From a virus (Duplodnaviria; Caudoviricetes), in the IMG/VR virus record IMGVR_UViG_3300036982_000460, positions 1 to 44,870 of that record: 44,870 bases of DNA. One strand, 5' to 3'. Made by a program: the position numbers and the translations under genes. Shown in pieces: positions 1-44,870 of the stretch. The notes under the pieces are model-generated. The model ran no database searches. It saw nothing but the letters and a program-made list of their open reading frames with translations, and was not told where the DNA came from. Position 1 is the stretch's first letter. Each line of letters opens with the position of its first letter.

Positions 1-161
1 ATAAAGAAGGCGTAAAACAGCAATCAGTAAAGATTATGATTGATAACTGGCAGTTATTAGACTCACGACGAGATAGTGAGCAAGGTAGTCAACAACCACC
101 AAATCCAAAGCCAGCTGGCATGTTAAAGGTAGATGATATAGACGATCCGTTCGCAGATTAA
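1..161 (+). CDS. ssb: Single-stranded DNA-binding protein, 3' end (partial; not in ORF track)
   Basis: Frame 3 reads KEGVKQQSVKIMIDNWQLLDSRRDSEQGSQQPPNPKPAGMLKVDDIDDPFAD* (TAA 159-161). This fits the end of an SSB OB fold, a Q/P linker and an acidic DD..PF tail. Confidence 0.85.
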   Translation, partial: KEGVKQQSVKIMIDNWQLLDSRRDSEQGSQQPPNPKPAGMLKVDDIDDPFAD

Positions 162-168
162 ACATATT

Positions 169-194
169 AGGCCCGCATATAGCGGGTCTTTTTT
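169..194 (+). terminator. Rho-independent terminator after ssb
   Basis: Stem AGGCCCGC (169-176), loop ATATA, stem GCGGGTCT (182-189, one G-U pair), followed by a T run to 194. Confidence 0.85.
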
Positions 195-197
195 ATG

Positions 198-203
198 TAT
201 AAT
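198..203 (+). promoter_or_regulatory. Perfect -10 hexamer (TATAAT), probable promoter of the late operon
   Basis: TATAAT lies directly after the terminator and 9 nt before ATG 213, which has no SD. No canonical -35 is present. Confidence 0.5.
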
Positions 204-212
204 GTACTAATC

Positions 213-464
213 ATGGGCGTAACAAAAAGACTTCAAGATCCATCTGGCGGTTTAAACGCTGCTGGTAGAGCATATTATAAACGCACGACGGGGGCTAATT
301 TAAAACCACCCGCACCTAACCCTAAGACTAAGGCAGACGCAGGACGTCGTGCCTCTTTTTGTGCACGTATGTCTGGCATGAAAGCTAAGAACACATCTCC
401 AGCAACAGCACGTGATCCTAATAGCAGGATCAATAAATCATTGAGAGCATGGAACTGTAAATGA
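213..464 (+). CDS. Small basic conserved phage protein (DUF6321-like)
   Basis: Motifs PSGGLNAAGRAYY..., RRASFCARMSGMK and RDPNSRINKSLRAWNC match my recollection of DUF6321 from aquatic phages. Start moved from 195 to ATG 213 because 195 precedes the -10 box. Confidence 0.75.
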   Translation: MGVTKRLQDPSGGLNAAGRAYYKRTTGANLKPPAPNPKTKADAGRRASFCARMSGMKAKNTSPATARDPNSRINKSLRAWNCK

Positions 465-526
465 GAAAAACAATGGGTGCATTGTTAGGTATGGGTGCTG
501 AAATCCAATCGCAAGGAAAGCGTTAA
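461..526 (+). CDS. 21-aa micro-protein consisting only of the QGKR tag (MRKTMGALLGMGAEIQSQGKR)
   Basis: ATG overlaps the upstream stop (ATGA 461-464) and the ORF fills the gap to the next gene. It aligns without gaps to the C-termini of three downstream proteins. It is below the ORF-track size cutoff. Confidence 0.8.
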   Translation: MRKTMGALLGMGAEIQSQGKR

Positions 527-531
527 TATTA

Positions 532-915
532 ATGCCGCAAAATCCACCTCAATTTACTAGCCCCACAGGACGTCCTCAAAAAATATCTATGGCTACGCAA
601 AGTGCAATGGATAAATGGACTAAAGCCGGTATGTCACCACCACAAGTGAAGCCCGGTGAAAGTCAGTATTTTTATACGACAAGAATTAGTAGCTCACTTG
701 TAAATAGACAACGTGGTCGTTACGGCGAAGATGAAACTACAGATCGTATTTTTGATAGAAGAGATGTAGCTACAACACCGACAAAACCTGTACAGTCAGA
801 AGTAAACGCTGTGAAGCCAAAAGGTAAAACAAGTTTTGGAAAATCTATTGGATCTAAAAGTTTTGGTGCGCTTTTAGGATTAGGTACTGCAATACAAGCC
901 CAAGGGAAAAGGTGA
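532..915 (+). CDS. Hypothetical basic protein (127 aa) with C-terminal QGKR tag
   Basis: Ends GSKSFGALLGLGTAIQAQGKR* (tag DNA 850-915). The rest is low-complexity with no recognisable domain. Confidence 0.85.
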   Translation: MPQNPPQFTSPTGRPQKISMATQSAMDKWTKAGMSPPQVKPGESQYFYTTRISSSLVNRQRGRYGEDETTDRIFDRRDVATTPTKPVQSEVNAVKPKGKTSFGKSIGSKSFGALLGLGTAIQAQGKR

Positions 916-919
916 CAAT

Positions 920-1342
920 ATGCCACAAGATACAGATAAGAACTATCGTCCACAAACAGCAAGAGACAAAGAACTTAAGACTTACACAAGTAAAGAAATG
1001 CGAGCAATGGCCGATGGTAAAAACATTCGACCAAAAGTTATACCGGGAACGCAAGATACTGGCAGCGTGTTAGGTGCTTTAGCTCGTGGTCATATTGAAG
1101 CAGGTACAACTGCTAAGGTCGGCATTGCTGGCAGAGATACAGTCAAGGACAATTACAATATTTCTCGCTTGTCTGATTCCCAGACAGCAACCAAATACAC
1201 TGCTGAGCAAACTGCTAAAATGAAATCAGCAATGGCTAAACGTAAATCTTCTGCTCCAAAAAGCCCTGCATCAAAAGGACGCAGGACAATGAGTTCGTTG
1301 TTAGGAATCGGTACAGCAATTTCAACTCAAGGGAAAAGGTAA
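920..1342 (+). CDS. Hypothetical basic protein (140 aa) with C-terminal QGKR tag
   Basis: Ends GRRTMSSLLGIGTAISTQGKR* (tag DNA 1277-1342), preceded by a K/S/A-rich linker. SD-like AAAGGTGA lies upstream. Confidence 0.85.
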   Translation: MPQDTDKNYRPQTARDKELKTYTSKEMRAMADGKNIRPKVIPGTQDTGSVLGALARGHIEAGTTAKVGIAGRDTVKDNYNISRLSDSQTATKYTAEQTAKMKSAMAKRKSSAPKSPASKGRRTMSSLLGIGTAISTQGKR

Positions 1343-1346
1343 AATC

Positions 1347-1664
1347 ATGTTAAAACCAACACCTCCTCGACGAACAATGCCTGCTAAAATGCAAGCTAAC
1401 TATCCAAAGAATGCTCGTAGCACTGGCCGTGCTGTAGGAGCATTAGGCGCAGCTGCTGGAGCAATCGCTGCAACTGGTGTTAGGAATGCACGTGAAGTAA
1501 GCGATGCTGAATATCGTGGATTTGTCAAAGGTAAGACTGCTGGGCGACAAGCTGACAGCAGTGGCCGTATGATAAAGAAAGGTCCTGCAGCTGCAAAAGA
1601 AACTCCTAAAAAGAGCAATGCTCCAGCTAATGCATCGTACTTTACAAAAGCGTTAATGAAGTAA
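1347..1664 (+). CDS. Hypothetical basic K/A-rich protein (105 aa) with internal degenerate tag copy
   Basis: Residues 26-46, TGRAVGALGAAAGAIAATGVR, align in register with the tag. AAGGT SD upstream. Confidence 0.8.
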   Translation: MLKPTPPRRTMPAKMQANYPKNARSTGRAVGALGAAAGAIAATGVRNAREVSDAEYRGFVKGKTAGRQADSSGRMIKKGPAAAKETPKKSNAPANASYFTKALMK

Positions 1665-1674
1665 TAGGTGATAT

Positions 1675-4600
1675 ATGGCATCCGCGTTATACAACATGAT
1701 GGTTGATGATGAAAAAAAGACTGGTGCACCTGCTGGTGGACCAACTCCTGCACCAACCAATGCAGCGCCTGTGCCAGTATCAATTCCACCTGCAACTCCT
1801 CCTGCACCTCAACAACTGAGTCCTGCAGGAGGACCTTCTGGTGAACCCGGTATAAATGAATTACTAGATATTTTATCTGAGGGACGTGGACCTGTTCGTC
1901 CATCTGCTCGTGTAGATCGTCCATCCGCAGTTGGACCAAGGCGTCCATTGGCCCCTCGTCGCACACCACCAAATATGCCAGATTTTGATTGGCGTAGTGA
2001 TGCTGGTGGCACTAAGCCAGCGTTTACTGAGTATGAAGGCGAATCTACTACAGACGCAGTTAGTGGAAAAGTTACATTTACACCTAAATTAGACGCTGCC
2101 GGAAATAAAATTGTTAAACGTGCGGGTCGTGATTTAGATTTTGAGGCAGCTGATCAAGCAGCAGCAGTTGAAGGTCGCGAATTACCAGATACGCAAACAC
2201 GTATTAAAGATGTACGACCAACAGGTCAAGGAGCTGGGCCAAGTCCACGCACATCAGCTGATGACTTGATGGACTCAGCTCGTTATGACGCTGGTGTTGA
2301 ACAAGCCTTTCAAGCTGGAAATATTGGACAGCAAGAACGAGATGCGCAACTAGGTAGTCAGCAAAGAGCTACGTTTGGTCAAGGATTTACCAGCGAAGTT
2401 CCAATGAGTCTTGAAGAACAGGAGATTGCTGGGTTACGAGAAAAACGTGACTTCTCTAAATCTAAATTCATAGACACAGATCCTTTACAACAACCACCGG
2501 CTAACATAAGAGAAACTTTACGCGCAGATACACTTATTCGCGACACCATAAAAAAAGGCGGTAATGCAACTAATCCATTTAGTGTAGTGCAAACAGTTTT
2601 TGGTCAATTACAAAATGACGTACGACGCGGAGAAACTAAGGCCGTTAATCTTGAACGTGGATTAATTAGCGAAGTTGCAAGCATTTGGGGTCAAGGCGAA
2701 ACATTCCGTGAAGACCATCCATTTACCAAAATTGCACGTGAGTCTTACGGTAAAACCCTTGATGAAGTTGTAGCTGAATATAAACGAACAACGGGCCAAG
2801 ATTTATTTACACCAAAGTTATTAACTGGCTTACAACGTCAGATGGCAACAAAAGCAACGCAATACCGTGCTGATTCCGAAGCGATTAAAGGCAGTGTTGG
2901 ATATAGCGTATTAACTAATGCTATTGAAGTTGGAAACAACGAACGATTTAACGCAAGCGCAAAGTCGCGTGTAGCAAAAGGCGCGATTGCATATCTTGCA
3001 TCTATTCCTTTAAATGATGAAGCTGATGTAGCAGACGCAAAAAATTATTTCAATATGTCTTTATACGGTGATCCGTCAATGAAGTATTACCAAGAAGGTA
3101 TTGAAAAGTTTTATGCTGATGATCCAGTTCTCGGAGTAGTTTTTAAAACCGGTGCTGCTGGTGGCACTGCACGTGCTGCTGTAAGTATGGATAAAGTACG
3201 TGGAGCTACAGCGGAAGTATTTAAAACTGCTATAGATGATGCAAATTATGGCTTTGTAAATGGAACTATTGCATCAGATGAAGACGGTGTAGTGGTGCCT
3301 AGGACTGGACGTCAAGCGCAAGTTCGTTTGATGAATGATTTTACGTTTCCTTTTTATAAGGCAATGTATGCCGGTGATCCAATTGAAGGTTTTAAAGCAT
3401 TAAATGGAACTTCATTTGGTAGGTACTTTGCTAACAATTTAGCGTTTAACTTACAAGTATTGGACACAGACAATACTGTTAAACAGATTTTTGAATCTGA
3501 AGATAATGAAGCAAAAACAGCAGTAATGAATGCAATTACTGCACCATTTGGTATTAAACGCGCTATGCGCAACTTGTTTACTTTTGATATTGCAGGGCAA
3601 GAAGATCAATTTGCTATTGATGTACCTAAAATACAAGACGCTATGAAATCTGGCGATATGTTATTGGCTAAACAGATGATGGCTCCATATGCAAGTACGG
3701 ATCAGTTAGATATTTTATTTGGTGAAGACGGATATGTTGAAGGACAAGGCAAGCAACGTGAGTTGAAACTTGTTGACCTTGAAGAAATGCGTGGAGTTGG
3801 TGGTTCCAGAAAACAAAGGCTTGATGCATATTTAGGTAAAAAAGAATCATATGCTGCTGCATCTGAAAAAATGGAAGCATCTGTATTAAAGATGGCCCCT
3901 GATCAATTAATAGCTAGATTAACTGGTGCATTTAAGATTGATCAAACACTACTTGGTGGTTATACAGGTGAAACACGAAAAGCGTATAACATGGGTTATA
4001 TTGCAGATACAGATGTAACAGGCACTCAGAAAGCTGCGTTAGCAGATATTGTTACATATCTATCTCCTACGCGAGATGGATCAATGTCCATTGCTGATGA
4101 TCCAATTTTTACACAAACACTGACTACAGTAGACGATGCAATTAGTAAATTAAATTTACAAATAAATCAAGGGACATTATCTGGATATCAAGAAGAAGCG
4201 GCTAAGTCGTTACTTAAAGAATTGAAAAGCACACGTCAACAGGCGTTGTCTAACTTAGATGACTTTGTTGCAGCAGGTGTAGGGCGTAAGCATTTATTTG
4301 CATTAACACCTGATGGTCCAGATTACTCACGGCCAATTTCTGCAGCAGGTTCTGCTAGTCGCGTTGCGCAGGTTACTGATATGCTTGGGGCTTGGTTAAC
4401 AGGCACTAAAGGTGTTGATGTAAACCGTTATTTTAAATCAACTACAGAGACAACACAGCGAGCAAGTAATCGTGTTTTGGTTACTCCTATTGATCGCAAC
4501 GGTAATGCAATTCCATCGCAGATTGCTGTATCAGTAAAAAAAGATGCAGATGGATTTGTCCAATATCCTGTTTATGAAAAAGAAGGAACGTCATGGGTTC

Positions 4601-5967
4601 CAGCAAAAGATATTTTTGGAAGACCAATAACATCTAGTGCTCCGTTAAATAAAGCTCAACAGGCAACCGCTTCATTATTTGGAAAAGCGGCTAATGATAC
4701 AGCTTCTGGAAATCGTGTAAACGATGATTATAAGCGACAACAAGTAAATGATATACGTGTCCATTTACAGAACATTATTGAACCATCAGGTAAAGATGCA
4801 GCTGAGCGCCGTAAGTATTTAATTGAAGAAATTGGCATTTTTGCTGACACGCGCAGCAGGATTGAAAATGCTGAAGTGATGAAATTTCTACAGAAAATGG
4901 ATCCACAGCAAGGACGCAAACTATTAGGTTACTTAGAAGCATACGGGCAGAGCGAATCATTAAAGCCAGACGCCAACGTGAATTGGGCTATGAATGCAAC
5001 TAGTACTCGTGGGCGATCATTTGGCACAGATGATAAAGCAATTGGTGAGATTGAAAAAGAATCTCGTTTTAATGCGGTTGATAACCATAGGACTACAGTC
5101 TTTACTTTAGCAAGCCAATCCAAGAACATTATTCGCACGTATGCTGATGAATTGATGGATGGGCGTGGCATTGCAGATCCGTCTACACGCACAGCAGCAG
5201 CTGATCAAGTAATGAAGAGCCTCATCAAATCATTACCAATGCTGGGTGCAAACAACATGCAAACTGCACAGGTAAGAGACTATATGAGAGATTATATTGA
5301 TGCATATCTATCTGATGACGCAGATCAGATTAAAGTTGTGAATACTCAGTTGCGCGATTTTGTTGAGAATTTTGAAGTTACTCCAGAAGCGGCAGATAAA
5401 GCACAACAAGAATTAATACGTGGTTCTAAGTTAAATCTGCGAAAACCAGCACAACAAGAATCTGATGCGCGAACACCAGCGCAAATTGTAGCTGATGCTA
5501 AAGCAAAAAATGACGCAGCAAGAAGTCAAAACAGATCACAAGCAAAATACTATGCAACTGAATTCTTCCCGCAATTAGGTTGGATTTATGCAGATGGTAC
5601 AGAAGCATCTGTAAATCAATTTAGGACAATGGCTCAAACTGCACAGAAGCGTGGGAATTCAAGAGGTTTAGACCCACGTCGAAAAAACATGGAAGGCATC
5701 ACTATAAAGCAGCCAACTGCTAATGATATTGCTATTGCAAAGAAGGATAAGCCTGATTACAAAAGAGTCCCTGGAGGAACTAAGATTCGACAGCAGCCTC
5801 GTAATGTTGAATCAACTCAAAGAACTATAAGTCAACCTAAGCCAAACATTAACAAGACACCAGCTGTTCTCCTCAAGGGGAAACAGAAACCATCAGGTGG
5901 AACATTACGTACGCTCGGAACATTGGCAACTTTAGGTGGAGCAATTAGCACTCAAGGCAAGAGGTAA
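1675..5967 (+). CDS. Large hypothetical protein (1430 aa) with C-terminal QGKR tag; possible internal virion protein
   Basis: AGGTGA SD. Pro-rich N-terminus and basic C-terminal linker ending TLRTLGTLATLGGAISTQGKR* (tag DNA 5902-5967). No catalytic motif recognised, so the function is inferred. Confidence 0.85.
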   Translation: MASALYNMMVDDEKKTGAPAGGPTPAPTNAAPVPVSIPPATPPAPQQLSPAGGPSGEPGINELLDILSEGRGPVRPSARVDRPSAVGPRRPLAPRRTPPNMPDFDWRSDAGGTKPAFTEYEGESTTDAVSGKVTFTPKLDAAGNKIVKRAGRDLDFEAADQAAAVEGRELPDTQTRIKDVRPTGQGAGPSPRTSADDLMDSARYDAGVEQAFQAGNIGQQERDAQLGSQQRATFGQGFTSEVPMSLEEQEIAGLREKRDFSKSKFIDTDPLQQPPANIRETLRADTLIRDTIKKGGNATNPFSVVQTVFGQLQNDVRRGETKAVNLERGLISEVASIWGQGETFREDHPFTKIARESYGKTLDEVVAEYKRTTGQDLFTPKLLTGLQRQMATKATQYRADSEAIKGSVGYSVLTNAIEVGNNERFNASAKSRVAKGAIAYLASIPLNDEADVADAKNYFNMSLYGDPSMKYYQEGIEKFYADDPVLGVVFKTGAAGGTARAAVSMDKVRGATAEVFKTAIDDANYGFVNGTIASDEDGVVVPRTGRQAQVRLMNDFTFPFYKAMYAGDPIEGFKALNGTSFGRYFANNLAFNLQVLDTDNTVKQIFESEDNEAKTAVMNAITAPFGIKRAMRNLFTFDIAGQEDQFAIDVPKIQDAMKSGDMLLAKQMMAPYASTDQLDILFGEDGYVEGQGKQRELKLVDLEEMRGVGGSRKQRLDAYLGKKESYAAASEKMEASVLKMAPDQLIARLTGAFKIDQTLLGGYTGETRKAYNMGYIADTDVTGTQKAALADIVTYLSPTRDGSMSIADDPIFTQTLTTVDDAISKLNLQINQGTLSGYQEEAAKSLLKELKSTRQQALSNLDDFVAAGVGRKHLFALTPDGPDYSRPISAAGSASRVAQVTDMLGAWLTGTKGVDVNRYFKSTTETTQRASNRVLVTPIDRNGNAIPSQIAVSVKKDADGFVQYPVYEKEGTSWVPAKDIFGRPITSSAPLNKAQQATASLFGKAANDTASGNRVNDDYKRQQVNDIRVHLQNIIEPSGKDAAERRKYLIEEIGIFADTRSRIENAEVMKFLQKMDPQQGRKLLGYLEAYGQSESLKPDANVNWAMNATSTRGRSFGTDDKAIGEIEKESRFNAVDNHRTTVFTLASQSKNIIRTYADELMDGRGIADPSTRTAAADQVMKSLIKSLPMLGANNMQTAQVRDYMRDYIDAYLSDDADQIKVVNTQLRDFVENFEVTPEAADKAQQELIRGSKLNLRKPAQQESDARTPAQIVADAKAKNDAARSQNRSQAKYYATEFFPQLGWIYADGTEASVNQFRTMAQTAQKRGNSRGLDPRRKNMEGITIKQPTANDIAIAKKDKPDYKRVPGGTKIRQQPRNVESTQRTISQPKPNINKTPAVLLKGKQKPSGGTLRTLGTLATLGGAISTQGKR

Positions 5968-5971
5968 TAAC

Positions 5972-7054
5972 GTGCAAAAAAAAGGCATACCTGAAAAACG
6001 AGCATTAAAACCAAGGCAAGATAGATCCTTGGAGGCAAAAGCAGTAGATCAATTATTACAAATGCCAGCATTCACTACGTTATTGCGTGGTGTACAAGCA
6101 AAAAAATCTACAGATATGATTGCTGGTAGTGGGATTGATGTTACAGGTGCTGAATTAAGTAAGGGCGCAGGATTAAAAAAAGGTGTTGGTAGAGTGCTTG
6201 CGGAAGGTCCCATGCAACACGATTTAGCATTAGGTGCATTAAGGACATTATCACCTAATGCATCTCCGTTATATAGAACAAATAAAGTTGGAGAAAGCCT
6301 AACACTTGCTGGTGGTAATGCTCTTAAAGATGCAGCCATTGATTTAGCCGTAGGTAAATATTTACCAAAAGTTCCGGGCATGAAAAATCTTGGTGAAGAA
6401 GTTGTAGAAAAAATAACAAAGGCAGTGCCATATGCAAATTTTGCTACTGATCAAAAATTCTACGAACAACTAATGGGTCTAGCTGGATATTTACAAAAAA
6501 CAAGGCCTGAATTAGATGGTAAATCTATATATCAAAGCATACCGGGATTTGAAGACTACCTTACAGATCTAGCTAAGAAAAACATTGCTGGTAAAAGCAG
6601 TGTTAAAAATAGCAAATTATTAACATCCGTAAATGAGCATCTTGGGACTAAGCCATTTGACGATGAAGCTGGTTTAGCTTTAATGAAATTGATTGCGCCA
6701 GATTATGCACCACCAGTAGAGTCTGACAATGAAGGCAGAATGATGCCTAAGTTTGATCAATATCAATATAAACCAGCAATGCAAGGTGACTATTACACTG
6801 AAGAATTGGGTTTAACTGAAAAACAAGAAAAAGGGTGGGATATTTTAAAGTTGTTAAAAGCATATGAATTCCATAAAGATGATTTAGCTAAAACAGCACC
6901 TATGCAATATATATCTGAGTTGTTTCAAGATTTATCATTAAAAAATGCCATTAAAGTAAATAACAAATATCTTGGCCCCTCACCATCACCAAAAAATATG
7001 TCTCAGATGGGATCTCAAGGAATCAACACTCGTACAACTCCACAGTTACCATGA
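5972..7054 (+). CDS. Hypothetical protein (~360 aa)
   Basis: Start reassigned to GTG 5972, which follows GAGGT (5961-5965) and avoids overlap with the previous gene. The stop overlaps the terS start (ATGA). Confidence 0.8.
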   Translation: MQKKGIPEKRALKPRQDRSLEAKAVDQLLQMPAFTTLLRGVQAKKSTDMIAGSGIDVTGAELSKGAGLKKGVGRVLAEGPMQHDLALGALRTLSPNASPLYRTNKVGESLTLAGGNALKDAAIDLAVGKYLPKVPGMKNLGEEVVEKITKAVPYANFATDQKFYEQLMGLAGYLQKTRPELDGKSIYQSIPGFEDYLTDLAKKNIAGKSSVKNSKLLTSVNEHLGTKPFDDEAGLALMKLIAPDYAPPVESDNEGRMMPKFDQYQYKPAMQGDYYTEELGLTEKQEKGWDILKLLKAYEFHKDDLAKTAPMQYISELFQDLSLKNAIKVNNKYLGPSPSPKNMSQMGSQGINTRTTPQLP

Positions 7055-7827
7055 TAATAAATGAACATGTTCGCGTAATGAAAAATGGTGGAAAAGTTCC
7101 ACTGTGTCAATCTGCCAACCCAGATGGGCAACTATGCAAAAATCTTGCAATTAAAGATAGGGATTATTGTAAATACCATGGTGGTAAAGCATTAATGGGA
7201 CCAGATAACCCAGCATTTAAAACAGGATTATGGTCTAAGCAACGACGTCGTTTTGCGTCTGTAGCACCAAAACTATTACAACGTATAGAAGAATTGCGTG
7301 ATGACCCAGAGTTGTTTAGCCTCAAGGATGACGCCGCTTATTTAACAGCATTGATGGATATTAGGGCAGAGGCTGCAAGTAATGGAATAAGCGTAGAGCA
7401 TTATGAAGAAATAAAAGACCAGATGGCGGTATGTAAGGCAACGCAAGGAACAGAAGAATTTCCTAAAGCCTTTAAAGCATTAGACAGGATGGTCAGTCAA
7501 GGCATTGATATATATCGCGCCAGCCAAGATGTTGTTAGTTTGATTGAGAAAAGAACTGACATCGTTGAAGCTGAAGCTCGCATGTTACATACAAAGGCGT
7601 ATACACTTGAGGTTGATCAAGCATATAGTCTAGCGATGCAAATTTTAAAAGTTGTTAAAGATTGTGTGCATGATGCAAGTGAACTACAAGCAATTAAAGC
7701 TGGATTTGGAAAATTGTTAAAGCAGTATCAAAATGAAGACATACAGGACGCAGAAATAATCAATGAAGAATCAAGTATCGACGAGGGCAACTCCGCGAGC
7801 ACTGAAGAAGTTTATACGTCCAACTAA
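7051..7827 (+). CDS. terS: Terminase small subunit, with N-terminal HGGxSTG-like Cys/His domain
   Basis: CQSANPDGQLCKNLAIKDRDYCKYHGGK..GPDNPAFKTGLWS motif, helical C-terminal half, and position directly before terL. Confidence 0.75.
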   Translation: MIINEHVRVMKNGGKVPLCQSANPDGQLCKNLAIKDRDYCKYHGGKALMGPDNPAFKTGLWSKQRRRFASVAPKLLQRIEELRDDPELFSLKDDAAYLTALMDIRAEAASNGISVEHYEEIKDQMAVCKATQGTEEFPKAFKALDRMVSQGIDIYRASQDVVSLIEKRTDIVEAEARMLHTKAYTLEVDQAYSLAMQILKVVKDCVHDASELQAIKAGFGKLLKQYQNEDIQDAEIINEESSIDEGNSASTEEVYTSN

Positions 7828-9508
7828 ACCTTTAGCAGTAGCTTTATTGGAAGCTCTGCAAGATGAACTTGGTAATGCTATTGAGTTAGGTGATTTTGAT
7901 AGTGGATTAGCAACGGCGTTGCCCGGAGCTGATATGGATTATGCTGACTGGTTGCGTGTTTATGCACCACATTCTGCATCATCTAAATTAGGCGAACATC
8001 ATCATAGGGCATGGAAATGGGCTGAAGATATTACGCCCGGTAAATTTGTCCCAGCATTAATTGAATGTTGGTTTCGTGGTGGTGGCAAATCAACCACGAT
8101 GGAATTAATTGTTAGCAGATTAGCAGTTAAAGCAACTCGCAGGTTTGCTGTATATGTATGCGCCACGCAAGATATGGCTGATAGGCACGTGCAGGATATT
8201 GCAACAGCTATGGAGCGGTGTGGCATAGAACGCGCTGTAAATAAGTATGGATTTTCTAAGGGCTGGAGTGCTAGTAAACTTCGTACTGCTAATGGGTTTA
8301 ATGTACTTGCTTTTGGCCTTGACACTGGTGCTCGTGGTGTTAAGCTTGACCATCTTAGACCTGACATGATTATTCTTGACGACATTGACGAGTTAGATGA
8401 TTCGGTCAATGCTGTCGATAAGAAAATAAGAACTATTACTCAGACGATTCTTCCTGCTAAGAGTACTGACTGTGCAGTTGTTTTTGTACAGAATAGAATT
8501 CATGCAAACTCAGTAATGTCACAGGTGTTAAGTGGCGATTTAGATATGCTTCAAGATCGTATACAGTCACCAATTATTCCAGCCGTACAGGATCTTGAGT
8601 ACACAACATACGAGCGTAATGATGGACGAATGGGTTATCGGATTACGGCAGGTACTCCAACGTGGCAACACAAAACTCTTGAAGTTTGTCAGCATGAAAT
8701 TGACACATATGGACTGCTTTCATTTTTGCGTGAGTGTCAACATGAAGTGGGTGTTGGTGGATTATTCTTTCCTGACTTCCGTGAATACAACACAGATGGA
8801 AAACCATGGCATGTTGTAGATCATGTTGAAATACAACCTTGGTGGAGAATGTGGGCTAGTCACGACTTTGGTACGGGAGCACCAGCATGCTTCCTCTTAT
8901 ACGCCAGTGATGATAGAGAAAACATATACGTCATTGGAGAGATGTATGAAGCTGGATTAGTAAGTAGTAAACAAGCTGAAAAATGTTTGGAATTACTTGA
9001 GAGTAAACAATTAGGATCTCCAGCAAATATTAAAGTACGTGATGGTATTTGGAATACTAAGTTAGAAGCAATTGCATTTGACTGGGCTAATACATTTCCG
9101 CCAATGAAGGCAGAAGAACGTATTGGTGAATATCCAGTTGAAATTTGGTGGGAACGTGGATTGCCAGCAGTGAGAGCGGTTAAAGATAGAAAAGCTGGAT
9201 GGCGCAGAGTCAAAGAGTGGTTAAGTGCAACTGATATTGTTGAAGGCCAACCAAAACCAAAGTTGCAAATTGTACGTGGTGCTTGTCCAAATTTAATTAA
9301 ACAGATATCTGCCACAATGGCTCATCCTCGTGATCCTGAAGATATTGACAGTGGGACTAAAAATGATCACGCTATTGATAGTTTTCGCTATGGTGTTATG
9401 TGGCGTGAGTATCCTGTAAAGTGTCCTGAGATAGACGACAAAATGCCATCTAACGAAAAACATATACCAAGTTGGTTAAAGAAAAAGGATAATAGTAGAT
9501 GGTTATAA
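7763..9508 (+). CDS. terL: Terminase large subunit
   Basis: Walker A FRGGGKST, Walker B IILDDID, RNase H-like nuclease motifs WASHDFG and NDHAIDSFRYG. An alternative start at ATG 7934 (GGAG at 7925) is possible. Confidence 0.95.
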   Translation: MKNQVSTRATPRALKKFIRPTKPLAVALLEALQDELGNAIELGDFDSGLATALPGADMDYADWLRVYAPHSASSKLGEHHHRAWKWAEDITPGKFVPALIECWFRGGGKSTTMELIVSRLAVKATRRFAVYVCATQDMADRHVQDIATAMERCGIERAVNKYGFSKGWSASKLRTANGFNVLAFGLDTGARGVKLDHLRPDMIILDDIDELDDSVNAVDKKIRTITQTILPAKSTDCAVVFVQNRIHANSVMSQVLSGDLDMLQDRIQSPIIPAVQDLEYTTYERNDGRMGYRITAGTPTWQHKTLEVCQHEIDTYGLLSFLRECQHEVGVGGLFFPDFREYNTDGKPWHVVDHVEIQPWWRMWASHDFGTGAPACFLLYASDDRENIYVIGEMYEAGLVSSKQAEKCLELLESKQLGSPANIKVRDGIWNTKLEAIAFDWANTFPPMKAEERIGEYPVEIWWERGLPAVRAVKDRKAGWRRVKEWLSATDIVEGQPKPKLQIVRGACPNLIKQISATMAHPRDPEDIDSGTKNDHAIDSFRYGVMWREYPVKCPEIDDKMPSNEKHIPSWLKKKDNSRWL

Positions 9509-9657
9509 GTATCTTCTTTGTTATATGTTGCTCGTTAGTTACGCTGAGTGTATTAGCGCAGACTGTATTTATATATGGAATAGTGAATAACCTACGGTTA
9601 ATAAGAGAAGAGCGACTATTAGTGCAGCGAGTTGTTTCCAGTGAAAGGTGGATTTAA
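9499..9657 (+). CDS. Small single-pass membrane protein (52 aa; not in ORF track)
   Basis: MVISIFFVICCSLVTLSVLAQTVFIYGIVNNLRLIREERLLVQRVVSSERWI*. SD AAAGGA lies upstream and the ORF fills the terL-portal gap exactly. Confidence 0.7.
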   Translation: MVISIFFVICCSLVTLSVLAQTVFIYGIVNNLRLIREERLLVQRVVSSERWI

Positions 9658-9659
9658 AA

Positions 9660-12008
9660 ATGTCCGTTGATATAAATAACCTCATGCGTGGAACAATGAG
9701 TAATCGATTGCTCCAGCAGCAACAACCAAAAGTATCTGCATTTGCTAAACCATCAGCAGCAGGTACACCCGGAAGTTTTGATTTAAAAAATACGTCTAAA
9801 GAAAATCCAGACAACTTAAACATTGATCTTGCGCCAAAGGACTGGCGAGTTATACCAAAAGATCAGCCAGATGAAGCAAAGAAGATTACTGGTTTTGTAA
9901 AACAACAGTTCGACTTGTCGTATAGATCTAGACAAGAAATGGAACTTGAATGGGTTATGGCAACTGCGTTCTTTGAGGGACGTCAGTGGTTTAGGATTAA
10001 TAGTCAAGCTAGGAATTTAGAAAGCCTCCAGCACGAAGACGAACCTAACCGGTACATGACAGTGAATAAAATGCGTCCATTAATTGATGGCGTTGTAGGT
10101 AAGTTAACTCAGTGCTCACCTGACTCTAGTGCTGTACCAATTAGTAATAACCCAGTAGACTTAATGGCAGCGGATGAAGCTAATTACATTGTTAATCACT
10201 ATAATCGCAAGTTTGATCGAGAAACACAAACAAAAGAACGTGTCCGTTGGGCTTGTGTCTGCGGAACATCATTTCTAAAAATATTCTGGGACGCTAGTCA
10301 AGAGCAAGTTGTCCCACAGATGGATTCTTCTGGACAAGAAGTCATCGGTCATACCTCAATGAAGGTTGGAGATGTTATTGAACAAATCCTTCCGGCCTTT
10401 GATGTGTATTTTGATCCATCTGCAAAACGTGATTCTGATATCCGTTGGATGATTCACGCAATGGTTAAACCACTATCGTGGTTTGTGGATAAATACGGAG
10501 ATGATGGTAAGTTAGTCAAGCCTGATGGACAGAATGGTTCTAATGCTGGATATGTTGATACGTATTTAGATGGAACAAATGGTAACGGGCGTGGCTGGGT
10601 ACCACCATCACCAGTAAACCTAGGTAACACTGATACAAAGAAGCAAGCAGCAATTGTATACGAATATTGGGAAAAACCTACAGCGTTATATCCAAGTGGT
10701 CGTTACATTGTAAGTACAAACAGTTGTTTGCTTTATGCTGGTCCTTGGCCATACAAGAAGAAAGATTCATTCCCATTTATTCCTCTGCGATGGCAACCAC
10801 GTAGTGGTACACCATACGGTTATAGTCTTGGATGGGATTTGTGTTCACTGCAACTTACTTACAACCGAGTCTATTCACGACTTATTGAGCAGTTTGAAAA
10901 TCAAAAAGACTATATCCTTGTAGAGAACTTAAGTGGTGTAGGTGCAGATGCATACGACAACACTAGTGATGGAGTTGATGATAAGAATAGAATCTATCGT
11001 CGTATTAATTACAAGAGAGGTTCTCATCCACCTTCCATCCAACGTGCTCCGGGCATTGGTTCTGATTTATTCCCATTGCTTCAGATGCTAGAAAAAGACA
11101 TGATGGATGTTGCTGGATTACATGATGTAAGTCAAGGGCAAGCCAGTGCAGGTACTCCTGCTGAATCTGTTCGGTTATTGCAGCGATCTGATAACACACA
11201 GCATTCATTTATAAGAGCCGACATTGAGATCAGCGCTTCTAAGATTAAAGAGTGGGAAGTATCTTTAATCGAGCAGTTTGCCATTGTTCCATTTGTTGGA
11301 AATATTCAAGGCAAGATGTTGCCACAAGATCAAATTAGGCAGGGCGTAATGCGTTTTGATGCATTGCGATCTGGCGGTCAATACAGAATTGTTTATATTC
11401 CGGGATCATCTATGGATGATAGCCCTGATCAGAAGCTGCAGAAATTAGCGGCTATGCGACAGATGGGTGTATTTGGTGACCCGATGGATCCTGCGACAAA
11501 TAGATTATTTATTGAGCTTGCAAACATACCTAACGCATCACGTATTTACGAACACCTTGATCAGCAAGCACAGAAGATGCAAGCAGCACAAGAGCAGCAA
11601 GCCCAAATGATGCAACAGCAAACAATGATGGAAGCACAGGCGAAGCAAGAGCAGTTTAACCCAGAAGTTGAACAAGCTAAAATGCAATTAGAAGTGCAAA
11701 AGCAACAAGCAATTATTCAAGCAAAACTTGAAGCAGATATTTCTCTTGCTGCAGCAAAGGCTGGTATTGAAGCTCAGCAAAATGAGGATTACGCAGTAAC
11801 TGAACTTGGTAAAGAACAAGCTATGCCAAGTAACGAAATGAGTATGATGCCACCTATGGGCGGAGGTGCGCCACCTATGAGTGGTGGCATGCCTTCAATG
11901 GGCGGTATGCCTCCGATGAGTGGTATGCCACCTATGGGTGGACAGTCAGCTCAGCCAATGTTGCCACAATCGGGTGAGCAGCAGCCAGATATTACTGGCA
12001 TGTTTTAA
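9660..12008 (+). CDS. Portal protein (P22-like, long Gln-rich C-terminal helix)
   Basis: Position after terL. Motifs FFEGRQW, VNKMRPLIDGVVG, ACVCGTSFLKIFWD and DMMDVAGLHDVSQG, plus a Q/A-rich coiled tail. Start set at ATG 9660 after SD AAGGTGG. Confidence 0.9.
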   Translation: MSVDINNLMRGTMSNRLLQQQQPKVSAFAKPSAAGTPGSFDLKNTSKENPDNLNIDLAPKDWRVIPKDQPDEAKKITGFVKQQFDLSYRSRQEMELEWVMATAFFEGRQWFRINSQARNLESLQHEDEPNRYMTVNKMRPLIDGVVGKLTQCSPDSSAVPISNNPVDLMAADEANYIVNHYNRKFDRETQTKERVRWACVCGTSFLKIFWDASQEQVVPQMDSSGQEVIGHTSMKVGDVIEQILPAFDVYFDPSAKRDSDIRWMIHAMVKPLSWFVDKYGDDGKLVKPDGQNGSNAGYVDTYLDGTNGNGRGWVPPSPVNLGNTDTKKQAAIVYEYWEKPTALYPSGRYIVSTNSCLLYAGPWPYKKKDSFPFIPLRWQPRSGTPYGYSLGWDLCSLQLTYNRVYSRLIEQFENQKDYILVENLSGVGADAYDNTSDGVDDKNRIYRRINYKRGSHPPSIQRAPGIGSDLFPLLQMLEKDMMDVAGLHDVSQGQASAGTPAESVRLLQRSDNTQHSFIRADIEISASKIKEWEVSLIEQFAIVPFVGNIQGKMLPQDQIRQGVMRFDALRSGGQYRIVYIPGSSMDDSPDQKLQKLAAMRQMGVFGDPMDPATNRLFIELANIPNASRIYEHLDQQAQKMQAAQEQQAQMMQQQTMMEAQAKQEQFNPEVEQAKMQLEVQKQQAIIQAKLEADISLAAAKAGIEAQQNEDYAVTELGKEQAMPSNEMSMMPPMGGGAPPMSGGMPSMGGMPPMSGMPPMGGQSAQPMLPQSGEQQPDITGMF
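11847..11942 (+). repeat. Five degenerate MPPM(S/G)G peptide repeats in the portal tail
   Basis: MPPMGGGAPPMSGGMPSMGGMPPMSGMPPMGG. Confidence 0.8.
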
Positions 12009-12029
12009 AAAAGTAAAGGTATAGTATAT

Positions 12030-12890
12030 ATGTCCGAAGAGATGGTGACACGAACCGCTGATTCGCCAGCAGCGGCACCGGGCAATGTTGGTGGTGCAAT
12101 GTTGGATTTCGTTAGGGAGTCGTCTGGCTCTAACGATAGTGGAGCAGGGACGTTAAATCAATCCACTAGTAATAACGAAGCACCAACACAAACAGATAGT
12201 GTTTTTGACCCAAATTCTATTCAAGAACGAGTTAAGAAACAACTATTAGATAGTGCGTTACCGGATAAACAACCGGCAAACGTACCATATGATCGCTTCA
12301 AAGAAGTAAACGATGAAGCAAAACAGCTCCGAGCAACGCAAGAAGCGTACTCAAAGTGGGCTGATGTTATTCGGCAATTTGAGGAAAGCGGATTTTCTTC
12401 TGCGGCTGATGTGCAAAAGGCATATCAAGAACAACAGCAGCAAAGTCTAGAAACTCAAATTCGCGAGCGATGGAATGAACAGGTCCAGTCTAATTACATG
12501 GACCCAGAACTAGCTCGTGTACAAGCTGAATCTGAGATCCAGAAGTATCGTTACGACCAAGTAGTTGGTCAAATGAATACGTATATGGTTACTCAACAAC
12601 GTGAACAGGCATTGCAGCAATTTCCATATGCATCGCGAGCGCAAGATGTCATGGACAGTTTAATCCAACAGGGTATGAATCCTATGGATGCTGCATCAGC
12701 TGTACATCGTCAAGTTAGTGGTCTTGTTGAATCACTTGTCCCGCAATTAATTGACATGGTAACAAATCAGCAAGGTACACCAACACCTATTGGAAGTGGA
12801 GACTCTGCTAACGCAATGGTTCCACCGCAACAACAATCTAATCGACAATCCGGTTTCAGTAGCATTAGTCGGCTATTAGGAATCAGGTAG
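12030..12890 (+). CDS. Capsid scaffolding protein
   Basis: Located between portal and MCP. Disordered acidic N-terminus, VPYDRFKEVNDEAK motif common in phage scaffolds, coiled-coil middle, and a short terminal helix FSSISRLLGIR. Confidence 0.8.
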   Translation: MSEEMVTRTADSPAAAPGNVGGAMLDFVRESSGSNDSGAGTLNQSTSNNEAPTQTDSVFDPNSIQERVKKQLLDSALPDKQPANVPYDRFKEVNDEAKQLRATQEAYSKWADVIRQFEESGFSSAADVQKAYQEQQQQSLETQIRERWNEQVQSNYMDPELARVQAESEIQKYRYDQVVGQMNTYMVTQQREQALQQFPYASRAQDVMDSLIQQGMNPMDAASAVHRQVSGLVESLVPQLIDMVTNQQGTPTPIGSGDSANAMVPPQQQSNRQSGFSSISRLLGIR

Positions 12891-12899
12891 GAGTAAACA

Positions 12900-13913
12900 A
12901 TGGCTATCGATTTTAACGGTGCTTTAACACTCGCAGATCAGGCTGTCCTCTCGAATGATCCTCTTGTAAAAGAGATCACCATGTCTATGCACCAGACATG
13001 GAATGCAATCAAGGATATCCCTTTCTACACATCGCAGTCTTTACGGCAAGTTGGCGTTCGTTATACGAATGAAGCTGGCACAATCCCAATGCCAACGTGG
13101 TCCACAATTAACGGTGAACCAAACGCGGTTAAGGGTAAGCCAAAGTCGTACGAAGAGCAGATGTATCTTATTCGTAATAAGATTACTGTTGACTCTCGTC
13201 TCCTTGAGCAACCAAACAATATTATTGATCCAGTCGAAGCGCAGGTCAAAATCTTTTTAGAGGGTTTTGCATACGACTTTAATGACAAGTTCATTAATAA
13301 TGACCCTACATCTCCTTTAGCTACCAATAGCCCTGATTGTTTTCCGGGATTAAAGTACCGCTTAGAGAATCGTGCACAGTACGATATTCCAATGGACTGT
13401 CTTGTTGCTCCGGCTGCTACTGTTGCTACATTAGATGTATCGTCTACGTATAATGCTTCTGAGGCTAACGGTACAATTTCTGCACTTCAGGAATTGTTTG
13501 ACAACCTTAATTCACCAGATGGAAACGGCATTGTCCTTTACATGAATGAAGAAACAAAGCGTCGCTTTGAATTTATTATTCGTGCACTAGGAGCTGGTAC
13601 CGGTTTCAATACTGATGTCGATGCATTTGATCGATCTGTCGATACGTACAAGGGTGCTAAGATCCGTACCGTTGGACGTAAGGTTGATGGAACAACTCCT
13701 GTTATTACTGCACCAGCAAACTTCCAAGACGTATATGCTGTACGTTATGGAACTGGTTATGTACAGGGATGGCAGTCTGGACCATTTAAGCCTGAGTACT
13801 TAGGTAAGTCTAAGGAAAACGGAATTATGCACAATGTGTTGTTTGACTGGGGCATGGGTCTCTGGATGCCAAACACTCGTTCTATTGGTCGCTTACGTTT
13901 AGCAACTAACTAA
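12900..13913 (+). CDS. Major capsid protein (HK97 fold, Bordetella phage BPP-1-like)
   Basis: 337 aa with a strong GGAG SD, following the scaffold. Motifs LTLAD..., IKDIPF, PTWSTIN, VDSRL, FLEGF and FPGLKYR resemble the BPP-1 MCP as I recall it. Confidence 0.88.
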   Translation: MAIDFNGALTLADQAVLSNDPLVKEITMSMHQTWNAIKDIPFYTSQSLRQVGVRYTNEAGTIPMPTWSTINGEPNAVKGKPKSYEEQMYLIRNKITVDSRLLEQPNNIIDPVEAQVKIFLEGFAYDFNDKFINNDPTSPLATNSPDCFPGLKYRLENRAQYDIPMDCLVAPAATVATLDVSSTYNASEANGTISALQELFDNLNSPDGNGIVLYMNEETKRRFEFIIRALGAGTGFNTDVDAFDRSVDTYKGAKIRTVGRKVDGTTPVITAPANFQDVYAVRYGTGYVQGWQSGPFKPEYLGKSKENGIMHNVLFDWGMGLWMPNTRSIGRLRLATN

Positions 13914-13925
13914 GGAGATAATGAT

Positions 13926-14762
13926 ATGCGCGACGCAAAACTTACATTTTTGTACCCAAATGCTACAGTAACTGCTACGTCAGGAACTATGGGTTCAGTT
14001 GGTGCTGGTCCAACTACTGTCATTAGTGGAACGACTTACAATCAGGGTATTACATATACTCAGGCTGGTGCATCTGCAGCTGCTACAAACTTAAATGCTC
14101 TTGAGCTTAACTACGGTGGATTACTCATAAATGGAGTATCCGGCGCAGTGCTTGATAATGACATGAGTGGATCAGTTGATGCTGCGGACTATGTTCGTGG
14201 GCAAATTCTAAATCCAATCTATATTGTTTCTGCATTAACAGCAAACCAGTTAGCTGGATTAGATGTACTTACATGTGAAGTACACACTAGTAACACACTT
14301 GGCTTTACGCCATCTGCGTCAACAGTTGTATCTACAAATGCATATACACCACCAGCCGCGTTTACTGTTCCTGCAGTAGTTGTGACAAGTGCTAGTCCAT
14401 CAATTACGCTTACTTCTGTATTGTTTGTTACTGCAATTAACCCTACTACACTTGCAGTGTCTTTGTCTGCAACTCGTGGCGGTGGTGCTATTACCGGACT
14501 TACGTCTGTTACAGTATCTAGTATTGCCGGTCTTGCTATTAATCAAACTGTCACTTTTAGTGCTGCTGTAAACACAATCACTACAGGTCAAAACGTAATC
14601 CTTAGTGTATATAATGATGTGAACTCGACAATCTTGTCTGTTCCACTTCAGTCATACGGTAAGTTCTTACGTGTACGCTGGGTAGCAACTACAGTTCGAT
14701 CTGGTGTTTCTATTAGCGTAACTCGAACAGCCGTACAAACTGGCCGAGAAAGCTGCGCTTAG
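13926..14762 (+). CDS. Capsid cement/decoration protein (Bbp16-like) with insertions
   Basis: Directly after MCP with AAGGAG SD. MRDAKLTF N-terminus, LTCEVHTSN and PLQSYGKFLRVRW resemble Bbp16-family cement proteins. About twice the usual length. Confidence 0.6.
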   Translation: MRDAKLTFLYPNATVTATSGTMGSVGAGPTTVISGTTYNQGITYTQAGASAAATNLNALELNYGGLLINGVSGAVLDNDMSGSVDAADYVRGQILNPIYIVSALTANQLAGLDVLTCEVHTSNTLGFTPSASTVVSTNAYTPPAAFTVPAVVVTSASPSITLTSVLFVTAINPTTLAVSLSATRGGGAITGLTSVTVSSIAGLAINQTVTFSAAVNTITTGQNVILSVYNDVNSTILSVPLQSYGKFLRVRWVATTVRSGVSISVTRTAVQTGRESCA

Positions 14763-14764
14763 TT

Positions 14765-15412
14765 ATGAATTTAGGTCAAATTAAACGTAATGTAAGGATG
14801 CTGGGTAGAAATTACTTTGGCACTGATGCAGATCGTGATCCATTTGGCCTAGATTATTTAATTATCGAACAGGCCAATCAGATAGCCCGACAAACGGACT
14901 GTCTGGTTGGCCGTCGGTATTTAGACCTTACAGTAGATGTTAATGATTATTGTGCCCCTGACATTTACAAAATTAAAGTAGTAAAGATTTTAGACACATT
15001 AAATGAGTATCAAAAGGTAAGGCTATTTGATTATAGTGATCAGTACGTAGATAATTGGCGCAATCTACCGAGTGACACACGACCTGAAATTGTTGTTTTT
15101 CGTGGGATGAACAACATTAGTGTTTACCCAGCTGTAAATGCAACACTGACTAATGGACTTTTAATCGAAGGCTATTCTCAACCGGGTGATTATTGGGCAT
15201 ATGATTCTACTGGAACTGCATTAGCAAACACGGATGCTACTGAATGCCCATTACCAGACGTAGCACATGACTGCCTTGTATACGCAGTTTTACAAGCTCG
15301 CTCTATGCAGATGGCAGACATGAATGGATATCAAATATTTAAGGCTGAATATTTAGACCGATTAGCAATGGTTGATAATTTTGCAAGTACGTATGCACGG
15401 AGAGCAAAGTAA
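14765..15412 (+). CDS. Head-tail adaptor protein
   Basis: MNLGQIKRNVR...IIEQANQIARQTDCL N-terminal helices, a beta middle (ISVYPAV), and LPDVAHDCLVYAVL C-terminal helices. Position fits. Confidence 0.7.
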   Translation: MNLGQIKRNVRMLGRNYFGTDADRDPFGLDYLIIEQANQIARQTDCLVGRRYLDLTVDVNDYCAPDIYKIKVVKILDTLNEYQKVRLFDYSDQYVDNWRNLPSDTRPEIVVFRGMNNISVYPAVNATLTNGLLIEGYSQPGDYWAYDSTGTALANTDATECPLPDVAHDCLVYAVLQARSMQMADMNGYQIFKAEYLDRLAMVDNFASTYARRAK

Positions 15413-16338
15413 TGTCTAAAGGATTCCATGACCTTAGAAACGAAACACTACGTTTACTTAATGAATCAGCCGATAGTGTTATAGCTGAATTACCAAGTGG
15501 TACTGGGAGTGCCCCTACACTTACTAATGACAATGGAATTTTGCAGTATTTGAATGAAGCTGCTTTTGACTTGTGTCGTACTTGCGTGTATCTTCCAGCA
15601 ACATTATCTGTTGCATCACACACTGGTAGAACTTACGACTTTAGTGCATCGCTTTTAACATCCCCAATTACAATCCACATTAATGGAACCACTGTTCCGC
15701 TTACTCGATGTGGTGAAAATGAATTACGTTCCTATGATTTAAACTACACGATTACATCCGGTGAACCTACGTACTGGTATGAAGCTGGTTACAACAATAT
15801 TGGATTTTATTCCGTTCCATCTACTGCTATAGCATTTATTGTTCGCGGAGCTGGATTACCAACAAAACTAACCTCAAGTTCAGCCGCTGTAACCATTGGC
15901 ACAGCAACAATAACAGGAACTAACTCATTTGTTGCAAATCAAGAAATTGTTTTTGACACATCAACTGTAACTAACATTGTCGCCGGTGTGACGTATTACG
16001 TATCCGCAACGGCACTTACTACATCTGCATTTCAAATTTCAGCAACATCTGGTGGGTCATCAATTACTCCAACTGGTGGCACCGGAGGAACGTTTATTGT
16101 ATATGGCGGAAATTATTCATTCATCAGTGATGATTTATTGATGCAAGCGTTACCATCTTACGCAGCTCGTAAAATTGCTCTTAAAAACTACGATGACCCA
16201 TCTATTGTTGGTCGTACATTTTGGGGTGATTGGTACGATCAGGTGCGCATGCAGTTGTGGGCAAAATTAGACCCATCTTATAAAATGGCTAATGGGATAT
16301 TTTCTGTACCACCAGTAATGTCAGCGGGAGGCAAGTAA
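15412..16338 (+). CDS. Second head-tail adaptor paralogue with an inserted small beta domain
   Basis: FHDLRNETLRLLNE..ILQYLNEAAFDLCR and SGEPTYWY..IGFYSVP follow the same plan as 14765..15412. The insert reads NSFVANQEIVF..GVTYYVS..FQISATSGGSSI. Confidence 0.65.
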   Translation: MSKGFHDLRNETLRLLNESADSVIAELPSGTGSAPTLTNDNGILQYLNEAAFDLCRTCVYLPATLSVASHTGRTYDFSASLLTSPITIHINGTTVPLTRCGENELRSYDLNYTITSGEPTYWYEAGYNNIGFYSVPSTAIAFIVRGAGLPTKLTSSSAAVTIGTATITGTNSFVANQEIVFDTSTVTNIVAGVTYYVSATALTTSAFQISATSGGSSITPTGGTGGTFIVYGGNYSFISDDLLMQALPSYAARKIALKNYDDPSIVGRTFWGDWYDQVRMQLWAKLDPSYKMANGIFSVPPVMSAGGK

Positions 16339-16635
16339 ATGAAAATAGCTTGGTCTCGATTAATTTTAATAACACTAGCAGCTTTCATGGCTAGTGCTGC
16401 CCCTGAGTTTGACGCTTCTTGGAAAATGCAACACATACCAGACAACGCAACATTTGGCACAGTAACTCGTGCTTTATTACTTGCTGGCATTGAAGGGTTC
16501 CGCTCTGGTATACCTGCAATGACTACTGCGTTGATTGCATTCTTTATGCGACAGGATAGTAGCTTGCCTGTGTTTTCTACACGATTACCGGAGGTTACCA
16601 AGATCAGTGAAACGACGAGGGACATCGATGGATAA
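16339..16635 (+). CDS. Small membrane protein, holin/antiholin-like
   Basis: Hydrophobic segments RLILITLAAFMASAA and GIPAMTTALIAFFM. GGGAGG SD. Adjacent to the putative holin. Confidence 0.5.
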   Translation: MKIAWSRLILITLAAFMASAAPEFDASWKMQHIPDNATFGTVTRALLLAGIEGFRSGIPAMTTALIAFFMRQDSSLPVFSTRLPEVTKISETTRDIDG

Positions 16636-16912
16636 GTTGCAAATTGACTTGAACACATTGCTTGCCGGTTTTGTCGGTGCATTAATAGGTACTGACTGGA
16701 ACAAGATAAAGAATGTAGTCCAAGGAGCTATAACAGTTCTATCTGGAACTGCGTCAGCAATCTACTTAACTCCGCTTGTTGCAAAACAACTAGGATGGGA
16801 TCAGCCCCATCAGATGATTGGTCTGTCATTTCTACTTGGCACACTTGGGTTACGTACCGTACAAGCGTTCAATCTTATAATTGAAAAATCCCTTAAGAAG
16901 GTAAGTGAGTGA
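16628..16912 (+). CDS. Putative holin (94 aa, three hydrophobic helices)
   Basis: Start reassigned to ATG 16628 after GAGGG. Segments LLAGFVGALIG / AITVLSGTASAIYLTPLV / MIGLSFLLGTLGL, then a basic C-terminus. Confidence 0.7.
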   Translation: MDKLQIDLNTLLAGFVGALIGTDWNKIKNVVQGAITVLSGTASAIYLTPLVAKQLGWDQPHQMIGLSFLLGTLGLRTVQAFNLIIEKSLKKVSE

Positions 16913-17169
16913 CGTACTCAGAGTCAGCACAGTTGTTTAGGGTAGATGAATTACCAGATGGAAAAATAACTATTTGGTGGGATGATTCTGAGTCATTGGT
17001 ATTTAATGATCAAGAAACTTTTCAAAAATATTGTTACTCACTAACCCCACACATAAAAACTATGTTGCGAACTCTGTTATTGTTGGATTATTCAGAACAA
17101 CAAATATCAGGTAAAACTGCATCTTTGTCAATTAGTGATCCAGATAATATTTGGGTAGTAGCATCGTGA
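16909..17169 (+). CDS. Small acidic protein (86 aa), paralogue of 19017..19265
   Basis: GTGA overlap start. SLVFNDQETFQKYCYSL and ISGKTASL align with GLLFGDIESLETYSASL and VVGKTLIY. Confidence 0.7.
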   Translation: MTYSESAQLFRVDELPDGKITIWWDDSESLVFNDQETFQKYCYSLTPHIKTMLRTLLLLDYSEQQISGKTASLSISDPDNIWVVAS

Positions 17170-18245
17170 TAATTAATTTCTTAGGCCGATATAGCACAGG
17201 TTATCAACCGCCGTATGCGTATTCTCAATGGACATTTAATGCTTCAAGTCCGAGTCAATACATTGCTAACGTATTCACAGCAGAGAAAACAATGAGTATA
17301 ACTCAACTGGGAATGTGTGTAAGCGGATCTTCAGGTACGCCACCCGTGCGAATTGCAATGTGGCAATACGTCAAAGGTCAATCACTTCCACCAAATCCTT
17401 TAACTGTAAAAACATATACCGACGCAAATCCAATTACGGTAGCCTCAGGTATTACTGCGCCTACGTTTTATTGGTGGAATCTTACTACACCACAAGCTAT
17501 AACAAGAGGAACAACGTATGCAATAGGTCTTGAAACATACGGAACATGGAGTGGTAGTTTGTCATTAGTTAGCACACAGGACCAAAACAAACGTGACTAC
17601 ACTTTGATGTCGGGTCAACCATTTGCTAGAACATGGACCCAAGACACAGGTCCGTTTAGGTGGGGTATAGCTTCCGCAACTGAATCTTATGGTTATCCTG
17701 TACAGTCTTCTACATCAACAAATAGAAACAATACGTTTTCCGGCAATGCATTTACAATTCCAACATCAATGGGAGGGACGTGTTTACTGCAAGGTGTATT
17801 AGCGCCACTGAATTCTGAAAATAGCTTTATTAATGTTTGGTTGCGCTTATACGACGCAACGTCTTATCCGCCTACACTCCTTGCTTCTAGACAATTTGCT
17901 GACAATGGAGTTCCATCATGGACAAATGCAATGTATACGAATGGCGGTCAAGTGTACTTCCCGTTTGATTCCCCGCTAACGTTAACAACAGGTGTTAAGT
18001 ATGTTGTAGGTTTTTATCATGGTGGTAACAACTATGACCTTGCTAGATTTACGTTTAATAGGGCACAAGATGCTGACTGCCTATCTGACATACCATCATT
18101 TGGCGTAGAGGCTGATGCAACTTTGACAACATGGACTGAAACAGGAACAGTGCGATATCAAATGAGTTTAAATCTTACTGATTTTGCACCAGCAGTTGGC
18201 TCGTCAGGTGGTGGCCCGGTAGTTGGTGGGAGGTTGATCAATTGA
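17166..18245 (+). CDS. Two-domain beta-sandwich virion protein, putative receptor-binding paralogue 1
   Basis: Start GTG 17166 (GTGA overlap). T/S/aromatic-rich with two repeats of F-T...ITxh...P..L..G.KY.h (DUF4082-like pattern) and a Gly-rich tail. The function is inferred. Confidence 0.6.
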   Translation: MIINFLGRYSTGYQPPYAYSQWTFNASSPSQYIANVFTAEKTMSITQLGMCVSGSSGTPPVRIAMWQYVKGQSLPPNPLTVKTYTDANPITVASGITAPTFYWWNLTTPQAITRGTTYAIGLETYGTWSGSLSLVSTQDQNKRDYTLMSGQPFARTWTQDTGPFRWGIASATESYGYPVQSSTSTNRNNTFSGNAFTIPTSMGGTCLLQGVLAPLNSENSFINVWLRLYDATSYPPTLLASRQFADNGVPSWTNAMYTNGGQVYFPFDSPLTLTTGVKYVVGFYHGGNNYDLARFTFNRAQDADCLSDIPSFGVEADATLTTWTETGTVRYQMSLNLTDFAPAVGSSGGGPVVGGRLIN

Positions 18246-19003
18246 TTCCATATATTGGCGACTTTGTAGTCAACTCAACAGTACGTTACTTCTTTGGCAC
18301 TAACGCATCTGCGGGTGCGTCTGTTAACCGTACGACAGCTGGAGCGATTCGTGTATACAAAGGCACATCTGTTACAGAACGTACGTCAGTAGTTGGAATA
18401 ACTGACACTAGTGGTTTTGATAGCGTTACTGGTTTAAATAGCCTGTCAATTGATCTTAGCAACAACACTGATGCTGGATTTTACGCAGCAGGGAACGATT
18501 ACGTTGTAGTGATAGTTGGTGCAGTAATCGATACACAAACAGTAAACGTACCCTTGTTTCAATTTAGTATTGAGAACAGATTTTCATCAATTTCAAACGC
18601 TGTGTGGAACACACTTGAGTCATCTATTACAACAGCATCCACTATGGGCCTAAAAGTTAAAACTAACTTGAATGACACTATTACCAGTCGGTTAGCTTCG
18701 ACATCTTACACTGCCCCACCAAACACTAATGACATTTGGACGTTTGCACCAAGAACTCTTACTAGTGGTTCTGCACCTAGTGCTACAACTATTGCAGATG
18801 CCGTTCTCAACAGAAAGCTAGATAGCACGGGTGATGGCACAGACACATTGAACGAGCGCACTGTCCGATCTGCGTTACGAGCAATGCGCAACAAGGTAGT
18901 TGTTGCATCTGGTGTAATGACAGTATCTAAAGAAGACGATACGGCAACAGCGTGGACTGGTTCATTATCTAATACAGCTGACGTGACGGTAGATCCGGTA
19001 TAA
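18242..19003 (+). CDS. Virion fibre/adaptor-like protein (253 aa), paralogue of 21427..22314
   Basis: N-terminal Ig-like region, AVWN repeat, and C-terminal IADAVLNRKLDSTG..RTVRSALRAMRNKV. Confidence 0.6.
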   Translation: MIPYIGDFVVNSTVRYFFGTNASAGASVNRTTAGAIRVYKGTSVTERTSVVGITDTSGFDSVTGLNSLSIDLSNNTDAGFYAAGNDYVVVIVGAVIDTQTVNVPLFQFSIENRFSSISNAVWNTLESSITTASTMGLKVKTNLNDTITSRLASTSYTAPPNTNDIWTFAPRTLTSGSAPSATTIADAVLNRKLDSTGDGTDTLNERTVRSALRAMRNKVVVASGVMTVSKEDDTATAWTGSLSNTADVTVDPV

Positions 19004-19016
19004 GGTAGGCACATGT

Positions 19017-19265
19017 ATGACAGAAGTAATACTAGAACAAGTGATTGTTCAAAATGACGCTGTAAATGTTTTATTTCAAGATAATGGTTTACTTTTTGGA
19101 GACATTGAAAGTTTAGAAACATATAGTGCGAGCTTGCAATATGATGAGTATTTAAAACATATTTTTTTAAACTTAATAGTAATATTAGGGGAAACTGCTG
19201 TAGTTGGAAAAACTCTCATTTATAATCCTAATGCTCTTGACGGTGTGATTGTAAAGTTAGTTTAA
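19017..19265 (+). CDS. Small acidic protein (82 aa), paralogue of 16909..17169
   Basis: Same motifs as 16909..17169, and it likewise precedes a ~360-aa beta protein. Confidence 0.7.
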   Translation: MTEVILEQVIVQNDAVNVLFQDNGLLFGDIESLETYSASLQYDEYLKHIFLNLIVILGETAVVGKTLIYNPNALDGVIVKLV

Positions 19266-20341
19266 TGGCAATACAAACAGTTAACGGTGTTACTTCATTT
19301 GGAATAGCTGGAGGTCGTGTAGCATCTACAGTCACATCTTTTTCTCAAGCTGATATTGGTTATGGCATGGGTTTTCAATTTGCAGAAGCTGTTAGTATTA
19401 CTCGTTTTGCTGTTTATACATCTACTGTTACAACTAATCCATCAAATGCTCAAATAGGACTACAAGATATAAATATGGCTAATGGATTTCCAACTGGTAC
19501 TTGGTTAACAAGTGTAGCTGCTAATACTTACACTACTAATAGTTGGAATATTTTTACTCTTGCTACTCCTTATAGTCTATCTGCTGGCTCTAAAGTATTT
19601 GGACTTTGGTACAACAATGTTGGTTCAACTATGAGTGTCGGTTTTGCAAATCAAGAACAAGGTGCTTCTCAAAGAACATTAAATCCTTCTATTAGTGTTG
19701 CTAAAACTACTACTGCTGGAGCTTTTACTAAACAAAGTGTCGCTTTTCCTATGCTTGTAGGTTCTGCTACTGAATGGTTTGGAGAAAGCCACATTTTTGG
19801 TAATGTACAATACACTCCAAATACTACAAATGAGTTTGGTTTTAGTTTTACAATGCCAAATAACATACCAGAAGTTAAGTTAGCACAAATCGAAACAGGT
19901 TTAGGTGTTAATAATATTGCTACTTTTAATGTGTCATACAAAATATATAATAGCGCTGGAACATTATTACAAACTATTAATACTTATGATGTTGGACTTT
20001 CATCAGGTCTTATAATTAACGGTAACTATAATATATTACACACTAATGCTACTGATTTATGGCTTCAATCAGGTCAAAAATATTATTGTATGATTAATCT
20101 TACTGGTAGTGGTACATCCCCAACATATAACTTATCTAAATCAGTTAACATCAATAGTTCTTCTACTGGAATACAAAATGCTTATGCTACAAAAGTTGGC
20201 TCTACATTTACTGAAAGTTCTACTGAAATAGTACCTTTTAGAATCATTTGCGATGCTTGTAGATATGATGATTCTACTGGTGGTGGAGGTGGAGGATACA
20301 TCAATGCTTCCTCATTATTTACAGGAGGATTTAACGGATAA
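19265..20341 (+). CDS. Putative receptor-binding paralogue 2 (358 aa)
   Basis: EAVSITRF, TLATPY, VGSATEWFG, FGFSFTMP and LWLQSGQKYY align with paralogues 1 and 3. Confidence 0.6.
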   Translation: MAIQTVNGVTSFGIAGGRVASTVTSFSQADIGYGMGFQFAEAVSITRFAVYTSTVTTNPSNAQIGLQDINMANGFPTGTWLTSVAANTYTTNSWNIFTLATPYSLSAGSKVFGLWYNNVGSTMSVGFANQEQGASQRTLNPSISVAKTTTAGAFTKQSVAFPMLVGSATEWFGESHIFGNVQYTPNTTNEFGFSFTMPNNIPEVKLAQIETGLGVNNIATFNVSYKIYNSAGTLLQTINTYDVGLSSGLIINGNYNILHTNATDLWLQSGQKYYCMINLTGSGTSPTYNLSKSVNINSSSTGIQNAYATKVGSTFTESSTEIVPFRIICDACRYDDSTGGGGGGYINASSLFTGGFNG

Positions 20342-21420
20342 TGCCATATGTAACTTCTGATAAATTTAAAGGATATTTATATCCTGATGGCTTTATTGGC
20401 ACTTCAACAACTACCTTTGCTACGTTTAACTTTAATAATGATAATATGGGCGTTGCTTTTCCAGTAACTATGCCAGAGGCTGCTACTATTACAAGAGTTT
20501 TGCTTTATTGTACTGCTGCTTCTGCTTTGACGGATCCAGCAACTGTAAGACTTGAAGGTATTGCAGCAGATGGACAACCTAATAATACATCTCTTTCTGG
20601 TGCTGCTGTAAATGTTCCAAACGCAACAGGTTTTTTGGAAGTTACTCTTGGTACTCCTTATGCAGCAGCAGCAGGAGAAGAGTTTCATATAGTTATTAGA
20701 TTAGCAAACCAAAGCTCTGGTAGTCAGACATTTAGTACTGTAAGAAGATTTGGTGCTCCAATGTATCCAATAGTATGGACAAGAGCTACAGGTTCAGGAA
20801 CTTTTAATAAACTAACTTCTAATAATGGTCTACCACAAGCAATAGTAGGTAGCGCAACAAAATGGTATGGTGTTGCATTACCTTTACAAGCACACGCATC
20901 AGCAGGAAACTTTGCTTATCCTCAATATGTTGGTTTTTATTTTAAAACACCTGCAAACTATCCAGAACTACATTTAAAATCAGTTTGGGCTGGTTGTTCT
21001 TTAACTGCTGGAGAATTAACTACGTTTGATATTTATAATACTGCTGGCACAGTTTTATATACATCTACAGTTGACAATAGTATGTATTTATCAGCAGCAG
21101 CAACAAGGATGACAGAGTTTCTTGTTACTAATGGATTTTGGATACAGCCAAATACTAAATATTATGTAATGTTTCGCAGCACAAATGCTACTGCTTTCAA
21201 AGAAACATATAGGTGCATTGCTCCAAGTAATGCTGCTATATTAGATTTTACAAATGGTATAGAGTGGGGCATTGCAAGATATGCTACAGGTACTTTTATT
21301 GATACACCGGGACAAGTACCATCAGCAGCATTAGAAATATTTGGCAGTAGATATTTCCAAACAGCAGCTGGAGCAACAATAGCATCATTACCAGCAGGAT
21401 TCAACCAAATTGAGGGATAA
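20341..21420 (+). CDS. Putative receptor-binding paralogue 3 (359 aa)
   Basis: EAATITRV, TLGTPY, VGSATKWYG, VGFYFKTP and FWIQPNTKYY. Confidence 0.6.
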   Translation: MPYVTSDKFKGYLYPDGFIGTSTTTFATFNFNNDNMGVAFPVTMPEAATITRVLLYCTAASALTDPATVRLEGIAADGQPNNTSLSGAAVNVPNATGFLEVTLGTPYAAAAGEEFHIVIRLANQSSGSQTFSTVRRFGAPMYPIVWTRATGSGTFNKLTSNNGLPQAIVGSATKWYGVALPLQAHASAGNFAYPQYVGFYFKTPANYPELHLKSVWAGCSLTAGELTTFDIYNTAGTVLYTSTVDNSMYLSAAATRMTEFLVTNGFWIQPNTKYYVMFRSTNATAFKETYRCIAPSNAAILDFTNGIEWGIARYATGTFIDTPGQVPSAALEIFGSRYFQTAAGATIASLPAGFNQIEG

Positions 21421-21426
21421 TGAACT

Positions 21427-22314
21427 ATGTTTCAAGTAAAACTATCAGAAGCAACTGCTGCTAGGCGCAGGATCCCAGTGTTGTTAGTTGACATCACTGA
21501 TGGGTTTACTCCTGAGACTGGTGTAGTCACTCCTACTATTAATATCTCTAAAAACGGAGCCACTATAGCAAGTGGTGCAGGTACGTGGACTGAAATTGGT
21601 AATGGGCAGTATTACTATGAGTTTACTGCCGGTGAAGTTGACACTCTTGGATGGATTGCAGTCAACATTGAAAAAGCTACCGTAAGCCGAGACTATAACA
21701 CTGTAGTACAGATCATGGCGTATGACGCTATGGATACGGTCAGATTAGGGCTTACGGCACTGCCTAACGTTGCTGCAGGAGCAAGCGGTGGGTTGCCTAC
21801 GGGTAACGCTTCTGGTCAAGTAACAGTTGGGTCTCTTGCTACAACAGCTCAAACTAACACGGCGGCGGCTGTGTGGAATGCATTGTTGGCAACGTACACA
21901 ACTGCAAATACTTTTGGTGCACGAATTATCAGAGGTACATCGACTTCTCCATCATATGAAACGTTCATAACCGGAGCAAACCATATTGCAGCTGATGTAC
22001 ATGAACTACAACCCGGCGTCATCGTAGCTGCTGACTTTGCAGCAGGTGCTATTAATGCTGCGGCGTTGGCAACTGATGCGGCTGAAGAAATAGCTGATGC
22101 TGTTCTTAAACGTAATCTGGATAGCTCAGGTAATGAAGTGTCCACCACATCAAGTGGTAGGACGGTAAGAAATGCGTTACGCATCTTGCGCAACAAAGTT
22201 GATGCAAGTGGTGGGGCGCAGGTTGATGTGTACAATGAAGCGGACACATCTATTATTTGGTCACAGCCAATTACAACAAGTGTAAGCGCTGATCCGATTG
22301 TAAAGGTAGGTTAG
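21427..22314 (+). CDS. Virion fibre/adaptor-like protein (295 aa), paralogue of 18242..19003
   Basis: Ig-like N-terminus (ISKNG..WTEIGNGQYYYEFTAGEVDTLG), AAAVWNAL, and C-terminal IADAVLKRNLDSSG..RTVRNALRILRNKV. Confidence 0.6.
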   Translation: MFQVKLSEATAARRRIPVLLVDITDGFTPETGVVTPTINISKNGATIASGAGTWTEIGNGQYYYEFTAGEVDTLGWIAVNIEKATVSRDYNTVVQIMAYDAMDTVRLGLTALPNVAAGASGGLPTGNASGQVTVGSLATTAQTNTAAAVWNALLATYTTANTFGARIIRGTSTSPSYETFITGANHIAADVHELQPGVIVAADFAAGAINAAALATDAAEEIADAVLKRNLDSSGNEVSTTSSGRTVRNALRILRNKVDASGGAQVDVYNEADTSIIWSQPITTSVSADPIVKVG

Positions 22315-22319
22315 TAATT

Positions 22320-22823
22320 ATGGCTAATACAGCATTTTCTACGCATAATGAGGGCAAAATCCTCAATCTCTTGTTGCGCGGGGCAGCTTATACGCCCTAT
22401 ACCGGTAACTTGTATCTTGCTTTTTTAACTAACAGTACATCAGATACGTCGTTAGTTGAACTTGCTCCTGCTGGTACATATACTGGTCTTAGTGGACGTA
22501 TTCAATTTACGGGTACTGCTCAGAATCAATTTACTAAATTTGGAACATCAACAAGTACGGCAGCCGACACATCTGGTGCTACTGCGGATGAAACAAGGTT
22601 AATTAACTTAAACCCAATTACATTTACAGCATCTGGTGTTACACACTCTGGTATTGTTGGTATTGCTATTTGTTCTACACAAGCAGTTAATGCTACGTCT
22701 GCAAATATGGCCTTAGATACTAGTGTAATTCTTTATGGTGATTTAACTGGTGGATCTGTTACATTAACCTCTGGTCAGTCGATTACTTTTGCTGCTGGAG
22801 CTATTGTCGTTTCATTAGACTAA
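22320..22823 (+). CDS. Small virion structural protein (widespread tail/fibre-associated family)
   Basis: ILNLLLRG..LYLAF..R.QF..N..ITF..GIAI..ILYGDL...SGQSITFAAGAIVVSLD, a pattern typical of a family that precedes long repetitive fibre genes. Confidence 0.6.
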   Translation: MANTAFSTHNEGKILNLLLRGAAYTPYTGNLYLAFLTNSTSDTSLVELAPAGTYTGLSGRIQFTGTAQNQFTKFGTSTSTAADTSGATADETRLINLNPITFTASGVTHSGIVGIAICSTQAVNATSANMALDTSVILYGDLTGGSVTLTSGQSITFAAGAIVVSLD

Positions 22824-22827
22824 TGTA

Positions 22828-24567
22828 ATGTCAACACCACTCGGCGCTGGCTATATAACAGTAGCCTTTATTGCTGCAAGACTTGCTGCACCATCTGTCG
22901 GAGGCACAGCTGGAACAGCAAGTCTTAATGGTTTTGCGGGATTAACCGCGCTGCCTTCAATTCAACGCAGTGCAAATTTAATTGGTGTTAGTAGAGTAGA
23001 TGCTAACTTAGCTTTTACTAGGACATCTGACGTTCGTGGCATTGCTACAGTTACGTCATCACCATCTTTTGTACGCACATCTGACGTTCGTGGCATTGCT
23101 ACAGTTACGTCATCACCATCTTTTGTACGCACATCTGACGTTCGTGGCATTGCTACAGTTACGTCATCACCATCTTTTGTACGCACATCTGACGTTACTG
23201 CACGTGCATCTCTGGTAGCTAATGTTTCTTTTGTACGCACATCGGATGTTCGTGGTGTTGCTACAGTTACATCATTATTAGTTTCCACGGGAGCATCTGA
23301 CGTAAGTGCCCGTGCATCTCTGGTAGCTGATGTTTCTTTTGTACGTACATCGGATGTAACAGGGTTAGCTAATGTAACTAGTGTATATAGCAGAGTAGGC
23401 TCATTATCTGTTTTTGCATCAGCTACCATAAATGCAAATGTTAGTTTTGTACGGCAGTCTGATGTTTTTGGTAAATCTGCTATAACGTCAACTGTTTCTT
23501 TTGTTCGTGGTGGATCGGTTACTGGTTTTGGCAACTTACTTGCTACGCCAACATATAGCGTAATATCTCAGATAAATGGTCGAGCTAATGTAGAATCCAC
23601 AGCTACAGGATCTGCAGCGTCAACAGTAAGTGCGTATGCTAGATTAACCGCAGACATAACATATTCAATTACTAGCTCAGTAAATGGACGCGCAGATTTA
23701 TCTGCAACTGGAGTTACAACAACTAATGTTGTTAGCACTTCTAATATAAATGGATTTGCAACTTTAACTGCTTTACGTTCGACACAAATACAGTCAAGTA
23801 TTACTGCGTATGCTAGATTAACCGCAGACATAACGTATTCAATTATAAGTTCAATAAATGGACGTGCAGATTTATCTGCAACTGGAGTTACGGCGACTAA
23901 TGTTGTTAGTGCGTCTAATGTAAATGGATTTGCAACTTTAACTTCTATTCGATCCAGTCAATTACAGGCATCACTTATAGGTCTTGCTGCATTAACAGCA
24001 CTTCCAGACACGCAAGGTACATCTTCAATTCGAGGCATTGCGACAGTTACAGCATTGCCATCTGCACAACTGCAATCATCTATAGTTGGCATTGCTTCGA
24101 CAAATGCAAGTGCAATAATAGCAAATCCTACGTACGTAAATAGTGCAATTGTAGGTACTAGTAATGTAACAGCCAACGTATCATTCGTTAGAACATCTTC
24201 TATTCGTGGTATTGCCACAATAATTTCGTATTCAATATCGCCAACTACACCAGCTCAACCGCTATTTGCAAATATACGTGGAATTGCTAATGTAATTGGT
24301 GATGGGTACATTCCAAACATTTGTGAGTGCCCAGAATGGTTAAATCTTCTTCCTTCGACTTGCAATTATGTTAATGGAAGTTTGTTTAGTGCATCAGGAT
24401 ATGATCTTCCGTATACATTGCCAATTTTTAGATTGCATGAAAGTGTACAATCATTTACTTACGGAAATTTAATATCTGGTGTATATACTATTCCGCAGTC
24501 AATCAGTTGCAGTTCTACGCAACCTGCAACACTGAGTAAGCAGTTTACTCGTAAGGGGTGTTTGTAA
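22828..24567 (+). CDS. Repetitive beta-strand fibre-like protein (579 aa)
   Basis: More than 20 degenerate 18-22-aa repeats (S.h.G.A.hT...) and a Cys-containing C-terminal segment. Confidence 0.65.
   Translation: MSTPLGAGYITVAFIAARLAAPSVGGTAGTASLNGFAGLTALPSIQRSANLIGVSRVDANLAFTRTSDVRGIATVTSSPSFVRTSDVRGIATVTSSPSFVRTSDVRGIATVTSSPSFVRTSDVTARASLVANVSFVRTSDVRGVATVTSLLVSTGASDVSARASLVADVSFVRTSDVTGLANVTSVYSRVGSLSVFASATINANVSFVRQSDVFGKSAITSTVSFVRGGSVTGFGNLLATPTYSVISQINGRANVESTATGSAASTVSAYARLTADITYSITSSVNGRADLSATGVTTTNVVSTSNINGFATLTALRSTQIQSSITAYARLTADITYSIISSINGRADLSATGVTATNVVSASNVNGFATLTSIRSSQLQASLIGLAALTALPDTQGTSSIRGIATVTALPSAQLQSSIVGIASTNASAIIANPTYVNSAIVGTSNVTANVSFVRTSSIRGIATIISYSISPTTPAQPLFANIRGIANVIGDGYIPNICECPEWLNLLPSTCNYVNGSLFSASGYDLPYTLPIFRLHESVQSFTYGNLISGVYTIPQSISCSSTQPATLSKQFTRKGCL
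23023..23196 (+). repeat. Perfect 54-bp tandem repeat, three copies plus 12 bp
   Basis: Unit acatctgacgttcgtggcattgctacagttacgtcatcaccatcttttgtacgc at 23023, 23077 and 23131, encoding TSDVRGIATVTSSPSFVR. Confidence 0.95.
23631..23978 (+). repeat. Diverged 174-bp tandem duplication
   Basis: tgcgtatgctagattaaccgcagacataac starts at both 23631 and 23805, giving two copies of a 58-aa unit. Confidence 0.9.
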
Positions 24568-27500
24568 TGGCTATTAAAGCAATGAGTAACCAGCAATCTT
24601 TTGTGTTAGGTGATGTTACATGGATTGGCATGGATACACGTACACAAGCAAATAAACTTAAAGATGGTTATGCACAAAACATTGAAAACATGATGATCGA
24701 CGGTAACTCTCCTGTTTTAAGGAATGGATTCCGTGGCATTATGAATACATTTAATGCTAATCCAGTTTACGAATTGACTGCACTAAAAAGTTCATCTACC
24801 GTCAGTAAACTTATTTACGCTAAGAATAGCAAGTTATATGCATCTGACCCATCGGTTACTCCATCAACAGAAACAGAGTTATTGGACCAAACTACTGGAG
24901 CCTCGTTCAGTTTCCCCTCTGCGGGGAAACTTGTCAGGATGACGCAATATGGAAGGTACATATATGGCGTTGGCGGAACAGGTTCATCCTTTAGTACGTT
25001 TAGGACTAATGGAACTATTGCAGCCTCTATGCCAACCGTTGCTGGTCCTACATCTAATAAACCCGGCGCTGTAGGTATTGTAAAGGCCATCAAGTCTTAT
25101 ACAAGCGGGACTTACGCTGACAGTGCTGCACGTGCAACATTTGGTGCATTTGCATCTCCTTTTGATAACAGAGTAACAAACCCTATCTTTGCAAGTGTCG
25201 GCGCAAACTGGAACGTAATTGCTGGGTCGCCAACTATTGGCACGGGTGCTCAAGATGTTGAATTAAAAGCATTGCCGTGGTCTGGTAAAAAAGGTGTTGT
25301 TTCTAAAGGTGCTGACGGACGAACTTCAGGATATGTAGCATTAATTGATAAACCACAAGACTACATTATTCAAAACATTATCTCGTTACCTACTTATATT
25401 CAAAATGGCAGTACGGCAAAAGTAAATGGTTTATTTAAACTATCTTTTTACTTAATGAACTACGATGACGCCAAACCTTTTAATGGGCAATATTTAAATG
25501 TCGATGTTAGAGGTTACAGTAGCACCAGTCCCGGTGCTGGAAACATTATAAACGGTGCATATTTTTCCGCTGTAGCTGATGCACCACCAAAACAGACTTT
25601 AAGTGATTGGGTTTTATTTGAGTATCTTGTTGATTTCCGTGGTTACGAAGATACTTTACAAGCATTACAAATTCAAATATCTAACAGTGGTTGGTTCAGG
25701 GAAAGTGATCCCGGCGTTCTTATTGATGGCGTGTACGTATACAGTGTGCTGTCTAGTCCTAATGATAATGGGACAACGACAGATATTGGCCTTGCTGGCA
25801 TCAAAGGTAATCAAGTTAATACTAATGTTCGTGGTAACTTTGGTGGATTTTTACAACAACGATTAATTAAATTAGCAATTAGCGGTACACCTGATTTATC
25901 TAATGATAAGGGGTTAGGTATACGCGCTGAATTACATCCAAATGTACGTATTGCTGAAATACCATTAAGCCTTGGAATACAAGAAGCATCAGGCACAATC
26001 ACATGGACAGGTCAAGCTGTATATAACAGCCAAACACGCTTTTTGGAATTTCAATTATTTCCTATACCGGGACAAAACAGAGATGCAGTAACAGCAATCT
26101 ACATACGATTTGACGAGGACATACCAGATATCCCAGCTGATTCTGTTGTAGTAGGCTTAGGTGATGTTGTGCGTCAAGGTGGACTTACACCAGACAATCA
26201 ATATAAGTACACATATACTCGCTGGAAAGCCGCTCCTGCAGCATGGAGAGCGACAACTGCATACAATATTACAGCTCCACCGGGTGAAGGCATAGAGACT
26301 ACTGCGAGTGAGTTTAGTCCTCAGATTGAATCATCTGTAGCGTATTCTCGTGGCAGGATAACTATTACTGACGCAGATCTGCGCACAACCAGTACGGATT
26401 ATGTATACGATTACATACTGCTGTATCGTCGATGTGACACTATTTTTACAGATGGTATGCCTCGCTTGATTGCAATGATTCCAATCAATTTAGGAGCCGG
26501 AACAACGTTTACTAATCAAAACGCCAAAGTGTTTGATTACGCAGCTTCTGTTCCAGCGTTAGTAAATGCCGATGGTGTTACTTTTGATGTAACTTGGAGT
26601 ACTAATACTGCAACATATACTGTTTACGATGATGTAAGAGATACTGATATTCTTTATCCAACAAACATTGGTAGGCAAGGAATGTTCCAACATAGTGGAC
26701 GTGATCAATTGCCAGTTGGCCTGTCAACTATTGCAAATCACAAGCAACGTTTGTTCCTATCCAAAGACAACGGACTTTATGCCACATGGCCGTTAAACAA
26801 AGATAACGAATATGGCGTGTACACAACAGCTATTCCAAACGTACAAGATCCCTTTATGGCAGTAAAGGGTGCGTTCATGACTATTGGTTCGCAAGATGAC
26901 AATGAAAAAATTGTTAATCTGCTGTCTTACTCTGCAGATGGAATAGTCGCAGCTGGTGGTGATACATCTGCAATATTAATTACGTTTAGAGAAAATAGTA
27001 TTGTTCCTATTACTGGCTTTGACCCTACTACCTTTCAGGCTCAACAGTTCGTTCGAGAACCGGGAGCCGGTTTATTAGCATCAAAAGGAATTGCTAGTTT
27101 AGTTGGGCAAGCGTTGTTTGTTTCTAGTTATGGCATTAGCGTCATGAATGGAATTAAAATCGAGCCAATCAGTCTTCCATTAGAAGGAGTATTAAATCCA
27201 CGGTCGTCTGACTACGGGCCAACTGGTTCTGCAAACTATATTGGAGCAGCAGCGTATTCAGATATAGTTTTGATCTCACATGAGCGACGGTTATATGCAT
27301 TTGCACCAGTGGCTGGAGCATCAACATCAAATAGCAATAGCGTCATTTATGTATATGACACACGGACAACTGGTTGGGTTAAATTTGTATTACCAATATT
27401 CAGTTCAGTGCAAACATACGCAACAAGTGCTGTTACTTGCACATCTACAAATGATGTTGCAGATATGTATGTAGGTGCATCTAATGGGCAAATTTTTAGA

Positions 27501-27884
27501 CTTGAGGGATTTAGTGATAGGCCAACACAAAGTGGTGCAACTCAAGGAATTAACTGGAGAATAACTACACGACGATATGGCCAAACGTATGCCGAGGGTG
27601 TAGCGTACTACGGTACGAACCGACCACATCAAATAAACGTACATTATTACACTCCGTCAGCTTTGACGTTTACGTGGAAGATTACAAATAACAAAAACGT
27701 ATTTACAAGTGGAACTTATACGACTCAGGCAAGTGAAGATAAATCTGTTGGGTTTAGGCAAATTGCAAATGAAATGCGTGGAACATGGCTTGAGTTAGAT
27801 TTATCTGGAACAAATGCATCGTCTCGACTAGAGATTCATGCACTGTCGGTTATGTCTACTGAAAGTGGAGTAAGGAGAGCGTAA
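24567..27884 (+). CDS. Tail nozzle/stabilisation protein (P22 gp10/T7 gp12-like) with inserted domains
   Basis: Start ATG 24567 (TAATG overlap, AAGGGGTG SD). N-terminal W.GMDT...AQNIENM.IDG..VLRNG, propeller-like motifs IANHKQRLF, LFVSSYGI..MNG, ISLPL and IYVYDTRTTGW. The central insert is jelly-roll-like. Confidence 0.75.
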   Translation: MAIKAMSNQQSFVLGDVTWIGMDTRTQANKLKDGYAQNIENMMIDGNSPVLRNGFRGIMNTFNANPVYELTALKSSSTVSKLIYAKNSKLYASDPSVTPSTETELLDQTTGASFSFPSAGKLVRMTQYGRYIYGVGGTGSSFSTFRTNGTIAASMPTVAGPTSNKPGAVGIVKAIKSYTSGTYADSAARATFGAFASPFDNRVTNPIFASVGANWNVIAGSPTIGTGAQDVELKALPWSGKKGVVSKGADGRTSGYVALIDKPQDYIIQNIISLPTYIQNGSTAKVNGLFKLSFYLMNYDDAKPFNGQYLNVDVRGYSSTSPGAGNIINGAYFSAVADAPPKQTLSDWVLFEYLVDFRGYEDTLQALQIQISNSGWFRESDPGVLIDGVYVYSVLSSPNDNGTTTDIGLAGIKGNQVNTNVRGNFGGFLQQRLIKLAISGTPDLSNDKGLGIRAELHPNVRIAEIPLSLGIQEASGTITWTGQAVYNSQTRFLEFQLFPIPGQNRDAVTAIYIRFDEDIPDIPADSVVVGLGDVVRQGGLTPDNQYKYTYTRWKAAPAAWRATTAYNITAPPGEGIETTASEFSPQIESSVAYSRGRITITDADLRTTSTDYVYDYILLYRRCDTIFTDGMPRLIAMIPINLGAGTTFTNQNAKVFDYAASVPALVNADGVTFDVTWSTNTATYTVYDDVRDTDILYPTNIGRQGMFQHSGRDQLPVGLSTIANHKQRLFLSKDNGLYATWPLNKDNEYGVYTTAIPNVQDPFMAVKGAFMTIGSQDDNEKIVNLLSYSADGIVAAGGDTSAILITFRENSIVPITGFDPTTFQAQQFVREPGAGLLASKGIASLVGQALFVSSYGISVMNGIKIEPISLPLEGVLNPRSSDYGPTGSANYIGAAAYSDIVLISHERRLYAFAPVAGASTSNSNSVIYVYDTRTTGWVKFVLPIFSSVQTYATSAVTCTSTNDVADMYVGASNGQIFRLEGFSDRPTQSGATQGINWRITTRRYGQTYAEGVAYYGTNRPHQINVHYYTPSALTFTWKITNNKNVFTSGTYTTQASEDKSVGFRQIANEMRGTWLELDLSGTNASSRLEIHALSVMSTESGVRRA

Positions 27885-28324
27885 TGCCAATACCGGGTGG
27901 TTTAACTAGCCCCGATAGTCCACCAGCTACTGTTGGTCAAGCACGTGGTCCGGGTAAAAGTGCAGTTCTTACTGGGAACGTGCAAACACGTGGTGCACAA
28001 ATGCCAGCGTACACACCAGCAAACTTTAGTCCATTGCAGTTATCGGCTACTGCCATAGTAGATACTGGACAGCAGATAATTAGTGTAAATGCATCTAGTG
28101 CAGCAGTTATACTTACATTACCTAGTGCATACTATGCGAATGGGCAATTTATCCATATAATCAAAACAGATTCCACCGCAAATCAAGTTTCGGCTGTAGC
28201 AGCATCAGGTGACACACTTGCAAAGCCTACAGCAAAAGCTTGGCCACTTGCACAGTATGAAACTATTACATTGGTATCACAGGTCGATTCAGCCGGTGCT
28301 GGAATTTGGTACGTATTACAGTAG
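27884..28324 (+). CDS. Small tail-associated protein (146 aa)
   Basis: C-terminal beta domain ISVNASSAAVILTLP..NGQFIHIIKTDSTANQV..LAQYETITLVS..WYVL, a pattern common in virion fibre/baseplate proteins. Confidence 0.6.
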   Translation: MPIPGGLTSPDSPPATVGQARGPGKSAVLTGNVQTRGAQMPAYTPANFSPLQLSATAIVDTGQQIISVNASSAAVILTLPSAYYANGQFIHIIKTDSTANQVSAVAASGDTLAKPTAKAWPLAQYETITLVSQVDSAGAGIWYVLQ

Positions 28325-28333
28325 GAGAACATC

Positions 28334-29083
28334 ATGGATCCAATGACAGTAGGTTTGGCTAGTCAGTTCTTAGGAAATATGGCTGGCGGATTATTTAAAA
28401 AGCAAACTAATCCATATCAAGCACAGTTATCGCAACAGCGTATGTTTAATCAAAACATACAAAACCAACAGTATGGTTTGGCGCAAAAGAATCAGGCACA
28501 AGCAGATAAGTTCTCAGGAATGTATTCTCGTGGTTTGCAAAATGAAATGGAAAGCTTAAATAATCCTGATGCTACAAATTCCATGTTGCGTCAGGCTGGT
28601 GCGCAGATGGGTAACATAACGTCCAATGCTGCACAAGCGCAAGGCCGTTATAACTCAATGGGTAATTCCCTAAACATGGGTGGTGGTATTACCAACAATA
28701 TGATGACGGATAACTTTTATAACAATCCTATTTCACAAGCAATGTCACAGGGTGCTGTCCAGTATGCAATGGGTGCTGATGGACGTAGGCAGCAAGCCCT
28801 TGGGTTAGCGGGTACTGGATTTAACACGTATCAGGGAAATGCTACTCAGGGTTACAATACAGCATCTGGTATGGCTAACAATGCATATGGTCAGTTGCAA
28901 GGTGAAGCAAATCAGCAAATGGAAATGGATGCGAACCTACAAAATCAACGTAATCAAATTGCTAGTCAGTTTGGTGCGCTTGGTGGTCAATATGTTAATC
29001 AGCAGAATTCAAATCGTGATTTTGGACTAAGACAGAAGGAAGCCAATTTCCGAATGCGCGATCCAAAGTTTAATACTTCGTAA
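28334..29083 (+). CDS. Putative small ejection (DNA transfer) protein
   Basis: MDPMTVGLASQFLGNMAGGLF N-terminus and Q/N/G/A-rich body. It is the first of three genes of increasing size after the nozzle, as in P22 gp7/gp20/gp16. Confidence 0.65.
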   Translation: MDPMTVGLASQFLGNMAGGLFKKQTNPYQAQLSQQRMFNQNIQNQQYGLAQKNQAQADKFSGMYSRGLQNEMESLNNPDATNSMLRQAGAQMGNITSNAAQAQGRYNSMGNSLNMGGGITNNMMTDNFYNNPISQAMSQGAVQYAMGADGRRQQALGLAGTGFNTYQGNATQGYNTASGMANNAYGQLQGEANQQMEMDANLQNQRNQIASQFGALGGQYVNQQNSNRDFGLRQKEANFRMRDPKFNTS

Positions 29084-29092
29084 GGAATTATC

Positions 29093-30826
29093 ATGGCATT
29101 AAAAGTAAGTCAAGGGTCAGCATCTGCACTATTAGGTTTTTTGCAAAGTCTTCAACAGGGTCAAGATCAACGTAATCAACAGCGTGAAGGATTTCTTCAA
29201 CAAAAACAACAGCAGTTTGATTCTGATCGTGCTTTTAAATTACAAGCCGATCAATTTGGTATAGAAAAAGATCGTGCTGAACGGGCTAAAATTAAAGAAG
29301 ATTTAGCAAGTCCTTTAGATGCATTGGCTCGTGCGCAAGCACTAGCTCAACCCAATGTTGGTGCACAGCAAACTTATAATGCTGCTGTTGCAAAATCAGG
29401 TGAACTTAAAGCAGCAGCAGGTGCAAAACGTTTAGCTGCTGCACAAACACGTAACCCACAACAACAAGCAACCTTATTGCAAGATGCCGCAATACTAGAA
29501 GCAAATGCAGCATCTATTTTGTCAGGTGAACGTAACGCAATTGGTTTGATGGCCGGTGTAACAATTAAACCTTGGGAAACTCAAGCACCTGCTGCCGTTG
29601 GTATGGGTGGATCGGCTACGGGTGGTATGGCTGCACCTGCTCCCGCTAGTCCAGTTACGGGGGGTGCGGCTGCTCCTGCAGCAGGTACGACTTCTGCTAC
29701 TGGAGCTGTCGATCCATTTGCTGGTCTTATGCAACAAAAACCACAAGATAGAAACCAACTACCATTAACTGCAGCAGAGATGGAATTACTCGGTAAGACT
29801 GCTTCTGGATTTAATCTTGGCGGACAACTTGGTTTAGATTATTTTGCACGACCAACTTTAGGATTTGAACAAACACCATCGGGTGCTAAAGGTCAATTTT
29901 ACGGTCGCAAATCATTTATTAAACAACCTGCGTCTTATGACCCAGATTACAATAAATTCATTGCTGATAAATCACAGTCGTTTGTTGAGATGTTAAATGA
30001 GGTTGGTTACGCAGCAGATCAAAACTACATTCCTCGTGAACAAGCATTTGAATCTATTTTAGGTAAAGATAAAACCCTTTGGCCTGTAGTTAAAAATGAA
30101 TCAGGCGAATACGTTCCTAAACAAAATTGGTGGAGTGGGCTAAGTTCTGATCAGAAAACGCGATTCACATCCCGTGTTTCTAAGTTTATTACTCCATCAG
30201 AGTCTATGTCTGCCAATGCAAAAGACATGCGATCAAGTGTCACTGAAGCGTTAACGTCACAGATTGCACAGAATGATGCTGAACGCAAACGTCGCTGGGA
30301 ATTGTACGACAATGCAGTTGAGTTGCAAAACAAAAAAGACGTTGCACAAATTAGTAATGTAAACAATAAAGACCCACAAGCAGCTGCTGTTTTAGAAACC
30401 TATCGAACTGATAAAAATAATGCTTATGAATCTGCTAAGGGGGCATTAGATACATATAAACAATTAGGAAATTCTGGAACTGGTAAAAAAGAAATGGCAG
30501 CAGAACTGCTTGGTATAGAAGCAACAACGCTGGAGAATATAGAACTTTCCGATGTTGCAAGTTTATATGCAAGTGCTGAGCGAATCGGACGTGTCAAATT
30601 AAATGGTGTAACTAATGTACGTAATCCAGATTTGGGCATACAAATGGGTCAACAGACACAACGATATGGGATAGTTGCACAAAATGCATTGATGGAAGCA
30701 GCAACAAAAAAGATTGCAGAAATAGAAGGAAGACCAGCTGCTACAACCCCTCTTCAAGCAAAGAAAAAAGCGACGATTGATTGGATTAAAAATCGCGCAG
30801 GTATTTCTACAGTGCAAGCTCCGTGA
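29093..30826 (+). CDS. Putative middle ejection protein (577 aa)
   Basis: ALLGFLQSLQQG followed by a Q/E/R coiled coil. Position fits. Confidence 0.6.
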   Translation: MALKVSQGSASALLGFLQSLQQGQDQRNQQREGFLQQKQQQFDSDRAFKLQADQFGIEKDRAERAKIKEDLASPLDALARAQALAQPNVGAQQTYNAAVAKSGELKAAAGAKRLAAAQTRNPQQQATLLQDAAILEANAASILSGERNAIGLMAGVTIKPWETQAPAAVGMGGSATGGMAAPAPASPVTGGAAAPAAGTTSATGAVDPFAGLMQQKPQDRNQLPLTAAEMELLGKTASGFNLGGQLGLDYFARPTLGFEQTPSGAKGQFYGRKSFIKQPASYDPDYNKFIADKSQSFVEMLNEVGYAADQNYIPREQAFESILGKDKTLWPVVKNESGEYVPKQNWWSGLSSDQKTRFTSRVSKFITPSESMSANAKDMRSSVTEALTSQIAQNDAERKRRWELYDNAVELQNKKDVAQISNVNNKDPQAAAVLETYRTDKNNAYESAKGALDTYKQLGNSGTGKKEMAAELLGIEATTLENIELSDVASLYASAERIGRVKLNGVTNVRNPDLGIQMGQQTQRYGIVAQNALMEAATKKIAEIEGRPAATTPLQAKKKATIDWIKNRAGISTVQAP

Positions 30827-30867
30827 GTTCGTTAGAAATAAGTTAGTACATAGGTAATAATATAAAT

Positions 30868-33800
30868 ATGAATAAGCCAAAGCAACCGCAGACATATGCA
30901 CCGGGTTATGCAAAACAACAGCAGATTATTGCTGCTGAAAAGGCTAAGGCTAAAGCACAACGAAGAAAACCCGGTGAACGCAGTTACTTTGAGCAAGCTG
31001 TAGATTACGGTGAAAAAGCACCACCTTCAAAAGAAGAGAAGGAATTTTTTTCTACTCAAAAAACATTTAGAGAAAACATCCTTAAGCCAGCAACACGTAA
31101 CTTACAAAATGGCAACTGGAAGCAAAATGGCATTAATAGTGACATTGAAAATGAAATAGATCGAGCACAAAAAGCTGGGTACATTACATTAGAGGAAAAG
31201 CGTAAATATACTTCTCTGGCATCTGAGAAGTTAATTGAAGCACGGCGTTCCAAATGGGTTACTGGCACTGCTATAACTAGTGGAACTAAACACGTTACTG
31301 GTCGTAATTTTGATCCCGATAAAAATAATATACAGAATTTAAAGATAGATAAAGGCAAACAGTATAAACGTTCATTGTTAGCTGAACAGGCTAGACTTGC
31401 GTTACCGTTACAAGAAGCTGGTGCCATGGCAAGTGCTGGTGCCGGTACTATTGCCGGTATTGGGCTTGGTGCTGCTAAAACAGTTGCTAATATTGGTAGG
31501 CTGGCAACTGACAGTGAGTCTCTAAATGATTTGTACAATTATTTAGATAATGGTGAAAAGAAATATCAGCAAGGAGTTGCTGATGGTGCAAACGAAAATC
31601 TATTCCTTGAATCAATGTATGGTTCATCTGGCGAGATTGAAAAGGTTGCAACTTCACCTGCTGTAGTTGGTGGTGAATTAGGACGTCGCACTATTGGTCG
31701 TGGCGTAGGAATGCTTACGGGTTTAAACGAAAAACAACAAGATACAGCATACGCAAATTTAGGTATTGGTGATTGGTACGCTGAACGAACTGGTGATCCA
31801 GATAACTTATTACGTCAAGCTAGTGCTTTATCCGGTGGAGTTATTGCGTCTACTGTTCCCGGATTTGGATTAGATCTAGTTACCATGAAGATGGCTGGCA
31901 CTGCTTTTGCGGCTGCTACTAGGCCAGTTGTTAAGACGATGATTCAATCGCAAATGGCACGTACTGCAGGATCTATGGCCCCTATGGCCGTTGGCGCTGT
32001 GGCTACTGCTGGTATTCCGGGTCAAGTTACACGGGCTTTTGGTGGAAGCGCACAACAGGGAGAACGAGCTAATCAAGTAACGCAATTTGCTGGTCGCCCA
32101 TTAGCTGCTGCTGTTGAGGCAATTCCGGTTGAATTACAAACTACCGATGGCGGTGTTATTGATGCACGTCTTATGCAGGAAGAACGAGCTGCACGAGTTG
32201 ATCCCGGTGGTGTATCGCAAACTGCTGCTACTGTAGGTCTATTTGGTTCCGGTATTGGCTCATTCTATAAAGATGCACGGCAACTATTTAAGGTTAACCG
32301 TTTGCTTGCAAAGGCTAATGCTACTCAGTATCAAGGTCGTTTTTTAAATGCCGGTGATAGGTTATTGCGAGAAAAAACTGAGTTAATTGGTAGCGTTGGA
32401 CCTGATGCAGCATTTGGCCTTAATAATGCATTTGAGCCTATAGCTCAGACGTATCGTTCTATTACGGATCAATCAAAAACAGCCACTGGCGAGAAGATGT
32501 ACAACCCGCCTACGCTATCTGATATTGGACGTGCAGCACTTCTTACATTTACAGCGGTACGACCGCATGGCAAATTAGGATCATTTATTACTCCAGCATT
32601 GCGCGGTAAAGTTTTAGGTCAGGGTTCTGATATTAAAACTGAAGCGATGTTTGTGGCGCGTGACTGGGTTGAATCTGGTGGATGGAGAAGTGATGCAGTT
32701 CAGCAACGATTTAAGGCCCTGACAGGAAAAGATGCTCACACAGATGATGTTAAGCGTGTTGTTAGTGCATCGTATGAATTAATTGCGAATGAAGCACGGC
32801 AAGCAGTTGCCCGTGGTGAAGTTTTACCTACACATGCTGCTGAAATATTTTTCAATAAGTTAATTAATGGACGTGCACGTGAAGACATGGCTTCACAGCA
32901 ACAATTTAATGACTTAGTAAAATCTATGCGAGTCAAAGGAGATAATGCTCCTTTATCAGATGGCAATCCTTTATTAACGCAACGCATTAATGAGAATATT
33001 TTTATTGTAGACCCAAAGGCAAAGGCTCGTGCAATTTCTGAATTGACGCCTCAAGTTGAAAAGCAAATGCTTGCTGGTATGAAAGCACAGCAAGAGGCAA
33101 GCCAGCCTAAGCCTACAACTACGCCTCCAGTTGTAGGTGAAACTACATCTAGATCGCAAGTTGCACCACGTAGTGAACAGCAGAAGTTCTTTGGGGTAAG
33201 GATTGAAGATACTGAGGATGGTGTTCCTCAGTACATGGTATTCAATCCACATAAAGGACCTAATGGGTATACATTTAGATCATCAGAAATTGTCCGTGGT
33301 GATGAAGATGTATCCGATTTAATTATGTTGGATCAGGCTACAGTAAACAGAAATTCTGCATACTACACAGCCGAGCAATTAACTAAAGCTGTTGCTACAC
33401 GATTTGATTTATTTAATCCGTTCAATTCTAAAAACAAATGGTCAACAGAAGGAAAAACTAAAACCATTTCTGGATTTCATCCAGATGGAACTATTATTGT
33501 CAAATCTAGGACTAATGATGGAAACGTACGTGTAGAACGAATGGGTTCCCTTGATCTTGTAAAAGAATTAAGTGTGAACAATATTCGATTACTAGATAAA
33601 TTACGACCAGTTTTAAATATATTAAATACACGCAGCAAATCTGAAGCCGGTACAGAAATGCTTGATTATGCTGATGCATCTGATTTTCCAGATAAAGTCC
33701 CATACACGTCTGAAGACGGAGCAGTTAAGTTTGTAAATGGACGATTAATTCGTACATCTGGTGGCGTATCACCAATGGGCATATATCAGTTAGCTGATGG

Positions 33801-36800
33801 CACTGTTTATATGCAACCGCTTACTGGTGACGCATCAAGCGCGACAGTTAAACCACCGTTGGGTGCTAGGGAATTAGAACAGTCTCCTGACACACTTAAT
33901 GCACAAACGATTAAAGATGCACAAACTGCTGTTGCATCTCGCATTGGCTATATTCGCATGGACATCCATGACATCGGAATGCCAACACGTGTTCCTGTAT
34001 CTTTCGACGTACTAGATCTCATTGAGTCCGTATTAGAAGGCAATGGATCATTGAGCGAGAAAGCCCAAACTGTTCGTGGCATCATTGGTGAAGATTACGC
34101 ATTAAGTGTTGCTGGTACACGTATGGGTATGCGTATGGATGCAGACACAAATGACTTAGTTCATGACGTCGATGTACAGGTAGGTGATTTGGTTTCAGGT
34201 GCATTTACAACTGAATCTGATTTAGAGTCTGCCATCGTCATTAAGAGCGCAAACAATTTAGTCACAGTGCGATTGTTGTCTGACCCAACCGGTGATGCAT
34301 ATACCGTTCCTGTAGATCAAGTAATAGTAGATGTGCAACAAAACAAAAATGAAATGTTGGCACGTTTAAATAATTTCCGACCATCAGATGACGTTCCATA
34401 TCATAGGCCTTGGACTCGAACTCTTACTGATGAAGAAGAATTTAATACTTTCATGGCATTAAAAGCTTCTAAAAATCAACGCACACGAATTGAAAATGCA
34501 AGCCCAGAAGAACTTCCAGACATTTTATTAGATGTAATGCGTTCCGGTAATGCTTTCAGTGGTGACGTTAAATTAGGTTTGATTTCTTGGGCGGCATCTA
34601 ATCAAAATGTTGAAGCTGTATTAGATGCAGTTGTAGGTGTATTTGACGATGCTGTTAAACCCGGAACTGCAATCTATAACTATTTAGTAAGGGTGTCTGA
34701 CCTATATGGTGATCATGGATTCGTAGAGCAACTTTATTACCTTGACGGATTAATGTCACTTGGTAAATCTGGAGCATTGCTTAGCGCTCATTCTATACAG
34801 TCTAAATCAACAGCGCATGCGATTGCTCGCCGTATGAACATACTTGCCTATAGGAGTAACTCATTACGTACCCCTGAAGCGTTATATACACAAGCTGTTA
34901 AGTCTTTGAATATCATTGACTCTGATTCAACTAAGCGCGACGCATTAAATTATGCTTACCTGCTGCGTGGTATTGCACCTCACGCTGCATATCATGCAGA
35001 AAACATGTGGCAGATGAAAACTCTTTCTGGAGCTTCTCCAGAAATGCAAGTCTTTTTAGGTCGCGCCATCGCTGTAACTAATGAATCAACCGCTAGGTCT
35101 GATATAGAGTCTGCTGGATTTAGTCCAGTATTAACTAGGTTCTGGACTAGTGAGCGAATGTATGTTGAATCACTAAAATCCATTCAGCAAAAAATATCTA
35201 AATCTGATGATCCGTTGTCTGTAAAAGAAGCATTATCTGAATTAGGTTTAGAGTTCTTATGGTACGCAGCAACTGAACAACGCAGTAAGAATTTAGTTAA
35301 GTCTTTAAATACTGACGCTGAGAAGTACAAAGAGTGGCAACGTAAATTAAATACCTATGTAACAAATACGGCAATCCCAACGATTATATTACGTGCAATT
35401 GAATCAGATATTACATCTGGTGATTTTATGGGATACGTTGATGAAAATACAGTTCATCAAACTAATCAGGTTTCGTTTATACAAGTAATTGCAAAGTTCG
35501 GTGAAGACATTGCGCGTAGTGTAGCGCAATCCGAAGTACTTGACGAAACAGCAAAAGCTGATTTACTGACTGCTCTAAATGATTTACGTGGTCAAATTCA
35601 AGACATTAGTCCAGAAATGTTATCTAGGATTGCATCCTATAGGCCATCCAATATAACTGGTAATGCAGAATACACACTTACATCTGATGGATCAGCCAAC
35701 AACATTTCATTAATCGACTACCAACAAACTGTAGATCGCGCTGTGCAAACTGTAATTGATCAAGCATTAACATCATCTGAAGCCGATCAAATTGGACGTG
35801 ATTTAAAGACGCGTGAATCAGATGTAAGTGTGTATTCTGAATTACCAGTTATGTTAGATGGACTATTGGATACATATGACGTTAATGAATTAACTCGTCG
35901 TTCTGCTTACGAAAAGCTACAAAGTAATTTCGCAGTAACGCAACTTGCTACTGCACTTGGTCATTTTAAGTTTGACACTGTTGAAGATTTGCAAACACAC
36001 ATCGCTCGCTGGGATGATTATTACGGAGTAAATCAATTACGGAGTGAATTAAAAAGTGCAATCAGGTCCAGTAATACTGCAGAAATCAATCGATTAAAGG
36101 GAGAGTTAAATGATGCCAAAGTGCAATCATTTGCTTCTGCATTTAAATCTTTTGATCGTGTGTTAAATGTTGTTGGTGATTTAATTGATCGATATGAAGG
36201 CGTGTTAGGAATTGATGCTGCTCCGTTAGAGTTAGTTTATAATCCATTGCGTATCGCATATGAAGAAATGCGTGGCGATTATTATGATGAAGGTCGAAAC
36301 GTTGTAACGTCTACATCAGGAACCGTTGATTTCACTAGTAGTGGTGGAGTTAACCGTGTTATTTCAAATCCAACTGATGCTGACGGAACCGGCGAAGCAA
36401 CAACATCGGACACACAATTATCTGATTTAGATCCAAAAGAACTCAAAGAATATGAAAAGAAAATTAAATCAGAAAAGGAAGCTGCTTTAAAGAAAGCTAT
36501 TAATGAAGGGCAGTCTCAGCAGTATCAAGATGGACTTGCTACGTATTATAATAACCTTTTAACTAGGATTAGCGGAGATACTCTTGCTACTAAATCAACA
36601 GCTTTAAACACGTATGCTGTATTCATTAAGGTATTAAGGGAATTTAATGATTACGTTGGACCTAATTTAGTAGACGTAATTGATTTATCTAACGGAGATA
36701 ATTTAGCAGATAAATTAACAATTCTTTCAAGTATGTCTGCTGACATGCTTGGATTAATATCAAAAGACATCTTTGTTGGCCCACGTCTTATAACTCAAAT

Positions 36801-39800
36801 CAAAAATGGAGTATTAGACGAAGTTGCAAGGCAATATGATCGACAGCGAAGTATTAGTGATGATGTCGTTGCAATGCGTAATGCTAGTGCACCTATTGAG
36901 ATTACTGAAAATATTGAAGACGGTGTAATCACATTATCTGGTCTTACAATGAAGGCTTTAAATGGTAGAGCCGCAACGTCAGAATTGCTTAGATCTATTG
37001 ATGATTTAAACCACGATACATTATCAAATGATCCAGCATTAAACGATGCTGACTTAATGTTTAATCTTGATGCAGCTGACGCTGATATAAGAACACTGTT
37101 AGACCCAGAGCCAGTTATTGATGTGCAATCATTAGAGAGCCAACTAATTGATGATGAAGCATTTGACGGCATGGTTACATCAACTATCCCAAAAAGCGAA
37201 CGTGTAAAACTATATGCGTTACATGCACGTAATTTTGCTGGTATGCGGACGCTGATTGAATCGTTGTTATTACGTCAGTTTGACTTTGAGTCAACCGATC
37301 AATCTTTACTTGACTTAGGTGAGTCGGTAAATACGCAACGTAGTTATATGTCTACAGGCTCCGTTTCTCCTGAAAGATCTGGCAAGTTAGGAGAACAGGT
37401 ATTTAATCTAAATCCGTTTTTAATTCGTACTGCTCAAACAACTTGGAAAACTCGACTAACGGAATCTACGGCTAAATTAATTAAGGATTTAAATTTATCA
37501 GGTAGAGACAAAAAAGTTTTTGATGCAATCATTCCTGAGTTAGTCACAATACTTGACAATGCAGATGCATACAGTGACGTCAATACTATGATTGCGGACA
37601 TATCAAATACTGTCGCTCGTATTGTTGACAAGGCACGAATAGATACAGGTTTAAGGCAGCAGATCATTGCTGCATATTCTGATACGTCAGTGCTTGATAC
37701 TTTTAACCATAAGGATATCTATGGAACAACATACTCTCACGGTGAAGGTTATCTAGATATTCCATTTCAAATTGGATCTGCTATTGATGCTTTATCTGGA
37801 AATATTAATACTGAATTCTATGTTTCATATCTTCACCCTAGAACATCACCATCTATTTTGTCTGAGCCAACAGTTGATGGGTTGGCGCAATTATCTTCAG
37901 CAACTGCTGAACAATTATATAAGTTGTACAACAAACTGGATATGACAAAATACAATCAGTCTACTAAAGAGACTATTGATCGTATTAAAAACACATACTT
38001 ACAGCGTAGTCAATACGTAGAACAGGCTAGAAAAGTAGAACGTGACATGTCTTTTGTTCGAGCAGCAAAAGATTTATCTACTGGCTTAGCTCGTGCATAC
38101 GATAACTTTGCGTATGGTTACGGCAAGCAGCAATATGCCATGTTGATTACTTCATCGTTACCTGAGCACAGAGCTATTATGGTCGATGCAATGGTTAAGG
38201 TGGGAGTAAACACTCGTGTAGTTGATTACTTTAAGCGTACATCAGGTTCATTTGAGTCTGTAGTTAATGATATTGCATCTAACAAACAGATTAGTCGTGG
38301 TGAAGCTGCTCGTGAATTATTGTCTAATGAAGAACAAACAGCAATCGCAACTTATTTAATAGCAAAGGGACGTGTTAATTACTATTTGCATGCTGGCAAG
38401 TTAATGATGACGTCTAGTGATTTGATGGCGTCATCTCAATCACAAATGATTACTGCTAAAAATGGAAAATTAATACATGGCGCATTCTTAGCAACTCAAC
38501 GATTAATGATGCTAAGTTCTGATGCAAATGGACCGCGCACTGCAGACACACTGTTTCATGAAATGACGCATGGACTATTTACTGCCCTTGACGATAATTC
38601 ACAAGTGCGCTTTTTAAAATCTCTTGTTCCTGATTTTAGTGATGTTGCAGATGAGACTGTCAAATCTAATCCTTTATATCCAGTTGTACTTCAATTAAAA
38701 GCAATTGATTTGTACGCTGAGAATAATCCGGGGCGGACAGGGATACGACTTCAAGAAATGTGGCGTGATCCATCTGTTGTGGAGTTTTGGCAAAAGCAAG
38801 GAATGTCAGAAAATCGTATATCAGTTATGCAAAACGACTGGTATAACTCTGGCCACGAACTATTTGCTACTGCATTACAAAACTTTATGGCTGACTTTAG
38901 TGAGCCGACATCTTTAAATGCATCTTCAGCTATGGATGCAGACGCTGCTGCTATATTTCAGCAAGTCGCAGGTCCTATTCGTAGTATGTGGCATCAGTTA
39001 TCACGAGCTAATCAACCAGATATTGTTTTGCGTAATGGTAAACCGTATAGATCATGGGCCTCAAACGTACCTGTTTCAACATATAAAACAGGAAACAGAC
39101 GAGAAATCTCTTATCCGCAAGTAAGGCAAGGGGATTATTTCAGGCAGTTGGTTCCTAATGAAACTCGCCTTATAACATCACAACATGACATTTTTGGTTT
39201 ACCTGATTTACTGTCAATGTGGTCTGGTACTGGGTTGTCAACGTCTAGTAACACTCACAAATTTGGTTATCAGTCAAACGCAACATTTAAAATTGATGGA
39301 AAAGTAGTTACTCATAAAGTAACTGCACCAATTGATAGTGAAAAAGCTTTATCTGACATTACGTCTAGGTTAGCTGAAGGTCGTAATGTAGCATATTACG
39401 TTAACCCATTGGGTGGAGATAAAACTCAATTAAGTGAAAACAGAAGTGCTTGGGGTCAACGGTTTAATGGCCGCATTGTAGATCAATTAGTATTTAAAAC
39501 TGCTGGAACAGATACTCAACAAACTGTTTTTGCTTATCAGATTGGTGGACGTACGTTTTCATTTTCAAGTATGGTTGATAATGATGGAGTACATGACAGT
39601 GGCTTCTTTAAAACTAGAATGGAAAAAGACATTGGTTATACTACTGTCCCTGACGTTGATAGTTATTTTGTAATTGAATCACCGGTTGAACTTACGGTTT
39701 ATGAACCTAACGTCAAAGGTACATCACGTAGTTACTATACTAATGCTAGATGGATTGTGTCATCAAAAGCAATGACAGATAGCACTTATACACCACAGTT

Positions 39801-42800
39801 ACTTGGATACACAGGTGATTACAATCCTAAGTTCTCTGCGGTTTTGTATGATTTGAACCGAAAGATTGATACGGTAACTCGATCAATATCTAATTACCAT
39901 TCGTATCAAGATCAACTTAAATTTGAAAAGCAATTGTTAACTGGTACGCCAGAAGATTTTAGGACTGATCAACGACAAGGGATTGATGCAGCAGAGCGAT
40001 TAGCTGCGTATTGGTCTGATCAAGGAAAAGACGTACGAGCTGCTGGTGTTGATATGTATGCTGGTATGGCAGTTGGGCGATCTAGTTTTGAAAATGAACT
40101 ATTAGGATTAATGAGAGCACAGCGTTTAATTGATCGTGATGGTGCTTATACTGAAGAAGGCGCAATGTTTATAGATGATTTTAATCTATACGCAGTAAAT
40201 CCTCTTTCAAAATATATTGACAGTCAACGTTTATTTAGAAATGCATTAAGTGGATTCCGATTTGGTGAGATAAATGCTGATGGGTCTGGATTTGAATTGC
40301 GTCCGGGCATGGGTCAGTATGAAGCAATGCGTTCATTTCATCAGAATCTTTCAGACGCTATACGCAGTAAAGCATCATCGGAAAATGTACCACTAGAATC
40401 TGTAAGTGATTACATCGATCAAGCAACTGAATCGTTTTATACAGAAATCTACAATGCAATAAACCCACGTCCTGTTACACGTGGTGAAGTTCGTTCTAAT
40501 AAGATTGCTTTGCAAGACAGAATTTCCGACATCATGGCAACGTTTAATAGTGGTTTGCCAGATGAATTACAACTGACGTCTGATTCTATTAGTAATGGTG
40601 AGATTGTAGACGTTGTTCCTATTTTGCAATCTGTGTTGCAAAGTAAAGGAATTGGAACATCTGACGCATTCGTAGGTATGAATGTAATATCTGAATTAAT
40701 TAAAGGTATTGATTTAAATCAAACTTTAACTATGTCTCCAGACACCTACCAAACAAATAGTGCTGGGTATGTTTTAAACCGAGTTACAGATGTTATTTTT
40801 GGTAGAGATAACCTTGTTGGTAAATGGGAGTTCATGCAACGCCTTGCAAGCCCAGACTCTGAACAGCGCAGTAAGGCAATGCAGGTAGCTATTGCAACAA
40901 GTCATATTCTTGATTTGCAAGAACGTCAAATTAACACAGCGCGTTACAAGTGGAATCAATATTCATTACCTAAATCTGCATTCGTAGATGGTGGTAAGGT
41001 CCGTATTACAGATTCTTCTGGACGTACGATGTTAGTGGACTTTAATAAAAATACTGTACAAAACATTGGTATTGATTTTCTCCGTCCCGGAAAAATCTTT
41101 AAAGCTGATGTTCACAGCAGTAGATATCCATTATTCAATCCTGATGCTGACATTAATTTTATGGCTATGCCAAAAGAAAAGGATGCTGATGGTAATCCAA
41201 TTTCTATGGCAATTAAATTTGAAGATAGTTTAGTAAAATCCATGTCAGAGATTGAGAAAGAACAATATCAAATTAGCAAAGACGGCATTGTCATCATGCG
41301 TGATTACGATGTCACTGATCCAAATTCATCACCGGGTATTTATTTATATCGAGTCAATAAAATCTCACCTAAGCAAGCGGCTAAGACAGGTGTACATTTT
41401 TCTGTTGACCGATTAAGCAATCCATTTACTGGTTATCATATTAGTGGTGATGGACCAAATGATTTGACGTATGTAAATAATCAACGTGTTATGAAACAGA
41501 GTCCATCTAAGTTGATGTTCTTGGCAATGCAACGATACTTTGACAACGCAACATCTGATAACTATGATGCCATTGAGCGTATTCGCAAGACATCTATTAT
41601 TCAACCAGAAATATATATTGCTAAGTTATTAGTTGCTCGTGCTCAGCGTGAAGCAGCAGACAGTATTCCTGATGCTTGGAAGACTAGCATGCGTGACAAC
41701 TTTAAAGTGAAGCGAGCGACTGCTAATGCTGGTGATGAAACATATGATGTTCTTCAATCAGTTTCAATTAACAACCGACGTACTGGTACGTGGCTTTCGT
41801 CAGGTGATTTACAGTATGAAGGCGGAAAACCATTTACGGCGTATGAAAATGATTTATTACGTAACTTACCAGAACTTCCACCTCAAGCAGACAACAATCA
41901 AGAACTTATAGATACATGGCGTAAACAACGATATGAACTTATTGAAGAACGTTTAGAGGATCCGGGCAGCCCTAAAAATATAATCTTCAAACGTCATAGC
42001 GATAATGATCAAGTTGGTATTGCCGTTGACGGTTCTGATATTCACATTACGATACCTAGCGCAAGGTTTAAAGAAACTATTAATGTGATGTTTAGTTCAA
42101 GCCCAACAACTGTTGCATCAATAGAAAACATACCTGATGGAGGTGGAGCATCAATGCCATTGAACTCAATGCCTCCTGACTATCCTATTATGAGAGCCAT
42201 TTTCGGTCTATGGACTGAATTAAGTGGGCTTGAAACCGCTAAGCGATTGAGTCGTGACTTTGCAAGACCAATGATTCAGAACTATGCACTTACAGCACTA
42301 AATCCTAAAAATAAATTGATGCAATTTTATGGGTTATTAGGAATGGCTCCAAACTTATGGTTGCCTCATGGAAATAATCGATACAGCAATATAGTGCAAA
42401 AGTTATTTGGCCATCAAAAAGAACGTGCATATGGTGATCAGATGTATCACAAGATTATACAAGGCATGTTCCGTAAATATGGTACCAAGGGTAGTGTTAC
42501 GGGATATGGTCTTCCGTTCATACACAGAGCTACTGTTACAGGTTTTTATGATCGTGAATCAGAAACAAGGCGATCATATACAATCGCTGACTTGAACGAA
42601 TTAGGATTATCTACTACATACGGTGAATGGTATGAAGCAGCTACTGCGGCTCAAGCCATGAATCCAATGCTTTCGTTGGAAGACACACCTATTCAGTTGA
42701 CTGGTGCTGAGAATTTAGGTGGAGGAGTTATAGCACAGCGTGTTATTCCCTTTGTTGGACAAATGGAACGCGGTGGTGTTTTATCTACAGACCTTTTACG

Positions 42801-44325
42801 TATTAAACAATTCCTAGAAATTGCGCGTGTAGTTGATCTTAGGATTTTTGACCATTTATCTGAAGACGCATGGGGCAGTAAGTCGGCTTATTATGAAGCT
42901 GAGCAACACAAGCGTAAATTTGCAAGAATCATTAACACTATTTCTGGTAGTCCGGTGGGAGAGGATCCTGATGTACATCAGACTGCACGTGAATTAGGAT
43001 ATGCATTAGGATCAATTTACACTGCACCTAACTGGGGTAAATCTTTAAAAGCTTTTACATACGTTCCAATGATGATGGAGTTAGGTGTTGCACACGGTAT
43101 TAACTTCTTGCTACGTCCTATTTGGAGAAAAGTTTTTGATGGAGCTGAGTACAACACGATTAATGTTGGCGCGTATCATAACTATTTGAATGCAATTAGT
43201 ACATTTACTACTGCTGGCAAAAGAACGTTAAAAACTCCGGGCACTTTTGATCTTTTTAGAAAAGCCGCAACAATTGGTGAGGCAGCATTGTTATGGACAA
43301 TGTGGGCGTCATTGCAGACAAATATTCAAGAACGTGCACTTCTTGCATCACAGGGTAAACCAACTGCTTGGTATGAACTAGGCAGGATGAATGAATTAAT
43401 GACTGACATGAACGCAGGGTTTGAAGATCAACAGATGTTAGATTTTAAAAAACCGGGCAAATTTGGAAAAGTCATTACTCTTGGCAACATGCAAATTCAA
43501 GCTCCGCCAATTGTCATGGGTTTACACAGGTTTGTTCTTGCGCCTTATGCTTATATGCAACAAAGGGTAAGAGATGGCGAGTCTCCGATTAAAGCATTTG
43601 CAGAAACAATGTTGCGAACTGAAATTACCAGTCGTGTTAACGCTATGTATACCAGTACATATAATCAACTTACTGGTCGATCATTTAATAACGCAGCATT
43701 ATTTCAACAGCATCCCGGATTCTATAGGTTTTTACAAAACCCTGAGTACTACAAAAAACGTGCTGGGATTTATGCTCTTGATCTATATCGTTTGCAAAAA
43801 ATGTATCCACGTGGAGCAAGCAGGCTTGCTATTGATCAAGAAATCCTACCTGTTCAAAAGTTGATGCAGGATTTAGAGTTAATGGAATTACAACCAAATG
43901 CTGAATATAATCATGGGCTTGCAATGGGTGCACGTTTATTTGGTGTAGAAAATAATTACGCTAATGTTTTTCTACAAAATGAATTGCCAGCAATGAAAAC
44001 TGACAATATGACTATTGGTCAGATTTTAAACGAAAAGAAAAATCAAGAATATGATTACCCTAATGCGTTTGACATGATCAGTCAGTTTGGATTGTGGAGT
44101 TTATTTGAAGGGATACCGGGCAGTGGCGACATTGGCACTCCGGGTTGGGGAAGTAAACAACCTACTCGTGGTCTTTCATTACCGACTCAAGCAGTTGTAG
44201 ATGTTTCTAAGTTGAGGTCAGAGAGAATGGCAGAATCACTTAAACAAAAAGAAGGTAAGGTCACACTCAAGCAGTTGACTGGCGAACAGATTACTGACAT
44301 GTATAAACGAGGTGAACAAAAATGA
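30868..44325 (+). CDS. Giant putative ejection/large polyvalent-type protein (4485 aa) with a zincin HExxH motif
   Basis: Gly/Ala-rich helical N-terminal region, TLFHEMTHGL (38557-38571) with downstream HELFA (38854), and a hydrophobic helical C-terminal region. Last gene of the ejection cluster. Confidence 0.75.
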   Translation: MNKPKQPQTYAPGYAKQQQIIAAEKAKAKAQRRKPGERSYFEQAVDYGEKAPPSKEEKEFFSTQKTFRENILKPATRNLQNGNWKQNGINSDIENEIDRAQKAGYITLEEKRKYTSLASEKLIEARRSKWVTGTAITSGTKHVTGRNFDPDKNNIQNLKIDKGKQYKRSLLAEQARLALPLQEAGAMASAGAGTIAGIGLGAAKTVANIGRLATDSESLNDLYNYLDNGEKKYQQGVADGANENLFLESMYGSSGEIEKVATSPAVVGGELGRRTIGRGVGMLTGLNEKQQDTAYANLGIGDWYAERTGDPDNLLRQASALSGGVIASTVPGFGLDLVTMKMAGTAFAAATRPVVKTMIQSQMARTAGSMAPMAVGAVATAGIPGQVTRAFGGSAQQGERANQVTQFAGRPLAAAVEAIPVELQTTDGGVIDARLMQEERAARVDPGGVSQTAATVGLFGSGIGSFYKDARQLFKVNRLLAKANATQYQGRFLNAGDRLLREKTELIGSVGPDAAFGLNNAFEPIAQTYRSITDQSKTATGEKMYNPPTLSDIGRAALLTFTAVRPHGKLGSFITPALRGKVLGQGSDIKTEAMFVARDWVESGGWRSDAVQQRFKALTGKDAHTDDVKRVVSASYELIANEARQAVARGEVLPTHAAEIFFNKLINGRAREDMASQQQFNDLVKSMRVKGDNAPLSDGNPLLTQRINENIFIVDPKAKARAISELTPQVEKQMLAGMKAQQEASQPKPTTTPPVVGETTSRSQVAPRSEQQKFFGVRIEDTEDGVPQYMVFNPHKGPNGYTFRSSEIVRGDEDVSDLIMLDQATVNRNSAYYTAEQLTKAVATRFDLFNPFNSKNKWSTEGKTKTISGFHPDGTIIVKSRTNDGNVRVERMGSLDLVKELSVNNIRLLDKLRPVLNILNTRSKSEAGTEMLDYADASDFPDKVPYTSEDGAVKFVNGRLIRTSGGVSPMGIYQLADGTVYMQPLTGDASSATVKPPLGARELEQSPDTLNAQTIKDAQTAVASRIGYIRMDIHDIGMPTRVPVSFDVLDLIESVLEGNGSLSEKAQTVRGIIGEDYALSVAGTRMGMRMDADTNDLVHDVDVQVGDLVSGAFTTESDLESAIVIKSANNLVTVRLLSDPTGDAYTVPVDQVIVDVQQNKNEMLARLNNFRPSDDVPYHRPWTRTLTDEEEFNTFMALKASKNQRTRIENASPEELPDILLDVMRSGNAFSGDVKLGLISWAASNQNVEAVLDAVVGVFDDAVKPGTAIYNYLVRVSDLYGDHGFVEQLYYLDGLMSLGKSGALLSAHSIQSKSTAHAIARRMNILAYRSNSLRTPEALYTQAVKSLNIIDSDSTKRDALNYAYLLRGIAPHAAYHAENMWQMKTLSGASPEMQVFLGRAIAVTNESTARSDIESAGFSPVLTRFWTSERMYVESLKSIQQKISKSDDPLSVKEALSELGLEFLWYAATEQRSKNLVKSLNTDAEKYKEWQRKLNTYVTNTAIPTIILRAIESDITSGDFMGYVDENTVHQTNQVSFIQVIAKFGEDIARSVAQSEVLDETAKADLLTALNDLRGQIQDISPEMLSRIASYRPSNITGNAEYTLTSDGSANNISLIDYQQTVDRAVQTVIDQALTSSEADQIGRDLKTRESDVSVYSELPVMLDGLLDTYDVNELTRRSAYEKLQSNFAVTQLATALGHFKFDTVEDLQTHIARWDDYYGVNQLRSELKSAIRSSNTAEINRLKGELNDAKVQSFASAFKSFDRVLNVVGDLIDRYEGVLGIDAAPLELVYNPLRIAYEEMRGDYYDEGRNVVTSTSGTVDFTSSGGVNRVISNPTDADGTGEATTSDTQLSDLDPKELKEYEKKIKSEKEAALKKAINEGQSQQYQDGLATYYNNLLTRISGDTLATKSTALNTYAVFIKVLREFNDYVGPNLVDVIDLSNGDNLADKLTILSSMSADMLGLISKDIFVGPRLITQIKNGVLDEVARQYDRQRSISDDVVAMRNASAPIEITENIEDGVITLSGLTMKALNGRAATSELLRSIDDLNHDTLSNDPALNDADLMFNLDAADADIRTLLDPEPVIDVQSLESQLIDDEAFDGMVTSTIPKSERVKLYALHARNFAGMRTLIESLLLRQFDFESTDQSLLDLGESVNTQRSYMSTGSVSPERSGKLGEQVFNLNPFLIRTAQTTWKTRLTESTAKLIKDLNLSGRDKKVFDAIIPELVTILDNADAYSDVNTMIADISNTVARIVDKARIDTGLRQQIIAAYSDTSVLDTFNHKDIYGTTYSHGEGYLDIPFQIGSAIDALSGNINTEFYVSYLHPRTSPSILSEPTVDGLAQLSSATAEQLYKLYNKLDMTKYNQSTKETIDRIKNTYLQRSQYVEQARKVERDMSFVRAAKDLSTGLARAYDNFAYGYGKQQYAMLITSSLPEHRAIMVDAMVKVGVNTRVVDYFKRTSGSFESVVNDIASNKQISRGEAARELLSNEEQTAIATYLIAKGRVNYYLHAGKLMMTSSDLMASSQSQMITAKNGKLIHGAFLATQRLMMLSSDANGPRTADTLFHEMTHGLFTALDDNSQVRFLKSLVPDFSDVADETVKSNPLYPVVLQLKAIDLYAENNPGRTGIRLQEMWRDPSVVEFWQKQGMSENRISVMQNDWYNSGHELFATALQNFMADFSEPTSLNASSAMDADAAAIFQQVAGPIRSMWHQLSRANQPDIVLRNGKPYRSWASNVPVSTYKTGNRREISYPQVRQGDYFRQLVPNETRLITSQHDIFGLPDLLSMWSGTGLSTSSNTHKFGYQSNATFKIDGKVVTHKVTAPIDSEKALSDITSRLAEGRNVAYYVNPLGGDKTQLSENRSAWGQRFNGRIVDQLVFKTAGTDTQQTVFAYQIGGRTFSFSSMVDNDGVHDSGFFKTRMEKDIGYTTVPDVDSYFVIESPVELTVYEPNVKGTSRSYYTNARWIVSSKAMTDSTYTPQLLGYTGDYNPKFSAVLYDLNRKIDTVTRSISNYHSYQDQLKFEKQLLTGTPEDFRTDQRQGIDAAERLAAYWSDQGKDVRAAGVDMYAGMAVGRSSFENELLGLMRAQRLIDRDGAYTEEGAMFIDDFNLYAVNPLSKYIDSQRLFRNALSGFRFGEINADGSGFELRPGMGQYEAMRSFHQNLSDAIRSKASSENVPLESVSDYIDQATESFYTEIYNAINPRPVTRGEVRSNKIALQDRISDIMATFNSGLPDELQLTSDSISNGEIVDVVPILQSVLQSKGIGTSDAFVGMNVISELIKGIDLNQTLTMSPDTYQTNSAGYVLNRVTDVIFGRDNLVGKWEFMQRLASPDSEQRSKAMQVAIATSHILDLQERQINTARYKWNQYSLPKSAFVDGGKVRITDSSGRTMLVDFNKNTVQNIGIDFLRPGKIFKADVHSSRYPLFNPDADINFMAMPKEKDADGNPISMAIKFEDSLVKSMSEIEKEQYQISKDGIVIMRDYDVTDPNSSPGIYLYRVNKISPKQAAKTGVHFSVDRLSNPFTGYHISGDGPNDLTYVNNQRVMKQSPSKLMFLAMQRYFDNATSDNYDAIERIRKTSIIQPEIYIAKLLVARAQREAADSIPDAWKTSMRDNFKVKRATANAGDETYDVLQSVSINNRRTGTWLSSGDLQYEGGKPFTAYENDLLRNLPELPPQADNNQELIDTWRKQRYELIEERLEDPGSPKNIIFKRHSDNDQVGIAVDGSDIHITIPSARFKETINVMFSSSPTTVASIENIPDGGGASMPLNSMPPDYPIMRAIFGLWTELSGLETAKRLSRDFARPMIQNYALTALNPKNKLMQFYGLLGMAPNLWLPHGNNRYSNIVQKLFGHQKERAYGDQMYHKIIQGMFRKYGTKGSVTGYGLPFIHRATVTGFYDRESETRRSYTIADLNELGLSTTYGEWYEAATAAQAMNPMLSLEDTPIQLTGAENLGGGVIAQRVIPFVGQMERGGVLSTDLLRIKQFLEIARVVDLRIFDHLSEDAWGSKSAYYEAEQHKRKFARIINTISGSPVGEDPDVHQTARELGYALGSIYTAPNWGKSLKAFTYVPMMMELGVAHGINFLLRPIWRKVFDGAEYNTINVGAYHNYLNAISTFTTAGKRTLKTPGTFDLFRKAATIGEAALLWTMWASLQTNIQERALLASQGKPTAWYELGRMNELMTDMNAGFEDQQMLDFKKPGKFGKVITLGNMQIQAPPIVMGLHRFVLAPYAYMQQRVRDGESPIKAFAETMLRTEITSRVNAMYTSTYNQLTGRSFNNAALFQQHPGFYRFLQNPEYYKKRAGIYALDLYRLQKMYPRGASRLAIDQEILPVQKLMQDLELMELQPNAEYNHGLAMGARLFGVENNYANVFLQNELPAMKTDNMTIGQILNEKKNQEYDYPNAFDMISQFGLWSLFEGIPGSGDIGTPGWGSKQPTRGLSLPTQAVVDVSKLRSERMAESLKQKEGKVTLKQLTGEQITDMYKRGEQK

Positions 44326-44870
44326 CACACATTGAATCATTTGTTTCTATAGCGAAAAAATATATTGGAGTAACAGAACAACCAATTGGAAGTAACTGTG
44401 GCCCAATGATTGATCGATGGAACATGTCAGTAAATGCACCGTTAGGGAGCTATTGGTGTGCATCTTTTGTAAGTGGTGTTGCATTAGAGTGGGAATATCA
44501 ATCTGGAATTGATTGGCCATTATGCTTTAGCGCAGACTGCGATGTCTGGTTAGCTGTTGCTAAAAAGCATGGCGTATTGCATGTATCGCCAATGGTTGGT
44601 GATTTAGTCATCTTAATTAAAACATTAAATAATGGACGTCAAGATGCATATCACATAGGAATTGTTGAAGGACAGGATGAAAATGGTGTTTGGAAATCCA
44701 TTGAGGGAAATAGCAATAACGATGGTAGTCGCAATGGATATGAAGTAGCCAACCGTCCATTGTATGGAAATCGCAATAAAAACAGTGTGCGTTTTATACG
44801 ACCTTTATCAATGATTCAAATTGGACAGGATTGGAAGATTGTATATGGAGACAACCACATTGTTGCCTTA
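44322..44870 (+). CDS. CHAP-domain peptidoglycan hydrolase, probable endolysin (partial; not in ORF track)
   Basis: ATGA overlap with the giant gene. Reads MTHIESFVSIAKKYIGVTE..GSNCGP..YWCASFV..GDLVI..HIGIVE..SIEGNS, with the CHAP Cys/His motifs. Runs off the window end. Confidence 0.9.
   Translation, partial: MTHIESFVSIAKKYIGVTEQPIGSNCGPMIDRWNMSVNAPLGSYWCASFVSGVALEWEYQSGIDWPLCFSADCDVWLAVAKKHGVLHVSPMVGDLVILIKTLNNGRQDAYHIGIVEGQDENGVWKSIEGNSNNDGSRNGYEVANRPLYGNRNKNSVRFIRPLSMIQIGQDWKIVYGDNHIVAL

Follow-up and report, generated by a model that had tools for sequence, protein, structure and literature searches.

Gene order at the locus

The window, meaning the whole analysed stretch of 44,870 nucleotides, carries a cluster of genes ahead of the terminase, followed by the portal, presumed scaffold and major capsid protein genes (Table 1), and SU10-type adaptors are also present. 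The gene between the portal and capsid genes is presumed to encode the scaffold from that position, and has no family match in Pfam or PHROGs. No prohead protease family is matched among the window ORFs (the record is 68% complete). A search for close loci using the proteins starting at 532 and 1675 returned none, and no RNA holder is listed. The endings PITKALGIKK and MSKAMGVGKKK in relatives are akin to that of the 105-aa protein, which does not score with the scaffold profile described below.

Table 1. Features of the window from the hairpin ahead of the pre-terminase cluster to the capsid gene. Scores are those against the scaffold profile.
Feature	Position	Strand	Evidence or remark
Intrinsic-terminator-like hairpin and T run	169..199	+	Parts upstream gene from cluster; consensus match only
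DUF6321 gene, first of the cluster	195..464	+	PF19846, E 5.5e-24; stop overlaps micro-ORF start (ATGA)
21-aa micro-ORF	461..526	+	Core MGALLGM 473-493; score 10.1
127-aa basic protein, pI 10.4	532..915	+	Tag 850-915; core FGALLGL 862-882; score 12.4
140-aa basic protein, pI 10.3	920..1342	+	Tag 1277-1342; core MSSLLGI 1289-1309; score 17.6
105-aa basic protein ending YFTKALMK	1347..1664	+	Candidate degenerate fifth carrier, by eye only
1430-aa mainly helical protein, no known family	1675..5967	+	Tail 5902-5967
Further gene with GTG start, between 1430-aa gene and terminase	5972-7054	+	
Terminase small (weak) and large subunits	7051..9508	+	phrog_10899, E 0.003; phrog_38, E 8.6e-29
P22-like portal protein	9648..12008	+	PF16510, E 1e-29
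Presumed scaffolding protein, 286 aa, pI 4.6	12030..12890	+	Assigned from its place between the portal and capsid genes
Major capsid protein (GP7 type)	12900..13913	+	PF20911, E 1.1e-6; phrog_212, E 1.5e-26

Four related C-terminal tags

Four ORFs were described in the earlier note as ending in a common 21-mer, and the peptides, their coordinates, the GKR codons given there and the body lengths (0, 106, 119 and 1409 aa) are all borne out. Aligned from the C-terminus, any two of the four tags agree at 9-13 of 21 residues (six pairs), whereas the other 459 pairs of C-termini from 31 window genes agree at five at most; this null is a within-window one, since a random-pair null over all loci was spoiled by orthologues and dropped. 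The sharing of 21-mers by four ORFs is far beyond chance. The bodies are dissimilar (best E 1.3 by BLASTP among the tagged proteins), and the three longer proteins end in basic stretches, with net charges of +7, +10 and +8 over their final 45 residues, again as claimed. The tagged genes do lie upstream of terS and terL, although one extra gene intervenes and they are not immediately adjacent. The 21-mer is two things joined, a scaffold-like core at positions 5-11 and the QGKR end.

The core as a motif of the presumed scaffold

Positions 5-11 of three window tags (hydrophobic-small-x-L-L-G-hydrophobic) match the C-terminal motif of the presumed scaffold, ISRLLGI at 12864-12884, which follows a variable P/Q-rich linker in a protein ending ISRLLGIR. 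The motif, hydrophobic-[SAGT]-x-[LM]-[LM]-G-[IM], lies within the last 25 residues of all 46 genes found directly upstream of the capsid gene in the clade, and also occurs in 45 of 45 further distinct scaffold sequences scored with the fixed profile. An alignment of 42 scaffolds shows LLGI conserved behind the variable linker.

A profile was built from scaffolds alone, with a main mark of 12 bits, a second mark of 10 bits and shuffled sequences as the null. At 12 bits it matches 26 of 173 ORFs of the pre-terminase cluster (shuffle mean 0.65, maximum 2), 4 of 447 upstream ORFs (shuffle 0.5) and 2 of 649 downstream ORFs (shuffle 3.15), counts that are not independent because the loci are mutually related. 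New loci gave 5 matches among 153 pre-terminase ORFs (shuffle 0.3) versus 2 among 641 downstream (shuffle 2.1). At least one match at 10 bits is found in 36 of the 40 loci with a whole cluster and none in the other four, and locus L124 has the scaffold motif, yet no profile match in the 8.3 kb upstream. Outside the cluster, an ejection-region protein of the window (29093) scores 12.9 and terS 10.7.

The motif recurs in the clade on about 15 unrelated basic protein families of the pre-terminase region; 46 chosen carriers fall into 17 groups after motif masking. Pfam and PHROGs name almost none of the 16 carriers tested, giving DUF6496 and a weak DUF6425 only. The motif may be N-terminal, internal or C-terminal in its carriers, so the tag is not strictly C-terminal.

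Proposed capsid loading of basic passengers

The reading favored by these observations, given a probability of roughly 0.6, is that mimics of the scaffold tail bring basic passenger proteins into the procapsid. A copy of the motif would dock on the scaffold's site on the inner procapsid wall and so enclose positively charged proteins during head assembly, and the motif is portable, relatives having it at either end or in the interior of proteins encoded just before the terminase. This supposes that the gene upstream of the capsid gene is indeed the scaffold, that its tail binds capsid protein and that the copies would bind there too. The carriers would then be retained in the virion, with likely roles in DNA charge neutralisation or co-ejection. 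Capsid loading had been proposed in the earlier note for the literal QGKR 21-mer, which is not the conserved unit; the proposal gains real support through the core, a part not singled out there, and it is likewise for the core, not the 21-mer, that cargo varies while the tag persists before the terminase. Basic proteins could also be packaged by charge alone, which counts against this explanation. Over 22 distinct pairs, cluster motifs are no nearer to the scaffold of their own genome than to other scaffolds (1.80 vs 1.69, p 0.24), so that co-variation of mimic and scaffold is not significant.

Structure prediction was applied to the capsid protein, which has no PDB sequence match. A first model was poor (pLDDT 58, residues 1-125 under 50), and its matches, to HK97-fold capsids and encapsulins, were weak, all above E 0.001. 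Co-folding two capsid-protein copies with the 32-residue tail of the protein at 920-1342, from alignments of 149 rows for the capsid and 11 for the tail, gave scores of 0.03 and 0.11, in runs without controls, against a mark of 0.32, and counts neither for nor against docking.

The QGKR end and the gene junctions

QGKR is common to all four window tags and the three tags of contigs L095 and L096, while relatives end in SAKRR, RRTQGR, QRRGGN or TQKKDN, and it is absent from L003, L006 and L007 though their capsid proteins are about 90% identical. In viral contigs the QGKR DNA pattern matched a single sequence, L081, by chance and no true relative. Among 39 metagenome loci it found only two related contigs; of the 39, only L091, L095 and L096 match window proteins. 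A protein search with the tail returned the query itself only (candidates of 77-245 aa).

AGG makes up 11% of Arg codons, yet it ends three of the four window tags. In the 127-aa gene AGG-TGA (910-915) spells a Shine-Dalgarno sequence for the next gene, AGG-TAA (1337-1342) ends the 140-aa gene, and GAGGT at 5961-5965 is the Shine-Dalgarno sequence for the GTG at 5972. The last codons of the tag (AAA/AAG-AGG-stop) double as the ribosome-binding site of the next gene. Across loci, of 463 genes followed closely by another, 278 have a Shine-Dalgarno-like 4-mer within their final 18 nt, versus 38 of the 242 followed at a greater distance. QGKR is not the address, since only a narrow clade has it and its AGG and stop codons form the Shine-Dalgarno sequence of the next gene. 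That the free C-terminal QGKR is itself recognised, as a capsid address, degron or export signal, is accordingly very improbable, although its invariance and the CGT codon for Arg in the micro-ORF, which for that reason is not explained by the Shine-Dalgarno overlap, speak in its favor.

Junction DNA is homogenised within genomes. Paralogous tags in L006 are identical at 57 of 63 nt and share 34-42 of 63 nt with the corresponding tags of the window and of L096; identical junctions extend over 26 and 27 nt within L006 and L096 and over 13 nt in the window; and in the giant gene of L006 the element sits behind the stop. No promoter-like or terminator-like site was found on the + strand at the tag junctions. 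The different GKR codons had been taken to indicate protein-level selection, but since paralogous tags are homogenised as DNA, copying at the DNA level stays compatible with them. A junction unit made up of tag end, Shine-Dalgarno, stop, 4-nt spacer and ATG CC has likely been copied by recombination from one gene to its neighbour, which would make tails alike within a genome and let genes drop in and out, and the QGKR ending is likely a by-product of copying the next gene's ribosome-binding site in this way.

It could be asked whether the tags as a whole are passengers of this repeated junction, devoid of protein function, with the Shine-Dalgarno cassette carrying its upstream codons along. 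For the spacer and the final four codons of the tag this is the case. Compared with L096/L095, non-synonymous codons in tag and body number 1/21 vs 30/106, 6/21 vs 22/119 and 5/21 vs 27/379, so in two of three genes the tag changes at least as quickly as the body, and tags are not generally better conserved. However, the core is also found at N-terminal and internal sites, away from junctions, and in the scaffold 11 kb off, its changes stay inside the scaffold's pattern, and window tag pairs often encode shared residues by different codons (3-7 of 9-13). We consider this account improbable.

The micro-ORF and strain variation

Carrier genes come and go between close strains, and the gene at 920-1342 is absent from strains X2 and X3. 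The 21-aa micro-ORF is likely a deletion product, because X2 and X3 have two copies of 467-478 (KTMG codons) with 527 additional bases between them. A junction-mediated deletion across that repeat would likely have joined the first part of a 67-aa Lys-rich gene to the tag of a second, putative gene now lost. What the earlier note drew from this ORF is not upheld, as the ORF occurs only in the run that may have been the source of this DNA, and the sequence of three other runs is different upstream of that position, 467. It has Glu where the other tags and strains X2, X3 and X7 have Ala (A>C at 501), which looks like decay, and its profile score falls below the 12-bit mark.

These data bear on whether the copies bind the same capsid site as modulators of assembly (nucleation, size, scaffold release) and exit with the scaffold. 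Such a role has a precedent in CpmB (PMC5644958) and would suit the many carriers of 31-90 aa with little beyond the motif and Lys/Met-rich stretches, the motif-only ORF kept in the window with its start coupled to the DUF6321 stop, and the similar hydrophobic-x-x-L-[LM]-G pattern at 14 of 62 distinct portal N-termini. It is nonetheless unlikely, if the least unlikely of the alternatives, given the signs of decay in the micro-ORF and the turnover of carriers between strains. All 44 carriers under 250 aa are net basic, whereas the scaffold is acidic; a basic charge suits retention with DNA, as loading into the procapsid would have it.

The 1430-residue protein

The tail of the giant protein shares GxAISTQGKR with the other tags, without the LLG core, and scores 0.1 bits with the scaffold profile (p 0.25). 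Of 25 tails of large proteins, only 2 reach 10 bits and 7 score better than shuffled sequences (p<0.05); as a group the tails keep Gly/Leu richness and a basic end, with the exact motif lost. The predicted fold of the 955-residue core is mostly helix (pLDDT 75, pTM 0.39), with no PDB match and one uncharacterised phage homologue, and the Atlas offers unnamed clusters only, at 0.80 or less.

A Gly-rich amphipathic helix for another partner, whether the portal, other scaffold molecules or, during ejection or lysis, the host membrane, more likely fits this protein than the small ones, and as an account of the segment in general it is somewhat less probable than assembly modulation. Hydrophobic moments are about 1.1 for all four tags, and the scaffold hooks of P22 also contact the portal (PMC12005531). 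On the other hand, mean Kyte-Doolittle hydropathy of the tags over 19 residues is at most 0.49, therefore too low for a membrane anchor, and a generic membrane helix would need no LLG-hydrophobic scaffold-tail core. The C-terminal membrane sorting signals PEP-CTERM and GlyGly-CTERM consist of a transmembrane helix followed by a basic tail, in proteins with an N-terminal signal peptide. No transmembrane helix precedes the basic tail in the tags; the N-termini of the tagged proteins appear polar by eye.

Comparison with known systems

One close likeness is to CpmB of the 80alpha/SaPI1 system. The scaffold C-terminus of 80alpha binds coat, and CpmB, a non-scaffold protein, carries a copy of its short amphipathic motif as a homologous tail for the same site (PMC5644958). 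Here such sharing is found for the ORFs at 461, 532 and 920 and, by the scaffold profile, not for 1675. The RIIK helix-and-hook of CpmB is absent, the copies are on unrelated bodies at either end, and they belong to an operon of the phage itself that also holds the terminase, portal and capsid genes, with no sign of a satellite or of size redirection.

Likewise, the portal is P22-like, and in P22 the scaffold C-terminus binds coat (PMC12005531) and cargo fused to truncated scaffold is packaged, fusion to its C-terminal part being sufficient (PMC9962691). The P22 contact is electrostatic, with Arg293 and Lys296 facing acidic N-arm residues (PMC12005531), and the fusions are man-made, with 66-163 residues (PMC9962691). 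The element described here is instead a natural hydrophobic core of seven residues.

The capsid targeting sequence of T4 is N-terminal, is cut off by a prohead protease and suffices to package a foreign protein. T4 internal proteins and P1 DarB resemble the present carriers in that a short portable peptide is inferred to send unrelated proteins into the head (PMC9024508). The tag here differs in being a scaffold tail, C-terminal in the proteins at 532 and 920 and N-terminal or internal in others, of a podovirus-type head whose module yielded no prohead protease. PeSL cassettes of T4-type phages similarly have short border repeats reportedly tied to gain and loss of unknown genes (PMC2839356), and a repeated element does border variable genes in L006, L096 and the window, with gene loss at such a junction. 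Unlike the PeSL promoter and stem-loop, which were not found in it, the repeat here is a coding gene end with Shine-Dalgarno sequence and start codon, identical over 13-27 nt. Encapsulin cargo-loading peptides are short terminal peptides behind a flexible linker that address an HK97-type shell, whereas in this case the shell belongs to a tailed phage that has a portal and a terminase.

In open texts, no paper was found on a scaffold C-terminal motif with cargo or on DUF6321, and a listing on P-SCSP1u proteomics is without DUF6321. Literature since 2022 on a packaging signal or shared motif, and on the Armatimonadota phage virion, gave unrelated papers only.

Implications

As a more tentative possibility, the pre-terminase region could be a natural plug-and-play array for capsid loading, each unit comprising cargo, scaffold-mimic helix, Shine-Dalgarno/stop and ATG CC. 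One DNA stretch might then serve as packaging address, translation signal of the next gene and recombination site; cargo genes, the largest encoding some 1400 residues without a recognised fold, might be swapped between strains, and a free, motif-only peptide of 21 residues may compete with the scaffold.

For motif hunting the locus holds a caution, in that shared basic C-termini in tight phage operons can stem from the ribosome-binding site of the next gene. If true, capsid loading by scaffold-tail mimics would give capsid engineers a minimal tag, much below the length of the P22 scaffold fragments now employed. If a seven-residue copy of the scaffold tail suffices to select the non-structural proteins that podoviruses carry in the head, comparing the scaffold end with the genome would predict the virion passengers among the many small unknown pre-terminase genes.

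Shared tag and genomic setting

The earlier note described four ORFs of the window that end in one 21-residue tag closing with QGKR, and the ORFs, their C-terminal 21-mers and the cited codons are all borne out on re-check. Tags have 9-13 of 21 residues in common in the six possible pairs, against a maximum of five in the other C-terminus pairs among the 31 window genes (n=459), and BLASTP found no similarity among the bodies of the tagged proteins. The genes follow a terminator-like hairpin and the DUF6321 gene in a virus record of 44,870 bases (68% completeness), which encodes a terminase, a P22-like portal, a GP7-type capsid protein and SU10-type adaptors. The giant tagged protein (1430 aa) is predicted to be mostly helical, and searches gave no named match for it.

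The capsid protein is 23-25% identical to its nearest cultured relatives. A contig whose title names an Armatimonadia genome holds a capsid gene 62% identical to it, although such contigs may be mis-binned. That phylum was the sole one searched, and 8 of its 301 searched genomes contain a relative. An Armatimonadia host is a lead only.

DUF6321 is also the C-terminal domain of several far longer PHROG families. It occurs in 510 phage records, mainly of cyano- and pelagiphages, and lies directly behind the capsid gene in P-SCSP1u. It is possibly a second portable head module, far more widespread, and was named in no paper found by literature search.

Coordinates of features in the window and in related loci
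Sequence	Position	Feature
Window	195-464	DUF6321
Window	461-526	Tagged micro-ORF, 21 aa
Window	532-915	Tagged gene 532
Window	920-1342	Tagged gene 920
Window	1675-5967	Tagged giant gene (1675)
Window	1675-1710	Helix-like opening of giant gene
Window	9648-12008	Portal
Window	12030-12890	Presumed scaffold
Window	12900-13913	Capsid gene
Window	22828-24567	579-aa protein, tandem repeats of SFVRTSDVRGIATVTSSP type
Window	30868-44325	4485-aa ORF where ejection proteins usually are; no Pfam match
L008	8162-8470	E-H repeat family
L035	5937-6206	E-H repeat family
L073	7789-8061	E-H repeat family
L033	2151-4337	Portal, hydrophobic-x-x-L-[LM]-G N-terminus
L034	11874-14033	Portal, same N-terminus
L124	6052-8238	Portal, same N-terminus
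L124	26-1910	Three tandem MAQTGK paralogues
L096	6737-7147 (minus)	136-aa gene ending RPRMSNLMGMKK

The core of the tag and the scaffold tail

An acidic protein of 286 aa that ends SGFSSISRLLGIR is encoded between the portal and capsid genes; family searches gave no match for it, and it is presumed from position and charge to be the scaffold. In loci with a capsid gene, 46 of 46 scaffold genes carry x-x-x-[LM]-[LM]-G-[IM] within their last 25 residues, as 15 distinct 7-mers preceded by a variable linker. The core of the tag (residues 5-11), of the form hydrophobic-small-x-L-L-G-hydrophobic, matches this scaffold tail in three of the four window tags.

Because circularity had to be avoided, a profile was made solely from the 15 scaffold 7-mers and run on ORFs that had been called mechanically and de-duplicated. 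In the interval from DUF6321 to terS, 26 of 173 ORFs reached 12 bits (20 shuffles: mean 0.65, maximum 2). Downstream the figure was 2 of 649 (shuffles 3.15), and on the upstream side of DUF6321 it was 4 of 447 (shuffles 0.5). Loci without a terS match were excluded from this count, as were ORFs upstream of terS where DUF6321 is absent; a looser pattern matched 14 of 183 of the latter. A match at 10 bits is present in 36 of the 40 loci with the whole cluster. With the profile kept fixed, all 45 new scaffold sequences from further loci, obtained later via the capsid gene, scored at least 12; of the ORFs before the terminase 5 of 153 matched (shuffles 0.3; most such loci stop inside the giant gene), and of those downstream 2 of 641 (shuffles 2.1).

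Window scores are 20.8 for the scaffold, 17.6 for 920, 12.4 for 532 and 10.1 for the micro-ORF. An ejection-region protein (12.9) and terS (10.7) also score, so lone matches near 10-13 can be chance. In the giant protein the tag's second half is present and the core absent (0.1 bits, p 0.25), and among 25 large-protein tails two reach at least 10 bits and seven exceed shuffles at p<0.05. The motifs in a cluster resemble the scaffold of their own genome no more than they resemble other scaffolds (p 0.24, 22 pairs), and locus L124 has a scaffold with the motif yet zero profile matches across 8.3 kb upstream. In four scaffolds that are more distant, the tail has diverged (scores -2.4 to 4.0); three of these loci extend as far as the terminase, and no such cluster is seen in them. 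That the motif is meant for another partner or a membrane is unlikely, and more likely for the giant protein than for the others. The L124 paralogues, which start MAQTGK and occupy the same cluster position, have near-identical 30-residue C-termini, another homogenised tail.

Carriers and their bodies

From the carriers, the proteins with the scaffold-like motif, 46 were chosen for comparison (40 of 43 cluster matches at 10 bits and six pattern matches); the micro-ORF and two internal matches in giant proteins were left out. With the motif masked they form 17 groups, or about 15 once three similar-looking groups are merged. As the loci are related, carrier and locus counts are not independent events, and a better measure is how many unrelated bodies there are. 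The motif is N-terminal (MLSKLMGI ahead of a DUF6496 domain, for example), internal or C-terminal, and all 44 carriers below 250 aa are net basic.

Several related sequences were seen. The 136-aa gene of L096 lies outside the cluster, among replication genes, and is an apparent further carrier. A small-protein family has 3-4 repeats ending E-H (K-E-H-x-L-K), with the motif inside one repeat. Scaffold-tail-like N-termini occur in 14 of 62 distinct portal N-termini, but not in that of the window. At the start of large cluster proteins, including those with unrelated bodies, a helix-like stretch is conserved (MASALYNMM, MASLLSSL, MASFRSLLLG).

The QGKR ending and the copied junction

When the second half of the tag was searched for as a DNA pattern, viral contigs gave one match, by chance. 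Metagenomes gave 39 loci, but window proteins were matched only in L091 (98% identical) and in L095/L096, which are a single contig (87-91%). The 80 relatives collected via the terminase keep the gene cluster but with different protein endings, such as RKSMGALLGIAGVINASAKRR and ...SSKRR (L006), VYATLLGMGAIANRRTQGR (L003) and GFATLLGIGKALYETQKKDN (L007). In these sequences the QGKR ending is confined to a narrow group, and the lasting part is the middle of the 21-mer; QGKR itself, common to the window tags, is very unlikely to be the signal.

AGG is the last codon of genes 532, 920 and 1675. The stop comes directly after it and the next start 4 nt further on, which places AGGT at Shine-Dalgarno distance from that start; AGG makes up 79 of 726 other Arg codons. 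The micro-ORF, with CGT as final Arg codon, is the exception. Across the loci, tightly followed genes more often have a Shine-Dalgarno-like 4-mer in the last 18 nt (278/463) than genes with 9-40-nt gaps (38/242), and the final five residues show the same trend for G/K/R pairs (175/463 against 28/242).

The tags of two unrelated L006 genes are identical at 57 of 63 nt, against 34-42 of 63 with the corresponding tags of the window and of L096. Within each of L006 and L096, two junctions are identical to one another (26 and 27 nt). For the tag Gly, both small window genes use GGG whereas both L096 genes use GGA, and in the L006 giant gene the element lies after the stop, the protein ending SQGTQR. 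The junction is copied as DNA, probably between neighbouring genes. MP starts are frequent in cluster genes (41/144, against 10/285 downstream), so the repeat is longer; Met-Pro-Gln starts (window 532 and 920, L006, L096 and others) number 14/144 against 0/285. The earlier reading of the codon differences as protein-level selection therefore holds for the core and fails for the tag end, where Shine-Dalgarno overlap and DNA copying act. Measured against L096/L095, the tag is conserved more than the body in 532 (changed residues 1/21 vs 30/106), but not in 920 (6/21 vs 22/119) or the giant (5/21 vs 27/379). Neutral hitch-hiking of the tags as DNA is improbable.

Origin of the micro-ORF

At the place of the micro-ORF, L096 encodes a 67-aa Lys-rich protein starting MRKTMGQMMGI. 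In the contigs of runs X2 and X3, from close strains (two studies; 95-99% alike), agreement with the window runs as far as 478; 527 additional bases follow before it starts again at 467, and gene 920 is missing. X7 also picks up again at 467, and the short form is found only in X1, which may be the source of this DNA. Positions 467-478 are the KTMG codons, and the simplest reading is that the micro-ORF arose by a deletion between the motif at one gene's start and the motif in the next gene's tail. Subtracting the L096 gene and spacer (206 nt) from the 527 bases leaves 321 nt, in frame, which would correspond to a lost gene of ~128 codons. Micro-ORF Glu14 is Ala in three other runs, a hint of decay.

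Precedents and proposed role

The scaffold C-terminus attaches to the inner face of the capsid in P22 (PMC12005531) and in 80alpha, where CpmB of SaPI1 competes via a homologous tail (PMC5644958); P22 packages cargo fused to truncated scaffold (PMC9962691), and T4 and P1 have portable capsid targeting sequences (PMC9024508). The principle is known already from CpmB, T4 and engineered P22. Searches of the main texts of open-licence papers and preprints turned up neither the motif, nor its spread over ~15 bodies, nor its link with a Shine-Dalgarno junction that recombines; the nearest DNA analogy to the copied junction is the PeSL cassettes (PMC2839356).

With CpmB as precedent, carriers could be assembly modulators acting at the same capsid site, a rather unlikely reading here. 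The preferred one, with a probability of about 0.58, is by analogy with these phages: the conserved scaffold tail would be a coat-binding element, its copies on carriers would occupy some scaffold sites during assembly, and the acidic scaffold would exit while the basic carriers would remain with the DNA.
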